Source: Amphiscolops sp. MND2022 (Eukaryota). From it: a stretch of DNA of 64,000 nt. The stretch is taken from NCBI GenBank assembly GCA_964187785.1, contig OZ076409.1:79052001-79116000 (forward strand), given 5' to 3'. Below the pieces are notes generated by a model. That model ran no database searches. It saw nothing but the letters and a program-made list of their open reading frames with translations, and was not told where the DNA came from. A program made the position numbers and the translations under genes. This document shows, in pieces, positions 1-64,000 of the stretch (its first letter is position 1; each line of letters begins with the position of its first letter).

Positions 1-599
1 AAAAATTGGATGAAAAAAACAAAATCAACTTTTTCAATCCGAAATGTTCACCTTGAATCACTTTAGCATTGCACAGTCTTGAGGTATTCGTGAGGCACCG
101 TTCAATATACCAGTATCTACAAGGGATTGCTGTACAGGGTCGAAAAATTTTCGAAACGGACCACGTCATCTATCCCCCCCCAACACGAAAGCACATATTG
201 TTCTTAAACAAAAATATCTCACTAATAAGAGATTATTATAAGAATGTATATACTTAGAGGATTGCCTCTGCAACTGTTTGGACACTTCAGGCAAAAAATA
301 CCCTAATTTTTTGATATTATTCTCCAAAATGGCAAAAATTCACGCTTGGAATAAGATGAAATAGTATAAAAAGGCCCCTATTTCAACGCAAATTTTCTCT
401 GTGATAAAATCTAATGGGCAACTTTTAACTGACAGTCAATGTAATGGATAGGATCATGTCGACATCAATTGTTTTATTGGATTAATATTCTAACGCCAAC
501 GATGTCGACATAATGGTATTTGAACATTGTGACTTACATATTTTGTGGGGGGGGGAATCGATGACATGGTCCGACAAATGGTTTGAACAGCGGTACAAG

Positions 600-1600
600 G
601 ATCCGGATAACTGAGTGTCACTGAAAAAATTCACTGGAAAAACTACTGTAACCGACCGCCGATTGTACATCCAGAGTAAATTTGATCGGAATAGAATACA
701 GGTCAAGTGATCCATAGGCTTATAAAGTCATTATTGGTGAGCAAAAGACCTCCGGTTTTTAATAGCTTGGCCGATTAACACAATAGAGAACTTCAATACT
801 TATTTTGCCGAAGTAGGAGTGAATAAGATGGAGCGACAAAAAGTCCTATCAGGGCCAGGCGCAATGAGACGTCGGTACGACCGACAACCACAACAAAGTG
901 TATTCGCACACGCCCGACGGAAAAAAAGAGGTAAAGAAGGGATTGAAACTGATACTAAAGCGCGCATATATACTGCTACCGTCCCATGGAAGACGAGAGC
1001 GAAAATCCGGAGGACAAAATAGAACCCGAACCGGTTCATATGGAAATCTTCCCCACCTTTATTAAACTGCTTCAGGTCTACAATTAGCAGTTCGACAACC
1101 TGCCAATTGTAGACGTGCGGCAGTACAAACGGAAGGAAAGGAGGCTGACTACATACAATATATTCACATATTGAAAAAACTGTAAGGTAAAAAAGCCACC
1201 GAGTACAACATAACACAATCCGAATTTTGGTTCATGATGCATCTCACAAGCTTGATCTCTGAAACAACACCCGATGCAGAAATGACGAGGGTCAGGTCCA
1301 GCATGAGGACCGAACAAAAAGAAACAGCACCAAAAGGGTTCATACCGTCTTTCAAAAATAGTGGATAATGTGGTGTCTGCGATTCGTCGACGATCAAATA
1401 TATGTCCCAAGCGACTTGAGCAAAAGAGTAAAAGACATCTTTCAATTCGGCCAGGCAGAAACGATCACAATCATCGCTGAAGCCAAAAGTTTCTGGTGGC
1501 AGGAGATGAAGAGGGCGTTGAGCAAAAACTCAAGGTTTGCACTGCCTGCTCAGCCTCGCGCAAAAGTTCTAAATATCAATTACCGAAAACAAATTACGGA
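600..1600 (+). pseudogene. Decayed Gypsy pol fragment (RNase H-integrase linker and integrase zinc-binding region)
   Basis: FVDDQIYVPSDLSKRVKDIF...EAKSFWWQEMK, then after a frameshift KVCTAC...KYQLPK. Confidence 0.7.
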
Positions 1601-2238
1601 AAATAAATTTTTCGTACATCAAATATTCTAGTTTTCTTACTCGCACATTATTCATGTATTCTAGAATAGCTTTTACAAAAATGAATGCCTCCTTCAAGCG
1701 GTCATGTGCCATTGGAGCTCTTTTTTGGTGCGATATCGTACTGGTGCTGAAATGACTCACTAGTTACCATGGTACTGAAATTGAAGTAAGTCTTCATTGA
1801 ATGATCATCTTCGAAGCTGCTTTTCATCTGAAACCATATCATTAAAAACGTATAATTCAATTATCAGGAATAAAAATCCGACTTTGAAAAGCGTGCGACT
1901 TCGGAACTATAAATACAAATTAGCTGTTCAATAGCCTAATTTAAACCCCAGATGCCAATATTTAATTGGACAGAAATATGAATTTTCTTTAGGTTGAAAC
2001 TGGTTCGATTTTTTTGTGTTTCGATACAGCAATGCAACCAGACATTCACTAAACTGTGCAATTGTGAATTGTGAAATGGGCGACCGTCGAAGAAAGACTA
2101 TACATGTAGTGAACGTCAAATTGAAGGCTGATATGTTATGCTGTAATCACCTCACAGAAAGAAGAGATCAATTTGATATATCTTCCTTTCCGTTTCTGAT
2201 GACCATAAACATGTATCAATGGAACTTCTAGCAAAGTG

Positions 2239-2686
2239 AACAAGCCGGAACCGGCCCAAGTCGGCGCCATATCCAAGGCTCAAAAATAGCAAAAGGACAT
2301 CAAAGTTTCAAAGTTTTCTCTTCTACAGCACTAAAAAAACTTTTTTTTTGAAAAAAGTCTCCCAACGCCAAAAAAAAATTGAAAGGGACCCTTTGTGATT
2401 TTTCTAGACCCAGCAGTCTGTCGCAAAACTCAAAAAAAATTGAAGGGGGGACCCTTTCGGGAATTTTTTTCCGAAAAAATGTCTCGCAATGCCGAAAAAA
2501 TTGAAAGGCATTGTATGTTATGCGGCAAACTTTTTGGTTCTGTTCCCTGGGCCAACAGGTGAAATTTGAAATTTTGTAGATCTTTTTGTAGAACTATTTT
2601 GTCAGTTCAGGTGGTCTTTAAGAAAACACTGACAAAAAGCCATGACTATAGTCGACTCTTTTCTCTAGAAAAGCGCCGACTAAAAA
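2239..2686 (-). mobile_element. Non-autonomous Helentron-like element, family A, complete copy
   Basis: Minus strand reads T-run + AGTCGGCGC ... GCGCCGACT + hairpin GCCGG-TT-CCGGC + TTGTT. Confidence 0.8.
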
Positions 2687-3038
2687 TGCGCACATACTAA
2701 TGAGATGTGCGAATCACCAAAGTGATTGGGAATCACTCGCGATATCCGAATTACTTTGGAACACGTCCGGTCATATCGTTGCGTAGAATATAGCGCCTTT
2801 TTTGTATACATAAAATTTTTACAATAGCTCAAATGACAGACTTTTTCTCAGACATTATGATGTGTTGAAACAAAAATGTTCACCGATACTTATTCCATTC
2901 CTAAACTAGACCCGATAAACGTCTATCTGTATTGAAAAATTCATTGCTTGCATTTTTGCTTGCCTGTTTGTAATGGAAAACGTTGAGCAAAGTAGTTTTT
3001 CTCAACAATTTGCCCCCGAATATAACGCTTTGTATTCA

Positions 3039-3570
3039 AAAATTGGATGAAAAAAAAACAAAATCAACTTTTCCAATCCGAAATGTTCACCTTGAATCAC
3101 TTTAGCAATGCACAGTCTTGAGGTATTCGCGAGGCACCGTTCAATATACCAGTACTTGCAAGGGATTGCTGTACAGGGTCGAAAAGTTTGCGAAACGGAT
3201 TACGTCATCTATTCCCCCCAACACGAAAGCACATTTTGTTCTTAAACAAAAATATCTCACTAAAAAGAGATTAATATATGAATGTATATACTTAGAGGGT
3301 TGTCCCTACAACTGTTTGAACACTTCAGGTAAAAAAATTACCATAATTTTTAAATATTATTGTCCAATATAGCAGAAATTCACGTTTGTCACGTTTGGAA
3401 CAAGCTAAAATCGTATAAAAAGGCCCCTATTTCAGCGCAAATTTTGTCCGCTATAAAATCTAATGAGCAACTTTTAACTGACAGTCAATGTAATGGATAA
3501 GATTATGTCGACATCACTTAACTTATTGGACCAAAATTCCAACGTAAACGATGTCGACATAATGGTATGT
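3039..3570. repeat. Dispersed repeat, copy of 1-520 (partial third copy ~4180-4400)
   Basis: Direct sequence match, including a 14-bp inverted repeat ATTATGTCGACATC...GATGTCGACATAAT. Confidence 0.85.
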
Positions 3571-4409
3571 GAACCTTCTCTCTTATTTCCCCCTGCTTGT
3601 TTGGGGGGGGGGGGGGTGGGATAGATGAATAGATGACATGGTCCTGCGAAACTATTTAGAATCGAATTATGATATGACTTGATTTTATCTAGCAAACCGA
3701 AGCGACGTGCCACTAAATGAAATTCATTTGGAAAATTGAATTATTGATTGATTTTGCTTCGCGCCACCTAAGTTACCATCCTGCTGCGTAATTAGAAATA
3801 AATTATAAGGAATCAATATAGAAAACTTGGCATTCTAGACATGATAATTTTTTGATAGTTGTGGTATATAGTCTGATACATGTAGACAAAAATGAATGAA
3901 CTTCGTACGTTTAAATCGTGTCCAGATCACATATTTTTTCTTTTAATTAGTTATGCGATAGTCTGATACATGTAGACGAAAAGGAATGAACTACGTATGT
4001 CTGCGGCTGATAAAGGCGCATACCATACTACAGTCACAGGGTATTCCTTGGATTTGCGGGAAAAGATGGGCATCCTTGATTCAAAAAGCCTAAGCGAAAT
4101 TTCAAGAAGACACACAAATGGGACCATGTCATCTTCCCCCCCCCCCCAGGTACACCTTGTTGGGAATTCCCCCTCTTCCCTAAAATACCCTAATTTTTTG
4201 ATATTATTCTCCAAAATGGCAAAAATTCACGCTTGGAACAAGATGAAATAGTATAAAAGGCCCCTATTTCAACGCAAATTTTGTCCGCTATAAAATCTAA
4301 TGAGCAACTTTTAACTGACAGTCAATGTAATGGATAGGATTATGTCGACATCAATTGTTTTATTGGATTAATATTCTAACGCAAACGATGTCGACATAAT
4401 CCGGATAAC

Positions 4410-5390
4410 GATCCGGATAACTGAGTGTCACTGAAAAAATTACTGTAACCGACCGCAGATTGTACATCCACAGTAAATTTGATCAAAATAAAATACAGGT
4501 CAAGTGATCCATAGGCTTATAAAGTCATTATTGGTGAGCAAAAGACCTCCGGTTTTTAATAGCTTGGCCGGTTAACACAATAGAGAACTTCAATGCCTAC
4601 TTTGCCGAAGTAGGAGTGAATAAGATGGAGCGACGAAAGGCCCTATCAGGGCCAGGCGCAATGAGACGTCTGTACGACCGACAACCACAACAAAGTGTAT
4701 TCGCACACTCCCGACGGAAAAAAAAGAGGTAAAGAAGGGATTGACACTGATACTAAAGCGCACATATATACTGCTACCGTCCCATGGAAGACGACAGCAA
4801 AAATCCGGAGAACAAAATAGAACCCGAACCGGTTCATATGGAAATCTTCCCCACCTTTATTAAACTGCTTCAGGTCTACAATTAGCAGTTTGACAACCTG
4901 CCAATTGAAGACGTGTGGCAGTACAAACGGAAGGAAAGGAGGCTGACTACATACAAAATATTCACATAGTGAAAAAACTGTAAGGTAAAAAAAGCCACCG
5001 AGAACAACATAACACAATCCGAATTTTGGTTCACAAGCTTGATCTCTGAAACTACACCCGATGCAGAAATGACGAGGGTCAGGTCCAGCATGAGGACCGA
5101 ACAAATAGAAATAGCACCAAAAGGGTACATACCGGCTTTCAAAAATAGTGGATATTGTGGTGTCTGCGATTCGTCGACGATCAAATATATGTCCCAAGCG
5201 ACTTGAGCAACAGAGTAAAAGACATCTTTCAATTCGGCCAGGCAGAAACGATCACAATCATCGCTGAAGCCAAAAGTTTCTGGTGGCCGGAGATGAAGAG
5301 GGCATTGAGCAAAAACTCAAGGTTTGCACTGCCTGCTTAGCCTCGCGCAAAAGTTCTAAACATCAATTACCGAAAACAAATTACGGAAAC
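4410..5390 (+). pseudogene. Second copy of the decayed Gypsy pol fragment
   Basis: Near-identical to 600-1600; part of the 4180-5433 duplication of ~295-1648. Confidence 0.7.
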
Positions 5391-5757
5391 TAAATTTTTA
5401 GTACATTAAATATTCTAGTTTTCTTACTCGCACAATCAATCACATTTAATTTTTAGTCTGAACTTTTCTTTAGAATCATGACTTTTCGTCAGTTTTTTTC
5501 GATACACGTGAAGTGACCAAAATAGTTCTACCAAAAGTTCTACAAAATTTGAGGGAAGGCGCCAAATTGTATCTGTTGGCCCAGGGAACTGAACCAAAAA
5601 AGACTTCCCTTTTTTCGGGTAACATACAATACCGCGCAATACTAAAGAGTCCCCTCTATCAGTTTTTCCGGTATTGTGATATTTTTTTTTCGAATTTGTT
5701 CCCCAGAGGATTCACCCTTCAATTTTTTGGAATTTTGCGACAGAGTGGATGTGACGA

Positions 5758-6149
5758 CTGACGTTCGAGTCATTATTCTGGGTAGAGTTTATTTTAACTA
5801 GTTTAGTTGGAGTGTAGAAATTCCTCGTTCCGTTTTCTAGATCATCCTCAGGGTCTTCCCTAACGCTTCCATTTATTTTAGATTTTAGTAACTTCAGCAT
5901 CTCTCTTTGGGATTCCGCAAGAAGGTTCTTAATCTCCGAAGTGATTTCGTCCCTTAAAGAAGCTCTTAAACCTTCCAAGACGCTGTTTTCAATCCTTGGA
6001 GATTTTGCGTTCGATGTGCACGTGATCATGACGTCCTGATCTACTTGGACCTCGTTTCCTAACAAAACTGGCGACATCGAACCTTCGCTTACATTTTTGG
6101 TGCTCTCCTGTTCAACATTTGTCTTCTTTTGGCTTCTAGTTGTCGACAT
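5758..6149 (-). pseudogene. Truncated retroelement ORF N-terminus (gag-like coiled coil)
   Basis: MSTTRSQKK...KSPRIENSVLEGLRASLRDEITSEIKNLLAESQREMLKLL, with a homologous decayed copy at 24890-25125. Confidence 0.5.
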
Positions 6150-8280
6150 CTTGGAAGAAAGTTTTGTTTCAATTTTGAATTGAAATTCAGAGTTTCGTTT
6201 TAACAAAAGTTTGTGTCAGAATTAGTGAAAGCAAATCAACCGATTTCACCGAAGGCAAAATCACCGAGTCCCTTAAGCATCGTCACACCTCATATTTATA
6301 CCCTCTTAGCATCATTTGATCACAAATGAGTCTCTAATTTTCCTTGGACAAATAGTCATTTCTTGTTTTTTCAATGAAAAAATCATTTTGATCCTCAATT
6401 TGCATCAACATATCGACAAACTTTAAGACACGAAAGCCCTGATTTAGTGTTAGCCATCAGACATGATCATATCATTTCATTTCCGCGTCCTTTTTTTCCG
6501 CCCAAGCAGGAGATAGATTTTACTTTAGTCTATCAAACTGGAAATACTTCCCTGTTTTACTGCTTTGGTTCGCGGGAAAATTGACGCTGAGATGACGCCG
6601 ACGTGAACAACTAATACTCGATTTTGGAATTTGGCATGAAGAAAAATATGACTAATTCTAAAAATGACGATTTATGATGATGCTAGCATAAGGCAAAATG
6701 TGTTCCATTTAACAAGGACTTAATTGCTGTGATGTATTTTCTATTCACAATTAGTATAATCCTCATTTATCATATCACATAATAATAGGCAACGAGATGA
6801 CAGCGTCAGCATTTGTCACAACGAACTGGGTATTAGGCAACAAGGTAGCAATCGTCAACTACTAAAATAAACACAACAACTTCATTTAACAGCACTTTTT
6901 CAAAGACAACCTGTTCCATACAAACGCAGTATTAGCAGGTGTCTAAACAAAATCTTGATCTTTAGAACAGATCATTAAAATCCATATTCCAATTTCTACA
7001 AGAATGGGCGGGATTTTTTGACACGTCAACATGACGTCAGATCCCTGTAAATGTTATTTAGGGTCGTATAGAAGAAAACACCGGTACCGTATGATTCACG
7101 GCAGCACAGGTAAGAAGCACTTTGCACGGAAGCTTATCAACAACAATTATACATCGATTGGTACCAAATGGTGGTTATTGGAATCTCTGCAAATTAGTCT
7201 CAAATTTGACAATGACACAGTGACGACAATTTGAATAAGAGCCATCACGGGATTCACATTGGAAGTTTTATATAAAAGTACAAACATATGAAAATACACT
7301 TGTGGTATAAAACACATTCGCTTCACTTCGATCATAATCTGTGACTTTTACTTTTATTTCTTAGTAGTAAATGCTAGGAGCGTCTCTCTAGAAAATTTAC
7401 ATACTTGTCGACTTTAAAATGACGCGAAATTTGACTAGTACCCCGGTCAATACTTCCTCTTTAAGATATGTGAAAACAGATTGGTTACGAGATTTTACGT
7501 TAGTTATATTCAAGTATAGGCTTGGGAATATACACCTTTTCCTTATAAAATTACGGTGCTTTCAAATTAAATACTATTCAATCCCTTAATTTTCGTAAAC
7601 TTGTCAAGGTCATGACGAGTTTTCTTGGCAAATCTGATAATTTGATTATTTTGACGCAATGCTGAAGAGTATTTAGAACGAACTTCTAGCTAGCTGTCAA
7701 GGCCATGACGTCAGGCTGGCGGATATTTGGAATGATTCTCCAGTTGGCTGCCAAAGCAGTGACGTAGTGTTGGTGGATATTTGGATTGATTTTCTAGTTA
7801 GCGTAGACGGGACCGTGACGTCACTAAGCATTCTTTCAAACATGTCTGCGCCTTTGTGACGTTACGCATATGTTTATTCTCACCGCCATCTTTGTTTACT
7901 TAGCGCAATATCGTCGTTCTAAATCACACTAATTGCTGCTATTCAAATGCAATTAGCTAGCGTTGTTTTGACGAGACTTAAACCCTTTGAAGCTTTATTT
8001 TCTATTGGTTTTCTATTTTATATTTATATGATGTCTTTTATTTTACATAGATTTGGCTATGGTGTTCTTAACTTTAGTCTTTCAAATGTCGTTTAAATGT
8101 CTTCTTCTTGAAATAGTGTTTTAGATATGGTAATGAACATATTCTCGTCGTGGCTTAAACGTCTTAGAGGAAGTGCATGAAATCACTTTAGATTGATTAG
8201 TGTTCAGTAAACTTTATCATCTGAGAATCTGCGCGAGTCAAACGTGATTTCATATTTTCAGTCAGAGTTTATTTGCTAGA

Positions 8281-11200
8281 TTTTTGGGGCACGAGCGGAG
8301 CGAGATGCCCATATGGTGACAATTTTTTTTCGCAGATTTCGTGACATGTGCCAACTTTTCAAAACAGATACGTAGCTAAAAGTTGCGCAGGTTCCTGGGC
8401 TACATTTTCGTCGAAAAAAAATTCGGCTTCATGGTTTTTTATAAAAAGAAATTTTGAAAAAACGCTCTTTTTGACTGTTTTTTTTATGTTTGATCCCCTA
8501 TTTCTCAGAACCAGGACCAAATACAGAGTCCATGGTTTCGTGTAATTTACAAGCGTTTCATAGGCTACATTTTCGCTCAAAGTTGGCGTCAAAATTTTTT
8601 TCAGACTTGGTTTTTTGGGCAAAAAAATAGATGAAAAAAATGTCGAAAATTTTTTTCTCATTTGTAGCTCATATTTCTTAAAACTGACGAAAGATACAGA
8701 AACCATTCACCCTCAAGATAAACAGCAAGGATGTAAGCTATGTTTTGTACCAACAGAGTTTCCGTCATCACGTATGAAGCGTTCGTTTTTCTGCTAAAAA
8801 TACTTGTTTTTTTGAAAAATTTTCCTTTTTATTTTATACTTGGGCCCCTGTATCTCAAGACCGAGAACAAATACGCAGTCCATGGTTTCGTAATTTGTAC
8901 TAGGGCTCAGTAGGCTGCGTTTAAAACCAATAATGACGTCGAATTTTTTTTGCTCCGGTTTTTTGGGCAAATAAAGGGATGAAGAAGAAATTTGAAAAAT
9001 TTCCCGTTTTTTCATAATTTGTAATTGATTTTCCTCAGAACTGAAAAGAGATACGAAAAACCTTTGTCCTAGCCAAAAGTTGGATAGAATTGTTGGCTAC
9101 CTTTTCTTCGAAAAAAAATTTCAAAAAGAATTCGGCTTCCTGTTTTTTTTTGAAAAAAGTTTTGAATAGACGCAAATTTTTAGAGTGTTTCATCTTTCTT
9201 CCCTTATTTCTCAAAACCAAGACCAGATATAGGGTCCATGGTTTCGTATAATATACAAGCATTTTGTAGACTACCTTTTTGCTAAAAAATGACGTCAATG
9301 TTTTTTCCGACTGCGCTTTTTGGGCAAAAAAAGGGATGAAAAAATTTCGAAAATTTTTTTATCATTTGTAGCTCATATTTCTCAACACTGACGAAAGATA
9401 CAGAAACCATTCTTCCTCAAGACAAATAGCAAGGATGTGGGCTTTTTTGTACTTATCAAGTTTTCGTCATCAAGTATGACGCCTTCGTTTTTCTGATAAA
9501 AATACTTGATTTTTTTAAAAAAAAGTTTCTCAGTTCTTTTTTACTTGAGCTTGTATATCTGTATCCTGTATATCAGGACCGAGAACGAATACGGAGTCCA
9601 TGGTTTCGTAATGTGTACGAGGGTTCAGTAGACTATGTTTAAAGGTGAAAATGATGTCGACTTTTTTTTCACTCTGGTATTATTGGGCAAATAAATGGAT
9701 GAAGAAAAATTCGAAAAATTTCCATTTTTTCCCAAATTGTAACTGATTTTTCTCAGAAGTGAAAGTAGATACGAAAACCATTCTCCCTCACAGAGATATG
9801 CAAAGATGTAGGCTAGTTCTTGTACTATCAAAGTTCCGTCGTCATCAAGTATGACGCCTACGTTTTTCTGCTAAAATTACAATTTTCATTTTTCTCAAAC
9901 TTCAATTTCTCACCTTTTTTTTTAGTTCTTTCATCTAAATTTTCTTGATCTGAGACTAGATAAGTTCACTAGGTTTTGGAATCTGGGATATACACATTTT
10001 CTAGCACTTTTTGCTGACCATTGAATGTTTCTGCTCGTGCCCAAGCGCGACATGCCGTCGCGCCTATGTTTTTGGGGCACGAGCGGAGCGAGATGCCCTT
10101 ATGGTGACGTTTTTTTTCGCAGATTTCGTGACATGTGCCAACTTTTCAAACTTGTGCGGCAAATTTCTCAAGACCCATAACAGATACTGACACCATGTTT
10201 TCGCTAAAAGTTGCGCAGGTTCCTGGGCTACATTTTCGTCGAAAAAAAATCGAAAAAATTCGGCTTCATGGTTTTTTTAAAAAGAAGTTTTGAAAAAACG
10301 CTGTTTTTGACTGTTTTTTATGTTTGATCCCCTATTTCTCAGAACCAGGACCAAATACAGGGTCCATGGTTTCGTTTAATTTACAAGCGTTTCATAGGCT
10401 ACATTTTCGCTCAAAATTGGCGTCAAAATTTTTTTCAGACTTGGTTTTTTGGGCAAAAAAATGCATGAAAAAAATGTCGAAAAAGTTTTTCTCATTTGTA
10501 GCTCATATTTCTCAAAACTGACGAAAGATACAGAAACCATTCTCCTTCAAGATAAACAGCAAGGATGTAAGCTAGGTTTTGTACCAACAACGTTTCCGTC
10601 ATCACGTATGACGCGTTCGTTTTTCTGCTAAAAGTACTTTTTTTTGAAAAATTTTCATATTTATTTTATACTTGAGCCCCTATATCTCAAGACCGAGAAC
10701 AAATATGCAGTCCATGGTTTCGTAATTTGTACTAGGGCTCAGTAGGCTGCGTTTAAAACCAATAATGACGTCGAATTTTTTTGCTCCGGTTTTTTTGGGC
10801 AAATAAAGGGATGAAGAAGAAATTTGAAAAACTTCCCATTTTTTCATAATTTGTAACTGATTTTCCTCAGAACTGAAAAGAGATACGAAAAACCTTTGTC
10901 CTAGCCAAAAGTTGGGTAGAATCCTTGGCTACCTTTTCGTTGAAAAAAAATTTCAAAAAAAAATTTGGCTTCCTGGTTTTTTTCGAAAAAAGTTTTGAAT
11001 AGACGCAAATTTTTAGAGTGTTTCATCTTTCTTCCCTTATTTCTCAAAACCGAGACCAGATATAGGGTCCATGGTTTCGTATAATATACAAGCATTTTGT
11101 AGACTACCTTTTTGCTAAAAAATGACGTCAATGTTTTTTCCGACTGCGCTTTTTGGGCAAAAAAAGGGATGAAAAAATTTCGAAAATTTTTTTATCATTT

Positions 11201-13736
11201 GTAGCTCATATTTCTCAACACTGACGAAAGATACAGAAACCATTCTTCCTCAAGACAAATAGCAAGGATGTGGGCTTTTTTGTACTTATCAAGTTTTCGT
11301 CATCAAGTATGACGCCTTCGTTTTTCTGATAAAAATACTTGATTTTTTTTAAAAAAAAGTTTCTCAGTTCTTTTTTACTTGAGCTTGTATATCTGTATCC
11401 TGTATATCAGGACCGAGAACGAATACGGAGTCCATGGTTTCGTAATGTGTACGAGGGTTCAGTAGACTATGTTTAAAGGTGAAAATGATGTCGACTTTTT
11501 TTTCACTCTGGTATTATTGGGCAAATAAATGGATGAAGAAAAATTCGAAAAATTTCCATTTTTTCCCAAATTGTAACTGATTTTTCTCAGAAGTGAAAGT
11601 AGATACGAAAACCATTCTCCCTCACAGAGATATGCAAAGATGTAGGCTAGTTCTTGTACTATCAAAGTTCCGTCGTCATCAAGTATGACGCCTACGTTTT
11701 TCTGCTAAAATTACAATTTTCATTTTTCTCAAACTTCAATTTCTCACTTTTTTTTAGTTCTTTCATCTAAATTTTCTTGATCTGAGACTAGATAAGTTCA
11801 CTAGGTTTTGGAATCTGGGATATACACATTTTCTAGCACTTTTTGCTGACCATTGAATGTTTCTGCTCGTGCCCAAGCGCGACATGCCGTCGCGCCTATG
11901 TTTTTGGGGCACGAGCGGAGCGAGATGCCCTTATGGTGACGTTTTTTTTCGCAGATTTCGTGACATGTGCCAACTTTTCAAACTTGTGCGGCAAATTTCT
12001 CAAGACCCATAACAGATACGGACACCATGTTTTCGCTAAAAGTTGCGCAGGTTCCTGGGCTACATTTTCGTCGAAAAAAAATCGAAAAAATTCGGCTTCA
12101 TGGTTTTTTTAAAAAGAAGTTTTGAAAAAACGCTGTTTTTGACTGTTTTTTATGTTTGATCCCCTATTTCTCAGAACCAGGACCAAATACAGGGTCCATG
12201 GTTTCGTTTAATTTACAAGCGTTTCATAGGCTACATTTTCGCTCAAAATTGGCGTCAAAATTTTTTTCAGACTTGGTTTTTTGGGCAAAAAAATGCATGA
12301 AAAAAATGTCGAAAAAGTTTTTCTCATTTGTAGCTCATATTTCTCAAAACTGACGAAAGATACAGAAACCATTCTCCTTCAAGATAAACAGCAAGGATGT
12401 AAGCTAGGTTTTGTACCAACAACGTTTCCGTCATCACGTATGACGCGTTCGTTTTTCTGCTAAAAATACTTGTTTTTTTTTTGAAAAATTTTCCTATTTG
12501 TTTTATACTTGAGCCCCTATATCCCAACACCGAGAACAAATACGCAGTCCATGGTTTCGTAATTTGTGCTAGGGCTCAGTAGGCTGCGTTTAAAACCAAT
12601 AATGACGTCGAATTTTTTTTGCTCCGGTTTTTTGGGCAAATAAAGGGATGAAGAAGAAATTTGAAAAATTTCCCGTTTTTTCATAATTTGTAATTGATTT
12701 TCCTCAGAACTGAAAAGAGATACGAAAAACCTTTGTCCTAGCCAAAAGTTGGATAGAATTGTTGGCTACCTTTTCTTCGAAAAAAAATTTCAAAAAGAAT
12801 TCGGCTTCCTGTTTTTTTTTGAAAAAAGTTTTGAATAGACGCAAATTTTTAGAGTGTTTCATCTTTCTTCCCTTATTTCTCAAAACCAAGACCAGATATA
12901 GGGTCCATGGTTTCGTATAATATACAAGCGTTTCGTAGGCTACATTTTCGCTAAAAAATGACGTCAATGTTTTTTCCGACTGCGCTTTTTGGGCAAAAAA
13001 AGGGATGAAAAAATTTCGAAAATTTTTTTCTCATTTGTAGCTCATATTTCTCAACACTGACGAAAGATACAGAAACCATTCTTCCTCAAGACAAATAGCA
13101 AGGATGTGGGCTTTTTTTGTACTAATCAAGTTTTCGTCATCAAGTATTACGCCTTCGTTTTTCTGCTAAAAATACTTGATTTTTTCGAAAAAATTTCTCA
13201 GTTCTTTTTTACTCGAGCTTGTATATCTGTATCCTGTATATCAGGACCGAGAACGAATACGGAGTCCATGGTTTCGTAATTTGTACGAGGGTTCAGTAGG
13301 CTATGTGTAAAGGTAAAAATGACGTCGACTTTCTTTCGCTCAGGTATTATTGGGCAAATAAATGGATGAAGAAAAATTCGAAAAATCTCCATTTTTTCCC
13401 AAATTGTAACTGATTTTTCTCAGAAGTGAAAATAGATACGAAAACCATTCTCCCTCACAGAGTTATGCAAAGATATAGGCTAGTTCTTGTACTATCAAAG
13501 TTTCCGTCATCAAGTATGACGCCTACGTTTTTCTGCTAAAATTACAATTTTCATTTTTCTCAAACTTCAATTTCTCACCTTTCTTTTTAGTTCTTTCATC
13601 TAAATTTTCTTGATCTGAGACTAGATACGTTCACTAGGTTTTGGAATCTGGGATATACACATTTTCTAGCACCTTCTGCAGACCATTGAACGTTTCTGCT
13701 CGTGCCCAAGCGCGACATGCCGTCGCGCCTATGTTT
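8281..13736 (+). mobile_element. Head-to-tail trimer of a ~1.8-kb non-autonomous Helentron (HINE/DINE-1-like) element with internal ~355-bp repeats
   Basis: Units start at 8281, ~10069 and 11901 with TTTTT-GGGGCACGAGC and end with GCTCGTGCCC, the hairpin GCGCGAC-ATGCC-GTCGCGC and CTATGTT. GTCCATGGTTTCGT recurs four times per unit. Confidence 0.8.
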
Positions 13737-13839
13737 AAATAACCGAAATACGTTTTCGCAAACATTGCGGTGCATCCATGTCCTCGACCAAGGCCGATCC
13801 TTAAACAGTCGCAAGCCAGTCCGGAAGCGGACTGTGACA

Positions 13840-14118
13840 GTGGATGTTGAAAACTTCCAAAGGGTCTCCCTTTCAGTTTTTTGGCATTGTGAGATTTTGT
13901 TTATATTCTTTTTTCTCCACCAAAGGGTCCTCCCTTCAATTTTTAGATCATTTGCGACATAATAGATGAAAAATTTAAAAACCTCTCCCTGGCGCACCAA
14001 ATCGGTCCAACTTTTGTGTTTTACCGGCACTCTAGAAGAGAATACTTGACATTGTGAAGTCCTTTTGCTATTTTTGAGCCTTAGATATGGCGCGGACTTG
14101 GGCCGTTCCCGGCTTGTT
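13840..14118 (+). mobile_element. Family A Helentron-like 3' fragment
   Basis: Ends GATATGGCGCGGACTTGGGCCGTTCCCGGCTTGTT. Confidence 0.75.
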
Positions 14119-14480
14119 TAAGAAAGTTATGACCTTCGTGAACAAAATTAGCTCAGGTTTGATTAATGGTTTGATTTGAAAGACTGATGTGTTTCGTGCC
14201 ATGTTGTGTGTTAATGTTTCACTATCCACGTGACTTAGATAGTTAAAAATATCAGTTTTCAGTTAATTGCATTGTTTCAGCAATCCGAAACTCTTTGAAC
14301 AGAAAGACTGTGAAAATAACATTTGGCTTTCTAACAGCAAATTTATTACCCGCCCATCTTTCTGATGAGTAACGAAAAGTCATTCGGCAAATTGAAACAC
14401 TTTCTACCAGAGACCTAAAAATCCCAACCACCATGAAAGATGGACTGATAGGATTTAAATTGTTCAGTCATTCATGTACA

Positions 14481-15593
14481 AACAAGCCGGGAACGGCCCA
14501 AGTCGGCGCCATATGTAACGGCAAGCTGTTATCGGTCGCTTAACGCGTTAACAGAGGTGGAGGAACCTGCAGTAATGGGTGAATCGCTCGGGACAGGCGC
14601 CCATCGCCACAGATCCATTTTGCCTCCAGGGGTGAAATACGTCCCGGGGCCGCGGGTGCTTCGACGAATACTGTCCAACCGGTCCTAGTCTTTGATTGCT
14701 AATAGTAACGGGCATCTTTTTGACTCTCTAAAGACCACCGCTTAACTAGCATATAAAAACAATGCCAAGAATAAGGTAAATTTCCAGTTCCAGGGTGACA
14801 TGTGAATAAGATCTAAAATTGGGGAATAAGATCTAAACTAGCGCTAGCGCTACTGAATACAGCCAAAATCACTGAAAATACATGAAAACAGGCACGAATA
14901 TGGCAAACCACACAGCTACAAGCTGGGGCGCAGGGGCTCCAAGCACCAAATAAAGATCTTTAGGCGAAAAGACTCATTTTTACGGTTTCCGCTACATAGG
15001 GTAGCCTAATGCTGAAAATCGATAAAACCGGTGTTAGCACCTCAAAAAGAGTCTATTTTCGGATGTTCTTGCCGTCTCTGGCTTCTGTCATGGAGGCGCG
15101 CCCGTGTTTTTGCTCGTTCTTGCTCTTTGTTGTCGAAGTACCTGCCAATTTCGTGGAAACAGCGAAAAGAGCAATCGCATGCTCAGTGCCACGTCACACA
15201 TCGGATTAGAATTTTTGACAAAATTTCTGAACATGTCAAAAGTGCAAAATCGGTTGATATTGCTGTACCAGAGCTTGCCGTTACAATATCTAAGGCTCAA
15301 AAAGACTCGAAAACCACTTTTTTCTACAACTGGAGACAACAAAAGCTTGAATTTTTTTTCGAAGTTTCCGGTAAGTTGCATAGTGCCGAAAAATGTAAAA
15401 GGGGGGACGCTTTTTATCTCATGTTAGACGCTTTGGATGCGTTGAAAATGAAGTACTAAGTACATATGGTAAAAGTTGGTAAATGTGCATTATTGGATTA
15501 ATGCACAAAAAGTGGACGTTACGCGTTGAACTGACGAAAAAAAAACTAGCCACTGTAAGAGTCGGGATTTGCTTCGAAAACGCCGACTAAAAA
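14481..15593 (-). mobile_element. Family A Helentron-like copy interrupted by a solo LTR
   Basis: AACAAGCCGGGAACGGCCCAAGTCGGCGCCATA, then the insertion, then ATATCTAAGGCTC...CGCCGACTAAAAA. Matches the uninterrupted copy at 19841. Confidence 0.8.
14514..15285. mobile_element. Solo LTR-like insertion (772 bp) related to the LTR at 46368-47101
   Basis: Perfect 14-bp terminal inverted repeat TGTAACGGCAAGCT, ATA duplicated on both sides, and patchy colinear homology to 46368-47101 in opposite orientation. Confidence 0.8.
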
Positions 15594-16511
15594 CAATCAG
15601 AACTGATGCTTAGTTTTCTGTATTCGACCAAGTCGCCATATTTACTGACACCTTACAGTCGCCAACGGACGTCTTACTTGTCGAGTCTTTTCGAATGTGA
15701 AGGGGGCGAGCGTCCATACTACAACTATGTCAATACCTTCACCTTAACATCCTTTTGCTTTTTGAATTGATTCTCGAAATCTGTTAAATCTTGGGATTAA
15801 GATTCTATTCATTTCGAAATTGGCCTTAGGCTTGAATTTCATGTCTATAATTCAATTTGTCTTTATTTCATTAATTTCAAGGCGGCAGTTTTGGTTCCTT
15901 TTGTCTCATTTCACATTTGCTCATTAGACCTAATTCATCAGTCCGAAATCCTGATTCCCAAAATATTTACAATACCTTTAATGAAGTTATTATTTGGGAA
16001 AAATCTATTTTCCCTCCAAGCGTTCTAATTGCTTCTTTTTGTTGAATGCTTCACAGCGTTTGCCAATTCCCATCTTGGGTTATCACTGATGTACTGAATC
16101 TTGTTAGGCCTATACTTTTTTACAATACAAATATTCAATTATGGATGAATACGGTATTGAAGCATCTTTTGAATAAGTGAAGCGTTGCTTAATTTTCCAT
16201 GCGTTTCACTGAAACTATATGACTTTAAGTGTTTTTTTTTTAATTTCTGAAATTAGGGAGTTTTTGGTTGAATTATCGTGTTGCGTGCAATTGTGCTTGA
16301 GGTCCCCCCGATTGCAACAATAACAGCAAACATCAAAATTGAACCAAATAAACCGGAATTTGATTTGCACCATTAGAATTTCCTGTTTGTAGTGAGAACG
16401 TTTTTTCAAAAACTTATGCGACTAAAACAAGTGATCAGTTTTCGCATTTTTTCCCCAGCTTCACACGGAACCGTTAACTTTTTGAGCACACTCATATCAA
16501 ATACAACAATC

Positions 16512-16580
16512 GTTACTTTGCACAATGGTTAGCGTGTGTGGCTTGCGAGCAGGAGTACGAGGGTTTCAATCCTCGCTATT
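16512..16580 (+). mobile_element. tRNA-derived SINE-like head or tRNA pseudogene (copy at ~18456-18524)
   Basis: A-box-like TTGCACAATGGTTAGC and B-box-like GGTTTCAATCC with tRNA spacing; no intact acceptor stem. Confidence 0.5.
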
Positions 16581-17236
16581 CCAATTGTTTCAAACATTTG
16601 CAAGGGTAGTCGAAGCTGAAGGGTCCCTTCGGAGGTTTTTAGCACTATGAGACTTTTCTTCGATTTTTTTTCAATATCTAGTCTTAATTCGGGTTTTTCA
16701 AGGTTTTCACTTTAAAAAACCGTATTCGGAAGGAAAGTGACCTTCTTTTGATTTTTCGGCACTGTGTGACTTTTATCAGATTTCTTTTACTTTTTCTTAA
16801 CGTTAAAAGTTCATTTTTTCGAACGTTATGTTTTCACTGTGTCGCGTTTCACTAAAAAGCATTTATCGAGCCTGTGTGGCCCGTTTCGAACATATTCTGC
16901 AGTGGGGTTTTTCAAAACTTTTGAAAGCATTCCTAAAGTTTTTAAAGAAAATTCTAAGGCTTTTTAAGAATGAGGGGCTTTTCAAGAATTATTCTTTCTC
17001 TTTCCTATATCAAAGTGATTTTCCGCATGTTCTTTCATGGGTTATCGAAAAAAATGAAGTTATTCAAGTAAAAATAAAAGGAATATATGCCATATTGCAT
17101 TGTTTTAATGTCCGAGTTGAAAAAATTATCTTCAAGGTTCCTCAAGGTTTATCATCAAGATTAAAAAATGGGTTGACTTGAGATTTTAACTAAAAGTTCA
17201 AGAACCTCATTCTCTCACCCGGGTAAGGGTCAAAAT

Positions 17237-17480
17237 ACAGGAGAACAAAAATACAGAAGAACTGTACTGGAGAACAAAATACGACAAGAATTGAAACACA
17301 CATGAAACACAGGAGAACTGTACAGGAGGACAAAATACCAAAAGAATGAATCACAGGAGAACTGTACAGGAGAACAAAATACCACAAGAATGAATCACAG
17401 GAGAACTGTACAGGAGAACAAAATACCACAACAATTGAAGCACACATGAAACACAGGAGAACTGTGCAGGAGGACAAATT
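17237..17480. repeat. Minisatellite (ACAGGAGAAC-based), shorter version at ~19180-19270
   Basis: Repeated ACAGGAGAACTGTACAGGAGAACAAAATAC units. Confidence 0.85.
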
Positions 17481-19840
17481 AAGACAAGGACAAAATATCA
17501 GACTTGTTTGATGATTTGTGAAACTAACTCATTGACGTGACAGAATTAAGTAAACTAGCAAAGTTAGCAGAAGAGAATTTCATGTTATTGATATACAATA
17601 TTGGTTGGACGACTCCATAGGGAAATTGGGCCCCTATATTGTCACGTATTTGCAAGCACCTCATCTCTGAAAATTACCAGCCGATTCATTTCACAGCCTC
17701 AAGTATTTTATCGCATTATAATAGCCTTTTTTGTAGCAACCCCTCAAATGCCTGTCATCATCTTTGACATTGTAGGCATGATGAACTTAAGAAATCTGAT
17801 GAAATGTTCAAGTAAGGAATTTCTTTCATCGGAAGTTGCGATATGTTTCACATTTGCTCATTAGATCTAATTCATCAGTCCGAAATCCTGATTCCCAAAA
17901 TATTTATAATACCTTTAATGAAGTTATTATTTGGGAAAAATCTGTTTTCCCTGCAAGCGTTCTAATTGCTTCTTTTTGTTGAAGGCTTCACAGCGTTTGC
18001 CAATTCCCATCTTGGGTTATCACTGATGTACTGAATCTTGTTAGGCCTATACTTTTTCACAATACAAATATTCAATTATGGATGAATGGATGGACGGTAT
18101 TGAAGCATCTTTTGAATAAGTGAAGCGTTGCCTAATTTTCCATGCGTTTCACTGAAACTATATGACTTTAAGTGTTTTTTTAATTTCTGAAATTAGGGAG
18201 TTTTTGGTTGAATTATCGTGTTGCGTGCAATTGTGCTTGATTAGGTCCCCCCCGATTGCAACAATAACAGCAAACATCAAAATTGAACCAAATAAACCGG
18301 AATTTGATTTGCACCATTAGAATTTCCTGTTTGTAGTGAGAACGTTTTTTCAAAAACTTATGCGACTAAAACAAGTGATCAGTTTTCGCATTTTCTCCCC
18401 AGCTTCACACGGAACCGTTAACTTTTTGAGCACACTCATATCAAATACAACAATCGTTACTTTGCACAATGGTTAGCGTGTGTGGCTTGCGAGCAGGAGT
18501 ACGAGGGTTTCAATCCTCGCTATTCCAATTGTTTCAAACATTTGCAAGGGTAGTCGAAGCTGAAGGGTCCCTTCGGAGGTTTTTAGCACTATGAGACTTT
18601 TCTTCGATTTTTTTTTCAATATCTAGTCTTAATTCGGGTTTTTCAAGGTTTTCACTTTAAAAAACCGTATTCGGAAGGAAAGTGACCTTATTTTGATTTT
18701 TCGGCACTGTGTGACTTTTATCAGATTTCTTTTACTTTTTCTTAACGTTAAAAGTTCATTTTTTCGAACGTTATGTTTTCACTGTGTCGCGTTTCACTAA
18801 AAAGCATTTATCGAGCCTGTGTGGCCCGTTTCGAACATATTCTGCAGTGGGGTTTTTCAAAACTTTTGAAAGCATTCCTAAAGTTTTTAAAGAAAATTCT
18901 AAGGCTTTTTAAGAATGAGGGGCTTTTCAAGAATTATTCTTTCTCTTTCATATATCAAAGTGATTTTCCGCATGTTCTTTCATGGGTTATCGAAAAAAAT
19001 GAAGTTATTCAAGTAAAAATAAAAGGAATATATGCCATATTGCACTGTTTTAATGTCCGAGTTGAAAAAATTATCTTCAAGGTTCCTCAAGGTTTATCAT
19101 CAAGATTAAAAAATGGGTTGACTTGAGATTTTAACTAAAAGTTCAAGAACCTCATTCTCTCACCCGGGTAAGGGTCAAAATACAGGAGAACAAAAATACA
19201 GAAGAACTGTACAGGAGGACAAAATACCACAGGAATGAATCACAGGAGAACTGTACAGGAGAACAAAATAAGACAAGGACAAAATATCAGACTTGTTTGA
19301 TGATTTGTGAAACTAACTCATTGACGTGACAGAATTAAGTAAACTAGCAGAGTTAGCAGAGGAGAATTTCATGTTATTGATATACAATATTGGTTGGACG
19401 ACTCCATAGGGAAATTGGGACCCTATATTGTCACGTATTTGCAAGCATCTCATCTCTGAAAATTACCAGCCGTTTTATTTCACAGCCTCAAGTATCTTAT
19501 CGCATTACAATAGCCTTTTTTGTAGCAACCCCTCAAATGCCTGTCATCATCTTTGACATTGTAGGCATGATGAACTTGAGAAATCCGAGGAAAGGTTCAA
19601 GGGTGAATTTCTTTCATAAGAAGTTGCGATATGAAAACACTCGATAGTGAAAAATGCGATACATTCCCTTGGCTTATCACCACTTCGGTAGAGTAATCTT
19701 AGAATTCTTATGTAAATAATTTTTGACAGGATAAAACGTTTCCTCGGTCAGTTTACAGATGAGGTGAGGTGTCTTCAGCAACTCGTTGGCAGGTCATTCG
19801 CTTTTTTTATCATTAGAGGTAATATCCACCTTTCGGAAAT

Positions 19841-20241
19841 AACAAGCCGGGAACGGCCCAAGTCGGCGCCATATCTAAGGCTCAAAAATAGCAGAAGGAC
19901 TTCAAAATGTCAAAGTATCGGTGAATTGGGGACCCTTTTAAGAAAAAACAACAAAAGCTCTCAAAAAACTAAAAATTGAGAAAAATTTTTTTTTTGAAAT
20001 TTTTTTTCGAAGTTTCCGGTAAGTCGCATAGTGCCGAAAAATGTAAAAGGGGGACGCTTTTTACCTCATGTTTGACGCTTTGGATGCGTTGAAAATGAAG
20101 TACTAAGTACATATGGTAAAAGTTGGAAAATGTGCATTAATTGGATTAATGCACAAAAAGTGGACGTACGCGTTGAACTGACGAAAAAAAAAACTAGCCA
20201 CTGTAAGAGTCGGGATTTTCTTCGAAAACGCCGACTAAAAA
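19841..20241 (-). mobile_element. Family A Helentron-like element, complete copy
   Basis: Same termini as 2239-2686. Confidence 0.8.
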
Positions 20242-20587
20242 TACAGATAGTGACTCTCAGTACCGCGGGTTTTTACTGTAATCAGGCCAGCAAACACAAG
20301 CATAGCTTGACTTCAAAATAGTGAAATTGAATATTGAAAGTGAAATTCTAGGAAACGGAAGGAAAGGACACCGTACAAAAAATTCATTACATTGAATTCA
20401 TTTGATGAAACTGGATAAAATGTTTATTTCTAGAAATGGAAGTTTGGCTGGAAAGCCAGCAACAACAACAGTCCAAAGGGTGCACCATTTGAGATTCACA
20501 AAGAACTGTCTTTTTGATTGAATATTTTGAGGGAATTTTTAACAAATTGCACCAAAAAAATAGGAAAAAAAGTTTTCCTGAGACGTG

Positions 20588-21170
20588 TTTTTAGTCGGCG
20601 CTTCATGAAGTGAAACGCGACTATTATAGTGACTTTTCTTTTTTTTCAATCCACACGAACTGACAAAATAGTTCTTAAAAGTTCTACAAAATATTATTGC
20701 ACCAAATTGCACTATTTGGCCTAGCGAACTGAACCAAAAAGGTTTTTCCTGTTTTCCAGCGTACCATACCATACCCGGGAGACCAAAGGGTCCCCCTTCC
20801 AATTTTTTTCGGCACTGCGAGACATTTTTTCCGGAATTTTTTCCCCTTAAATTTTTTTCTGTTTTGCGACAGATTGGATGTTGGAAAATCCCAAAGGGTC
20901 CCCTTTCAGTTTTTTTCGGCACTGTGAGATTTTTTTCCGAAAACAAAATTTTTTGTTTTCTTCAATTTTTTCATGTTTTGCGACAAAATGGATGTTGAAA
21001 AACCTCAAAGGGTCCCCCCTTTCAGTTTTTTGGCATTGTGAGACTTTAGCGCGCCACTCGGTCCATTTTTTTTCGAAAATTTTTCGATTTTCGAGTACTG
21101 TGCAAGAGAATACTTGACACTTGGAAGTCTTTTTGCTATTTTTGAGCCTTGGATATGGCGCCGACTTGTT
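20588..21170 (+). mobile_element. Family A Helentron-like element lacking the 3' hairpin
   Basis: TTTTTAGTCGGCGC ... GGCGCCGACTTGTT; the hairpin appears deleted between CTTG microhomologies. Confidence 0.78.
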
Positions 21171-22037
21171 TTCTCTTCCATTTGATTACAAAATGTCAAA
21201 GTTTACTTTTGTATCGAGTTTACTCTAAAGAAACACAGTCAAGAGAATGACATTTTTCTTGAAATCTAACGTTGACAAAAAAATCCAATTTGGAGCTTAG
21301 TTGTCCCTTTTGGTTTTTAAACTTTTAAAAACCTCAGACGTATGTTCGGTGTTTCTCAAAACGGGGCGCCAACATTAGTCAGTTGCAGGCTTGTTCTTGT
21401 AATTGGGCTTTTAATTGTTCAACGCGATTTCTAACCAAAATGCCAGGTTTTCAAATCCTGCTAGGATGAATTCCTGTAAACCACTTCTTTCGCGGGGGAG
21501 AGCTGAAATTATCCCACCGTTAACAGGACGTTTGTTATCTCATCCATTGGGTGTTGATTTTGCAAGTTTTGAGACAAATTCTTGTATGTGCCTCAATAAA
21601 TTTCCAATCAATTTCGTACTATTAACCACATGTGCACCATATGTGCAACACATTGTACTGAGGTGATTTCCAATTTACTTCATCTCGCTCCAATTCCCTA
21701 TTTACTGCTCTTCATCATATGGGTCGTTCTTGCGCAGCCAATATTACCCTTGGCAAACGTTTTCATATTTAAACGAAAGAGGGAGTTTTAACTATCTGAA
21801 ACACATTTATTAAACCTTTCAAATTCAGACGACCTATAAAATCAGGGATTGGGGCAAAATAACCGAAATCGAAACAGATGAAGATTTTTGAGATTCAAAA
21901 AAGAACAAAACTGCCCATTTTTAAAAAGGGACAAAATAGCCAAACTTTTAAACAAGGAAAATCGCTGATTTGAAACAATAATGATCGCGGAAAGCTGATT
22001 ATAATCAATAAGAATTCTGCACTATTTTTTGAAGCCA

Positions 22038-22848
22038 TGTGTGACATACACAGACCTGATCTTGAACCGTATTAATAAGGAAAACAGCCAAAGAGACACT
22101 TGGTGCTTTTGACCAGCAAAACTCTAATTACTGTTTATTTATGTTGCTTAGATTTGTTACCATTTAGTATACTTCGATACGTACATTGAGATAGAGTTAA
22201 CTTTTAAAGACAACGATGTTTTAGAACCAAGTAATTTGAGATTACATCATGGCGTAGTAGCAAGATTTTACGCTACGTTTTCTTTTTACCGTAAAAAACC
22301 CAATTTTGTTCGATCAAAAAACAATGACAACGACCACAAGTAATATACAGCTACCGTACCTCGAAGGCACCGGACTTGACGGGAAGAAACTGTATACACC
22401 AATAGAATGGACGGAACGACTACGACATTATGTCAAACGGATTTACAATATCGATATAAAATCGGCATTATCCGGGGAAACAAAAACACCGACCAGGAAC
22501 AGGACAAAGAAAGAACCAGAAATAAGACAAGACTTTAACTGGGGAGCCGGACCGTCAGCAATCGAGAACATAACCAAAGAAGAGTTTAACACGGATCCCG
22601 ACACAATAAAGAAGGAAAGACTACTACAACTATTCAAAGGCTGCTACATGCCCAAACGAAATACGTACCACAGCCGTGGAAATTTCTTCTGGGCAAAACA
22701 AGAGGAAAACGAAACCCCGGTGAACATTGGAGAAAACTAGTATCCCTCGAAAGAAACTGCGAATTCAGAGATATCAAACAAGAGGACTTACTCATCTCAA
22801 AATTCATCACAGGCAGCACCAATAAAAATTACGAGAAAAACTTATCCG
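22038..22848 (+). mobile_element. Mag-like Gypsy 5' end: short LTR, tRNA-Ser-like PBS (22250), decayed gag
   Basis: ...ATTACATCA-TGGCGTAGTAGCAAGATT versus the tRNA-Ser complement TGGCGTAGTCGGCAGGATT; gag-like EWTERLRHY...FFWAKQEENETP. Confidence 0.7.
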
Positions 22849-23729
22849 GACGAATTGAATAAGTAAGAATAAGTAAGAAGACGGATTGAATTGGCAAAAT
22901 CAGGAGCAATGCGACCATAGTGGAACAAGGGCCTCTGCAGAGAAGTGTATGTCCCAAGAAGGCCGGAAGAAGACGAGAGAAGAGAGATAAAAATAATAGA
23001 CCTGCAACGAAAAAGGAAAGAAGAATAAACACATATCGGCGATGGCTATTTCGTTAATTTCGGCGACAAGATACCGCCAAGACCACAAAGCCAGGACCAA
23101 ACGGGACTAGTTCTGGGGACTATTAATATATCGGGGTTGAATTTTCTCACTAAAAGAACAGTTAGATTATGCCAAGCAGCTGTCGTTTTTGAGGGGCGGA
23201 GCCGATGAACACTGAAGCCTGCAATGATAGTGACCGATTTTAGTTTTTGCAACTATAACTGTTAACAACATTTAAAAAAATGGTAAGTGTTGCTTCTTTG
23301 TTTGAGTGTACATTTGACTTTAAAACGACTGAGTTGACATATTTGCTCCCCGCGCGAGGTTCCCAGTACGTGCATCTCGCTCCAATTCCCTATTTACTGC
23401 TCTTCATCATATGGGTCGTTCTTGCGCAGCCAATATTCCCCTTGGCAAACGTTTTCATATTTAAAAGAAAGAGGGAGTTTTAACTATCTGAAACACATTT
23501 ATTAAACCTTTCAAATTCAGACGACCTATAAAATCAGGGATTGGGGCAAAATAACCGAAATCGAAACAGATGAAGATTTTTGAGATTCAAAAAAGAACAA
23601 AACTGCCCATTTTTAAAAAGGGACAAAATAGCCAAACTTTTAAACAAGGAAAATCGCTGATTTGAAACAATAATGATCGCGGAAAGCTGATTATAATCAA
23701 TAAGAATTCTGCACTATTTTTTGAAGCCA

Positions 23730-24640
23730 CGTGTGACATACACAGACCTGATCTTGAACCGTATTAATAAGGAAAACAGTCAAAGAGACACTTGGTGCTT
23801 TTGACCAGCAAAACTCTAATTACTGTTTATTTATGTTGCTTAGATTTGTTACCATTTAGTATACTTCGATACGTACATTGAGATAGAGTTAACTTTTAAA
23901 GACAACGATGTTTTAGAACCAAGTAATTTGAGATTACATCATGGCGTAGTAGCAAGATTTTACGCTACGTTTTCTTTTTACCGTAAAAAACCCAATTTTG
24001 TTCGATCAAAAAACAATGACAACGACCACAAGTAATATACAGCTACCGTACCTCGAAGGCACCGGACTTGACGGGAAGAAACTGTATACACCAATAGAAT
24101 GGACGGAACGACTACGACATTATGTCAAACGGATTTACAATATCGATATAAAATCGGCATTATCCGGGGAAACAAAAACACCGACCAGGAACAGGACAAA
24201 GAAAGAACCAGAAATAAGACAAGACTTTAACTGGGGAGCCGGACCGTCAGCAATCGAGAACATAACCAAAGAAGAGTTTAACACGGATCCCGACACAATA
24301 AAGAAGGAAAGACTACTACAACTATTCAAAGGCTGCTACATGCCCAAACGAAATACGTACCACAGCCGTGGAAATTTCTTCTGGGCAAAACAAGAGGAAA
24401 ACGAAACCCCGGTGAACATTGGAGAAAACTAGTATCCCTCGAAAGAAACTGCGAATTCAGAGATATCAAACAAGAGGACTTACTCATCTCAAAATTCATC
24501 ACAGGCAGCACCAATAAAAAATTACGAGAAAAACTTATCCGCGAGAAACCATTAACTTTTAAAAAATGATGGACTTAGTAAATCAAGACAGCTACGCGAT
24601 AAGACGCAAGCAATCAACAATACCTACAGCAAATCCAAAA
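23730..24640 (+). mobile_element. Mag-like Gypsy 5' end, second copy (PBS at 23942)
   Basis: Duplicate of 22038-22848 with the gag reading slightly further. Confidence 0.7.
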
Positions 24641-24889
24641 AAACTGCCGAACAAACAATATTACGTATACTCGAAAACCAGCACAAACAAATTCAGCACA
24701 AAAGTTCACAACCGACGCCTGCAAACCCTGCCTTGGAGTATCCCTATGGCAAAAACAAGTGTTACGACTAACTATAGGGGTACTTTTACGTATAGCCGTT
24801 TTAAGTTTGACTGGTGCAGAAGTAGTTGGATGAAGCACGTTTTCAGTTTCCTAATCAGTATTTTCTACGTTTAAAAGATTATTTTGAGT

Positions 24890-25125
24890 TGTGGCTGTTG
24901 GTGCTATTAGTTTTAGCATTTCAATCTAAGTCTCAGCAAGACTTTCGGAGATGTCGGACATGATTTTTTTTCTAAGTGACGTCTCTATTTTGTCCAGGTT
25001 TTCTGAATGTCTTCTAGGTGACTTGCTACCGGCTATAAGGTTTTCTTCAGGAATATTTTCAGTTACAGGAGCTTCCGGTGACAATGTCTTCTACTTCTTT
25101 TCTTTGGTGACTTCTAGTTGTCAGT
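24890..25125 (-). pseudogene. Decayed homolog of the 5758-6149 ORF
   Basis: Minus strand reads TTRS...SKSPRRHSENLDKIETSLRKKIMSDISESLAET*IEMLKLIAP. Confidence 0.5.
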
Positions 25126-25595
25126 TTTATAAAGAAAGAATCTTCCGAAGTTCAGCAATAATTCTTCGAAGAAAAGATTTAGTTTGACGTTTCACAATTA
25201 ATAATTATTCAGGTTGAACAACTAACAATTAACTGAAATCTTTTACTTGAATCTACATGTTTATACCTTCCCAGCATCATTTGTTCATCACCTAGAAATT
25301 CCTAAGAATCATAGAAACTGTGTTTGTTCACAAACAATCCCAGGTGATCCATATCATTTCAGTCCTGCGGTCCCAAACCAGGTATTCAAATTCCTAGATG
25401 CGTCACACTTACGTCGTTTTTGTTGAAAAAAGTTTTGTTACACTCATACTGATTTCCTGTTTGAAAATTAAAATAGCGGCAAAACAAATGTCCAGTTAAA
25501 ATTTTGGTGACGAAGGCTTGCCGGTTTGAACAATTTCTCAACTAGTCAAGCTTGGGAACCTAAAAGTGCTGAGCAAGAGTATAACAGTCAAAAAT

Positions 25596-25665
25596 CATAT
25601 ATATAACATATAACAACATATAACAACATATAACAAACATATAACAACATACATATATATATATG
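25596..25665. repeat. CATATAACAA microsatellite
   Basis: Directly visible simple repeat. Confidence 0.85.
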
Positions 25666-26809
25666 GTTTGACCAAAGTCACACGTAATATTAAAGCACTT
25701 TCGTGAACACAACTTTGCCAAATTCTCAGGCTCTCAATAACATAAAATAACATGATTTCAATTTCACAATAGCAATATAACATCAATACAGAAAACAGTA
25801 ATAAGGAAACAGTTTTCATCGAGTGTAGTTCTATCAAATCAATAGCAACTCCAAGTGCCTAAATAGGAAAAATCACGTTGACTTTACGTCACACTGTGTA
25901 GGTATGAAGAAAAAAAGGTTGGATAAATTTCATTGAAACGAATACTTCCTAACGGAATTATTGTTTCCTGTGGTCAACGTAATCTCCAACATATCATCCC
26001 AAACATTTCATCACATTTGAATCTTACTATACTCCAAAAGAACTTACAACACGTGAGAAGATTTAAGATCACTTTATCTTCTACCTCATTGTATAGCTTT
26101 CCTTGATTTGTACAAGAATATCGAAAATTGTCTTAGTCTATATCAAATAGGACAACCTATTTCTTATTCACAACCTTCGGACTTGACCTAGTAGTGACGT
26201 GTGTATTATAGTTAGCCATAGCTGACCGGCAGCGTGACGTAGCCGGTACGTCAGGTGCTGGTGTAGAATTCGTTCTGAGATACCTAACTGTGACGTCATA
26301 AAATCGTTCATTCTAATCTGAGCGTCAAAATATCAGCCACCTAGCGATATTAATGGTTTGCTAAACAGGCGGTAAGGAATTTTCGTTCTGCTAAAGAGTG
26401 ACACTATTGGCTCGTAAAAGTAGAAACGTTGTGACTATTTGCTTAAATTACTTGACTGTAACTTATGTGAATTTTGGCAACTACTTTACAACTGTAAAGC
26501 AACCAGCTATACTATTTTATATGTTCATTCCGTTTTATTTCATATGTGCTCCGTTAAAATCACATAACTGAATATTGTTTTCAATGTTTTCTTTCAGGGT
26601 AGAAAAAGAAGAACTATTACCCTCTTGTGAATTTTGTCTCCGTTTTGCTATTTAGGTCAGTATAAAAATTTCAGGAGATGACACCGGAAAGAAAAACTCC
26701 CGCTTATTGTCTAGCTGTACTGTGAGTAGAATTTCAAAAGTCTTACGTTTGAATAATTCCTCCCGTGGCTGAGTCCGCTGGCAAACTTATGTATTTCTTC
26801 GTGGCAGCT

Positions 26810-27800
26810 GAAGCATCGACAGGGAGCGGGTCCTGACAACAAGGAAACAGGGAATTTAAATCATTGCATTCACCAGCCGCTATCTAAACGATGCGGAAAA
26901 AAATATTCCATAGGCGAATTAGAGCTACTGGCCTCAGTTTGGGGATTCTGATTTTACTTATACGGGAAACAAGTCCAATTATTCTTGGATCACCAAGCAC
27001 TTGAACCTTTACTAAAAAGAAACAAAGCCAACAACCAATACAGCGCTCGGCTAAAAAGAAGGCTAGACAGACTAAATCACTTCGACATCAGTCTAAAACA
27101 TACCGCCGGCAAAAAAATCAAATTCACTTTTTTATTAGTCAAAATCCCACCAAAAATCCGGAACCGGAACAAAACAAGAAGTTGTGATCAACGCCATCCC
27201 TCAATTAGCAACAATAAACGCCCGTATGGGACGGATTTTCAATCAATTAGAAGCCGCGAACACCGTCAGTGAAACGGACATGCATGATAAATGACGCTGC
27301 CAAACAAACAAAGGCCAAAATAATTTTCTTTTACCACACATTACAGCCGCTTGTTGGCAATACCACGGAGAAGTATTCAACATTGAATAACAACGAAAAC
27401 GACAACCAGAATGCGAGATTCTTCCCAACAGACGGACAACTGCGCTACCATTGGGGCGCAGACGATCAGATCATGACAATTATCAACAGGCGAGAAAAAT
27501 CCCCCGAAACTGCGGAGTCAGTAAGAAGACGGATTGAATTGGCAAAATCAGGAGCAATGTGACCATAGTGGAACAAGGGCCTCTGCAGAGAAGTGTATGT
27601 CCCAAGAAGGCCGGAAGAAGACGAGAGAAGAGAGATAAAAATAATAGACCTGCAACGAAAAAGGAAAGAAGAATAAACACATATCGGCGATGGCTATTTC
27701 GTTAATTTCGGCGACGAGATACCGCCAAGACCACAAAGCCAGGACCAAACGGGACTAGTTCTGGGGACTATTAATATATCGGGGTTGAATTTTCTCACTA
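26810..27800 (+). pseudogene. Decayed Gypsy RNase H and downstream linker
   Basis: IAFTSRYLNDAEK, GELELLA, YGKQVQLFLDHQALEPLL...LDRLNHFDISLKHTAGK. Confidence 0.8.
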
Positions 27801-28232
27801 AAAGAACAGTTAGATTATGCCAAGCAGCTGTCGTTTTTGAGGGGCGGAGCCGATGAACACTGAAGCCTGCAATGATAGTGACCGATTTTAGTTTTTGCAA
27901 CTATAACTGTTAACAACATTAAAGAGATTGGTAAGAGTTGCTTCTTTGTTTGAGTGTACATTTGATTTTAAAACGACTGAGTTGACATATTTGCTCCCCG
28001 CGCGAGGTTCCCAGTACGTGCTTTTTGGAAAATCGTGGTATCTTGTTTGCTCGGAAGCTTCGTTCCAGCATATACTTTGCAAAAAGCAGCCCGAAGTAGA
28101 ACAGAAATTGAAATAACGGATTTTGAAAGAACAGTTTGGAATGAGGTTAAAGTAAAGATTTAAAAAGTTCTGAAAGGGGATAATTAAGTTACAATGGGAT
28201 GTTACAACCTGGATAGATGTCAGAGGATGTCA

Positions 28233-28623
28233 GAAACACTATCAGCGGGTAAGCAGAGAACGAATTATCTGAAGTTGCTTATGAAACAGTTGAGGCTATT
28301 TAATAAGTTTATCAAAACAATTAGGCTGTTGATCACGACTTTGTTTAGGACGTTGAATATGATAGTGTTATAGAACTGGGACAATCAAATTTGGCAGGCA
28401 TGGGAGATGTATGGTGTGTCCCATATGCATTAGGAAACACTATCAGCGGGTAAGCAGAGAACGAATTATCTGAAGTTGCTTATGAAACAGTTGAGCCTAT
28501 TTAATAAGTTTATCAAAACAATTGATCACGACTTTGTTTAGGACGTTGAATATGATAGTGTTATAGAACTGGGACAATCAAATTTGGCAGGCCTGGGAGA
28601 TGTATGGTGTGTCCCATATGCAT
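28233..28623. repeat. ~200-bp tandem duplication
   Basis: GAAACACTATCAGCGG...CCCATATGCAT occurs twice. Confidence 0.92.
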
Positions 28624-29654
28624 CAGTGGTTAGACTTAGTTAGTTGAACGGGATTTGATGCTGACAAGAAGACTTTCTCAACAATGTTTTCCATAAGGTA
28701 GTTTTGTTTGTAGAACGACGAATTTAAATTGATATTGTATACACAAAAAATGGAACATCGCCTTAATTTTTTTTCATCAGTTCAATTCAACAGTGAAAGC
28801 GAGAGAGTTTAAGTTTGTTTCTTGGGAATTCGTATCCATCCTCGAATGAGCTAGTTCTCAACGTTCTATTATAGCTATTTTAATTACTCCATGCCTTATT
28901 AAGATGGAAGATACGTGCATGGTTATGCATCGAATTACATGTAAGCATTGTTATATGCATGCATGGCAATGCAACTATAATGCCAACGGAAACGCTAATG
29001 CGGGCATACACGTGTAGATTTCCAGAGTTTTTTCTCAATTTTAAAACACCTTAAAGCGAACTTCAGCTCTTATTCATTCCGAACAAAGTTTAGAAATCAC
29101 AATCTTCTACAGAACAATTGATTCAATAATGTGCATGTTTTGCAACCTAGCTAGCTAGTTATTTCACGTTTTCAATTACCGAGGGTAAGCTTCTCTTATG
29201 CTAAACCCATTACCCCCTATAAGTTAATTTTATCAAGGCACCATTTTATGAAACAATTTTGTTTCCTCCAGCTTTTCCCTTTTTCAGACATTTCTTTTTA
29301 CACTGAGCTTATTCAGAAGAACAAATTCTGAAGAATATTTTCTTTCTGAATTTCCGTCCATGATAAGAATTCATGGCTAATAGTGAAAGCTTAAAACATC
29401 GCACAACGGATTCATCTGGATTCAGGAATTGAAGCAAGAGAAGTCCGAGATGGCTTTCCTGTTAGGTGAATTTAATGAAACAAATGCCATTCTTGGGGGA
29501 AGTTTTCCGTCAGTTAAAATCAGAGTAATCAGGATGATCTCAAGAGAAAGTTAAATTATACAGTATGTTAATTAGCAAGACGTCCGCTGAGCTGCAGGAT
29601 ATTTTCCGCTCGAACTATTTCAACAACGACATATTCGTAAATCTCGGGCGTAGC

Positions 29655-31938
29655 CAATAAACCTATAAACTTCCCAATTGAGTTCCAAAAAAAGTTCCGA
29701 AAAAAGTTGAAAATATTAAATCTATTTATCACCTTTTAGAAATCAATGATCAAGAAACTAAAAATATTAACATGATGCTAGAAGAATCTTGCTCTAGACC
29801 AGAACTTTTTAACGCTTGCAGAGGTAGAGAGGTAGACAAAAGGTTACCCTGGAGTTTTTAATGCACCATGCGACTGGTTTTTGAATCTGTTTTAGGCCAT
29901 CAAAGGTTACTCTCTTCGATATATTGATGTTTTCAGCAATAAAAAGCGTTTTTGCGAGCCTTGAGTATCCCTCTTTTGGGTTTTTGACACTGTTCGACGT
30001 TTGTTTCGAACAAAATGAAAACAATCCTTCAAATTTGCAATTTGAACGTTTTCAATTGAAAAAATTTTTAAATGTTTTTAAGGGCCCATTTCGGTGTTTT
30101 GGCAGTGTGAGTTTAAAGAAATTTTTTTGGTTGGCTACTTTCAGAGAGATGTTCAAAGTTGAAGGACATTGACCGGGGATTCCTAAAAGTTTGAGAAATT
30201 ATCTCTCGACCTTTTTCCAATTTGTTTTTTACGACGATTCTTAGAATTGGACATACATGTAATTATTTGTTTTTGTTAGGAATGTCATGCAATTGTTACA
30301 AAAGTTATAGATTTCTGTATTTTTGTTGACTTTAGCCCTCATTAAAGTTACTATCAAGTGAGATTGGCTAATTGAACACGTTCGTTCACCTTCATTCTTC
30401 ATGTCACATTTTTTGGTCAGCGTTTTCAATCTAGTTGTAGGGCGAGATAAATAAAATTTTGTAAAACACTGTCAGAGAGCAAAAAAAAGCTTTTTGATTT
30501 TGACATCCAAGTTTGTGTGACATTGCCACGCTTTGCATTAGAAACTTTGAACCAAAAAAAGTGTTTTTGTATCTGATTTTTCCCCATAATGTCTGTTCTA
30601 TAACCTATTTTCAATGAAAAGTTCCCAAATTGAGAATTGGCAGCTCTAGAAGGCTGAAATGTCGAAGTTTCACTTTTCAACTTTTTCGCGAGTTTTATAC
30701 AAATTTTGAATATTCTCGCCTAAAATTAAACCTTCAGATTGATCAATAAACGCCTTTATTTTTAATGCAGAAACATAACTATAGTTTCAGCAACTACAAT
30801 AAACCTATAAACTTCCCAATTGAGTTCCAAAAAAAGTTCCGAAAAAAGTTGAAAATATTAAATCTATTTATCACCTTTTAGAAATCAATGATCAAGAAAC
30901 TAAAAATATTAACATGATGCTAGAAGAATCTTGCTCTAGACCAGAACTTTGTAACGCTTGCAGAGGTAGAGAGGTAGACAAAAGGTTACCCTGGAGTTTT
31001 TAATGCACCATGCGACTGGTTTTTGAATCTGTTTTAGGCCATCAAATGTTACTCTCTTCGATATATTGATGTTTTCAGCAATAAAAAGCGTTTTTGCGAG
31101 CCTTGAGTATCCCTCTTTTGGGTTTTTGACACTGTTCGACGTTTGTTTCGAACAAAATGAAAAACAATCCTTCAAATTTGCAATTTGAACGTTTTCAATT
31201 GAAAAAATTTTTAAATGTTTTTAAGGGCCCATTTCGGTGTTTTGGCAGTGTGAGTTTAAAGAATTTTTTTTGGTTGGCTACTTTCAGAGAGATATTCAAA
31301 GTTGAAGGACATTGACCGGGGATTCCTAAAAATTTGAGAAATTATCTCTCGACCTTTTTCCAATTTGTTTTTTACGACGATTCTTAGAATTGGACATACA
31401 TGTAATTAATTGTTTTTGTTAGGAATGTCATGCAATTGTTACAAAAGTTATAGATTTCTGTATTTTTGTTGACTTTAGCCCTCATTAAAGTTACTATCAA
31501 GTGAGATTGGCTAATTGAACACGTTCGTTCACCTTCATTCTTCATGTCACATTTTTTGGTCAGCGTTTTCAATCTGGTTGTAGGGCGAGATAAATAAAAT
31601 TTTGTAAAACACTGTCAGAGAGCAAAAAAAAAGCTTTTTGATTTTGACATCCAAGTTTGTGTGACATTGCCACGCTTCGCATTTGAAACTTTGAACCAAA
31701 AAAAGTGTTTTTGTATCTGATTTTTCCCCATAATGTCTGTTCTATAACCTATTTTCAATGAAAAGTTCCCAAATTGAGAATTGGCAGCTCTAGAAGGCTG
31801 AAATGTCGAAGTTTCACTTTTCAACTTTTTCGCGAGTTTTATACAAATTTCGAATATTCTCGCCTAAAATTAAACCTTCAGATTGATCAATAAACGCCTT
31901 TATTTTTAATGCAGAAACATAACTATAGTTTCAGCAAC
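29655..31938. repeat. ~1142-bp tandem duplication (junction ~30797)
   Basis: Two near-identical adjacent copies. Confidence 0.95.
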
Positions 31939-32812
31939 TGCATGTTTGTACATAGCTCGATGCAAACGAAAGAATTCGAAACTTCCACAATGACATTTTT
32001 TGCCTTTTTCGGAACTTTCCATTCTATTTGGTTTAATGTTCAGCTCAAAAAATAAAAGGCTCAGAAAATATTCCGTTGCCCATGTCAGAATTTTGGACTG
32101 TTGAATTTTTTCATCTTACATCTTAAAATTGACAGTGATTTCGTCCTTAAATGAGGACAGCGATTTTTTTTCGCAATCAATAAAAAATTACGAAACGCAA
32201 AAAGAATGTTGGAAAACGAACGTTTGTCTTTCTTGTCAAGAATCTATTAGAGTATCTGGGTGAGTATTTGTGTCATTATAGCATTTTCCCGAGCCACCGG
32301 CAAAAAAATAACTGGAAACAAGTGAAAATTTGCATTTTTTATTTCAGAGAAATTGCCTTTTCTCAATAACTGAGCAACTGGTTGCTAAGTTACTGTCCCA
32401 CTCTAATAACACAAGAGGCAACCATTGAAGACGTATATAGAAGTTTATGAGTTTGACCGGCATTTGAAAGCATAGGTAAAGGTCTTTCAAGAGCAGAAAA
32501 CCGATTTGAGCTGCGGCTATTATTCGTGGAGAAATGAAACTTTGTAAAAATTTTGCTAAATTTTTGTCGATTTTTCTACTGCTAAGTGTACTGTCGAGGT
32601 TAAAATCAATTAGATCTCGGATACTCACTGAAAGTTTCATGCTTCCTTAGTTTTGGACGCTGAATTTTATTCACGGTCTGGCGTGCCGTTTGCGCAAATA
32701 GGGAAGCATGAGAAATCTATTGCTCTGTTCTCCTCTGCTGAATAGCTTGCTGACGGCGCTTTTCATGGTTCACCTTTCAGGTACAACGCGTTTCTTTTGA
32801 TCTTTGATGTCT

Positions 32813-33205
32813 TGTTTACTAGGTGAACAAAAAAACAAAACGACGAAAATTTCACTCTTCAAAATTTTAATATCTGTCAACAAGGCACAGAAAACCAAAA
32901 AAAACAAAACAACAGAAATTTCATTTTTCAAATATTTGTAAACAAGGCCCAGAAAATCTTTCACTTTTCCGTCAAACTTGATCTATCATTACGTAATCAA
33001 GGTTGGTTGGAACATTCTGAAAATGTCGAAACGTATTTTCCAGTCAATTCGTTCTCACTTTTGATATGTGATAGTTCTTTCGCTTCGAATAACATTTGTC
33101 AAAGTTGAAAAAGTGGTTTTGAAATTTTTGTTGACAAATATTAGAAATTTTGAGTGCTCAGTAATTTTCATGTGTTCTGTTTTTTTTTGGTTCACCTAGT
33201 AAACA
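32813..33205. mobile_element. MITE-like element with terminal inverted repeats
   Basis: TGTTTACTAGGTGAAC / GTTCACCTAGTAAACA is a perfect 16-bp inverted repeat, extending imperfectly to ~70 bp. Confidence 0.6.
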
Positions 33206-33949
33206 TTCTGCGGTATTACGTCATGTGAAAATGAGTTTCTATAGGTGAAAAGAGAATGAAATGATGAATGAATATCAACGAAGAAAAGATAAAAATCATG
33301 AAGAAAAAAGCGGGTTTCTCAAAAACTTCCAATTATTTGAATTCCCAAACAAATTATGGCACAATGTTTTGTTGTGTCTGTAATTGGTTGCAAAAGAAAA
33401 GTAAATTCAGGCCTACCAGTTAGCAGTATCAATAGAGTTTTGTGAGTAAGAAAACAATTGCAAATTTTGTTTAAAAAGAAATTTCGATTGTGAAGAAGCA
33501 GTTACTTTTTTAACCTGCTCTTTTCTGATTGACTTGAACAGGAAAAGAGAGTGGTTTCACGAGAAAAAAGTTAAATTAGCTTTGGAAATGGGAAAACAAA
33601 GAAACTGAAATTGTATGAAGCGAATAAAAAGAAAAGGTTTTCAAACTAGTAAAAGCGTACGGAAGGAAAATGAGACCCAAAGCTTTCACTCGTTTGAGGA
33701 CATTGTATTTTTATTCTCTTTATTCTTGATAAGACGGGCAAGAGAATGCGTTCAGTGGAACGCTTCCTGAATGTGACATAACAAAATTTCTTATTCACAG
33801 CCTGAGCTTGATGACATTACAGAAAAATTTCCCGAAGCTGATTTCTACGTTTAAATATGGTATTGCGATCACTTAAGAAAAACTATATCATTATAGACAG
33901 AAGCAGTGAAAAGGCACCAAGAAAAGCGAAACAATATAAATTAAACAAT

Positions 33950-34251
33950 AACAAGCCGGGAACGGCCAAAGTCGGCGCTATATCTAAGGCTCAAAAAAAT
34001 TCGAAAAAAGTCGCATAGTGCCGAAAAAAGTGGGGCTAAGGAGGGATCCTTAGTGTGTTTTCGAGGTTCTGGACGTGTTTTGTTTTTTTTTTCTTTTCGT
34101 TTTGGACGCGCTTCTGAGATTCGAGTGTTTTGAACCTCCATAGTTCAAGTTGTTGAACAAATGAACAAAAAAGTGGGACCTTACAAGAGTAAAAAAAACT
34201 ACCCACTGTAAGAGTCGGGCACATTTTCTACTAAAATGCGCCGACTAAAAA
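33950..34251 (-). mobile_element. Family A Helentron-like element, short copy
   Basis: AACAAGCCGGGAACGGCCAAAGTCGGCGC ... GCGCCGACTAAAAA. Confidence 0.8.
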
Positions 34252-35297
34252 GTCATCCGCTGAGTACAGGGGTGGCAATTACCAAACAAGTGTCTCGCAA
34301 ATTGAACAAAACACCAGAAATTAGCTCCACCTGAGTTTGTGATACGAAAAAAAAATAGATAGAACATGCTAGTTCTGCAGTTTTCTGATTAGATATTCAA
34401 TCACGTATATCTCCAAGTGAAACAAAATCTCAATTGGATCCAAAATATCTAAATCAATCTAATCGGGGCTATCTTTCAATTGGCACCACTGCCAAAGAAG
34501 TTAACGGATTTTTAAACAAAATTGCTTATGAAAAATGTCAAAACTCGACACAGTTGGAACATCATTTCTTGAACAGAAAATCAAAACGCAAAACATGTCT
34601 CCGCTCAAAGGTTTTTTTACCATACTACTCATTCAGAAAAAACAATCAGAAAAAAAGCAAGCAAGAAAGATATTGTCTAACGGTGAGAATTTTCTAACGA
34701 CTTTCTTACATTGAGAATTTTTTGACTGGATGATTGAAGAAAAAATTTTGGTCATAAATAAGACTCTTCCTAAAATTTTCCTTGGTCGTAAAAACCATTT
34801 CATAACAAAAAGAGAGTTTCAACAGTTTGATGTTGTATCAAAAACTTGAATGAAAATCGGACGATTGTTATTACAGCTCCACGATTTTTTCTGTAGTCGG
34901 GAAAATGCAAAAAAAAACTTCATCAGTGTCCTCCGAGTTGATAGCAAAACAAATAGCATTACAACTTTTTTGGAAACAAAATCAGGAGCTGGCTTGAAAG
35001 TGCAATAACATTAACTAAAACTGAGGGAACTTTTTTTGACGTTTTTGTGCAAATTTTGTAGCGTATTTGATAATGTTAACCACTAAAAACAAGTTGTTAG
35101 CGCGGAAATCGTCCCTGAGATGGCGGGTGATCTGTAAAAAATTCAAATTTTGAGGGCGGAAAGAAATTCCAAAGAGCCCATTCCTATCAGAAAATTCGCC
35201 ACTTTCTGTCATGTACTTGCTATGCAAAGTCTCTCAAGTAGCTCAAGTTATTGGGCTCTCTTGAAATGACTGAGGAAATTAAAGTAGGATTCATATG

Positions 35298-35591
35298 TGT
35301 TGTTGACAAACAACATAAGCAAGTGACAACTAATGATTGACAGTTCTTTTAGAGCATGAAACCCCTAAAACTAATATGATTGATAACAACTTTTGACCTC
35401 TTCTATAACAGGCTGGTATTTTCGCGTCTGGTTCGGACTGTGTTCAATAATGAAGCACCAAAAAACCTTTCATAGGGAAATTGTCAACCTCATGTGCAGT
35501 AAATCCATACATAAAAACGACCACTATTTCATTTGATATGACTACAGCTTCGAATTAACTCTTCGAATTTTTACTCCTTTTACTGTCGTCA
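35298..35591 (+). repeat. BEL/Pao 5' LTR (may extend to ~35600)
   Basis: TGTTGTTGACAAAC...CTGTCGTCA, a direct repeat of 43251-43544. Confidence 0.93.
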
Positions 35592-35600
35592 GTAAAATAC

Positions 35601-35614
35601 TGGTGCCGCGACCC
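35601..35614 (+). promoter_or_regulatory. Primer binding site, tRNA-His-like
   Basis: TGGTGCCGCGACCC versus the tRNA-His complement TGGTGCCGTGACTC, directly after the 5' LTR. Confidence 0.7.
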
Positions 35615-35639
35615 TGTCTACCAAAAGCTCTCCCAAATT

Positions 35640-35755
35640 ATCCATCCTGCAATCGAAGGAATATCCATCCTCCAATCGAGGGAAAATCCATCCTCCAATC
35701 GAGGGAATTTCCAGCCTCCAATCGAGGGAATATCCATCATCCAATCGAGGGAATA
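35640..35755 (+). repeat. ~23-bp tandem repeat (about 5 copies) in BEL leader
   Basis: ATCCATCCTCCAATCGAGGGAAT units. Confidence 0.9.
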
Positions 35756-36076
35756 TTCCTGGAACCCGCTGTTTCTGGGCCTGTCGAGTGGTCGGAGTGT
35801 GGAGTCGCTGGGCTGTCTGCCGTGCTGTAACGAAGAAGACAGCCCCGTTCGAGGGGTCGTGAGTAAAACACTTGACAAAAAAAACTAAACTGAAAAAAAA
35901 TTATATAATGTTTTTCTTGAATCTCTGAGGCATCAGCGCCTTCCATTCCTTTTGTTTACTTTTCTCTGACACTTGCGTCAGATCCTTGAGCACTTTTGAT
36001 CTTTTCGAAGCATAGTCACAATACCAGACGCAAAAGTGTAACCAGAACTTGATTTGATACTGATTTTGATTAGTCG

Positions 36077-36658
36077 ATGGTGTACATCATAGGCGCAAGC
36101 GGACTCGCTGGATTGTTTCGAAAATTTTCCTATGCAGAAAAACGCCGGTACGGGCCAAAGATCTTCGCCGTGGGTGGCTTGAGTTTTAATCCAAAAGCAA
36201 ACAACAGGTTGAAAATCTTACAAAATTTGCTTAGGCAAGGTCCCCTGCGAGGTAGGCGGGACATTGTGATTTGGCACGGGGTCATTAGCAACACTGTCTC
36301 TGCACATTCAACCAACAATTTCCAACCCTGTTCGGCCAAGGATCTTTTGCCCATAATTGCTGAGTTTGAAGACCGCATTGCGGCAATTTTGTACCTGCAA
36401 CGCACTAGTGAAAGGATAAACATCGTTCGAAAACTCTTCCAAAGTAAAATTTTGATTTTGCACGTTCGCAGACACCTGATATCCCGCCTCGAAAGGCAAA
36501 ATATTTCTGTCCAGTTCGATTTGGTACAAGTACATCCTAGTCTTTTTGAAACAATCCTTCACCATCAAAATAACCTTAAAAGTCTTCTCCGGTTCGGAGC
36601 GAAAACCAAACGCCTTTCAAAGGAGAGAAGAGCGAGACTGAAATCCAAAGTCTTGTAG
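36077..36658 (+). CDS. Accessory ORF upstream of BEL gag, SGNH/GDSL esterase-like (193 aa)
   Basis: VYIIGAS (block I), AVGGLS (II), DIVIWHGVISNT (III), QVHPS (V) and a basic C-terminal tail. ATG-initiated and located between PBS and gag. Confidence 0.65.
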   Translation: MVYIIGASGLAGLFRKFSYAEKRRYGPKIFAVGGLSFNPKANNRLKILQNLLRQGPLRGRRDIVIWHGVISNTVSAHSTNNFQPCSAKDLLPIIAEFEDRIAAILYLQRTSERINIVRKLFQSKILILHVRRHLISRLERQNISVQFDLVQVHPSLFETILHHQNNLKSLLRFGAKTKRLSKERRARLKSKVL

Positions 36659-36950
36659 AAACCAACTCACCTTTTGATAAGAGCGAATTATAGATCCAGC
36701 CCGTTTTTTTTGTTTTTTAGCGCCTTTCTATCTCTTGGTTGATTTTTGCCCCAACTCATTGGACACTAGACCGCCTAAGACGGTCGTGGCCTACCGAGTT
36801 GGGACTTGAGAATCATTACCTCCGCCCCGCGCAGTTTCGTTTTGGCTAGGTTCTCTCTTCTCAACGGACAAAAGACCGCTTAAGACGGTCGTTGCCTACT
36901 GAGTTGAGAGTCCTCGTTTTTCTTTTTTTCGACTTTTCTTTGAAGCAAAA

Positions 36951-39900
36951 ATGGAAGCGTGTGGTTCTAAACCGGAATCATTGCTTGAAACAGCTTCCAG
37001 GGTGTTCAAATCCCGTAATAGATTTGAGAATGAGCTCAGAAATACATATGAAGACCTCCAATCTGTGCTCACCTCTGATACCAAACGAAAAACGAAGGTC
37101 GAAAGCCTTTTAGGACGCGCCGAAGAGAAGTTGCAAAAAGCTATTGCTACTTACAACCAACTGAGAGACCTTGCCCCAAACACTAATGATCCTCAGATAA
37201 CTATCGAAGACCTAGACAAATGGCTCCAAAATGCAATGGCTTGTCACGACAAAACAACGACAATGGCTCGGGATTATTTGGACGGCACTAGCGATAAGGC
37301 CACGGAAGATGCGGAATCTGTTCCATTCCATAAAAGCATTGGCTCACGCTCGCATAAAAGTTCACAACCTTCTTCACGAGCTGCTTCCATGACTTCTAGC
37401 CAACGGCGACGCGCCCTAGAGGCTACTAAGTTACGAGCTCAAGAAGCCGAACGTCAAACTGCAGCTGCGATGCACCTTGAAGAGGACCGCTTCGACCTAA
37501 GACTAAAAGAAATTGCTGAAGAAAAACGCCGCAAATTGAATGAGCTAAAAATAGACGAAATGGAGTTAGCAGATAATTCAAGTGTTCCAAATGATGTAAA
37601 TTCGGCGCCTTTGGGTGTAAACGATGAGGATGGTGGCACTGGTAATCTAACTGCGCGTTGGGTGCACTCGATCGTGAATCAGACCGAACGGGAGATGGGC
37701 GTTCCTCTCCCAACTGATGTCGTTTCCCCAGCAAGCCGTGTCTTAGACCAGGCTACCAGCTCTATCCTCGACAATGTGAAATCCACTACTCACATTGAAG
37801 ATAACCTGAATCAGTCTGCAGACAATATCGGCGACTGACATATCTAATGTTATCGACAACACCATTGTGCCGTCACTTCAGCAACACTTGAACTTTAACT
37901 CCGAAGCCGTGGCAGAACTGCGACCCTGCGTCTTTGGTTCGACTGTCATCTCCACTTCGCATTCGCAACAACGTCCTATTTTTAATGGACAGTTTTCGCT
38001 TCTGACTAATTCGTACGTTCCGAAAATGTCTCTTTGGGTGAATAACCATGCAGCCGCTACGACGTCATCGTGTCTTACAACTACGTGGCATGTACCGATC
38101 TTTACTGCTTGTACAAACACGAACGTCGTGTCAACAACTGGAATAATTCCGCCGCGTGCACAAGGTTCTGTTCATTATGGGAGCTCGCCCTTTCGCACAC
38201 AAACGCTCGTCTTACCGAATACTGGGCCAATATCCGCGCCAATGGGTCACCTTACTCCTTTCGCTGCCTCAACAATTAACGTCGCTCAGCCCGGAGTCAC
38301 AATGCAAAACTTAGTCGAAGCCTTGAAATCGAACCGCAAGGGCCCCCTCCCGGAGTGGACACTTTCCAAGTATGACGGAGACCCGTTGTCATGGCATGAA
38401 ATGTCGGGTTAATTCAAGAGTGCGATCGACTCAGCTAACTTGACGGACGACGAGAAACTCACCTATCTGAAAACTCTTGTGACTGGTAAAGCCAAATTAG
38501 CCATCGCTGACGTTGCGTACTCTGGACGGTTCTATAGAGATAGTGTGAAAACGTTAGAAGGCAAATTTGGCCAGCCACAAGTAGTCGTGGGTGCCTATTT
38601 TGATAAGTTAGCTAGTTACACCCCTGTCAAAATACATAGCTCCGAACAAATAATTGATTTCGCGAATTTCATTGCACGTATTATAGGTGTTTTCCGTTCA
38701 CTGAACTACGAGAATGACTTGAGAGGAGCTGCTTTGTTGAACCAAGCTGTTCACAAACTACCACCAAATCTTCGCGAGCAATTGTCCATGCACACAGTAG
38801 TAAAAGACATGCTGCGACCTACGCTTATCGACTTTAACGATTGGCTCAAACGAAAAGCAGAAGCCCATGAGCGAATGAACGTCTCAGGAACAAGCAAGCC
38901 AAAAGCCGAAGAAAGCAAAGTCAGAAGTAACAGTAAGTCTTTTTCCGCCACAACAGCAGCAACCGGGTCCAGTTTGTCCACTACTCCCAGGCATGCGCGA
39001 CGTACCAACCCGGAAAGTAAATTTATGCCCTGCCCGTGTTGCAAAAGCAAGCACCCATTGTGGAAGTGTGATGAATTTAAGACGAAAACACCTACGCAGC
39101 GCGCGAAACTTGCCGCTGATAACAATTTCCGCTTTCGATGCGTGAATGGTGTACATAGAGCCAGTGAATGCGACAAGAACATACAATGTACATCTCCAGA
39201 CTGTTAAAATCCACGGCAGCATAATACTTTGTTGCACGGCGCAAGTCGCATTTTTCCATTGCGTCAGAAAAAGTCTTCTTCACCGAAGTCGGATAAAAAA
39301 GCTAGCACTACTGTCTTGAGCGGTAGTAAGTCTACCTGTAGTTATGCCGCAACGGATATCGACACAGGGGGTCTTATACCTGTCGTTTTGGTGAACATCT
39401 CCAGTCGTTGTGGATCTGCGGAAGTCTTAGCTTTGTGTGATACTGGGAGCGTTCACTCTTGAGTATCTGACAGGCTAGCCAAATCATTGTCTCTCACCGG
39501 CTCTCCCTCGAAGGTCTCCCTCAGTGGCATTTTATCCAATCAAGAAGTCATAACCGAACATGTTGAAGTTGTAGTTTCGTCGCTGTATGCCGATCCTTTC
39601 TTTTCATTTGACCTTAAACCATTCACGAAATCTTTGACACTCGGAAAAGAGCTCATTGACATACCGGAATTACAAAAGCAACATCCGCATCTCGCTCCCA
39701 TCCCTCCCATCGTTTATAATTACTCCGATATTCAGCTCATTATTGGTCAAGACGCGTATTACGCTATTCACCCAATTAATGCCTTCAAGGGTGACCCCAT
39801 GAATGACCCGTGGGCTGTTCAGCTGCCGTTAGGGTGGGCTCTATGTGGTGCAACACCTGAGCGAACGTCCGCTTCGTTTGTCTCCACGTGTTTTAGGGCT

Positions 39901-42900
39901 ACTTTAGAAGACCTCTCATTGGCGGAACAGGTGAAAGCGTGGTATGACCTGGAATCTTACGGTTGCTGCGTTCAAGCCGATCCTTGCTCTGCTGCAGACA
40001 AGCGTGCCAACGAAATCCTCGAGACAACTACCGTGCACGATGGAGAGCGATACTCAGTCGGTATGCTGTGGGCGACAGACAACGTAACGCTGCCTAACAA
40101 TTACTACGCTTCACTGGTCCAGCTGAAATCACTTGAACGGAGACTGGAAAAGGACCCAGAACTCAAATCAAATTATATCGAAACTGTCCACGATGATCTT
40201 CAAAAGGGTTATGTGATCCCCATTGGTGAGTTCAACCCCGAATGCCGTTCCTCACGAGATTGGTATTTGCCACATCACCCCGTGGTAAACCCGAACAAGC
40301 CGGAGAAAGTTCGACGGGTACTAAACGGGGCGTCAATGTTTCATGGCAAGTCGCTGAATAGTTGCCTGTTAACAGGCCCTGATCTCTTGCAAGACCTGTT
40401 AAACGTCCTCCTTCGCTTCCGACAGTATCAGTATGCAGTTTCAGCAGATATTGAAGGAATGTCCCTTCAGGTCGGTGTGCCTCCTCCAGATCAAACATGC
40501 TGGCGTTTTTTGTGGCGGGAGGACCCCACACAGAATGTGGAGACACTCCAGTACACGAGACACATTTTTGGAGCGAGAGACTCGCCGACGTGCGCTAACT
40601 TTGCGCTTCAACAAACAGCTAGAGACAATGAAGCCACCTATCCTCTTGCCGCAAAATCCGTCCACCAGAAGTTCTATATGGACGACTACCTCAACTCTGT
40701 TGAGTGTCCTGAAACTGCTTTGAAACTGAGTCAAGAGCTAATTGAAATGCTCAAACTAGGGGACTTCAAGTTAACAAAGTTCATTAGTAACGTAAACGAT
40801 TTATCTGAAACACTTGAACCGTCCGTTCCTGTCCCACAAGTTAAAGAAATAGTCCAACACCCAACGATCTCGTCGCATGTTTTAGGTCTCAAATGGGATC
40901 ACAAAGCTGACACTATGAATGTGAGCCGAGGCGTTAAGTTGGAGGAAAATCGACCCAACACACAACGCACTGTGTTGAGCACGGTCTCTGCCGTTTTCGA
41001 TCCGCTGGGAACTGTCGCACCCTTTCCGTCGTTGCTCGCGTGCTCTTGAAAGATATTTGGAAACTCAAAGGGCAACAGTGGGACAATCCACTGCCCGAAG
41101 ACATCTCTCGCCAATTTGATGATTGGTGTTCCGGACTACCGTTGCTTCAAGACTTAACAATCCCTCGCGCATATTTTTCTTGCCCAGTCGAAGAAATTGA
41201 GCTGCCTATGTTCGGCGACTGCTCCAAGGACATATTCTGCGCTGTAGGCTTCCTTCGAGCTAAGTGTCAAGGTTCAAATATTGCGCATTTGTCATTCGTA
41301 GTAGGCAAAACGTGTTGCGCCTATGAAACCAATAACAATTCCTAAATTCGAGTTGCAAGCTGCGCTCCTCGCTGTACACTTACGTCAGAAAATCCTCGAT
41401 GCATTAACTTTTGATGTGCCACAGTCTTTCATGTGGACTGATAGCAGCACAGTGCTTCAATGGCTTGCTTCGGCAGATAAACAGCCTGTTTTTGTTGCGA
41501 ACCGCGTAGCGGAAATTCTGGAAACCACAACAATCGACCAATGGTTTCACGTTCCTACTGCTAATAACCCTTCAGATGCTGAAACGCGCGAACTCGCTGC
41601 AGCAGATCTTCCCAATTGTTGTTGGGTGAAAGGGCCTAATTTCCTTAGAACATCCGACTGGCAGTTTGAACCGGAATCATCTGCTATTTACAGTATTAAA
41701 CCAACGGAAACGTGTGCAACTGACGAATTACAGTCCAACTCGCTGGCAGCAGCGTCGCCGCCTAACTCCCCCGTCATAGTTTGGAGTAACTATAGTCCTA
41801 TCGCAAGCTAATCCGAATTGTCGCTTACCTTCTTCGGCTTTCGCCTCGTTACCACCATTTTCGTTCCATTAATGGCAAAATTGAGGACCCGAGTGAGTTG
41901 GAGAATGCCGAAAAGGAACCCATTTTACTTGTCGCAAGTAGAGTCTTTTTCTAATTATCTTCTTGCCGCCAAAGGACAAAAGTCCGGCAAACTCGGTCTC
42001 CTATCATAGTCCCCTTTCATTGGGCCTGATATTTTGTTACGCTCACAGAGCCGACTGCGGCGTCTTTCAGACGTTGGGTACGACACCAAACACCCCGTAA
42101 TACTTGATGGCAAACATCTTTTCGTCAAGGTAATGCTGATACATCTGCATCAATTGTACCATCACCTGGGCTTTGACTACGTAAGAGCCCAAGTGGGCCA
42201 TAAGTACATCATTCTGAAGATCCGCTCCATCCTCCGAACCATCCGCTACCAATGTGTTCCTTGTCGAAAACGTGACGCCGTAATCGTAAACCCCATGATG
42301 GCATGCTTACCGGAAGAAAGGCTTGGTTATCTGGAGCCACCCTTCAGTAACTGCGGGGTGGATTACTTTGGCCCTTTCTTTGTTTCTATTCGGCGCAGCT
42401 CGGAGAAAAGATGGGTGTTCCTGTTTACGTGTCTCACCACCCGAGCAATTCACCTGGAAATAGTTACTTCTATGGACACGAGTGCGTGCGTTGCCGGAAT
42501 TGAACGCTTTATAGCTCGGCGAGAAATGCCCAATGTAATATGGTCCGACAATGGAACTAATTTTGTCGGGGCCGAGAAAGAACTCCTCGAGGTCACCCGT
42601 CGCTGGAATGACTACGCGCCAGCGGCACTCGTATGTAAGGGTATTCGGTGGAAGTTCAATCCGCCCGGCGCCCCGCATCATGGTGGGTCCTAGGAAAGAA
42701 TGGTCCGGAGTTGCGAGAGAGTTTTCTACAGTATCCTCGGGAACCGTAGAATGACAGATGAGACTCTGAACACCACCTTCTGCCTCGTTGAACAAGCACT
42801 GAATAATCTCCCGCTGACACCTGTTAGTGACGACCCGAACGAATTGGAAGCGCTAACGCCTAATCACTTTCTTTCAGGCCGATCATTCCAAGCATTACCA

Positions 42901-43293
42901 AGTCTAGTTCCGGGGGATGAACCAGATCTCCGCCGACGGTATACTAAAGCCCAAGCCTATGCCAACGCAATATGGGTTAGGTGGATGAAGGAATACGTAC
43001 CATCGTTGCATAAGCGTGGTAAGTGGAACAAGCTCTCTGATATCAGCCTGAAATCAGGCGACCTCGTGTGGGTTGTCGACAGTGCAAACCCACGAGGCTG
43101 TTATCCACTCGCTCGCATAACATCGTTGCGTTATGGAGCCGATTCCGTGTCCCGCTCCGCCGAGCTGCGAACCTCTACCGGTTCACTTGTTCGTCCGCTG
43201 GTCAAACTTGCTCCTGTCTTCGGGCCAACATCTTCGTTGAGGGCGGAAGATGTTGTTGACAAACAACATAAGCAAGTGACAACTAATGATTGA
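36951..43293 (+). pseudogene. BEL/Pao gag-pol disrupted by stops and frameshifts
   Basis: LSKYDGDPLSW and EKLTYLKTLVTGKA (Gag); three Cys/His knuckles ending HNTLLH; LCDTGS; WYLPHHPV, LLTGPDL, FGARDSP, YMDD; MFGDCS, WTDSS; CGVDYFGP, SDNGTNF, LTPNHFL, LVRPLVKL. Confidence 0.95.
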
Positions 43294-43544
43294 CAGTTCT
43301 TTTAGAGCATGAAACCCCTAAAACTAATATGATTGACAACAACTTTTGACCTCTTACATAACAGGCTGTTATTTTCGCGTCTGGTTCGGACTGTGTTCAA
43401 TAATGAAGCACTAAAAAACCTTTCATACGGAAATTATAAAACTCATGTGCAGTAAATCCATACATAAAAACGACCACTATTTCTTTTGATATGACTATAG
43501 CTTCGAATTAACTCTTCGAATTTTTACTCCTTTTACTGTCGTCA
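43251..43544 (+). repeat. BEL/Pao 3' LTR
   Basis: Begins with TGT immediately after the polypurine tract and matches the 5' LTR. Confidence 0.93.
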
Positions 43545-44908
43545 AAGGTCATCAAAGGTCAAACTAGCTCAAGTTATTGGGCTCTCTTGAAATGACTGAG
43601 GAAATTAAAGTAGGATTCATATGAGTTTTCAGAAAGGAAGTCAAATTTAGTTGTTTACCAAAACTTCTTGACTTGTGAAAGCTACTGGCGAACCAGTTCT
43701 TTTCGCTAATCCAAGTTTCTTGCCCCCGTCTTGGAGCTCAATTGCTTGTAGTTCGGTAACTCGATTGTGTCTATTCCAATATATTTCAATTCCGCCTCAG
43801 TTATGTTAATTCATTGCACGTATTTCGAAAGATCTCATCTTTACATTCGGTCATACTTCAATATTATAATACTGGGCGTCAGCAGCTGAAGTTTCCATGT
43901 GGTCGCTTTAATGATTACATATCCCTTTTATGCCATAGTGAGGCCCTCTAGTTTCACTTCGACTAAACATTCTTTGTTGCCCATGACAAACAGTTCACCA
44001 ACTTGTCCAAAGTACACGTTTCGTAGTATTACTAATCTCGATTTAATCGCTAAATGACATTCAAAGACAAGTTTTACATTTGTTCTCTAGGGTCAAATGT
44101 TTCTGAGTTACATGCTTCGCTTTACCTAAGACAGTTACCCCCGGTTGGGTTACAATTACAATTGAATTCACGTAAGCAATCGACACCCTTTTTTAGCGCT
44201 GTTCGTTTAAGATATTATGAGCTAAGGTCAATTGCCTCCTTTCCGCCGGACCCGAGCGTCTAGTCCTGCGTAACTCAAAACAAAAAAACTTCGCGCTCAA
44301 CGGACCAGTCAATGTAACTTTCGTTAACTTAACGTGGGGTTGGTAGGTGAGTATCTTGGACATGTTTCATGATCCTCCGGTCAACTGGTGACGATTTACA
44401 TAACAATTAGGCTCTTTTTGCATAGGTTCAGTGCGCCTTCTATGTGGGTGTTAGTGCTCCGACAATATAAGCAAACAGTCTAATAACTTATGGGTTATGA
44501 ATTCTATATGTAATACGACTTATTCCAAACGCGGTGGGCGCACCCGTCTGCTAATAATTGTCTCTTGGAAAAACCGTTTGGGGGGAAGGGTTGAAGATTT
44601 GTGACCTGTGGCGTTTCATAGTAAATCTTGAACAATGTTCGCTCATAAGTGAAGCGTAGTAAATTTCGCTCTCAGAGATCAACTCTGTTGTAGCTGATTC
44701 GAACAATCGCTGCCGTCAGTTCTATTTCAAATTTAAGTTGTCGAAAGTATCGCCTACTAAGTGAACAACTAATTTGCAAAATGAGCCCTAACAAAACACG
44801 CTATGGTCAAGATTGTCAATTGTTTGTACAAATCCGACGGTCTAGAATTGTTGTAAACATAGTTCAGTCTATTGTCTGGGCTTCGCCCTAAAACAATGGG
44901 AATTTGAT

Positions 44909-45070
44909 AACAAGCCGGTATCGGCCCAAGTCGGCGCCATATCTAAGGCTCCAAAATAGCAAAAGGACTTCAACGTGTCAAGTATTCCCTTCTACAGTAC
45001 CCTAAATACCAAAAATTGGACCGAATTGGCGCGCGCTTTCGGATATTTTAACCTCCATGCTGTTGCAAAA
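44909..45070 (-). mobile_element. Family A Helentron-like 3' fragment
   Basis: AACAAGCCGGTATCGGCCCAAGTCGGCGCCATATCTAAGGCTC. Confidence 0.75.
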
Positions 45071-45449
45071 ATACAGGATCAAAACTGAATCAAAACTTTT
45101 GTCAAACAAAGGTGACATCGGTGCTACCACAGCTCTAATATTGGCCTACTCGAGCAAAGTAGTTCTAGGGAAATACACTCTCAGGTAATCAATGTCTTCA
45201 ATTTTTCCGCAAATTGTGTATGAATCACCAAAACAGTGTATCCCAGTTTGTAGCGCTTTTCTGGTATTAGTCAAAAATGTCACAAGATAAGTTTGAAAGT
45301 GACAGTTTAGTACCCGGTAGATGTTAACAATAAAAACAAAGCAGATCTTGACTCTAGCCATTCTATTCCAATTCTACATTCCATACTCTTCAACGCTATT
45401 TATGATAGCGACGTTGAATTTGAACGCAACAGAGCTGATAGAAATGAGC

Positions 45450-46367
45450 ATCTAATGTTTTTTTTTCTAAAAAACGCAATGGAAAATTGAACCATCCCGT
45501 CAGAGGTTTGTTACGCGTACTCAACTAACAGACAATACCCTCCAGCAGTGGCATGTCTGAACGTTTTGGCAACACATTGTGACATCGGGGAAAGTGCCAC
45601 ACACTGGTATTAGATAACTTCATCTTGCAACTACAAAATGTCAAGGTGAAATTGTGTACCGGGCATAAAGAACCAACAAAGGTCCTTGACTTCGTCATTG
45701 CACTCGAAGAAAGCGTAAAGCTCCAAAAAGCGTTTTTTCACGGACTGGGGAATCATTGTATATGCTAATGAAGGAAGAACTTCTCTTTTGTTGTCAAAAT
45801 AAATAACTCCGATAAATGATTAAAGTGTGGGGATCCGAACTTGACGTTGGACCATAATGAAAGTTGTACCGCTGCAAAACGTCGTTGAAAAATCCGACAA
45901 TGCAACGGAACATTCGAAAAGAGTCTGCAAGAACAAGTTCCAACAAGCATTAAAATATGAAACAAAAAACAAATCCCGAAGAATGCGAAGAGCAAACTTT
46001 CTTTCAAACGATGACACAGTTGAAGAATCAGGTGATGAACAACCGATATTGAAAGTTGACCAGGATGGAAAAATCCTTATATGAGAAAGCGAAACTGTGT
46101 AGGAGCTGTGTGGGCGCAAACTTCAAAGCAATATTCGATACGAAAAAATCATAGTCATAGTTTATGGAACCACTATTTCATAATTAACGGAAAGCGATTA
46201 GCAGATAAAATTTAAAGCAAGAAAGTAGGTCTGCGTGAAATGATTGATAATAAAGGCTATGTGAACTAAAATAAAGAATCACTGTAGTTTATGAGATTGG
46301 AAGTAGCAGCCCTGACAGTATCGAAGGCGAGAGATTTAGTTACACAAGATTGCAGAAGCTTGATAAT
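45450..46367 (+). pseudogene. Decayed Gypsy (Mag-like) gag-protease fragment, target of the giant element
   Basis: Frame-broken KLCTGHKEPTKVLDFVIALEESVKLQ, knuckle remnants CGDPNLTLDH and HSKRVC, NFKAIFDT, and KARDLVTQDCRSLI ending at the TGT of 46368. Confidence 0.6.
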
Positions 46368-47101
46368 TGTAGCGACTACCTATCGAGTGCACGATTTCGA
46401 AAATTTCGATGAAAATTTCGTTCAAGGGACTATATCTCCTCTACTAAAGAGTCATATTCCGCCAGACGGCAGCGTGTCTTTACTCAAGTACCTGTCCACG
46501 GAATTGAAGAGGATTTGAGCAAGAGACTCGAAAGAGACCCCAACCGAACGAGAAGATTGCAGAAAAACACGGCCACTATCAGAAAAAGACTCAAATTTCT
46601 GCCAAAACGGACTGAACTTTGTTCTAACCAGTGCTTTCTTCAGCGAAGCGTTACAAGACGCTGTGATTACCAAAAATGAGTCAATTAGCTTGACCAAGCA
46701 TCCGTGCTTGTGTCCCCGGCTAATTGCTGCCTCAAAAGTGCTAATTATGTAGTAATTTTCGTATTTTCTTGTTGTAACAGCTCGTGAGCTACTCATTTCA
46801 ATCTCCTGTGTAACTTCGATAAAACTTGATTTTTCCTTTCCACCACTTGCATTTTTTAAAGGCTGTCTAAGTGTTGATTTCGAAGAAAAAGCGTAATGCG
46901 CACTACTGATAGCAATTACAGACTGGATCAGGCCGGCGAGCACTTCACAAGAAGCGGAATCCTCCTCTGACGGGACAGTTTTTACCCGATAGAGGCAAAA
47001 TGAGCTCATGGTCATGGGCGCCTGTCCCGGGCAAATACCCATATCATGTGTTCCTCTAACTCTTATGGTTACGGCGACAATGGTGAGAGCTTGTCGTTAC
47101 A
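46368..47101 (+). repeat. Probable 5' LTR (734 bp, TGT...ACA)
   Basis: Termini TGTAGCGACTACCT...AGCTTGTCGTTACA form an imperfect inverted repeat. The segment is colinear with the reverse complement of the solo insertion at 14514-15285 (shared CGGGACAGGCGCCCAT and CATTTTGCCTC). It has no TSD of its own and a PBS lies 16 nt downstream. Confidence 0.7.
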
Positions 47102-47117
47102 TAGAGACATCATTTTT

Positions 47118-47136
47118 TGGCGACCACAGAGGGATC
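47118..47136 (+). promoter_or_regulatory. Primer binding site, tRNA-Arg-like
   Basis: TGGCGACCACAGAGGGATC resembles the reverse complement of metazoan tRNA-Arg 3' ends (TGGCGACCACGAAGGGA). Confidence 0.7.
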
Positions 47137-49488
47137 GCTTCGAAGTGCTTCCCTTAATGGCTTTAAAATAGCCGACCCTCTGGTGATTGACGCCAAGTAC
47201 GACCCGACTCTGATGGAAAGAAGAGAGAACCAGAGTTTTTCCACGTTTTTACCCTGTGTGTCATTGAAGATTTCAACCCCGGTGGATAAAGGTAAATCTT
47301 GTAAAAAAGCGCTGTATGTTGTGATTTTCATGCTTTTTTAGTAGTTGACAGGTAACGATTGAATTAGTCTACCCTCTTAACGGGTCACTCATAATATTGG
47401 TCTAGCAAGCCGCTGGGAGGCTGCTAGAAGTGTTAACAGGTGTTTTCTAGCCTTTTTCAGCTTTTTATGACCAATGAAGTGAGTGTTGAGAAGAGGATAA
47501 CCCTTACTCAGAGGAATCCTACAATCTGCCGAAACGAGTTATACGACTCACCGATCCCATTTCCCGTACAGGCAACCTAGAGAAATGAAATTTGGTGGAG
47601 ACGTACTACAAATGCTGACGTGTCTAATGGTGCAACCCGCTTGTCTCTGGCTGTTCTGGGTGATGAGCAAAAAGAACGGGAAGACACGACTCGTCAGTCC
47701 GGGTTGTATGATATTTTTGAGTCAGGTTGAAAAATTTTTTTGGGTTGCTCAAAATTTTGTGTACGACCATTTGCCAATGTTTTTACGAGCCTTCTGTAAC
47801 TAAGTGTGTGCTTTTGCACCAGTTTTGTGCGAAAAAAGTGCGTTTCCTCATGTATTTTCGACGAAAAGTGCCAAATTTGGCCATTTTGAGGCAAAACACC
47901 TACATGAGCGCGAGCGCTCTTGGTGCTAGCCACACACCTGCAGAAATTAAATAAAAGTAGCTCAGGACTCTAACGAGTTCGCAAAAAACGCGACGAAATA
48001 CTCAAAGTTGCCCGAAAAGGCACTTAGTATAAGTTTTGTGAGGAAGAAAACCCGTTTTTGAAAGATTGAACATTTTAGCACTTTGGACTTATGGGGGAAC
48101 TTGTGTGAAAGCTTTTAAACATCCCCGCATGGTTGCAATTAGGTTGGGGTACACCTGCCGGTACCCAACAATACTCATTTTGGTAATTATAACCACTACT
48201 TCTTGAAAAAAGTTACGAAAACTGTGATTTTAAGGTTTTTCTATAGTACTCTTAGAAGAAACCCAACTTGACATTTGACGAACACTTCTACACTTAGAAT
48301 AGCCCCCGGGCTATTATTTTCAGTTTATTCAGTAAATTTAACGATCTATAGTGAAAACCGCATGCAAAAATTCCCATTCAGTGCTGAGAAAAGTAAAAAA
48401 ACGCACTGAATTTGATCAATTTTCCACATAACCGGACTGTCTCTGAGCTAGGGTCGGGTCATCGATTCCTGAACCCTAGCCAAAAAGTGGTTGCATTTTC
48501 GTAACCACCACCAAAATTAACGTTAGTGCCGAAAATTTGGTGAACGTAACTTTCACCAAAATCGAGAAAAGTGCTCTAACGTTTCAACTTCAGAGGACTG
48601 TAAAACTACCGAAATAACCCAAAACTGAAGGACTGTCGGTGCCTCGTACTTAACGGGCACATCTATTCGAGGGTTTATTCTAGTATTACGAGTAGTGGGG
48701 CAACACGTAGATCCCATTTTTTCAACCCTACCACTTTTTGAGGTGACCCTCTTAGCCAATTTGTGAAGAAAGTAGCCTAAGATTGTTTTTCTTTATGAGT
48801 GTCGTCCAAGTAAGGTCGAAACCTCAAATAAGCGTCCGCGCTTTCTTTTGATGGTCTCACCGGCACTGTACACACTCATCGGCTGTAACTACAAAGTTTC
48901 GTGTCAATCCAACCGGTACTTGGTGAGAAAATAGAAAAAACGTACCACTCAAAAAGCTGGGCATAGAGGGTGATTTTTCAAATTTTTCCCGAGTGATCCG
49001 AATACCTTAATTGAAAAACGAGGTTGAATTACAGTTCATTTCTACCATTCGTACCAGATATTACGTTGTTTTGCAAATTTTGAGCCCGCCAGCTTTTTTC
49101 AGTAGAGCACAATCTCGAAATAAGCATGAAAATTGATGTATTTTGATGACTGAAGGTACCGAACGTCCGGATCAACCTAAATCTTGAAATAAAAACCCTA
49201 GCTTGGATTTAATTTTGCTATCGTGTAGTACACCTACCACAAGGTCAGGTGGCCAATTTTCAAGTGTTTCCGACGATTAGACGTTGCGTTCGAGGGATCT
49301 TAGTCATTTCCAAAGAAATTTAAAAAACTCAAAAATTGTCTAAAAACCCAATTGTTTGCGAATCAGCTATTCCGTAAGCTCCAAACGCACGGTTTCCGGC
49401 CCCACACCACGGTATCAACACGCTGTGTAAGTTTCACGCCAGTACGACCCCTAGATCGATTTTTGACTTTTTCGAGACGTGCGAAATC

Positions 49489-52400
49489 ATGAAACCCAAC
49501 AGTTTGCGTAACCTTTGGATTTCCATAACGAGAACATTAGGCCGCGCGAACACCCAGCGACGCTCTAATCATTCAAAAGGGGGGAGGAAGGACATCTCGC
49601 GATGCACTGAAACATCAAAGACACCAGATCCAACGGGGTGCGAGACAAACCTCAGTGCAATATCAGACTTGACCTCAGATCCCAAGGAGGAAGATTGGCC
49701 AACTGATGACAGTTTCATTATGGAACCCGATTTTTCAGACCCCATGTCAGACGACGCATCGGAGGAATATCAAGCCAAGCCGGTTGCCAAGACTACCGAT
49801 GATATCGGAGGTTCAGCAGACGAAACAGGAAGTCAGGCGCACACGTCCAAATGGTTACAAGAACTCACCAAAGTAGCCGTCACACCTTTCGGTACTGACG
49901 AAGCAGGAACATGGCCCAACTCCAACAGGACAAACGCTGAGGAAGAAACTGAAATGAGTTGCTTGAATGCCACTGGACAACTCAAAGCTCCCAGCGTGGC
50001 CAGCGAGAGCACTGCGAACACGGCAGAGATATTGCAGCAAATGTCCTATGTCGGGGGTATGAACTATGCCAGGACACGTCTTCAAGAAGCTACAGCCCCC
50101 CGAGCATCTGGGAAGGGTAAGCAAGTACGGCCTCCAGCCTTACTAGCACAGACTGGCACTACAGGACCTCATGGCGACTCGCGCTCATCCTTACCTTCAT
50201 CAAAAGCTGCATCTGCCCGATCTTCAGCATATCGAGCCGTACATGAAGCAGCGAAAGCACGCAAAGCTCTGTTAGATGCCCAGATAGGCGTGAAGCAAGC
50301 TGCTTCACAACTGTCTGAGCGTAAAGCAAGATGCGACAGAGAGCATCAGTCAATAATGGAAGAGATAGAAGCCGTACAAACTGAACTGCGAACTTCGACT
50401 GAGCGACAAGCGCAAGGACATGAAATTCAGGCAGCTCGAATGGATGCCATGGGTTATCGAATGGCCGAAATAAAAGACATGGTGACCGAAAGAGAGGTGC
50501 GCATGGAAGCTCAACTGCAAGAGGTATGTTCACAGATACAAGCAATGGGCACCATGTTGAAAAATATCCAACCTCAACCCGCACCAGTAAGCAACACTAT
50601 CAAAGAATTGCTGCAAGACACTAATATATCACTGCCAAAACCCATGAAAAGCGTCTCCCTCAAACCAAAAGAGAGTGTGACGATTTCGACAAACCCATCT
50701 GGCTCTAAACAACACTTGGCTAGGTACGCGCCCTTGCCACAAACTCTGGTCTCAAATGGAGAAGCTGCGTCAACATCGACGAAATTTATCCCATCTGCGG
50801 TATCAACAAAAAATATTCCACCCACAACCAAAACTCACAAGAAAGAACCAACATGCGAGGTGATAACTATCGACACTTCAAGCATGGGTATTAGCGACCT
50901 GCGAGAGCCCACACGCGCAAACATGCTAACCGAAGTCACTAGCACCTTCCAAACAGCAAATGCAACTTTGGGAGAATCAGCTGTAGAATTCCAAACCGCG
51001 AACGACGAATTACCCTCGGGCAACCCATGCGCTAGCAGTACTCGACGCCGAGAAGTGACTCTCCCCGAGAACACCGATGACTCTGTCAACTCAACGCGAG
51101 GCAGCAGTATCCCGCCACCAGCTATCAGCGAAGAAACGCCTATATCACCGGAGCAACTCAGGTTTACCGAGGCAATATCTAAAGCCATGTCCAAGGAACT
51201 AGCACCGCTGATTGCTAATCGAGACCAAACCAGGGTGCGCCCTACGGTATACAAAGGCACTAAAGATGGTTCTGTCGATGGATGGCTCCCAGTGATGAAG
51301 CGATTTCTAGAAAGGGTGCATGCAAAATCCCCAAAAATCGACAGAGCCTGGGCTATCATCGACCACCTGGAAGGAGAGGCGAGAAATTATATTATCAACA
51401 AATCTGAACCTGAACGAGACGAGCCCGACAAGGTATTCTCTCTCTTGGCCAGCAGATTTGGAACCGGTGGGAATCGCATGCACGTAAGGCAAACCTTCAT
51501 GTCTCGTGTCCAACAGGAAAAAGAAGATTGGATGCAATTCCTGGACGCATTAGAAGGTCTGCGCACCCAAGGTTTCCCAGATGAGCCTATCACTACACGT
51601 CGTTATGAGATCCTGCAACGTTTTATAGATGGTGTCAATGATCCGACGCTGCGACAAGAGTTGGCCGTGGTATACGCTGCAGAGGCATATCTGACCGAAC
51701 CACCAACTGTAGAATCCCTAAGGTTCACCACAAGACAATTGCAACGGCATCGCCCAAACACGTCAAAACCTTACGACCCAAGGTATGCAATGAGATCGAG
51801 GCCTCATCCTTTCGTGCCAGGAAAATTGGTTCATCCAGCACCAGGCCTACCGCAAAACGTACTACCTCCTAACCAAGGACAACGAGAGGCTAAACCCCAA
51901 ATGGCTCCACCAGCCCCTGCATCAGTAAAACAGGCTCCTGCACAACAGCAACCAGCGAGAGTGGTTCCCCAAGGAGCATGCTTCAACTGTGGGCTACCAG
52001 GTCACTTTGCAAGGGAATGCCCAAGTCGAGACCTAGCAAGGAAACCAGCGGCTCGCGCTGCACCTGAAGAGCGAGTAAACTTATGTGAGAATAATGTGGC
52101 CTCTGCATGTTCTGGCCCCGTATTCTGTGTAAATTGTGGCATGACTGAACACTCTGCATCACAATGCCAAAATGTTCCAGTACATGAGGATTTGGCCTAC
52201 AGCCTCTGGGCTGAACAGCCACCTGCTTCTCAAACAATGAGCGACAGTGAAATGGTACTTATGCTTCGTCCTGCTGAAACCGCTCATGTGGCAACGCCCC
52301 TTACCGTCACATGTGGCAAGATTCAAATCCAGACGAACCCGGAGCCAACTACTTTTGATCCCTCGGGACGCACTATCATGTCTGTCCGATTACTATTGGC

Positions 52401-55400
52401 GATTGAGAGGGAAACCCGCCCAGAACTCACCATAGACGCCCTGATAGACGAGATAACCGCAAACGAGAATTGCCGACAATTGACCCTGCCCCAACCGGAA
52501 GAATGGCAGGTAAAAGGTGTCACTTCGACGTATCATGCCTATTCTCCGATTCCAGTCAAAGTTTGCATAGATGGTGTTGACATGCGTTTTGGTGCCACTA
52601 TCATTACTGACGCATTTCCTCCTGGAATCTGCTTGGGACCACAGGAGCTGCGCTGCTATAACATTGATGCTCAAGAACCAACTGGTGAAGCGAGAATCGA
52701 TGAGCGTGCGTCGCTCGTAGTTTCATTCGTGGTTCCCGATGCTGCTCCCGTGCCATTACGTGGTCTGATAGACACTGGATCAGGAGTGTCCATCCTCACC
52801 TTCTCAGCCTACAATCGAGTCGCTGTGCGCACTGGGACACTCTTACGACCTTATGGTATTGACTTGTATGCCGCGAATGGGAAAACGATCAAAACTTTTG
52901 GTCTAGCGGAGAAAGTCAAGTTCCAATTGGGAGGCTACGAACTGGAAACTAACTTCGTGGTAGTTGACGACGCCATGGGAGTGGAAGACTTCCTCCTGGG
53001 CAGAAACTTCCTAAGAGCTTATCAAGTCTTGGTGGATCTAACCGCGATGAAGGTCATTGTCCGAGCTCCGTCTGAACCAGTGTGGTACCATGCCCACACA
53101 CAAGTAAGTAACGAATCACTCAATTCGTCGGTAGCGATTGCACAGGACGTAGTGTTGCAACCTTTTGAACGCGCAATACTACGCGCTAAACTGCTTGTAG
53201 ACAACTTAGAACCTTTCATATTTCGAACCGTGCTAATCAATTTCCAAACACCTAACCGAATGTTAAAAAACGCCATCTTTTTAGAGGACACCGTGGCGAC
53301 CGTGGGGGAGACTGGCTTCCTTTACGTCAGTTTAGGAAATCTTACTAGCAACGTGCAGCGGATTAAAAAGGGCACCCTTTTAGGAACCGCGGTACCCGTA
53401 ACGATGGTTCACAAAGCCATCCCCCAAATTGTCCCCGGACAATCAAGTGAAACTCAGCAGTCAAATGCAAATTATGTTTGTAAAGTTTACGAACAGATGA
53501 ACCTTGACTCCTCTTCTGAATATAGTTCTTCATCTGAATTTGAGTTTTTGTCCTCTACCGAACCGTCAGAACTAGGCTTGTCCGAGCGCGAAGTAAAAAA
53601 ACGAACCGATCCGGCGTTAATGGCTCCGATACCGGGCCCGGAAGCACAACTCGACGAAGTGCGCGGTTTGTGGGGATCGACCGCCAGCGACACGCTTAGT
53701 AAACTTTTGAATGAATTTGATGATTTGTTTATGAAATTCAAAGCCGATATTGGTAAGTGTAAAATCGCCAAGCACCCGGTGGAAGTAGAGCCAGGGGCTG
53801 TACCCCACCGTGAAGGTGCAAGACGAATGTCGCCTGACAAGGCAGAACGTGCAAACCAAGAAGTCCGTGACCTGCTAGCTTTGGGAATGATACAGCCTTC
53901 TCTATCCCCTTGGGCGAGTGGAATCGTCATGGTCAAAAAGAAGAGTGGTGAATTGCGATTCTGTTGTGACTTTCGACCACTTAATGAAGTGACCATCAAA
54001 GACGCTTATCCCTTGCCACGTATCGATGAAAGTCTATCCAGATTGGGCAAAGCCAAAATCTATACTAGTATTGACTTGGCATGGGCATTCTGGCAAATTC
54101 CTGTCCGAAAAGCAGATCGTCAAAAGACTGCCTTCGCTTGTGAACTTGGGTTATTTGAGTGGCGGCGTATGCCTTTTGGTATGTGTAACGCATCAGCAAC
54201 ATTTCAACGGGCAATAGCGCGAGCGCTACAAAGAATAGTGAACCGTGAAGGAAGTATGGTTATGGCCTACATCGATGACATTGTGATTGCTACCGAGACC
54301 ATCGAGGATCACATGGATAGACTACGCGAAGTATTCCAATGCCTGCGTGAGGCCGGGTTCAAAATGAGAGTCTCCAAGTGTGACTTCATGAAATCGGAGA
54401 TCAAATATTTGGGCCGGGTCGTATCCGCAGATGGTATCAAGCCAGATCCAAAAGCTGTCACCAAGCTGAAAGAATGGGATATCCCGCGAACCAAAACTGA
54501 ATTGCAAAGTTTCTTGGGTTTTGCCAACTACTATCGGGATTTTATCCCATGGCATGCAAAACTAGTTGCCCCTTTACACGCGATAACGGGAGGAGCCTCT
54601 TCATTTTTATGGGGGGAGGAGCAGCAGCGAGCCTTCAACAGCATCAAAGTGGCACTAATGGAAGCCACCGCTCTGGCGCAACCTGACACTGAAGGCGAAT
54701 TTGTTCTCGACACGGATGCTAGTGGTGTAGCTATATCGGGTATTCTGCACCAATGGCAAGGACCACCTGAGAGTCGCAAACTGCGACCGATTGTATTCGG
54801 AAGCAAAAAATTAACTGCTACGCAAGCAAAGTATGGAGCCCCAAAATTGGAAATGTATGCTGCATACTATTTCATCTTGAAAAACCACAGTTACCTCTGT
54901 CCACGAAAGTTCACACTGAGGGTAGATAATCAGGCCCTATCCTGGCTAAAAACATATTCGATGGATCAGGCGATTATCGGTCGATGGATTATGGCTCTTG
55001 AAAAATATCACTTCAGCATTGAGCATCGACCCAGAACGCAACATCGAAATGCTGATGGTCTTAGCAAACGAACAAATGATTACAAAAAACACGAAAAGCA
55101 ACTAAAAGGCTTACCCGCAATTGCAGACAAATGGGATTTCCTGTCACAGGAGGAATATAACAAACTCCCGCTAGCCCCATGGTTCGACGTCCACGGACGC
55201 GTGATACCAAATCATCCAGAATTGCCTGCACACTTGCAGAGGTTGGGTAGCCAAAGTTCACCCGAGACCACAGTTGCCGCTCTCTCGCGAAAGAGCGGAG
55301 GAAGCAAACGAAATGCAACCATACGCGAGGAAGCCATGAGAGCGCCTCTACCTACATTGCCAAAACCAGAATTGACACTGCCCGCCGAACTTTATCCAGA

Positions 55401-58400
55401 ATATCCTGAGGATTGGTTAGAACTGACCGAGGAATATCAACGAGACTATCTACTCCCCACGCATGCTGCTAACGTACCATCAAGAACCACTTACCCACTA
55501 ATGGAAAAGCAAGCAACTAGCACTGCACCAGAGCACGTAAAACAAGCCGCGTTTGTGGTAAACAGCACATCAATGGAACTGCATGAACATGCTAACACAG
55601 TCCATGGATTGAAGGATCTACTACTAGCACAAAACCGTGACGTCCATATATTGGCCATCAAGAAATTGGTAATGCAAGAATCAATAGATAATGACGTCTT
55701 TCCGGAAAATGTGCGCACCTTTGCCAAAAACTACCACAAACAGAAGAAGAACCTCCTACTGATAAACGCCAACGGGATTTTGTGTGTAAAATACTCCAAA
55801 ACTCAAAGAGCTTTGCATGAACGCCCCTGTATGATAGTGATGCCACAATTGTATCAGCATGAGATACTATTCAAGGCCCACGACGCGATGGGACATCAGG
55901 GCATCGCGAAAGTCTTGGCCAGAATTCAAGAGCGCCACACTTGGCCAGGCATCCGCCGCACCATTGGACAATACGTCAGTCAATGTATCACTTGTCAACA
56001 AGTACGCGACAAGCCTGGTGATGTACGCTTTCACTTGAAAAATATCCAAAGCGGTTATTTCAACGAGCTAGTCCAATATGACCACATGAAAATTTGTCCC
56101 TCTGATGATGGTAACACAGGGATATTGGTTATTATCGATCATTTCTCTAAGCTCGCAGAAGCTGTGCCATGTAACCACGATGAGTACGATGCAGCGACCA
56201 CTTCAAAGTTGTTGTTGCAGAAGTGGTTTGCCCGCCATGGAACGCCAACGAGGATGCAGTCAGACAATGCTCCCAATTTCACCGCGGCAGTATCTGCTGA
56301 GTTTATGAAAGCAGCCCAAGTGACCAAAGTAACCTCAACTGCTGGCCACCCCAGGACTCAAGGGTTGGTAGAACGACAAAACCGAACGCTACTCACCCTA
56401 CTGCGTGTATTCTGCTCTAGACGAATGCGTGACTGGGATCAGTACCTAGATGAAGTTATGGGTGCATACAACTCCACACGTCATGCCACTACTGGATTTT
56501 CCCCGTATATGCTGACCAGAGGCATGGAAAAAGCTATACCCCTGACTTTTTTGTATCCGGAATTTGCAACTCAGTCATTCGAATCACACGAAGCCTATGT
56601 GGAACATGTGCTGGCTCGACAACAAGAGATTCATGACTTAGTCCGTCGCAACACGCATCAAGCCCAACAACGACAAAAATTGAAGTACGACAGAGCAATT
56701 CGTGCTAAGGCCTACGAAGTGGGCGAACCTGTTTGGGTATTCTGCCGATACATTCCTCAAAAGGGATCTCCCAAATTGATGAGAGCGTGGCGTGGTCCTC
56801 ACAAGGTAGCACGAGTGCTACAAGAGGGACGTGTTTACATACTTGACACTGGGCAGAAAGTGCATTTCGAACGATTGAAACCGCATCATGGTGGTCCAAC
56901 AGAATGGGCAGCTGTTCCTGCGCATAACGGCGAGGTTGCTATTATCATGGACCCTGATCCAGAACAATCCCATGAGGAGGTGAGAGACGATGCTTCACAA
57001 CCTTCTTACCGTGCAGAGGAACCAATTTCGGAAGCCAGTGATGCCTCTTTGCCTTCTCGACAAAGACATTGGATGGACACACGGTTACGCACACACATGC
57101 GCGCAGGTGGCAGCCGCCTACATTATCAACAATTTGGCTACTCTTCGACTGAGTCTGACGATGAACGTTCTGATGTACTCCTATCGAGTGCTCAAACAAA
57201 TCCTGACGAAAGTGTCATCTTGCCATCACAAGCAGACGAGCCTGCGCCTATTCCCGAAATGCCAATATCACCACTACCTGCTATGGAGGCTCTATTTTCA
57301 GAGAATGAAGCAGTACCAGACGCATTAGATGTCGCCCCGAATCCTAATATCCACGTACCCACCGAAAGTGCCGCCACTTCTTTGACCGGTACATCCGCCC
57401 CATTATTGACAAATCCATCTCTTACGGATATGTTGAGTAACTTTCCCATTTGGCCCCTAATCGATGACAATGACCTCAACCCAACCCTGGACGACGACGG
57501 TGCCGACACACCAACGACCAATAACGAAAAGGGATCAATTCCCCCTGTAACAAATCCCATCAACAATGATGCAGCTACTACCACGAAACTCCCCAATGCT
57601 CCTAGAGGGCGTGGACCCCGGGGACGTCCGCCAGGCAGAGCAAGGCCGCGAGCCTCGCTACCACGTGGTCACCAACGGAGAGGTGCTATTAGAGGCACTC
57701 GCAAAAGAGGCCGTCCCAGAGGTAGACCTCCTCGTACAACGCACGCCAGACCTAACACTCCTACCCATATTCGTAACACTCCATCAATGGACACTGACTC
57801 TTCTGCCCCTAGCGCGGCGGTTACCTCAGATCAGGCAGCACCACCAGAATCGACCAACGCTCATTATGGACTGCGACGCAATCGTATTCCCAGATATCGT
57901 TGCGGAACATGTGGCCTACGAAACTGCGAATGTAACTACATGGTCCACGCGGGCTTCCCAATCGAATCCCAGGGAGTCCTACTAGCACGTGAACAGGAGA
58001 AACCACTTCCGAGCGGAATGGTTGACCGTTTGATTATTCGAGCCGAGAAAACCTACACTGGGCTACAACGCAGTGACACTCCATATCCCGTGGACTATAT
58101 CCTATCCAAAATGAAGGATTCTACGATAGCAAGGGCTCCGTGCCCAAGGTTCAAGGAGTGGACCTATGATCTTGTTGGTTTGGAGTTCACCTTACCCATC
58201 ACTGTTCCCCCTTTGCCTACAAATATTGCTTTTGGTCCTTTCAACTATGAGCGAGAGCCTATCCAAATGATACGCTGTATTCCTGCTGACCTCTTGTACG
58301 ACAAATACAAGGTCACAGCAAAACCAGGAGACGTTTATCAGCCTACAAGCAACTGGTGGCTACTAGTTACGGCCAAACAAGCATCCGACTTGGTTCATCC

Positions 58401-59256
58401 CACTAACTTGAACACCTGTCTGGAGAGTTTGCGGACGATGGCCTCTCCTGATAAAATCACTTGTTTCCACACGATAGACCTATATCGTGGTAAAATTAAG
58501 TTTGAATGGTGGCTGGAACTTATTATAGCAGTTTTATCAAATTTCTCACGAATCAGATTCCTGGACGAATGGACACACTCATTTCCTAGTCCTGTATCCC
58601 TCCAATCGGCCCTGCACGCACTGGATACATGGTCCAGGGCTAACATTGATAATCAATCATTGCCGCGATCTGTATGGCAAGATTTGGGCGCAATCAAGGG
58701 CCTCCTCCCGAATGCATGTGACGATGCTCTTTCCAAGGACCCCGGACGAGAGTTAGTGTACCATGGAGCCGCGAGACCTCAATTGGTTGACTATGTGCAG
58801 TATGCCAATACGGACTTCCTGCAGACTCCCCATCATATCGTTTTATGTTGTCCTGCAAATCTGGAAACTAGTTCTGCCGCTCTTCGTTACGTCATTCGTG
58901 AGCATGGTGCAGATGCAATCTTTCAACTTCGACCGGAGGTTGGCAATATTGTAACGCTACCCACGTCTTTGATAGACGGCCATCCTCAGACTATCCACCT
59001 TTTAATCACACGAGCTACACCTCGCTGCCCTATGCTCGCTGATATTCTTTTTGGATGTCTTGATCATTTGAAAACGTTACTCGAGCGCTTGGAGGCGATA
59101 GAAGTACACTTTGCCATCGTTGATCCTGAACGCCCAATACGTAATCTTTTTGATTTTTATGCCTGTTTGATGGACGTATTCGCCGACACCCCCCTGACCG
59201 TCGTTCTTCACGATCGCGTTTACGTATCTATTGCAAGCGTCGCTAGCTTTCCGTAA
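49489..59256 (+). CDS. Gag-Pol polyprotein (3255 aa): coiled coil, capsid-like Gag, 2 CCHC knuckles, pseudo-protease + aspartic protease, dUTPase-like insert, RT, RNase H, integrase, AT-hooks, tandem macrodomain-like C-terminus
   Basis: CFNCGLPGHFAREC (51979) and CVNCGMTEHSASQC (52126); LIDTGS (Asp at 52771); SPWASGIV, DFRPLN, MPFG and YIDD (54268); DTDAS and DNQAL; H-x4-H...CITC, SDNAPNF, GLVERQN, WRGPHKV; RGRP motifs. No stop codon in 9.8 kb. Confidence 0.95.
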   Translation: MKPNSLRNLWISITRTLGRANTQRRSNHSKGGRKDISRCTETSKTPDPTGCETNLSAISDLTSDPKEEDWPTDDSFIMEPDFSDPMSDDASEEYQAKPVAKTTDDIGGSADETGSQAHTSKWLQELTKVAVTPFGTDEAGTWPNSNRTNAEEETEMSCLNATGQLKAPSVASESTANTAEILQQMSYVGGMNYARTRLQEATAPRASGKGKQVRPPALLAQTGTTGPHGDSRSSLPSSKAASARSSAYRAVHEAAKARKALLDAQIGVKQAASQLSERKARCDREHQSIMEEIEAVQTELRTSTERQAQGHEIQAARMDAMGYRMAEIKDMVTEREVRMEAQLQEVCSQIQAMGTMLKNIQPQPAPVSNTIKELLQDTNISLPKPMKSVSLKPKESVTISTNPSGSKQHLARYAPLPQTLVSNGEAASTSTKFIPSAVSTKNIPPTTKTHKKEPTCEVITIDTSSMGISDLREPTRANMLTEVTSTFQTANATLGESAVEFQTANDELPSGNPCASSTRRREVTLPENTDDSVNSTRGSSIPPPAISEETPISPEQLRFTEAISKAMSKELAPLIANRDQTRVRPTVYKGTKDGSVDGWLPVMKRFLERVHAKSPKIDRAWAIIDHLEGEARNYIINKSEPERDEPDKVFSLLASRFGTGGNRMHVRQTFMSRVQQEKEDWMQFLDALEGLRTQGFPDEPITTRRYEILQRFIDGVNDPTLRQELAVVYAAEAYLTEPPTVESLRFTTRQLQRHRPNTSKPYDPRYAMRSRPHPFVPGKLVHPAPGLPQNVLPPNQGQREAKPQMAPPAPASVKQAPAQQQPARVVPQGACFNCGLPGHFARECPSRDLARKPAARAAPEERVNLCENNVASACSGPVFCVNCGMTEHSASQCQNVPVHEDLAYSLWAEQPPASQTMSDSEMVLMLRPAETAHVATPLTVTCGKIQIQTNPEPTTFDPSGRTIMSVRLLLAIERETRPELTIDALIDEITANENCRQLTLPQPEEWQVKGVTSTYHAYSPIPVKVCIDGVDMRFGATIITDAFPPGICLGPQELRCYNIDAQEPTGEARIDERASLVVSFVVPDAAPVPLRGLIDTGSGVSILTFSAYNRVAVRTGTLLRPYGIDLYAANGKTIKTFGLAEKVKFQLGGYELETNFVVVDDAMGVEDFLLGRNFLRAYQVLVDLTAMKVIVRAPSEPVWYHAHTQVSNESLNSSVAIAQDVVLQPFERAILRAKLLVDNLEPFIFRTVLINFQTPNRMLKNAIFLEDTVATVGETGFLYVSLGNLTSNVQRIKKGTLLGTAVPVTMVHKAIPQIVPGQSSETQQSNANYVCKVYEQMNLDSSSEYSSSSEFEFLSSTEPSELGLSEREVKKRTDPALMAPIPGPEAQLDEVRGLWGSTASDTLSKLLNEFDDLFMKFKADIGKCKIAKHPVEVEPGAVPHREGARRMSPDKAERANQEVRDLLALGMIQPSLSPWASGIVMVKKKSGELRFCCDFRPLNEVTIKDAYPLPRIDESLSRLGKAKIYTSIDLAWAFWQIPVRKADRQKTAFACELGLFEWRRMPFGMCNASATFQRAIARALQRIVNREGSMVMAYIDDIVIATETIEDHMDRLREVFQCLREAGFKMRVSKCDFMKSEIKYLGRVVSADGIKPDPKAVTKLKEWDIPRTKTELQSFLGFANYYRDFIPWHAKLVAPLHAITGGASSFLWGEEQQRAFNSIKVALMEATALAQPDTEGEFVLDTDASGVAISGILHQWQGPPESRKLRPIVFGSKKLTATQAKYGAPKLEMYAAYYFILKNHSYLCPRKFTLRVDNQALSWLKTYSMDQAIIGRWIMALEKYHFSIEHRPRTQHRNADGLSKRTNDYKKHEKQLKGLPAIADKWDFLSQEEYNKLPLAPWFDVHGRVIPNHPELPAHLQRLGSQSSPETTVAALSRKSGGSKRNATIREEAMRAPLPTLPKPELTLPAELYPEYPEDWLELTEEYQRDYLLPTHAANVPSRTTYPLMEKQATSTAPEHVKQAAFVVNSTSMELHEHANTVHGLKDLLLAQNRDVHILAIKKLVMQESIDNDVFPENVRTFAKNYHKQKKNLLLINANGILCVKYSKTQRALHERPCMIVMPQLYQHEILFKAHDAMGHQGIAKVLARIQERHTWPGIRRTIGQYVSQCITCQQVRDKPGDVRFHLKNIQSGYFNELVQYDHMKICPSDDGNTGILVIIDHFSKLAEAVPCNHDEYDAATTSKLLLQKWFARHGTPTRMQSDNAPNFTAAVSAEFMKAAQVTKVTSTAGHPRTQGLVERQNRTLLTLLRVFCSRRMRDWDQYLDEVMGAYNSTRHATTGFSPYMLTRGMEKAIPLTFLYPEFATQSFESHEAYVEHVLARQQEIHDLVRRNTHQAQQRQKLKYDRAIRAKAYEVGEPVWVFCRYIPQKGSPKLMRAWRGPHKVARVLQEGRVYILDTGQKVHFERLKPHHGGPTEWAAVPAHNGEVAIIMDPDPEQSHEEVRDDASQPSYRAEEPISEASDASLPSRQRHWMDTRLRTHMRAGGSRLHYQQFGYSSTESDDERSDVLLSSAQTNPDESVILPSQADEPAPIPEMPISPLPAMEALFSENEAVPDALDVAPNPNIHVPTESAATSLTGTSAPLLTNPSLTDMLSNFPIWPLIDDNDLNPTLDDDGADTPTTNNEKGSIPPVTNPINNDAATTTKLPNAPRGRGPRGRPPGRARPRASLPRGHQRRGAIRGTRKRGRPRGRPPRTTHARPNTPTHIRNTPSMDTDSSAPSAAVTSDQAAPPESTNAHYGLRRNRIPRYRCGTCGLRNCECNYMVHAGFPIESQGVLLAREQEKPLPSGMVDRLIIRAEKTYTGLQRSDTPYPVDYILSKMKDSTIARAPCPRFKEWTYDLVGLEFTLPITVPPLPTNIAFGPFNYEREPIQMIRCIPADLLYDKYKVTAKPGDVYQPTSNWWLLVTAKQASDLVHPTNLNTCLESLRTMASPDKITCFHTIDLYRGKIKFEWWLELIIAVLSNFSRIRFLDEWTHSFPSPVSLQSALHALDTWSRANIDNQSLPRSVWQDLGAIKGLLPNACDDALSKDPGRELVYHGAARPQLVDYVQYANTDFLQTPHHIVLCCPANLETSSAALRYVIREHGADAIFQLRPEVGNIVTLPTSLIDGHPQTIHLLITRATPRCPMLADILFGCLDHLKTLLERLEAIEVHFAIVDPERPIRNLFDFYACLMDVFADTPLTVVLHDRVYVSIASVASFP

Positions 59257-59484
59257 AACTTTCGTTTGTCCGCTTTCTTTTTTTTGTTTTTCGTTTTTTT
59301 TGTCCGCTCGATTAAGTTTAGTGAATCGATACGAAGTTTATTTGAGACTATTACGTTATCTTTTTCTTTAATGTTAATGTGTAACATTCTATTACTTTCC
59401 CTGGTATTACCCTTAATTGACCTATGGTGTTACCCTACTATCAAGTGTGCTACAATCGACCTACGCTCTTTCAGAACTGTCGTC

Positions 59485-62400
59485 ATGAACCAAGATAATG
59501 ATAGAAGCAACAACGTCCCGCCGAGGTCTACAGACAACTCTCCTGCCTTGGGGCAACGCGTCTATGACACTGCGCGTGTCCAACGCACCCCACAAATTGC
59601 CTTTATTCGAGACAGACTCGACCAAGGTCTGTCGCCAGCTGCAGTGGCCGGGGTAGCAGCAATAATTGCCCAGATGGAATCACAATTGCAAGCCCCAATG
59701 CTAACGATATCAATTACCTCAGGGTTTCCTGGATTTCAACGATCCATGACGTACCAAGATGGAGTGTGGCACGGCCATGATCTTACGCATCACTTCACAG
59801 ATGATCGTGCGGCGATCTCGTATAGTCTTGCGAATGGCGGAGTCCACCAGACTAGACCTTTACAGATCCCTTCTTGCCCGCCTCCACCTCCACCGCCACC
59901 TCCTGTACCAACACCACAAGCAGTAGTGCGCGCGCGCACTCCTGCTCCTATGGTGCCTAGCCTGCCCAATCAATCTATGGCGGAGCAAGCAGTCATTTCA
60001 GCGCTACAAGCAGTGGCTGCCAATCCCAATTACGATGACTTCATGCGATCCATGGAGCAGTGTTGGCCAGAGCTACGTCGAATTGCTCTGCCCACTGTCA
60101 CTATTCGTAACGACAATGCGACTTCAACTGAAACACGTCAAGGTGTCATCACTATTCCCCACATCAATCCTCAGTCTGAACAGCCAGGACACTCTCGCAC
60201 CGTGACTGTGGAACGCAGTCGTTCGCCTTCCCGCTCTTCTCAAAAGGGGGGAGGAGAGAGCCGCCCTGCCTCCAGAAAGCGCAACGACCCCTCCCCAACA
60301 AAGAAGACTCAACAACCATTGACTGCCCGTGACAGCCCCTCGAGCAAGCCACCACCCGACAAAAAGATTTCCAACGAGAAGGCCACAACCTCCAAAGCGC
60401 CAGACCAAACGAAGTCAAAAGTGTCGGAAGCATGCGTGCTTCCCTCACCCCAATCACAACCGGACGTGACAGGCGAGCAACAAAGACTGCCGCAACCACC
60501 ATCCACGCAGTCTACAACACGCGAGTCGCTGGCTCAACGAGCGACTCCTAAGCCCTCCACGTCAGGACAGCCACAATCGGAGCAAACTGTGGGTTATCAA
60601 GGCACCCCTGTATCCCAGCGAACTGTCAAGGACATAATGGGTGATTACCCAGGGTTGAAAGTGACCAACAGTGGTCCAACTGGAACCCCACTCCGGAAAC
60701 AGGCGATTCAACATCCAACTAAGAGGACCTTTACGAAACAGCCGACGTACCTGAGCCCCATGCAGAACACAAAGGGCACATTGGTCACCAAGGATTCCCG
60801 ACGTATCTGGGAATCGGCAGTTATAGTATCGCCCGAATGGCTATTTGAGAAAAACATGTGTCCTCCAAGTGACGAAGAGCACGCGAAACTGAAGAAGGCA
60901 AATGTACCCGTATTCATGAATCGTCCAATCCGCCCAGACCACACTCCTACCAATGAGCCGCCATGGCTAGGGAAGGCAATGAATATGCTGCCAAACGTGG
61001 ATGACAATTACCTAGATGCCCTCAACGTTGACCTTCGTGGGCAATTCGCCGATCGATATTTTCTCAACGCTGGAGAGACCTTTGAGATCAACCCACGGTA
61101 CGCCCGTGATCTCGAAGCCCAGCTACCAATGCCAAAAGAAAGGTTGCAGCGTGCGCGCTTCGCCTTACTTATTGACTCAACATTCCTCAAGAATGTCCCC
61201 ATCGACAACGTGTTGTCAGACGTGATGGTTTTTACTCTACCGCTGTCACGTATTCCCGAGATGGCCGAAGTGTTGGTCACCATGTTTGACCCTGAGATGA
61301 CAGGAACCTTCAAAGAGCCACCTCCACGTAGAGTGATCATCAGCAACGTTTTCGATCACATGGCCTGTGAAGGACTAATGGCCCAGATCGCGAACGTTGA
61401 GATTATGAATCCAAGTCCGGCTCAGCGAACAACGGTACGCAATGCAGCATTGAACATGGCCCGAGCCATGGAGAAAGCCCAAAACATCTTGAAAGACAAA
61501 CTCAAGGTGCCAGCCCTGTTCGTGACACCCCCAGGTTTTTGCCAATGGCCCCCCGCCTTGCAGAGATTCATATACATGGTGACAGAAGTTTGCAAGTGCA
61601 GAGAAATAGACTTTGCGATCTGCGCGCCCAATATGCGGATTAGCTCCAATGACTTTCGCCCCTCCTGGCTGTCCTACATGGGGTACATTGCCTCAGTGTC
61701 TAAAGTGCTACAGTCAGTAGAGAAAACAGGGAACGCGCAGCTGACAATCGACGATGCCATTTACTTTGATCACGGCACTCGCATGGGCTTGTTGGTGTTC
61801 AACAAGGACGGAGAAAGGCGAGTCCCAGAGCCCAGTACGGCCGAATGCGAGGCAATCCGCCTGAATAACTGGATAGAGCGCGCGCGCTCATCCGGTGGAA
61901 AGATTTGTATCAAAACCGATCTTGCAGAAGTCACTGCCACAATGAGCAAAGTCCCCAGCGACCGAGAAGTAGAACGAGCCATCCCGCGAGTTCAATTTGC
62001 CAAGGACCTCACAATCGATCAATTATCAGTGGGAATGAAGTACATTGCTGCTAAATTGACGAGCGAAACTCAGGCTGAAATCCAAGCCTTCAGCAGCACC
62101 TACGACGCCTGGTACCAGCGGCTACAAACTACCACCGTAGCAGACATTGCAAAAGAGCTTGGGATGTCAACCGACCAGTTTGCCATCTGTTTGGGATTGG
62201 GTTGGAGTCCCGATGTTATTCGAGTCGAGTTCGATTTAGAGGAGAGTTGGTTGATCGAAATCAGCGAGATTATCGGTACCGTGCAGGTGAACGAACTCTT
62301 TGCACTGATGCTCACTTTCGGGCAGAAACGCTTTGTAGCTGGCCCAATGATGATATTGACTGACCTGGTTACCGAGTGTAATCTGGAATGGCTATTTTCA

Positions 62401-63852
62401 TATCTGGTGATTGCACGAGGGAATATCTCATGTCTAACCGCCCTAGCCAAGCTGTTGCAACGGAAAGACGCTCAGGATTATCCCGCTCACCTGGAGCGTA
62501 TGACAACTTCATTGTATCACTGGATGTATTGCAGTCTGGTCTTTGCCTCGGGACTCTTCGTGGGGGTGGATAAGCACCAACCGTTATATGATGGACGTCA
62601 GCTAGTGACCGAGGTAGCTGGATTTTTGACACCCAACCAGCTGGCAGATTTCACTTTGGCTGAAGTCGAAGATCTTATACCGGTGTTAGCACCCGTGCTA
62701 ACTCCGATATTTGGCCCAACCGGGATACTCCGATACCCCACCAAGCCTCTGAGACTGGCCTCGGAGACGTTAACGGTATCCATCCTAACTTATCTGAAGA
62801 ACGTAAAACCACACAACTATCAACAGATGCTTGAACGTGGGCTGTTTCTGCTAGTACCACGTATGTATACCACAATAAAGAATGAGACACAGCAAGACGA
62901 AAACCTGGCCGGTATTCTCAAAGCCCGAACAAAGAAGGCGTGCCCTTTACCTCGCGAATACGGCCCGGTGAATTGGTATAATTCTCCCCTAGACCACCTC
63001 GGAATCCCACAGCGATTCAATTGGAGTTTCGCACACCTCAGGAAGTACGTGACCGAGTGTGTGCAAACCATGGGCGGTCACACGAATCAGGAGTACAATT
63101 TCCAAATGATTAAGCTTCCAGCCAGGTACTGGCGAGGACCCATCGGTTATATCCGGGCCAAGCCAATCAGTATGGTCGAGAAGGGCTTTGATGAGCAGTA
63201 TGCCTATCGCGACCACTACAAACTTGGCGTGTGGATGTCAAGAACCCTGGAGGAGCGCCAAGGACGCCTAAGAGGTTTAATCATCCCCCCACTGACAATG
63301 CCTGTTTGGAATCCAGAGGCGAGGGTTACTATGGGAAGCGACATGCCAGCGGAGACTTGCTACCACGTCATGGAATTGCTAAGTGATCCCCTCGGACCCG
63401 AATGGGAAGCCTCTAGGCAAATCATAGAGCATGCGAATAGGGACAACTGGTCCAGAGCCTGCGGGCTCTGGGGCCGACCTGATCTACGCCCGAAACTCAG
63501 TGCGAAACAGAAACGACCCATTGCCACCCGCAATAGACCGCTGGATCTACCGCACTTGTTTAATGCTAGTAGACTGGATGTACAGATCCCAATCTCCACA
63601 TCAACCACAAGTTCTGCCAATGTTAGCGGCTCAGCCAATGCAGCGCAAGAACATTCGCCAGAAGCATCAACTCCGGTAGCCGCAGAAAATGGCCCTGGTG
63701 GCTCAAACACGACTCCTAGGACCCATGAAACTGCCAGCGCAGAACCAAAGCCAGTCCTGCGAGGAGGAAATACGCGAAGAGGATCTCTGTCTGAACTGCA
63801 ACCAAAGGCAGACGTTTCCCCCAGAGCGCGTCACTCCTCTGCCACCCAGTAA
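59485..63852 (+). CDS. ORF2, ~1455 aa from first strong ATG (open from 59266): Pro/Ser-rich disordered N-terminus, SGNH-hydrolase-like domain (~61156-61713), unknown helical C-terminal part
   Basis: Uninterrupted 4.4-4.6 kb ORF right after pol. Motifs FALLIDS, RRVIISNVFDH, ALFVTPPG and NDFRPSWLSYMGYIASVSKVL occur in SGNH block order. A pyrimidine-rich CAG lies just before the ATG. Confidence 0.85.
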   Translation: MNQDNDRSNNVPPRSTDNSPALGQRVYDTARVQRTPQIAFIRDRLDQGLSPAAVAGVAAIIAQMESQLQAPMLTISITSGFPGFQRSMTYQDGVWHGHDLTHHFTDDRAAISYSLANGGVHQTRPLQIPSCPPPPPPPPPVPTPQAVVRARTPAPMVPSLPNQSMAEQAVISALQAVAANPNYDDFMRSMEQCWPELRRIALPTVTIRNDNATSTETRQGVITIPHINPQSEQPGHSRTVTVERSRSPSRSSQKGGGESRPASRKRNDPSPTKKTQQPLTARDSPSSKPPPDKKISNEKATTSKAPDQTKSKVSEACVLPSPQSQPDVTGEQQRLPQPPSTQSTTRESLAQRATPKPSTSGQPQSEQTVGYQGTPVSQRTVKDIMGDYPGLKVTNSGPTGTPLRKQAIQHPTKRTFTKQPTYLSPMQNTKGTLVTKDSRRIWESAVIVSPEWLFEKNMCPPSDEEHAKLKKANVPVFMNRPIRPDHTPTNEPPWLGKAMNMLPNVDDNYLDALNVDLRGQFADRYFLNAGETFEINPRYARDLEAQLPMPKERLQRARFALLIDSTFLKNVPIDNVLSDVMVFTLPLSRIPEMAEVLVTMFDPEMTGTFKEPPPRRVIISNVFDHMACEGLMAQIANVEIMNPSPAQRTTVRNAALNMARAMEKAQNILKDKLKVPALFVTPPGFCQWPPALQRFIYMVTEVCKCREIDFAICAPNMRISSNDFRPSWLSYMGYIASVSKVLQSVEKTGNAQLTIDDAIYFDHGTRMGLLVFNKDGERRVPEPSTAECEAIRLNNWIERARSSGGKICIKTDLAEVTATMSKVPSDREVERAIPRVQFAKDLTIDQLSVGMKYIAAKLTSETQAEIQAFSSTYDAWYQRLQTTTVADIAKELGMSTDQFAICLGLGWSPDVIRVEFDLEESWLIEISEIIGTVQVNELFALMLTFGQKRFVAGPMMILTDLVTECNLEWLFSYLVIARGNISCLTALAKLLQRKDAQDYPAHLERMTTSLYHWMYCSLVFASGLFVGVDKHQPLYDGRQLVTEVAGFLTPNQLADFTLAEVEDLIPVLAPVLTPIFGPTGILRYPTKPLRLASETLTVSILTYLKNVKPHNYQQMLERGLFLLVPRMYTTIKNETQQDENLAGILKARTKKACPLPREYGPVNWYNSPLDHLGIPQRFNWSFAHLRKYVTECVQTMGGHTNQEYNFQMIKLPARYWRGPIGYIRAKPISMVEKGFDEQYAYRDHYKLGVWMSRTLEERQGRLRGLIIPPLTMPVWNPEARVTMGSDMPAETCYHVMELLSDPLGPEWEASRQIIEHANRDNWSRACGLWGRPDLRPKLSAKQKRPIATRNRPLDLPHLFNASRLDVQIPISTSTTSSANVSGSANAAQEHSPEASTPVAAENGPGGSNTTPRTHETASAEPKPVLRGGNTRRGSLSELQPKADVSPRARHSSATQ

Positions 63853-64000
63853 AACAGAACTAACTTTGTCGTCATTCAATTTCCAACTTCAATAGTCTTA
63901 TGCTAGATAAAATTTTGCGAAATCTCATGGTTTCAATCTCTGTTGTTGCTAAGCTTCGATTATGGAAATGCCAATTGGTCATGGGTAAAAATCTCCGAGT

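Follow-up and report, generated by a model that had tools for sequence, protein, structure and literature searches.

A predicted pair of macro-like repeats with replaced pocket residues at the C terminus of a Ty3/gypsy Gag-Pol protein

The window analysed here, a stretch of 64,000 nucleotides from Amphiscolops sp. MND2022, holds a long retroelement frame whose protein runs on well past its integrase, and the question raised by this locus is what the folded end of that protein is and what it could do for the element. An earlier note on this DNA had proposed a tandem of TARG1/Poa1p-type macrodomain-like folds in the place where chromoviruses have a chromodomain, serving as pseudo-macrodomains that read ADP-ribose or chromatin and possibly guide integration or counter host ADP-ribosylation. 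Little is understood, to our knowledge, of how animal gypsy elements that lack a chromodomain select their targets and withstand control by the host.

By its domain order and catalytic motifs, the element is classed as a Ty3/gypsy LTR retrotransposon (Metaviridae). Pfam matches in the Gag-Pol frame (Table 1) follow the gypsy order zf-CCHC, gag-asp_proteas, RVT_1, RT_RNaseH, Integrase_H2C2 and rve, and the catalytic motifs of protease, reverse transcriptase (RT), RNase H and integrase are all present in this frame. The protein comprises a capsid-like domain, with a weak Pfam match to the PNMA capsid in the Gag part, a zinc knuckle, protease, RT, RNase H, integrase and a long tail. Gag and Pol lie in one frame, without a frameshift. 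Pfam finds no domain in Gag-Pol past residue 2368, and the C-terminal motif of the integrase at 56788 (ORF residue 2471) is one that we take to be GPY/F-like. No LTR pair was found between the 3' end and the upstream DNA of the window, which stops 148 bases past ORF2.

Several stretches of Gag-Pol outside the named domains were also noted. About 560 residues upstream of the capsid-like domain (49489-51177, forward strand) are poorly conserved, with 21-34% identity to relatives. The segment before the protease (52300-52707, forward strand) is conserved and its second half resembles the second half of the protease; a degenerate second protease repeat there was not established by hhalign (probability 2.8%, E 0.016). 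A beta-rich segment lies between protease and RT (53080-53412, forward strand), which is where a dUTPase sits in some LTR elements (PMC5408684). Pfam gives no match to this segment at E up to 2, so a dUTPase there would be degenerate at most.

Table 1. Features located in the window; positions count from its first nucleotide.
Feature	Position	Strand	Basis or description
194-codon frame	36074-36658	+	alternating strand-helix look; no Pfam match above cut-off; no ORF2 match
Broken BEL/Pao retrotransposon	36903-43293	+	several frames: DUF1759, RT, Peptidase_A17, rve, DUF5641
Near-identical tandem blocks	8400-13900, 16300-19500, 29650-31900		periods of about 1,833, 1,945 and 1,143 bases
Gag-Pol ORF	49378..59256	+	one open frame, 3,292 codons stop to stop (ORF list)
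Integrase: HHCC zinc domain, DDE core, C-terminal motif	55825..56817	+	Pfam, motif positions
Linker, 336 residues, low complexity	56845..57852	+	composition, 45% P/S/T/D/E
Y-x-L-R (57865), then C-x2-C-x4-C-x-C (57901)	57853..57942	+	conserved; candidate nucleosome anchor and zinc site
Beta-rich extension before repeat 1	58021..58209	+	strands 3-12, 44-47, 53-62; pLDDT 60-90; conserved columns
Repeat 1, more eroded, macro-like	58210..58590	+	model residues 64-190
Inter-repeat segment	58591..58779	+	conserved helix 194-206 and motif, then loop with pLDDT <50 at 208-251
Repeat 2, predicted TARG1/DarG/Poa1p-type macro fold, remodelled pocket	58780..59220	+	Foldseek, VIA, HMM
ORF2	59485..63852	+	1,455 aa from first ATG (ORF list)

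Downstream of Gag-Pol lies ORF2, with an N-terminal part of low complexity and a conserved C-terminal part; it has 21 homologues at 39-95% identity, in clusters of up to 657 members. Searches of Pfam, PHROG and PDB returned no match to ORF2, and its sequence holds no strong hydrophobic or membrane segment (best 19-residue mean 1.74). An SGNH-like domain had been guessed for ORF2 and found no support in the domain and PDB comparisons. The remaining DNA of the window is repeat-rich, with 33-41% GC. It includes a broken BEL/Pao element, BEL/Pao being an animal group, which makes an animal host probable, as well as three regions of tandem blocks and a dispersed short repeat in both orientations.

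The C-terminal module was modelled with AlphaFold2 over 58021-59253 on 78 aligned sequences (mean pLDDT 75.6, pTM 0.70), and model residues are numbered from 58021; a model from the single sequence had a pLDDT of 36 and was discarded. The model contains two alpha/beta domains with a low-confidence loop between them. The second domain, repeat 2, is predicted with pLDDT block means of mostly 78-94 over residues 261-400. Foldseek, one of the checks that had been suggested, places TARG1 first (4j5r, E 1.6e-8, TM 0.82 by target), and VIA-align superposes residues 257-399 on TARG1 with a Z of 17.6 and an rmsd of 2.1 over 137 residues. TARG1 is also the best match of the model in a wide structure search. 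The other fold neighbours include DarG (Z 15.5), 2AFC (Z 13.9), ALC1 (Z 13.0) and Poa1p (Z 12.6-13.0), the reader macrodomains of PARP9/14 appear alongside that of ALC1, and the named viral matches include several macro-domain proteins, with the coronavirus entries at Z 7-9.5.

Sequence profiles lead to the same family independently of the AlphaFold2 model. A profile of 78 homologues searched against 177,635 PDB sequences returned TARG1/C6orf130 in 5/5 rows to E 10, at E 0.04-0.06, and the profile of a second alignment matched TARG1 at E 7.7e-4, with the match falling on repeat 2 and not on repeat 1. TARG1 also filled the top 5 of 8 rows in a further PDB profile search. No macro match to either repeat or to their relatives was found in Pfam, NCBIfam or PHROGs, and when the protein by itself was searched against PDB with phmmer, nothing beyond a chance match came up. 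In the ESM Atlas, repeat 2 matches unnamed clusters of 150-190 aa at 0.90-0.91 and one cluster at 0.89 in which 14% of members carry PF01661 Macro, the latter serving as a lead only. Model and profiles together give strong support to a predicted TARG1-type macro fold for repeat 2, as had been proposed.

The fold of repeat 1 was approached through its likeness to repeat 2. Fold searches of the joint model were filled by repeat 2 and barely probed the other parts, and the ESM Atlas gave no usable match to repeat 1. When a profile of repeat 1 (93 rows) was aligned by hhalign with one of repeat 2 (82 rows), 105 columns were matched with a probability of 80.9%, an E of 1.3e-5 and a score of 36.5. 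The reversed profile scored 14.5 and the highest of 40 block shuffles 25.9, so that the real score stands above 40/40 shuffles. Repeat 1 is predicted with pLDDT block means of mostly 84-96 and has the same order of strands and helices as repeat 2; macro domains 1+2 of PARP14 align over both repeats, with 249-250 residues at an rmsd of 16. On the profile comparison there is moderate support for repeat 1 as a diverged copy of repeat 2, and a macro fold for repeat 1 is very probable when sequence and model are taken together. The proposal of a TARG1/Poa1p-type fold is thus carried at moderate strength for this repeat, by way of its alignment to repeat 2.

The tandem arrangement at the Pol C terminus is borne out by this homology and by both repeats lying in the Gag-Pol frame. 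The peptides by which the earlier note had recognised them are in this frame (MIRCIP at 58267, YANTDF at 58801); the start it gave, 58250, is one base off the frame (58249/58252), and reading from there gives stops. Its outline of repeat 1 needs to be widened, as the repeat reaches upstream to about 58210 and is preceded by a folded extension from 58021. In the segment between the repeats, residues W204, R216, W219 and D221 are conserved. The comparison with the position of a chromodomain holds insofar as the module follows the integrase and ends Pol; it departs from that position in that repeat 1 starts at ORF residue 2945, about 470 residues past the integrase C-terminal motif and beyond the 336-residue linker. 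Pfam matched no Chromo domain in the window protein (E limit 1) or in P0002/P0003 (E limit 2), and no PHD in the element proteins. Since Chromo is unmatched and the terminal folds look macro-like, the element lacks the chromodomain at the integrase C terminus by which chromoviruses are recognised.

The module is not confined to this copy of the element. The last 393-411 residues of the protein are conserved in 52 long Pol proteins at 42-98% identity, which a cut at 85% divides into three families, and the same C-terminal tail is found in 128 shorter proteins (42-99% identity for the best 120 of 128). Both repeats are present in 52/52 long matches, a count made on proteins that were found with that region as query and so no proof for all relatives. 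A profile search of 1.84 billion representatives gave 396 matches at E up to 0.001, and the best 150 of these are taken, by score and coverage, to be pieces of the three families. Counting fragments, 1,094 sequences belong to the 90% cluster of the closest relative. Across the families the reading frame of the module stays open and shows hardly any gaps at 42-64% identity, as expected of a folded domain that is under selection. Identity to three relatives is 42-64% in the repeats, 82-92% in RT, 69-89% in integrase and 42-51% over aligned columns in the linker; few folded parts of the protein are less conserved than the repeats, which come near the level of the linker.

Searches further afield gave little. 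A set of 61 RT loci from remoter gypsy elements (identity 28-59%), most of them too short to include the integrase tail, gave no match to the repeat profiles (best independent E 0.28). The macro region had no DNA relatives in metagenome contigs and the integrase no loci in viral contigs, and tblastn against phages gave one match at E 2 in one search and none in the other.

If the fold is that of TARG1, the residues of its pocket can be compared. K84 and D125 are the catalytic residues of TARG1, and in repeat 2 the positions of K84, G121, G123 and D125 would be occupied by R331, D368, E370 and P372. These equivalences are read from a sequence alignment that is weak (E 0.04 to 8e-4) but free of gaps: the HMM alignment of repeat 2 to TARG1 runs ungapped from the K84 strand through the last strand, and repeat 1 is placed through the hhalign register. 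Among relatives thinned to 80% identity, repeat 2 retains the TARG1 residue at K84 in 1/46, at G121 in 0/37, at G123 in 1/35 and at D125 in 0/36; the corresponding counts for repeat 1 are 0/42, 1/44, 1/43 and 0/43. Glycine occurs in 1/44 and 0/44 at two positions counted in loop 1 of repeat 2, for which we assume the register to TARG1 G43.

The residues that stand in the pocket of repeat 2 instead are themselves conserved: D265 in 85%, S285 in 93%, A286 in 95%, R331 in 91%, D368 in 95%, R371 in 89% and the Glu at the G123-equivalent, E370, in 80% of 35 relatives. D265 may be the adenine-binding acid of the macro fold, if our register is right. In repeat 1, D153 (86%) and R156 (81%) are conserved, and loop 1 is apparently shortened, by about 9 columns at low alignment confidence. 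Both repeats have an Asp at the G121 position and an Arg three residues on. The claim that the glycine loops are missing is correct for the motifs, which are absent in both repeats, and too strong for the loops of repeat 2, which are still present in the model and carry conserved substitutes.

As far as the aligned residues tell, neither repeat appears to have the catalytic Lys and Asp that mark a TARG1-type hydrolase, nor the glycine-rich diphosphate loops (G43; G121 and G123) that mark an ADP-ribose binder, and the pair is likely a pseudo-enzyme. The catalytic lysine is common to TARG1 and DarG (PMC8883491), and the G123E variant of TARG1 is reported to fold but to gain no stability from ADP-ribose and to lack catalytic activity (PMC5928194). 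Since replacements at the pocket positions, among them the Glu at G123, run through the whole family, erasing or reading of ADP-ribose by the pair is unlikely. This agrees with the pseudo-macrodomain state put forward in the earlier note and speaks against both uses that it had attached to it, ADP-ribose reading and the countering of host ADP-ribosylation. The Asp at the G121 position and the Arg three residues on, being shared by both repeats, suggest that remodelling of the pocket preceded the duplication. The conserved substitutes fit a remodelled ligand site as well as they fit a pocket that has been stapled shut.

The region between integrase and module contains short motifs of a different kind. 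AT-hook-like RGRP motifs lie in the linker at 57619, 57706 and 57718, and RGRP was found in 8/8 long proteins examined; the Pfam AT_hook match is weak, with E 1.2 for P0002 and E 0.2 for a single member of alignment A1. The Y-x-L-R and the Cys4 motif that follow are each present in 45/50 distinct homologous 29-mers, which come from 121 of 392 proteins and were chosen by the neighbouring C-G-x-C-G core. The chance expectation of YxLR in the Gag-Pol ORF is 0.48, so only its conservation counts. Its spacing equals that of Y537, L539 and R540 in the Gag of prototype foamy virus (PFV), through which PFV Gag anchors on the nucleosome acidic patch (PMC9040877, PMC6042332). YxLR-Cys4 is short but conserved, and its plausible analogue in foamy virus makes it a candidate anchor. 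The AT-hook-like and YxLR-Cys4 motifs, which lie at 57619-57942 and outside the interval 58250..59256 considered at first, are better candidates for a chromatin tether than the macro-like pair.

With an open frame, a conserved module, a fold match and replaced pocket residues, docking is the role that we favour for the pair: on sequence and model, the chances are about even that it acts at the integrase tail as a module for docking proteins, with no catalytic part. In the course of events that we infer, an ancestor of the element would have captured one TARG1-like domain, whose pocket would have been remodelled and which would then have duplicated. The resulting pair would stay attached to the integrase and dock a protein partner from the host or the element, and the AT-hook-like and YxLR-Cys4 motifs would tether the integration complex to chromatin. 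Non-catalytic tandem macrodomains in coronaviruses (Mac2/Mac3) and macroPARPs are a precedent for a docking pair (PMC10221186), and the solved complex of SARS-CoV macrodomain II with Paip1 (6yxj), which is among the fold matches, was counted for docking. It is doubtful, by comparison, that a captured TARG1-type enzyme became a duplicated reader of chromatin or nucleotide marks which, with AT-hooks and nucleosome anchor, would form a multivalent, chromodomain-independent targeting tail. Likewise unlikely is a reading in which repeat 2 binds an adenine nucleotide mark, such as ADP-ribose or PAR, through its remodelled pocket and steers the integration complex to marked chromatin or damage sites. 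The main point in its favour would be D265, the possible adenine-site acid in our assumed register; the pocket rim also remains polar and conserved (D265, S285, R331, D368, E370, R371), both loops of repeat 2 are in the model, and readers such as ALC1 and PARP9/14 are fold neighbours. Against it stand the absence of glycine from the loops, the apparent shortening of loop 1 in repeat 1 and the loss of binding in TARG1 when Glu takes the place of G123 (PMC5928194).

TARG1 binds RNA independently of its pocket, and its variants G123E and G43E retain this binding (PMC5928194). The pair could accordingly bind RNA or DNA on its surface as TARG1 does, in packaging, as a chaperone of reverse transcription or on target DNA, and the conserved Arg in both repeats would suit this. 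However, RNA binding by TARG1 uses basic patches (PMC5928194), while the net charge of repeat 2 is acidic (10 K+R, 18 D+E) and that of repeat 1 neutral (13, 13); nucleic-acid binding is not favoured for this reason, and we hold it to be improbable. Similarly improbable is a product that is released on its own or has a structural use only, in particle assembly, stability or as a scaffold for the ORF2 protein, with no part in target choice. A long linker of low complexity does set the pair well apart from the integrase core, it diverges like the capsid and spacer regions, and the family also keeps a large ORF2; yet with Gag and Pol in one frame the tail would be produced in the same amount as Gag, no matter what it does. 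Very improbable is an active ADP-ribose eraser directed, as viral macrodomains are, against a PARP-based host defence: the best fold matches are active enzymes (TARG1, DarG and Poa1p) and macro genes occur in fish retroviruses (PMC4977317), but hardly any relative keeps the Lys and Asp of TARG1 or the glycines of the loops.

The pair deserves attention in two respects. The family is intact and abundant and its tail module invisible to Pfam, so its function could be addressed with small purified domains. The module would also be a natural TARG1-type fold that carries the substitution used in the laboratory to kill ADP-ribose binding, which points to functions of the fold that do not depend on the pocket. 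If the pair only scaffolds, it would be of modest interest, as a further example of a dead domain that a large retrotransposon has captured.

Some animal gypsy polyproteins carry automatic annotations of a Poa1p-like macro domain, and databases may for this reason already list single macro domains in gypsy Pol. Fish retroviruses with macro genes (PMC4977317) and viruses with dead macrodomains in tandem (PMC10221186) have been described. A gypsy element with the present layout was not among the full-text matches listed, a body of text that covers subscription papers and Repbase Reports thinly. The available text of a survey of fusions to transposable elements (bioRxiv 10.1101/2021.11.30.470311) mentions no macro fusion, and the word 'macro' is absent from the available text of PMC6431247, PMC5408684 and PMC9289625, which deal with extra domains in LTR elements.

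Among retroelements, the nearest likeness is to the fish epsilon-like endogenous retroviruses (ERVs), for which a review citing Basta et al. 2009 describes ORFs with a macro domain (PMC4977317). Both are cases of a macro domain in an animal LTR retroelement; in the fish ERVs it forms an additional ORF of a retrovirus, whereas here it is an in-frame tandem at the C terminus of a gypsy Pol. Chromoviruses and PHD-fused retrotransposons, whose chromo and PHD fusions have been surveyed (bioRxiv 10.1101/2021.11.30.470311), share with this element an extra domain after the integrase, C-terminal in a gypsy Pol. The present domains differ in matching neither Chromo nor PHD and in lying some 470 residues past the integrase motif. 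The chromatin-binding site of PFV Gag (PDB 5MLU) has the same Y-x-L-R spacing with an anchor Arg, beside Gly/Arg-rich sequence; here, by contrast, the motif is in the integrase tail and is followed by Cys4, and the match consists of four residues and marks a candidate only.

Among macro proteins, TARG1/C6orf130/OARD1 (4J5R, 2L8R), DarG (5M3I, 5M31), 2AFC/2FG1 from B. thetaiotaomicron and Poa1p (6LFQ) have the same compact macro fold over all of repeat 2, and TARG1 is the sole PDB family matched by the sequence profile of repeat 2 (to E 10). The module differs from this group in an identity of 12-15%, in the replacement of K84, G121, G123 and D125, in its two copies and in its fusion to a retroelement Pol. 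Coronavirus nsp3 (Mac2/Mac3) and PARP9/14/15 also have tandem macro folds without catalytic residues, in nsp3 within a large polyprotein (PMC10221186). These coronavirus and PARP arrays keep an active first domain and belong to another macro subtype, whereas in the present element both repeats look dead and come closest to TARG1.
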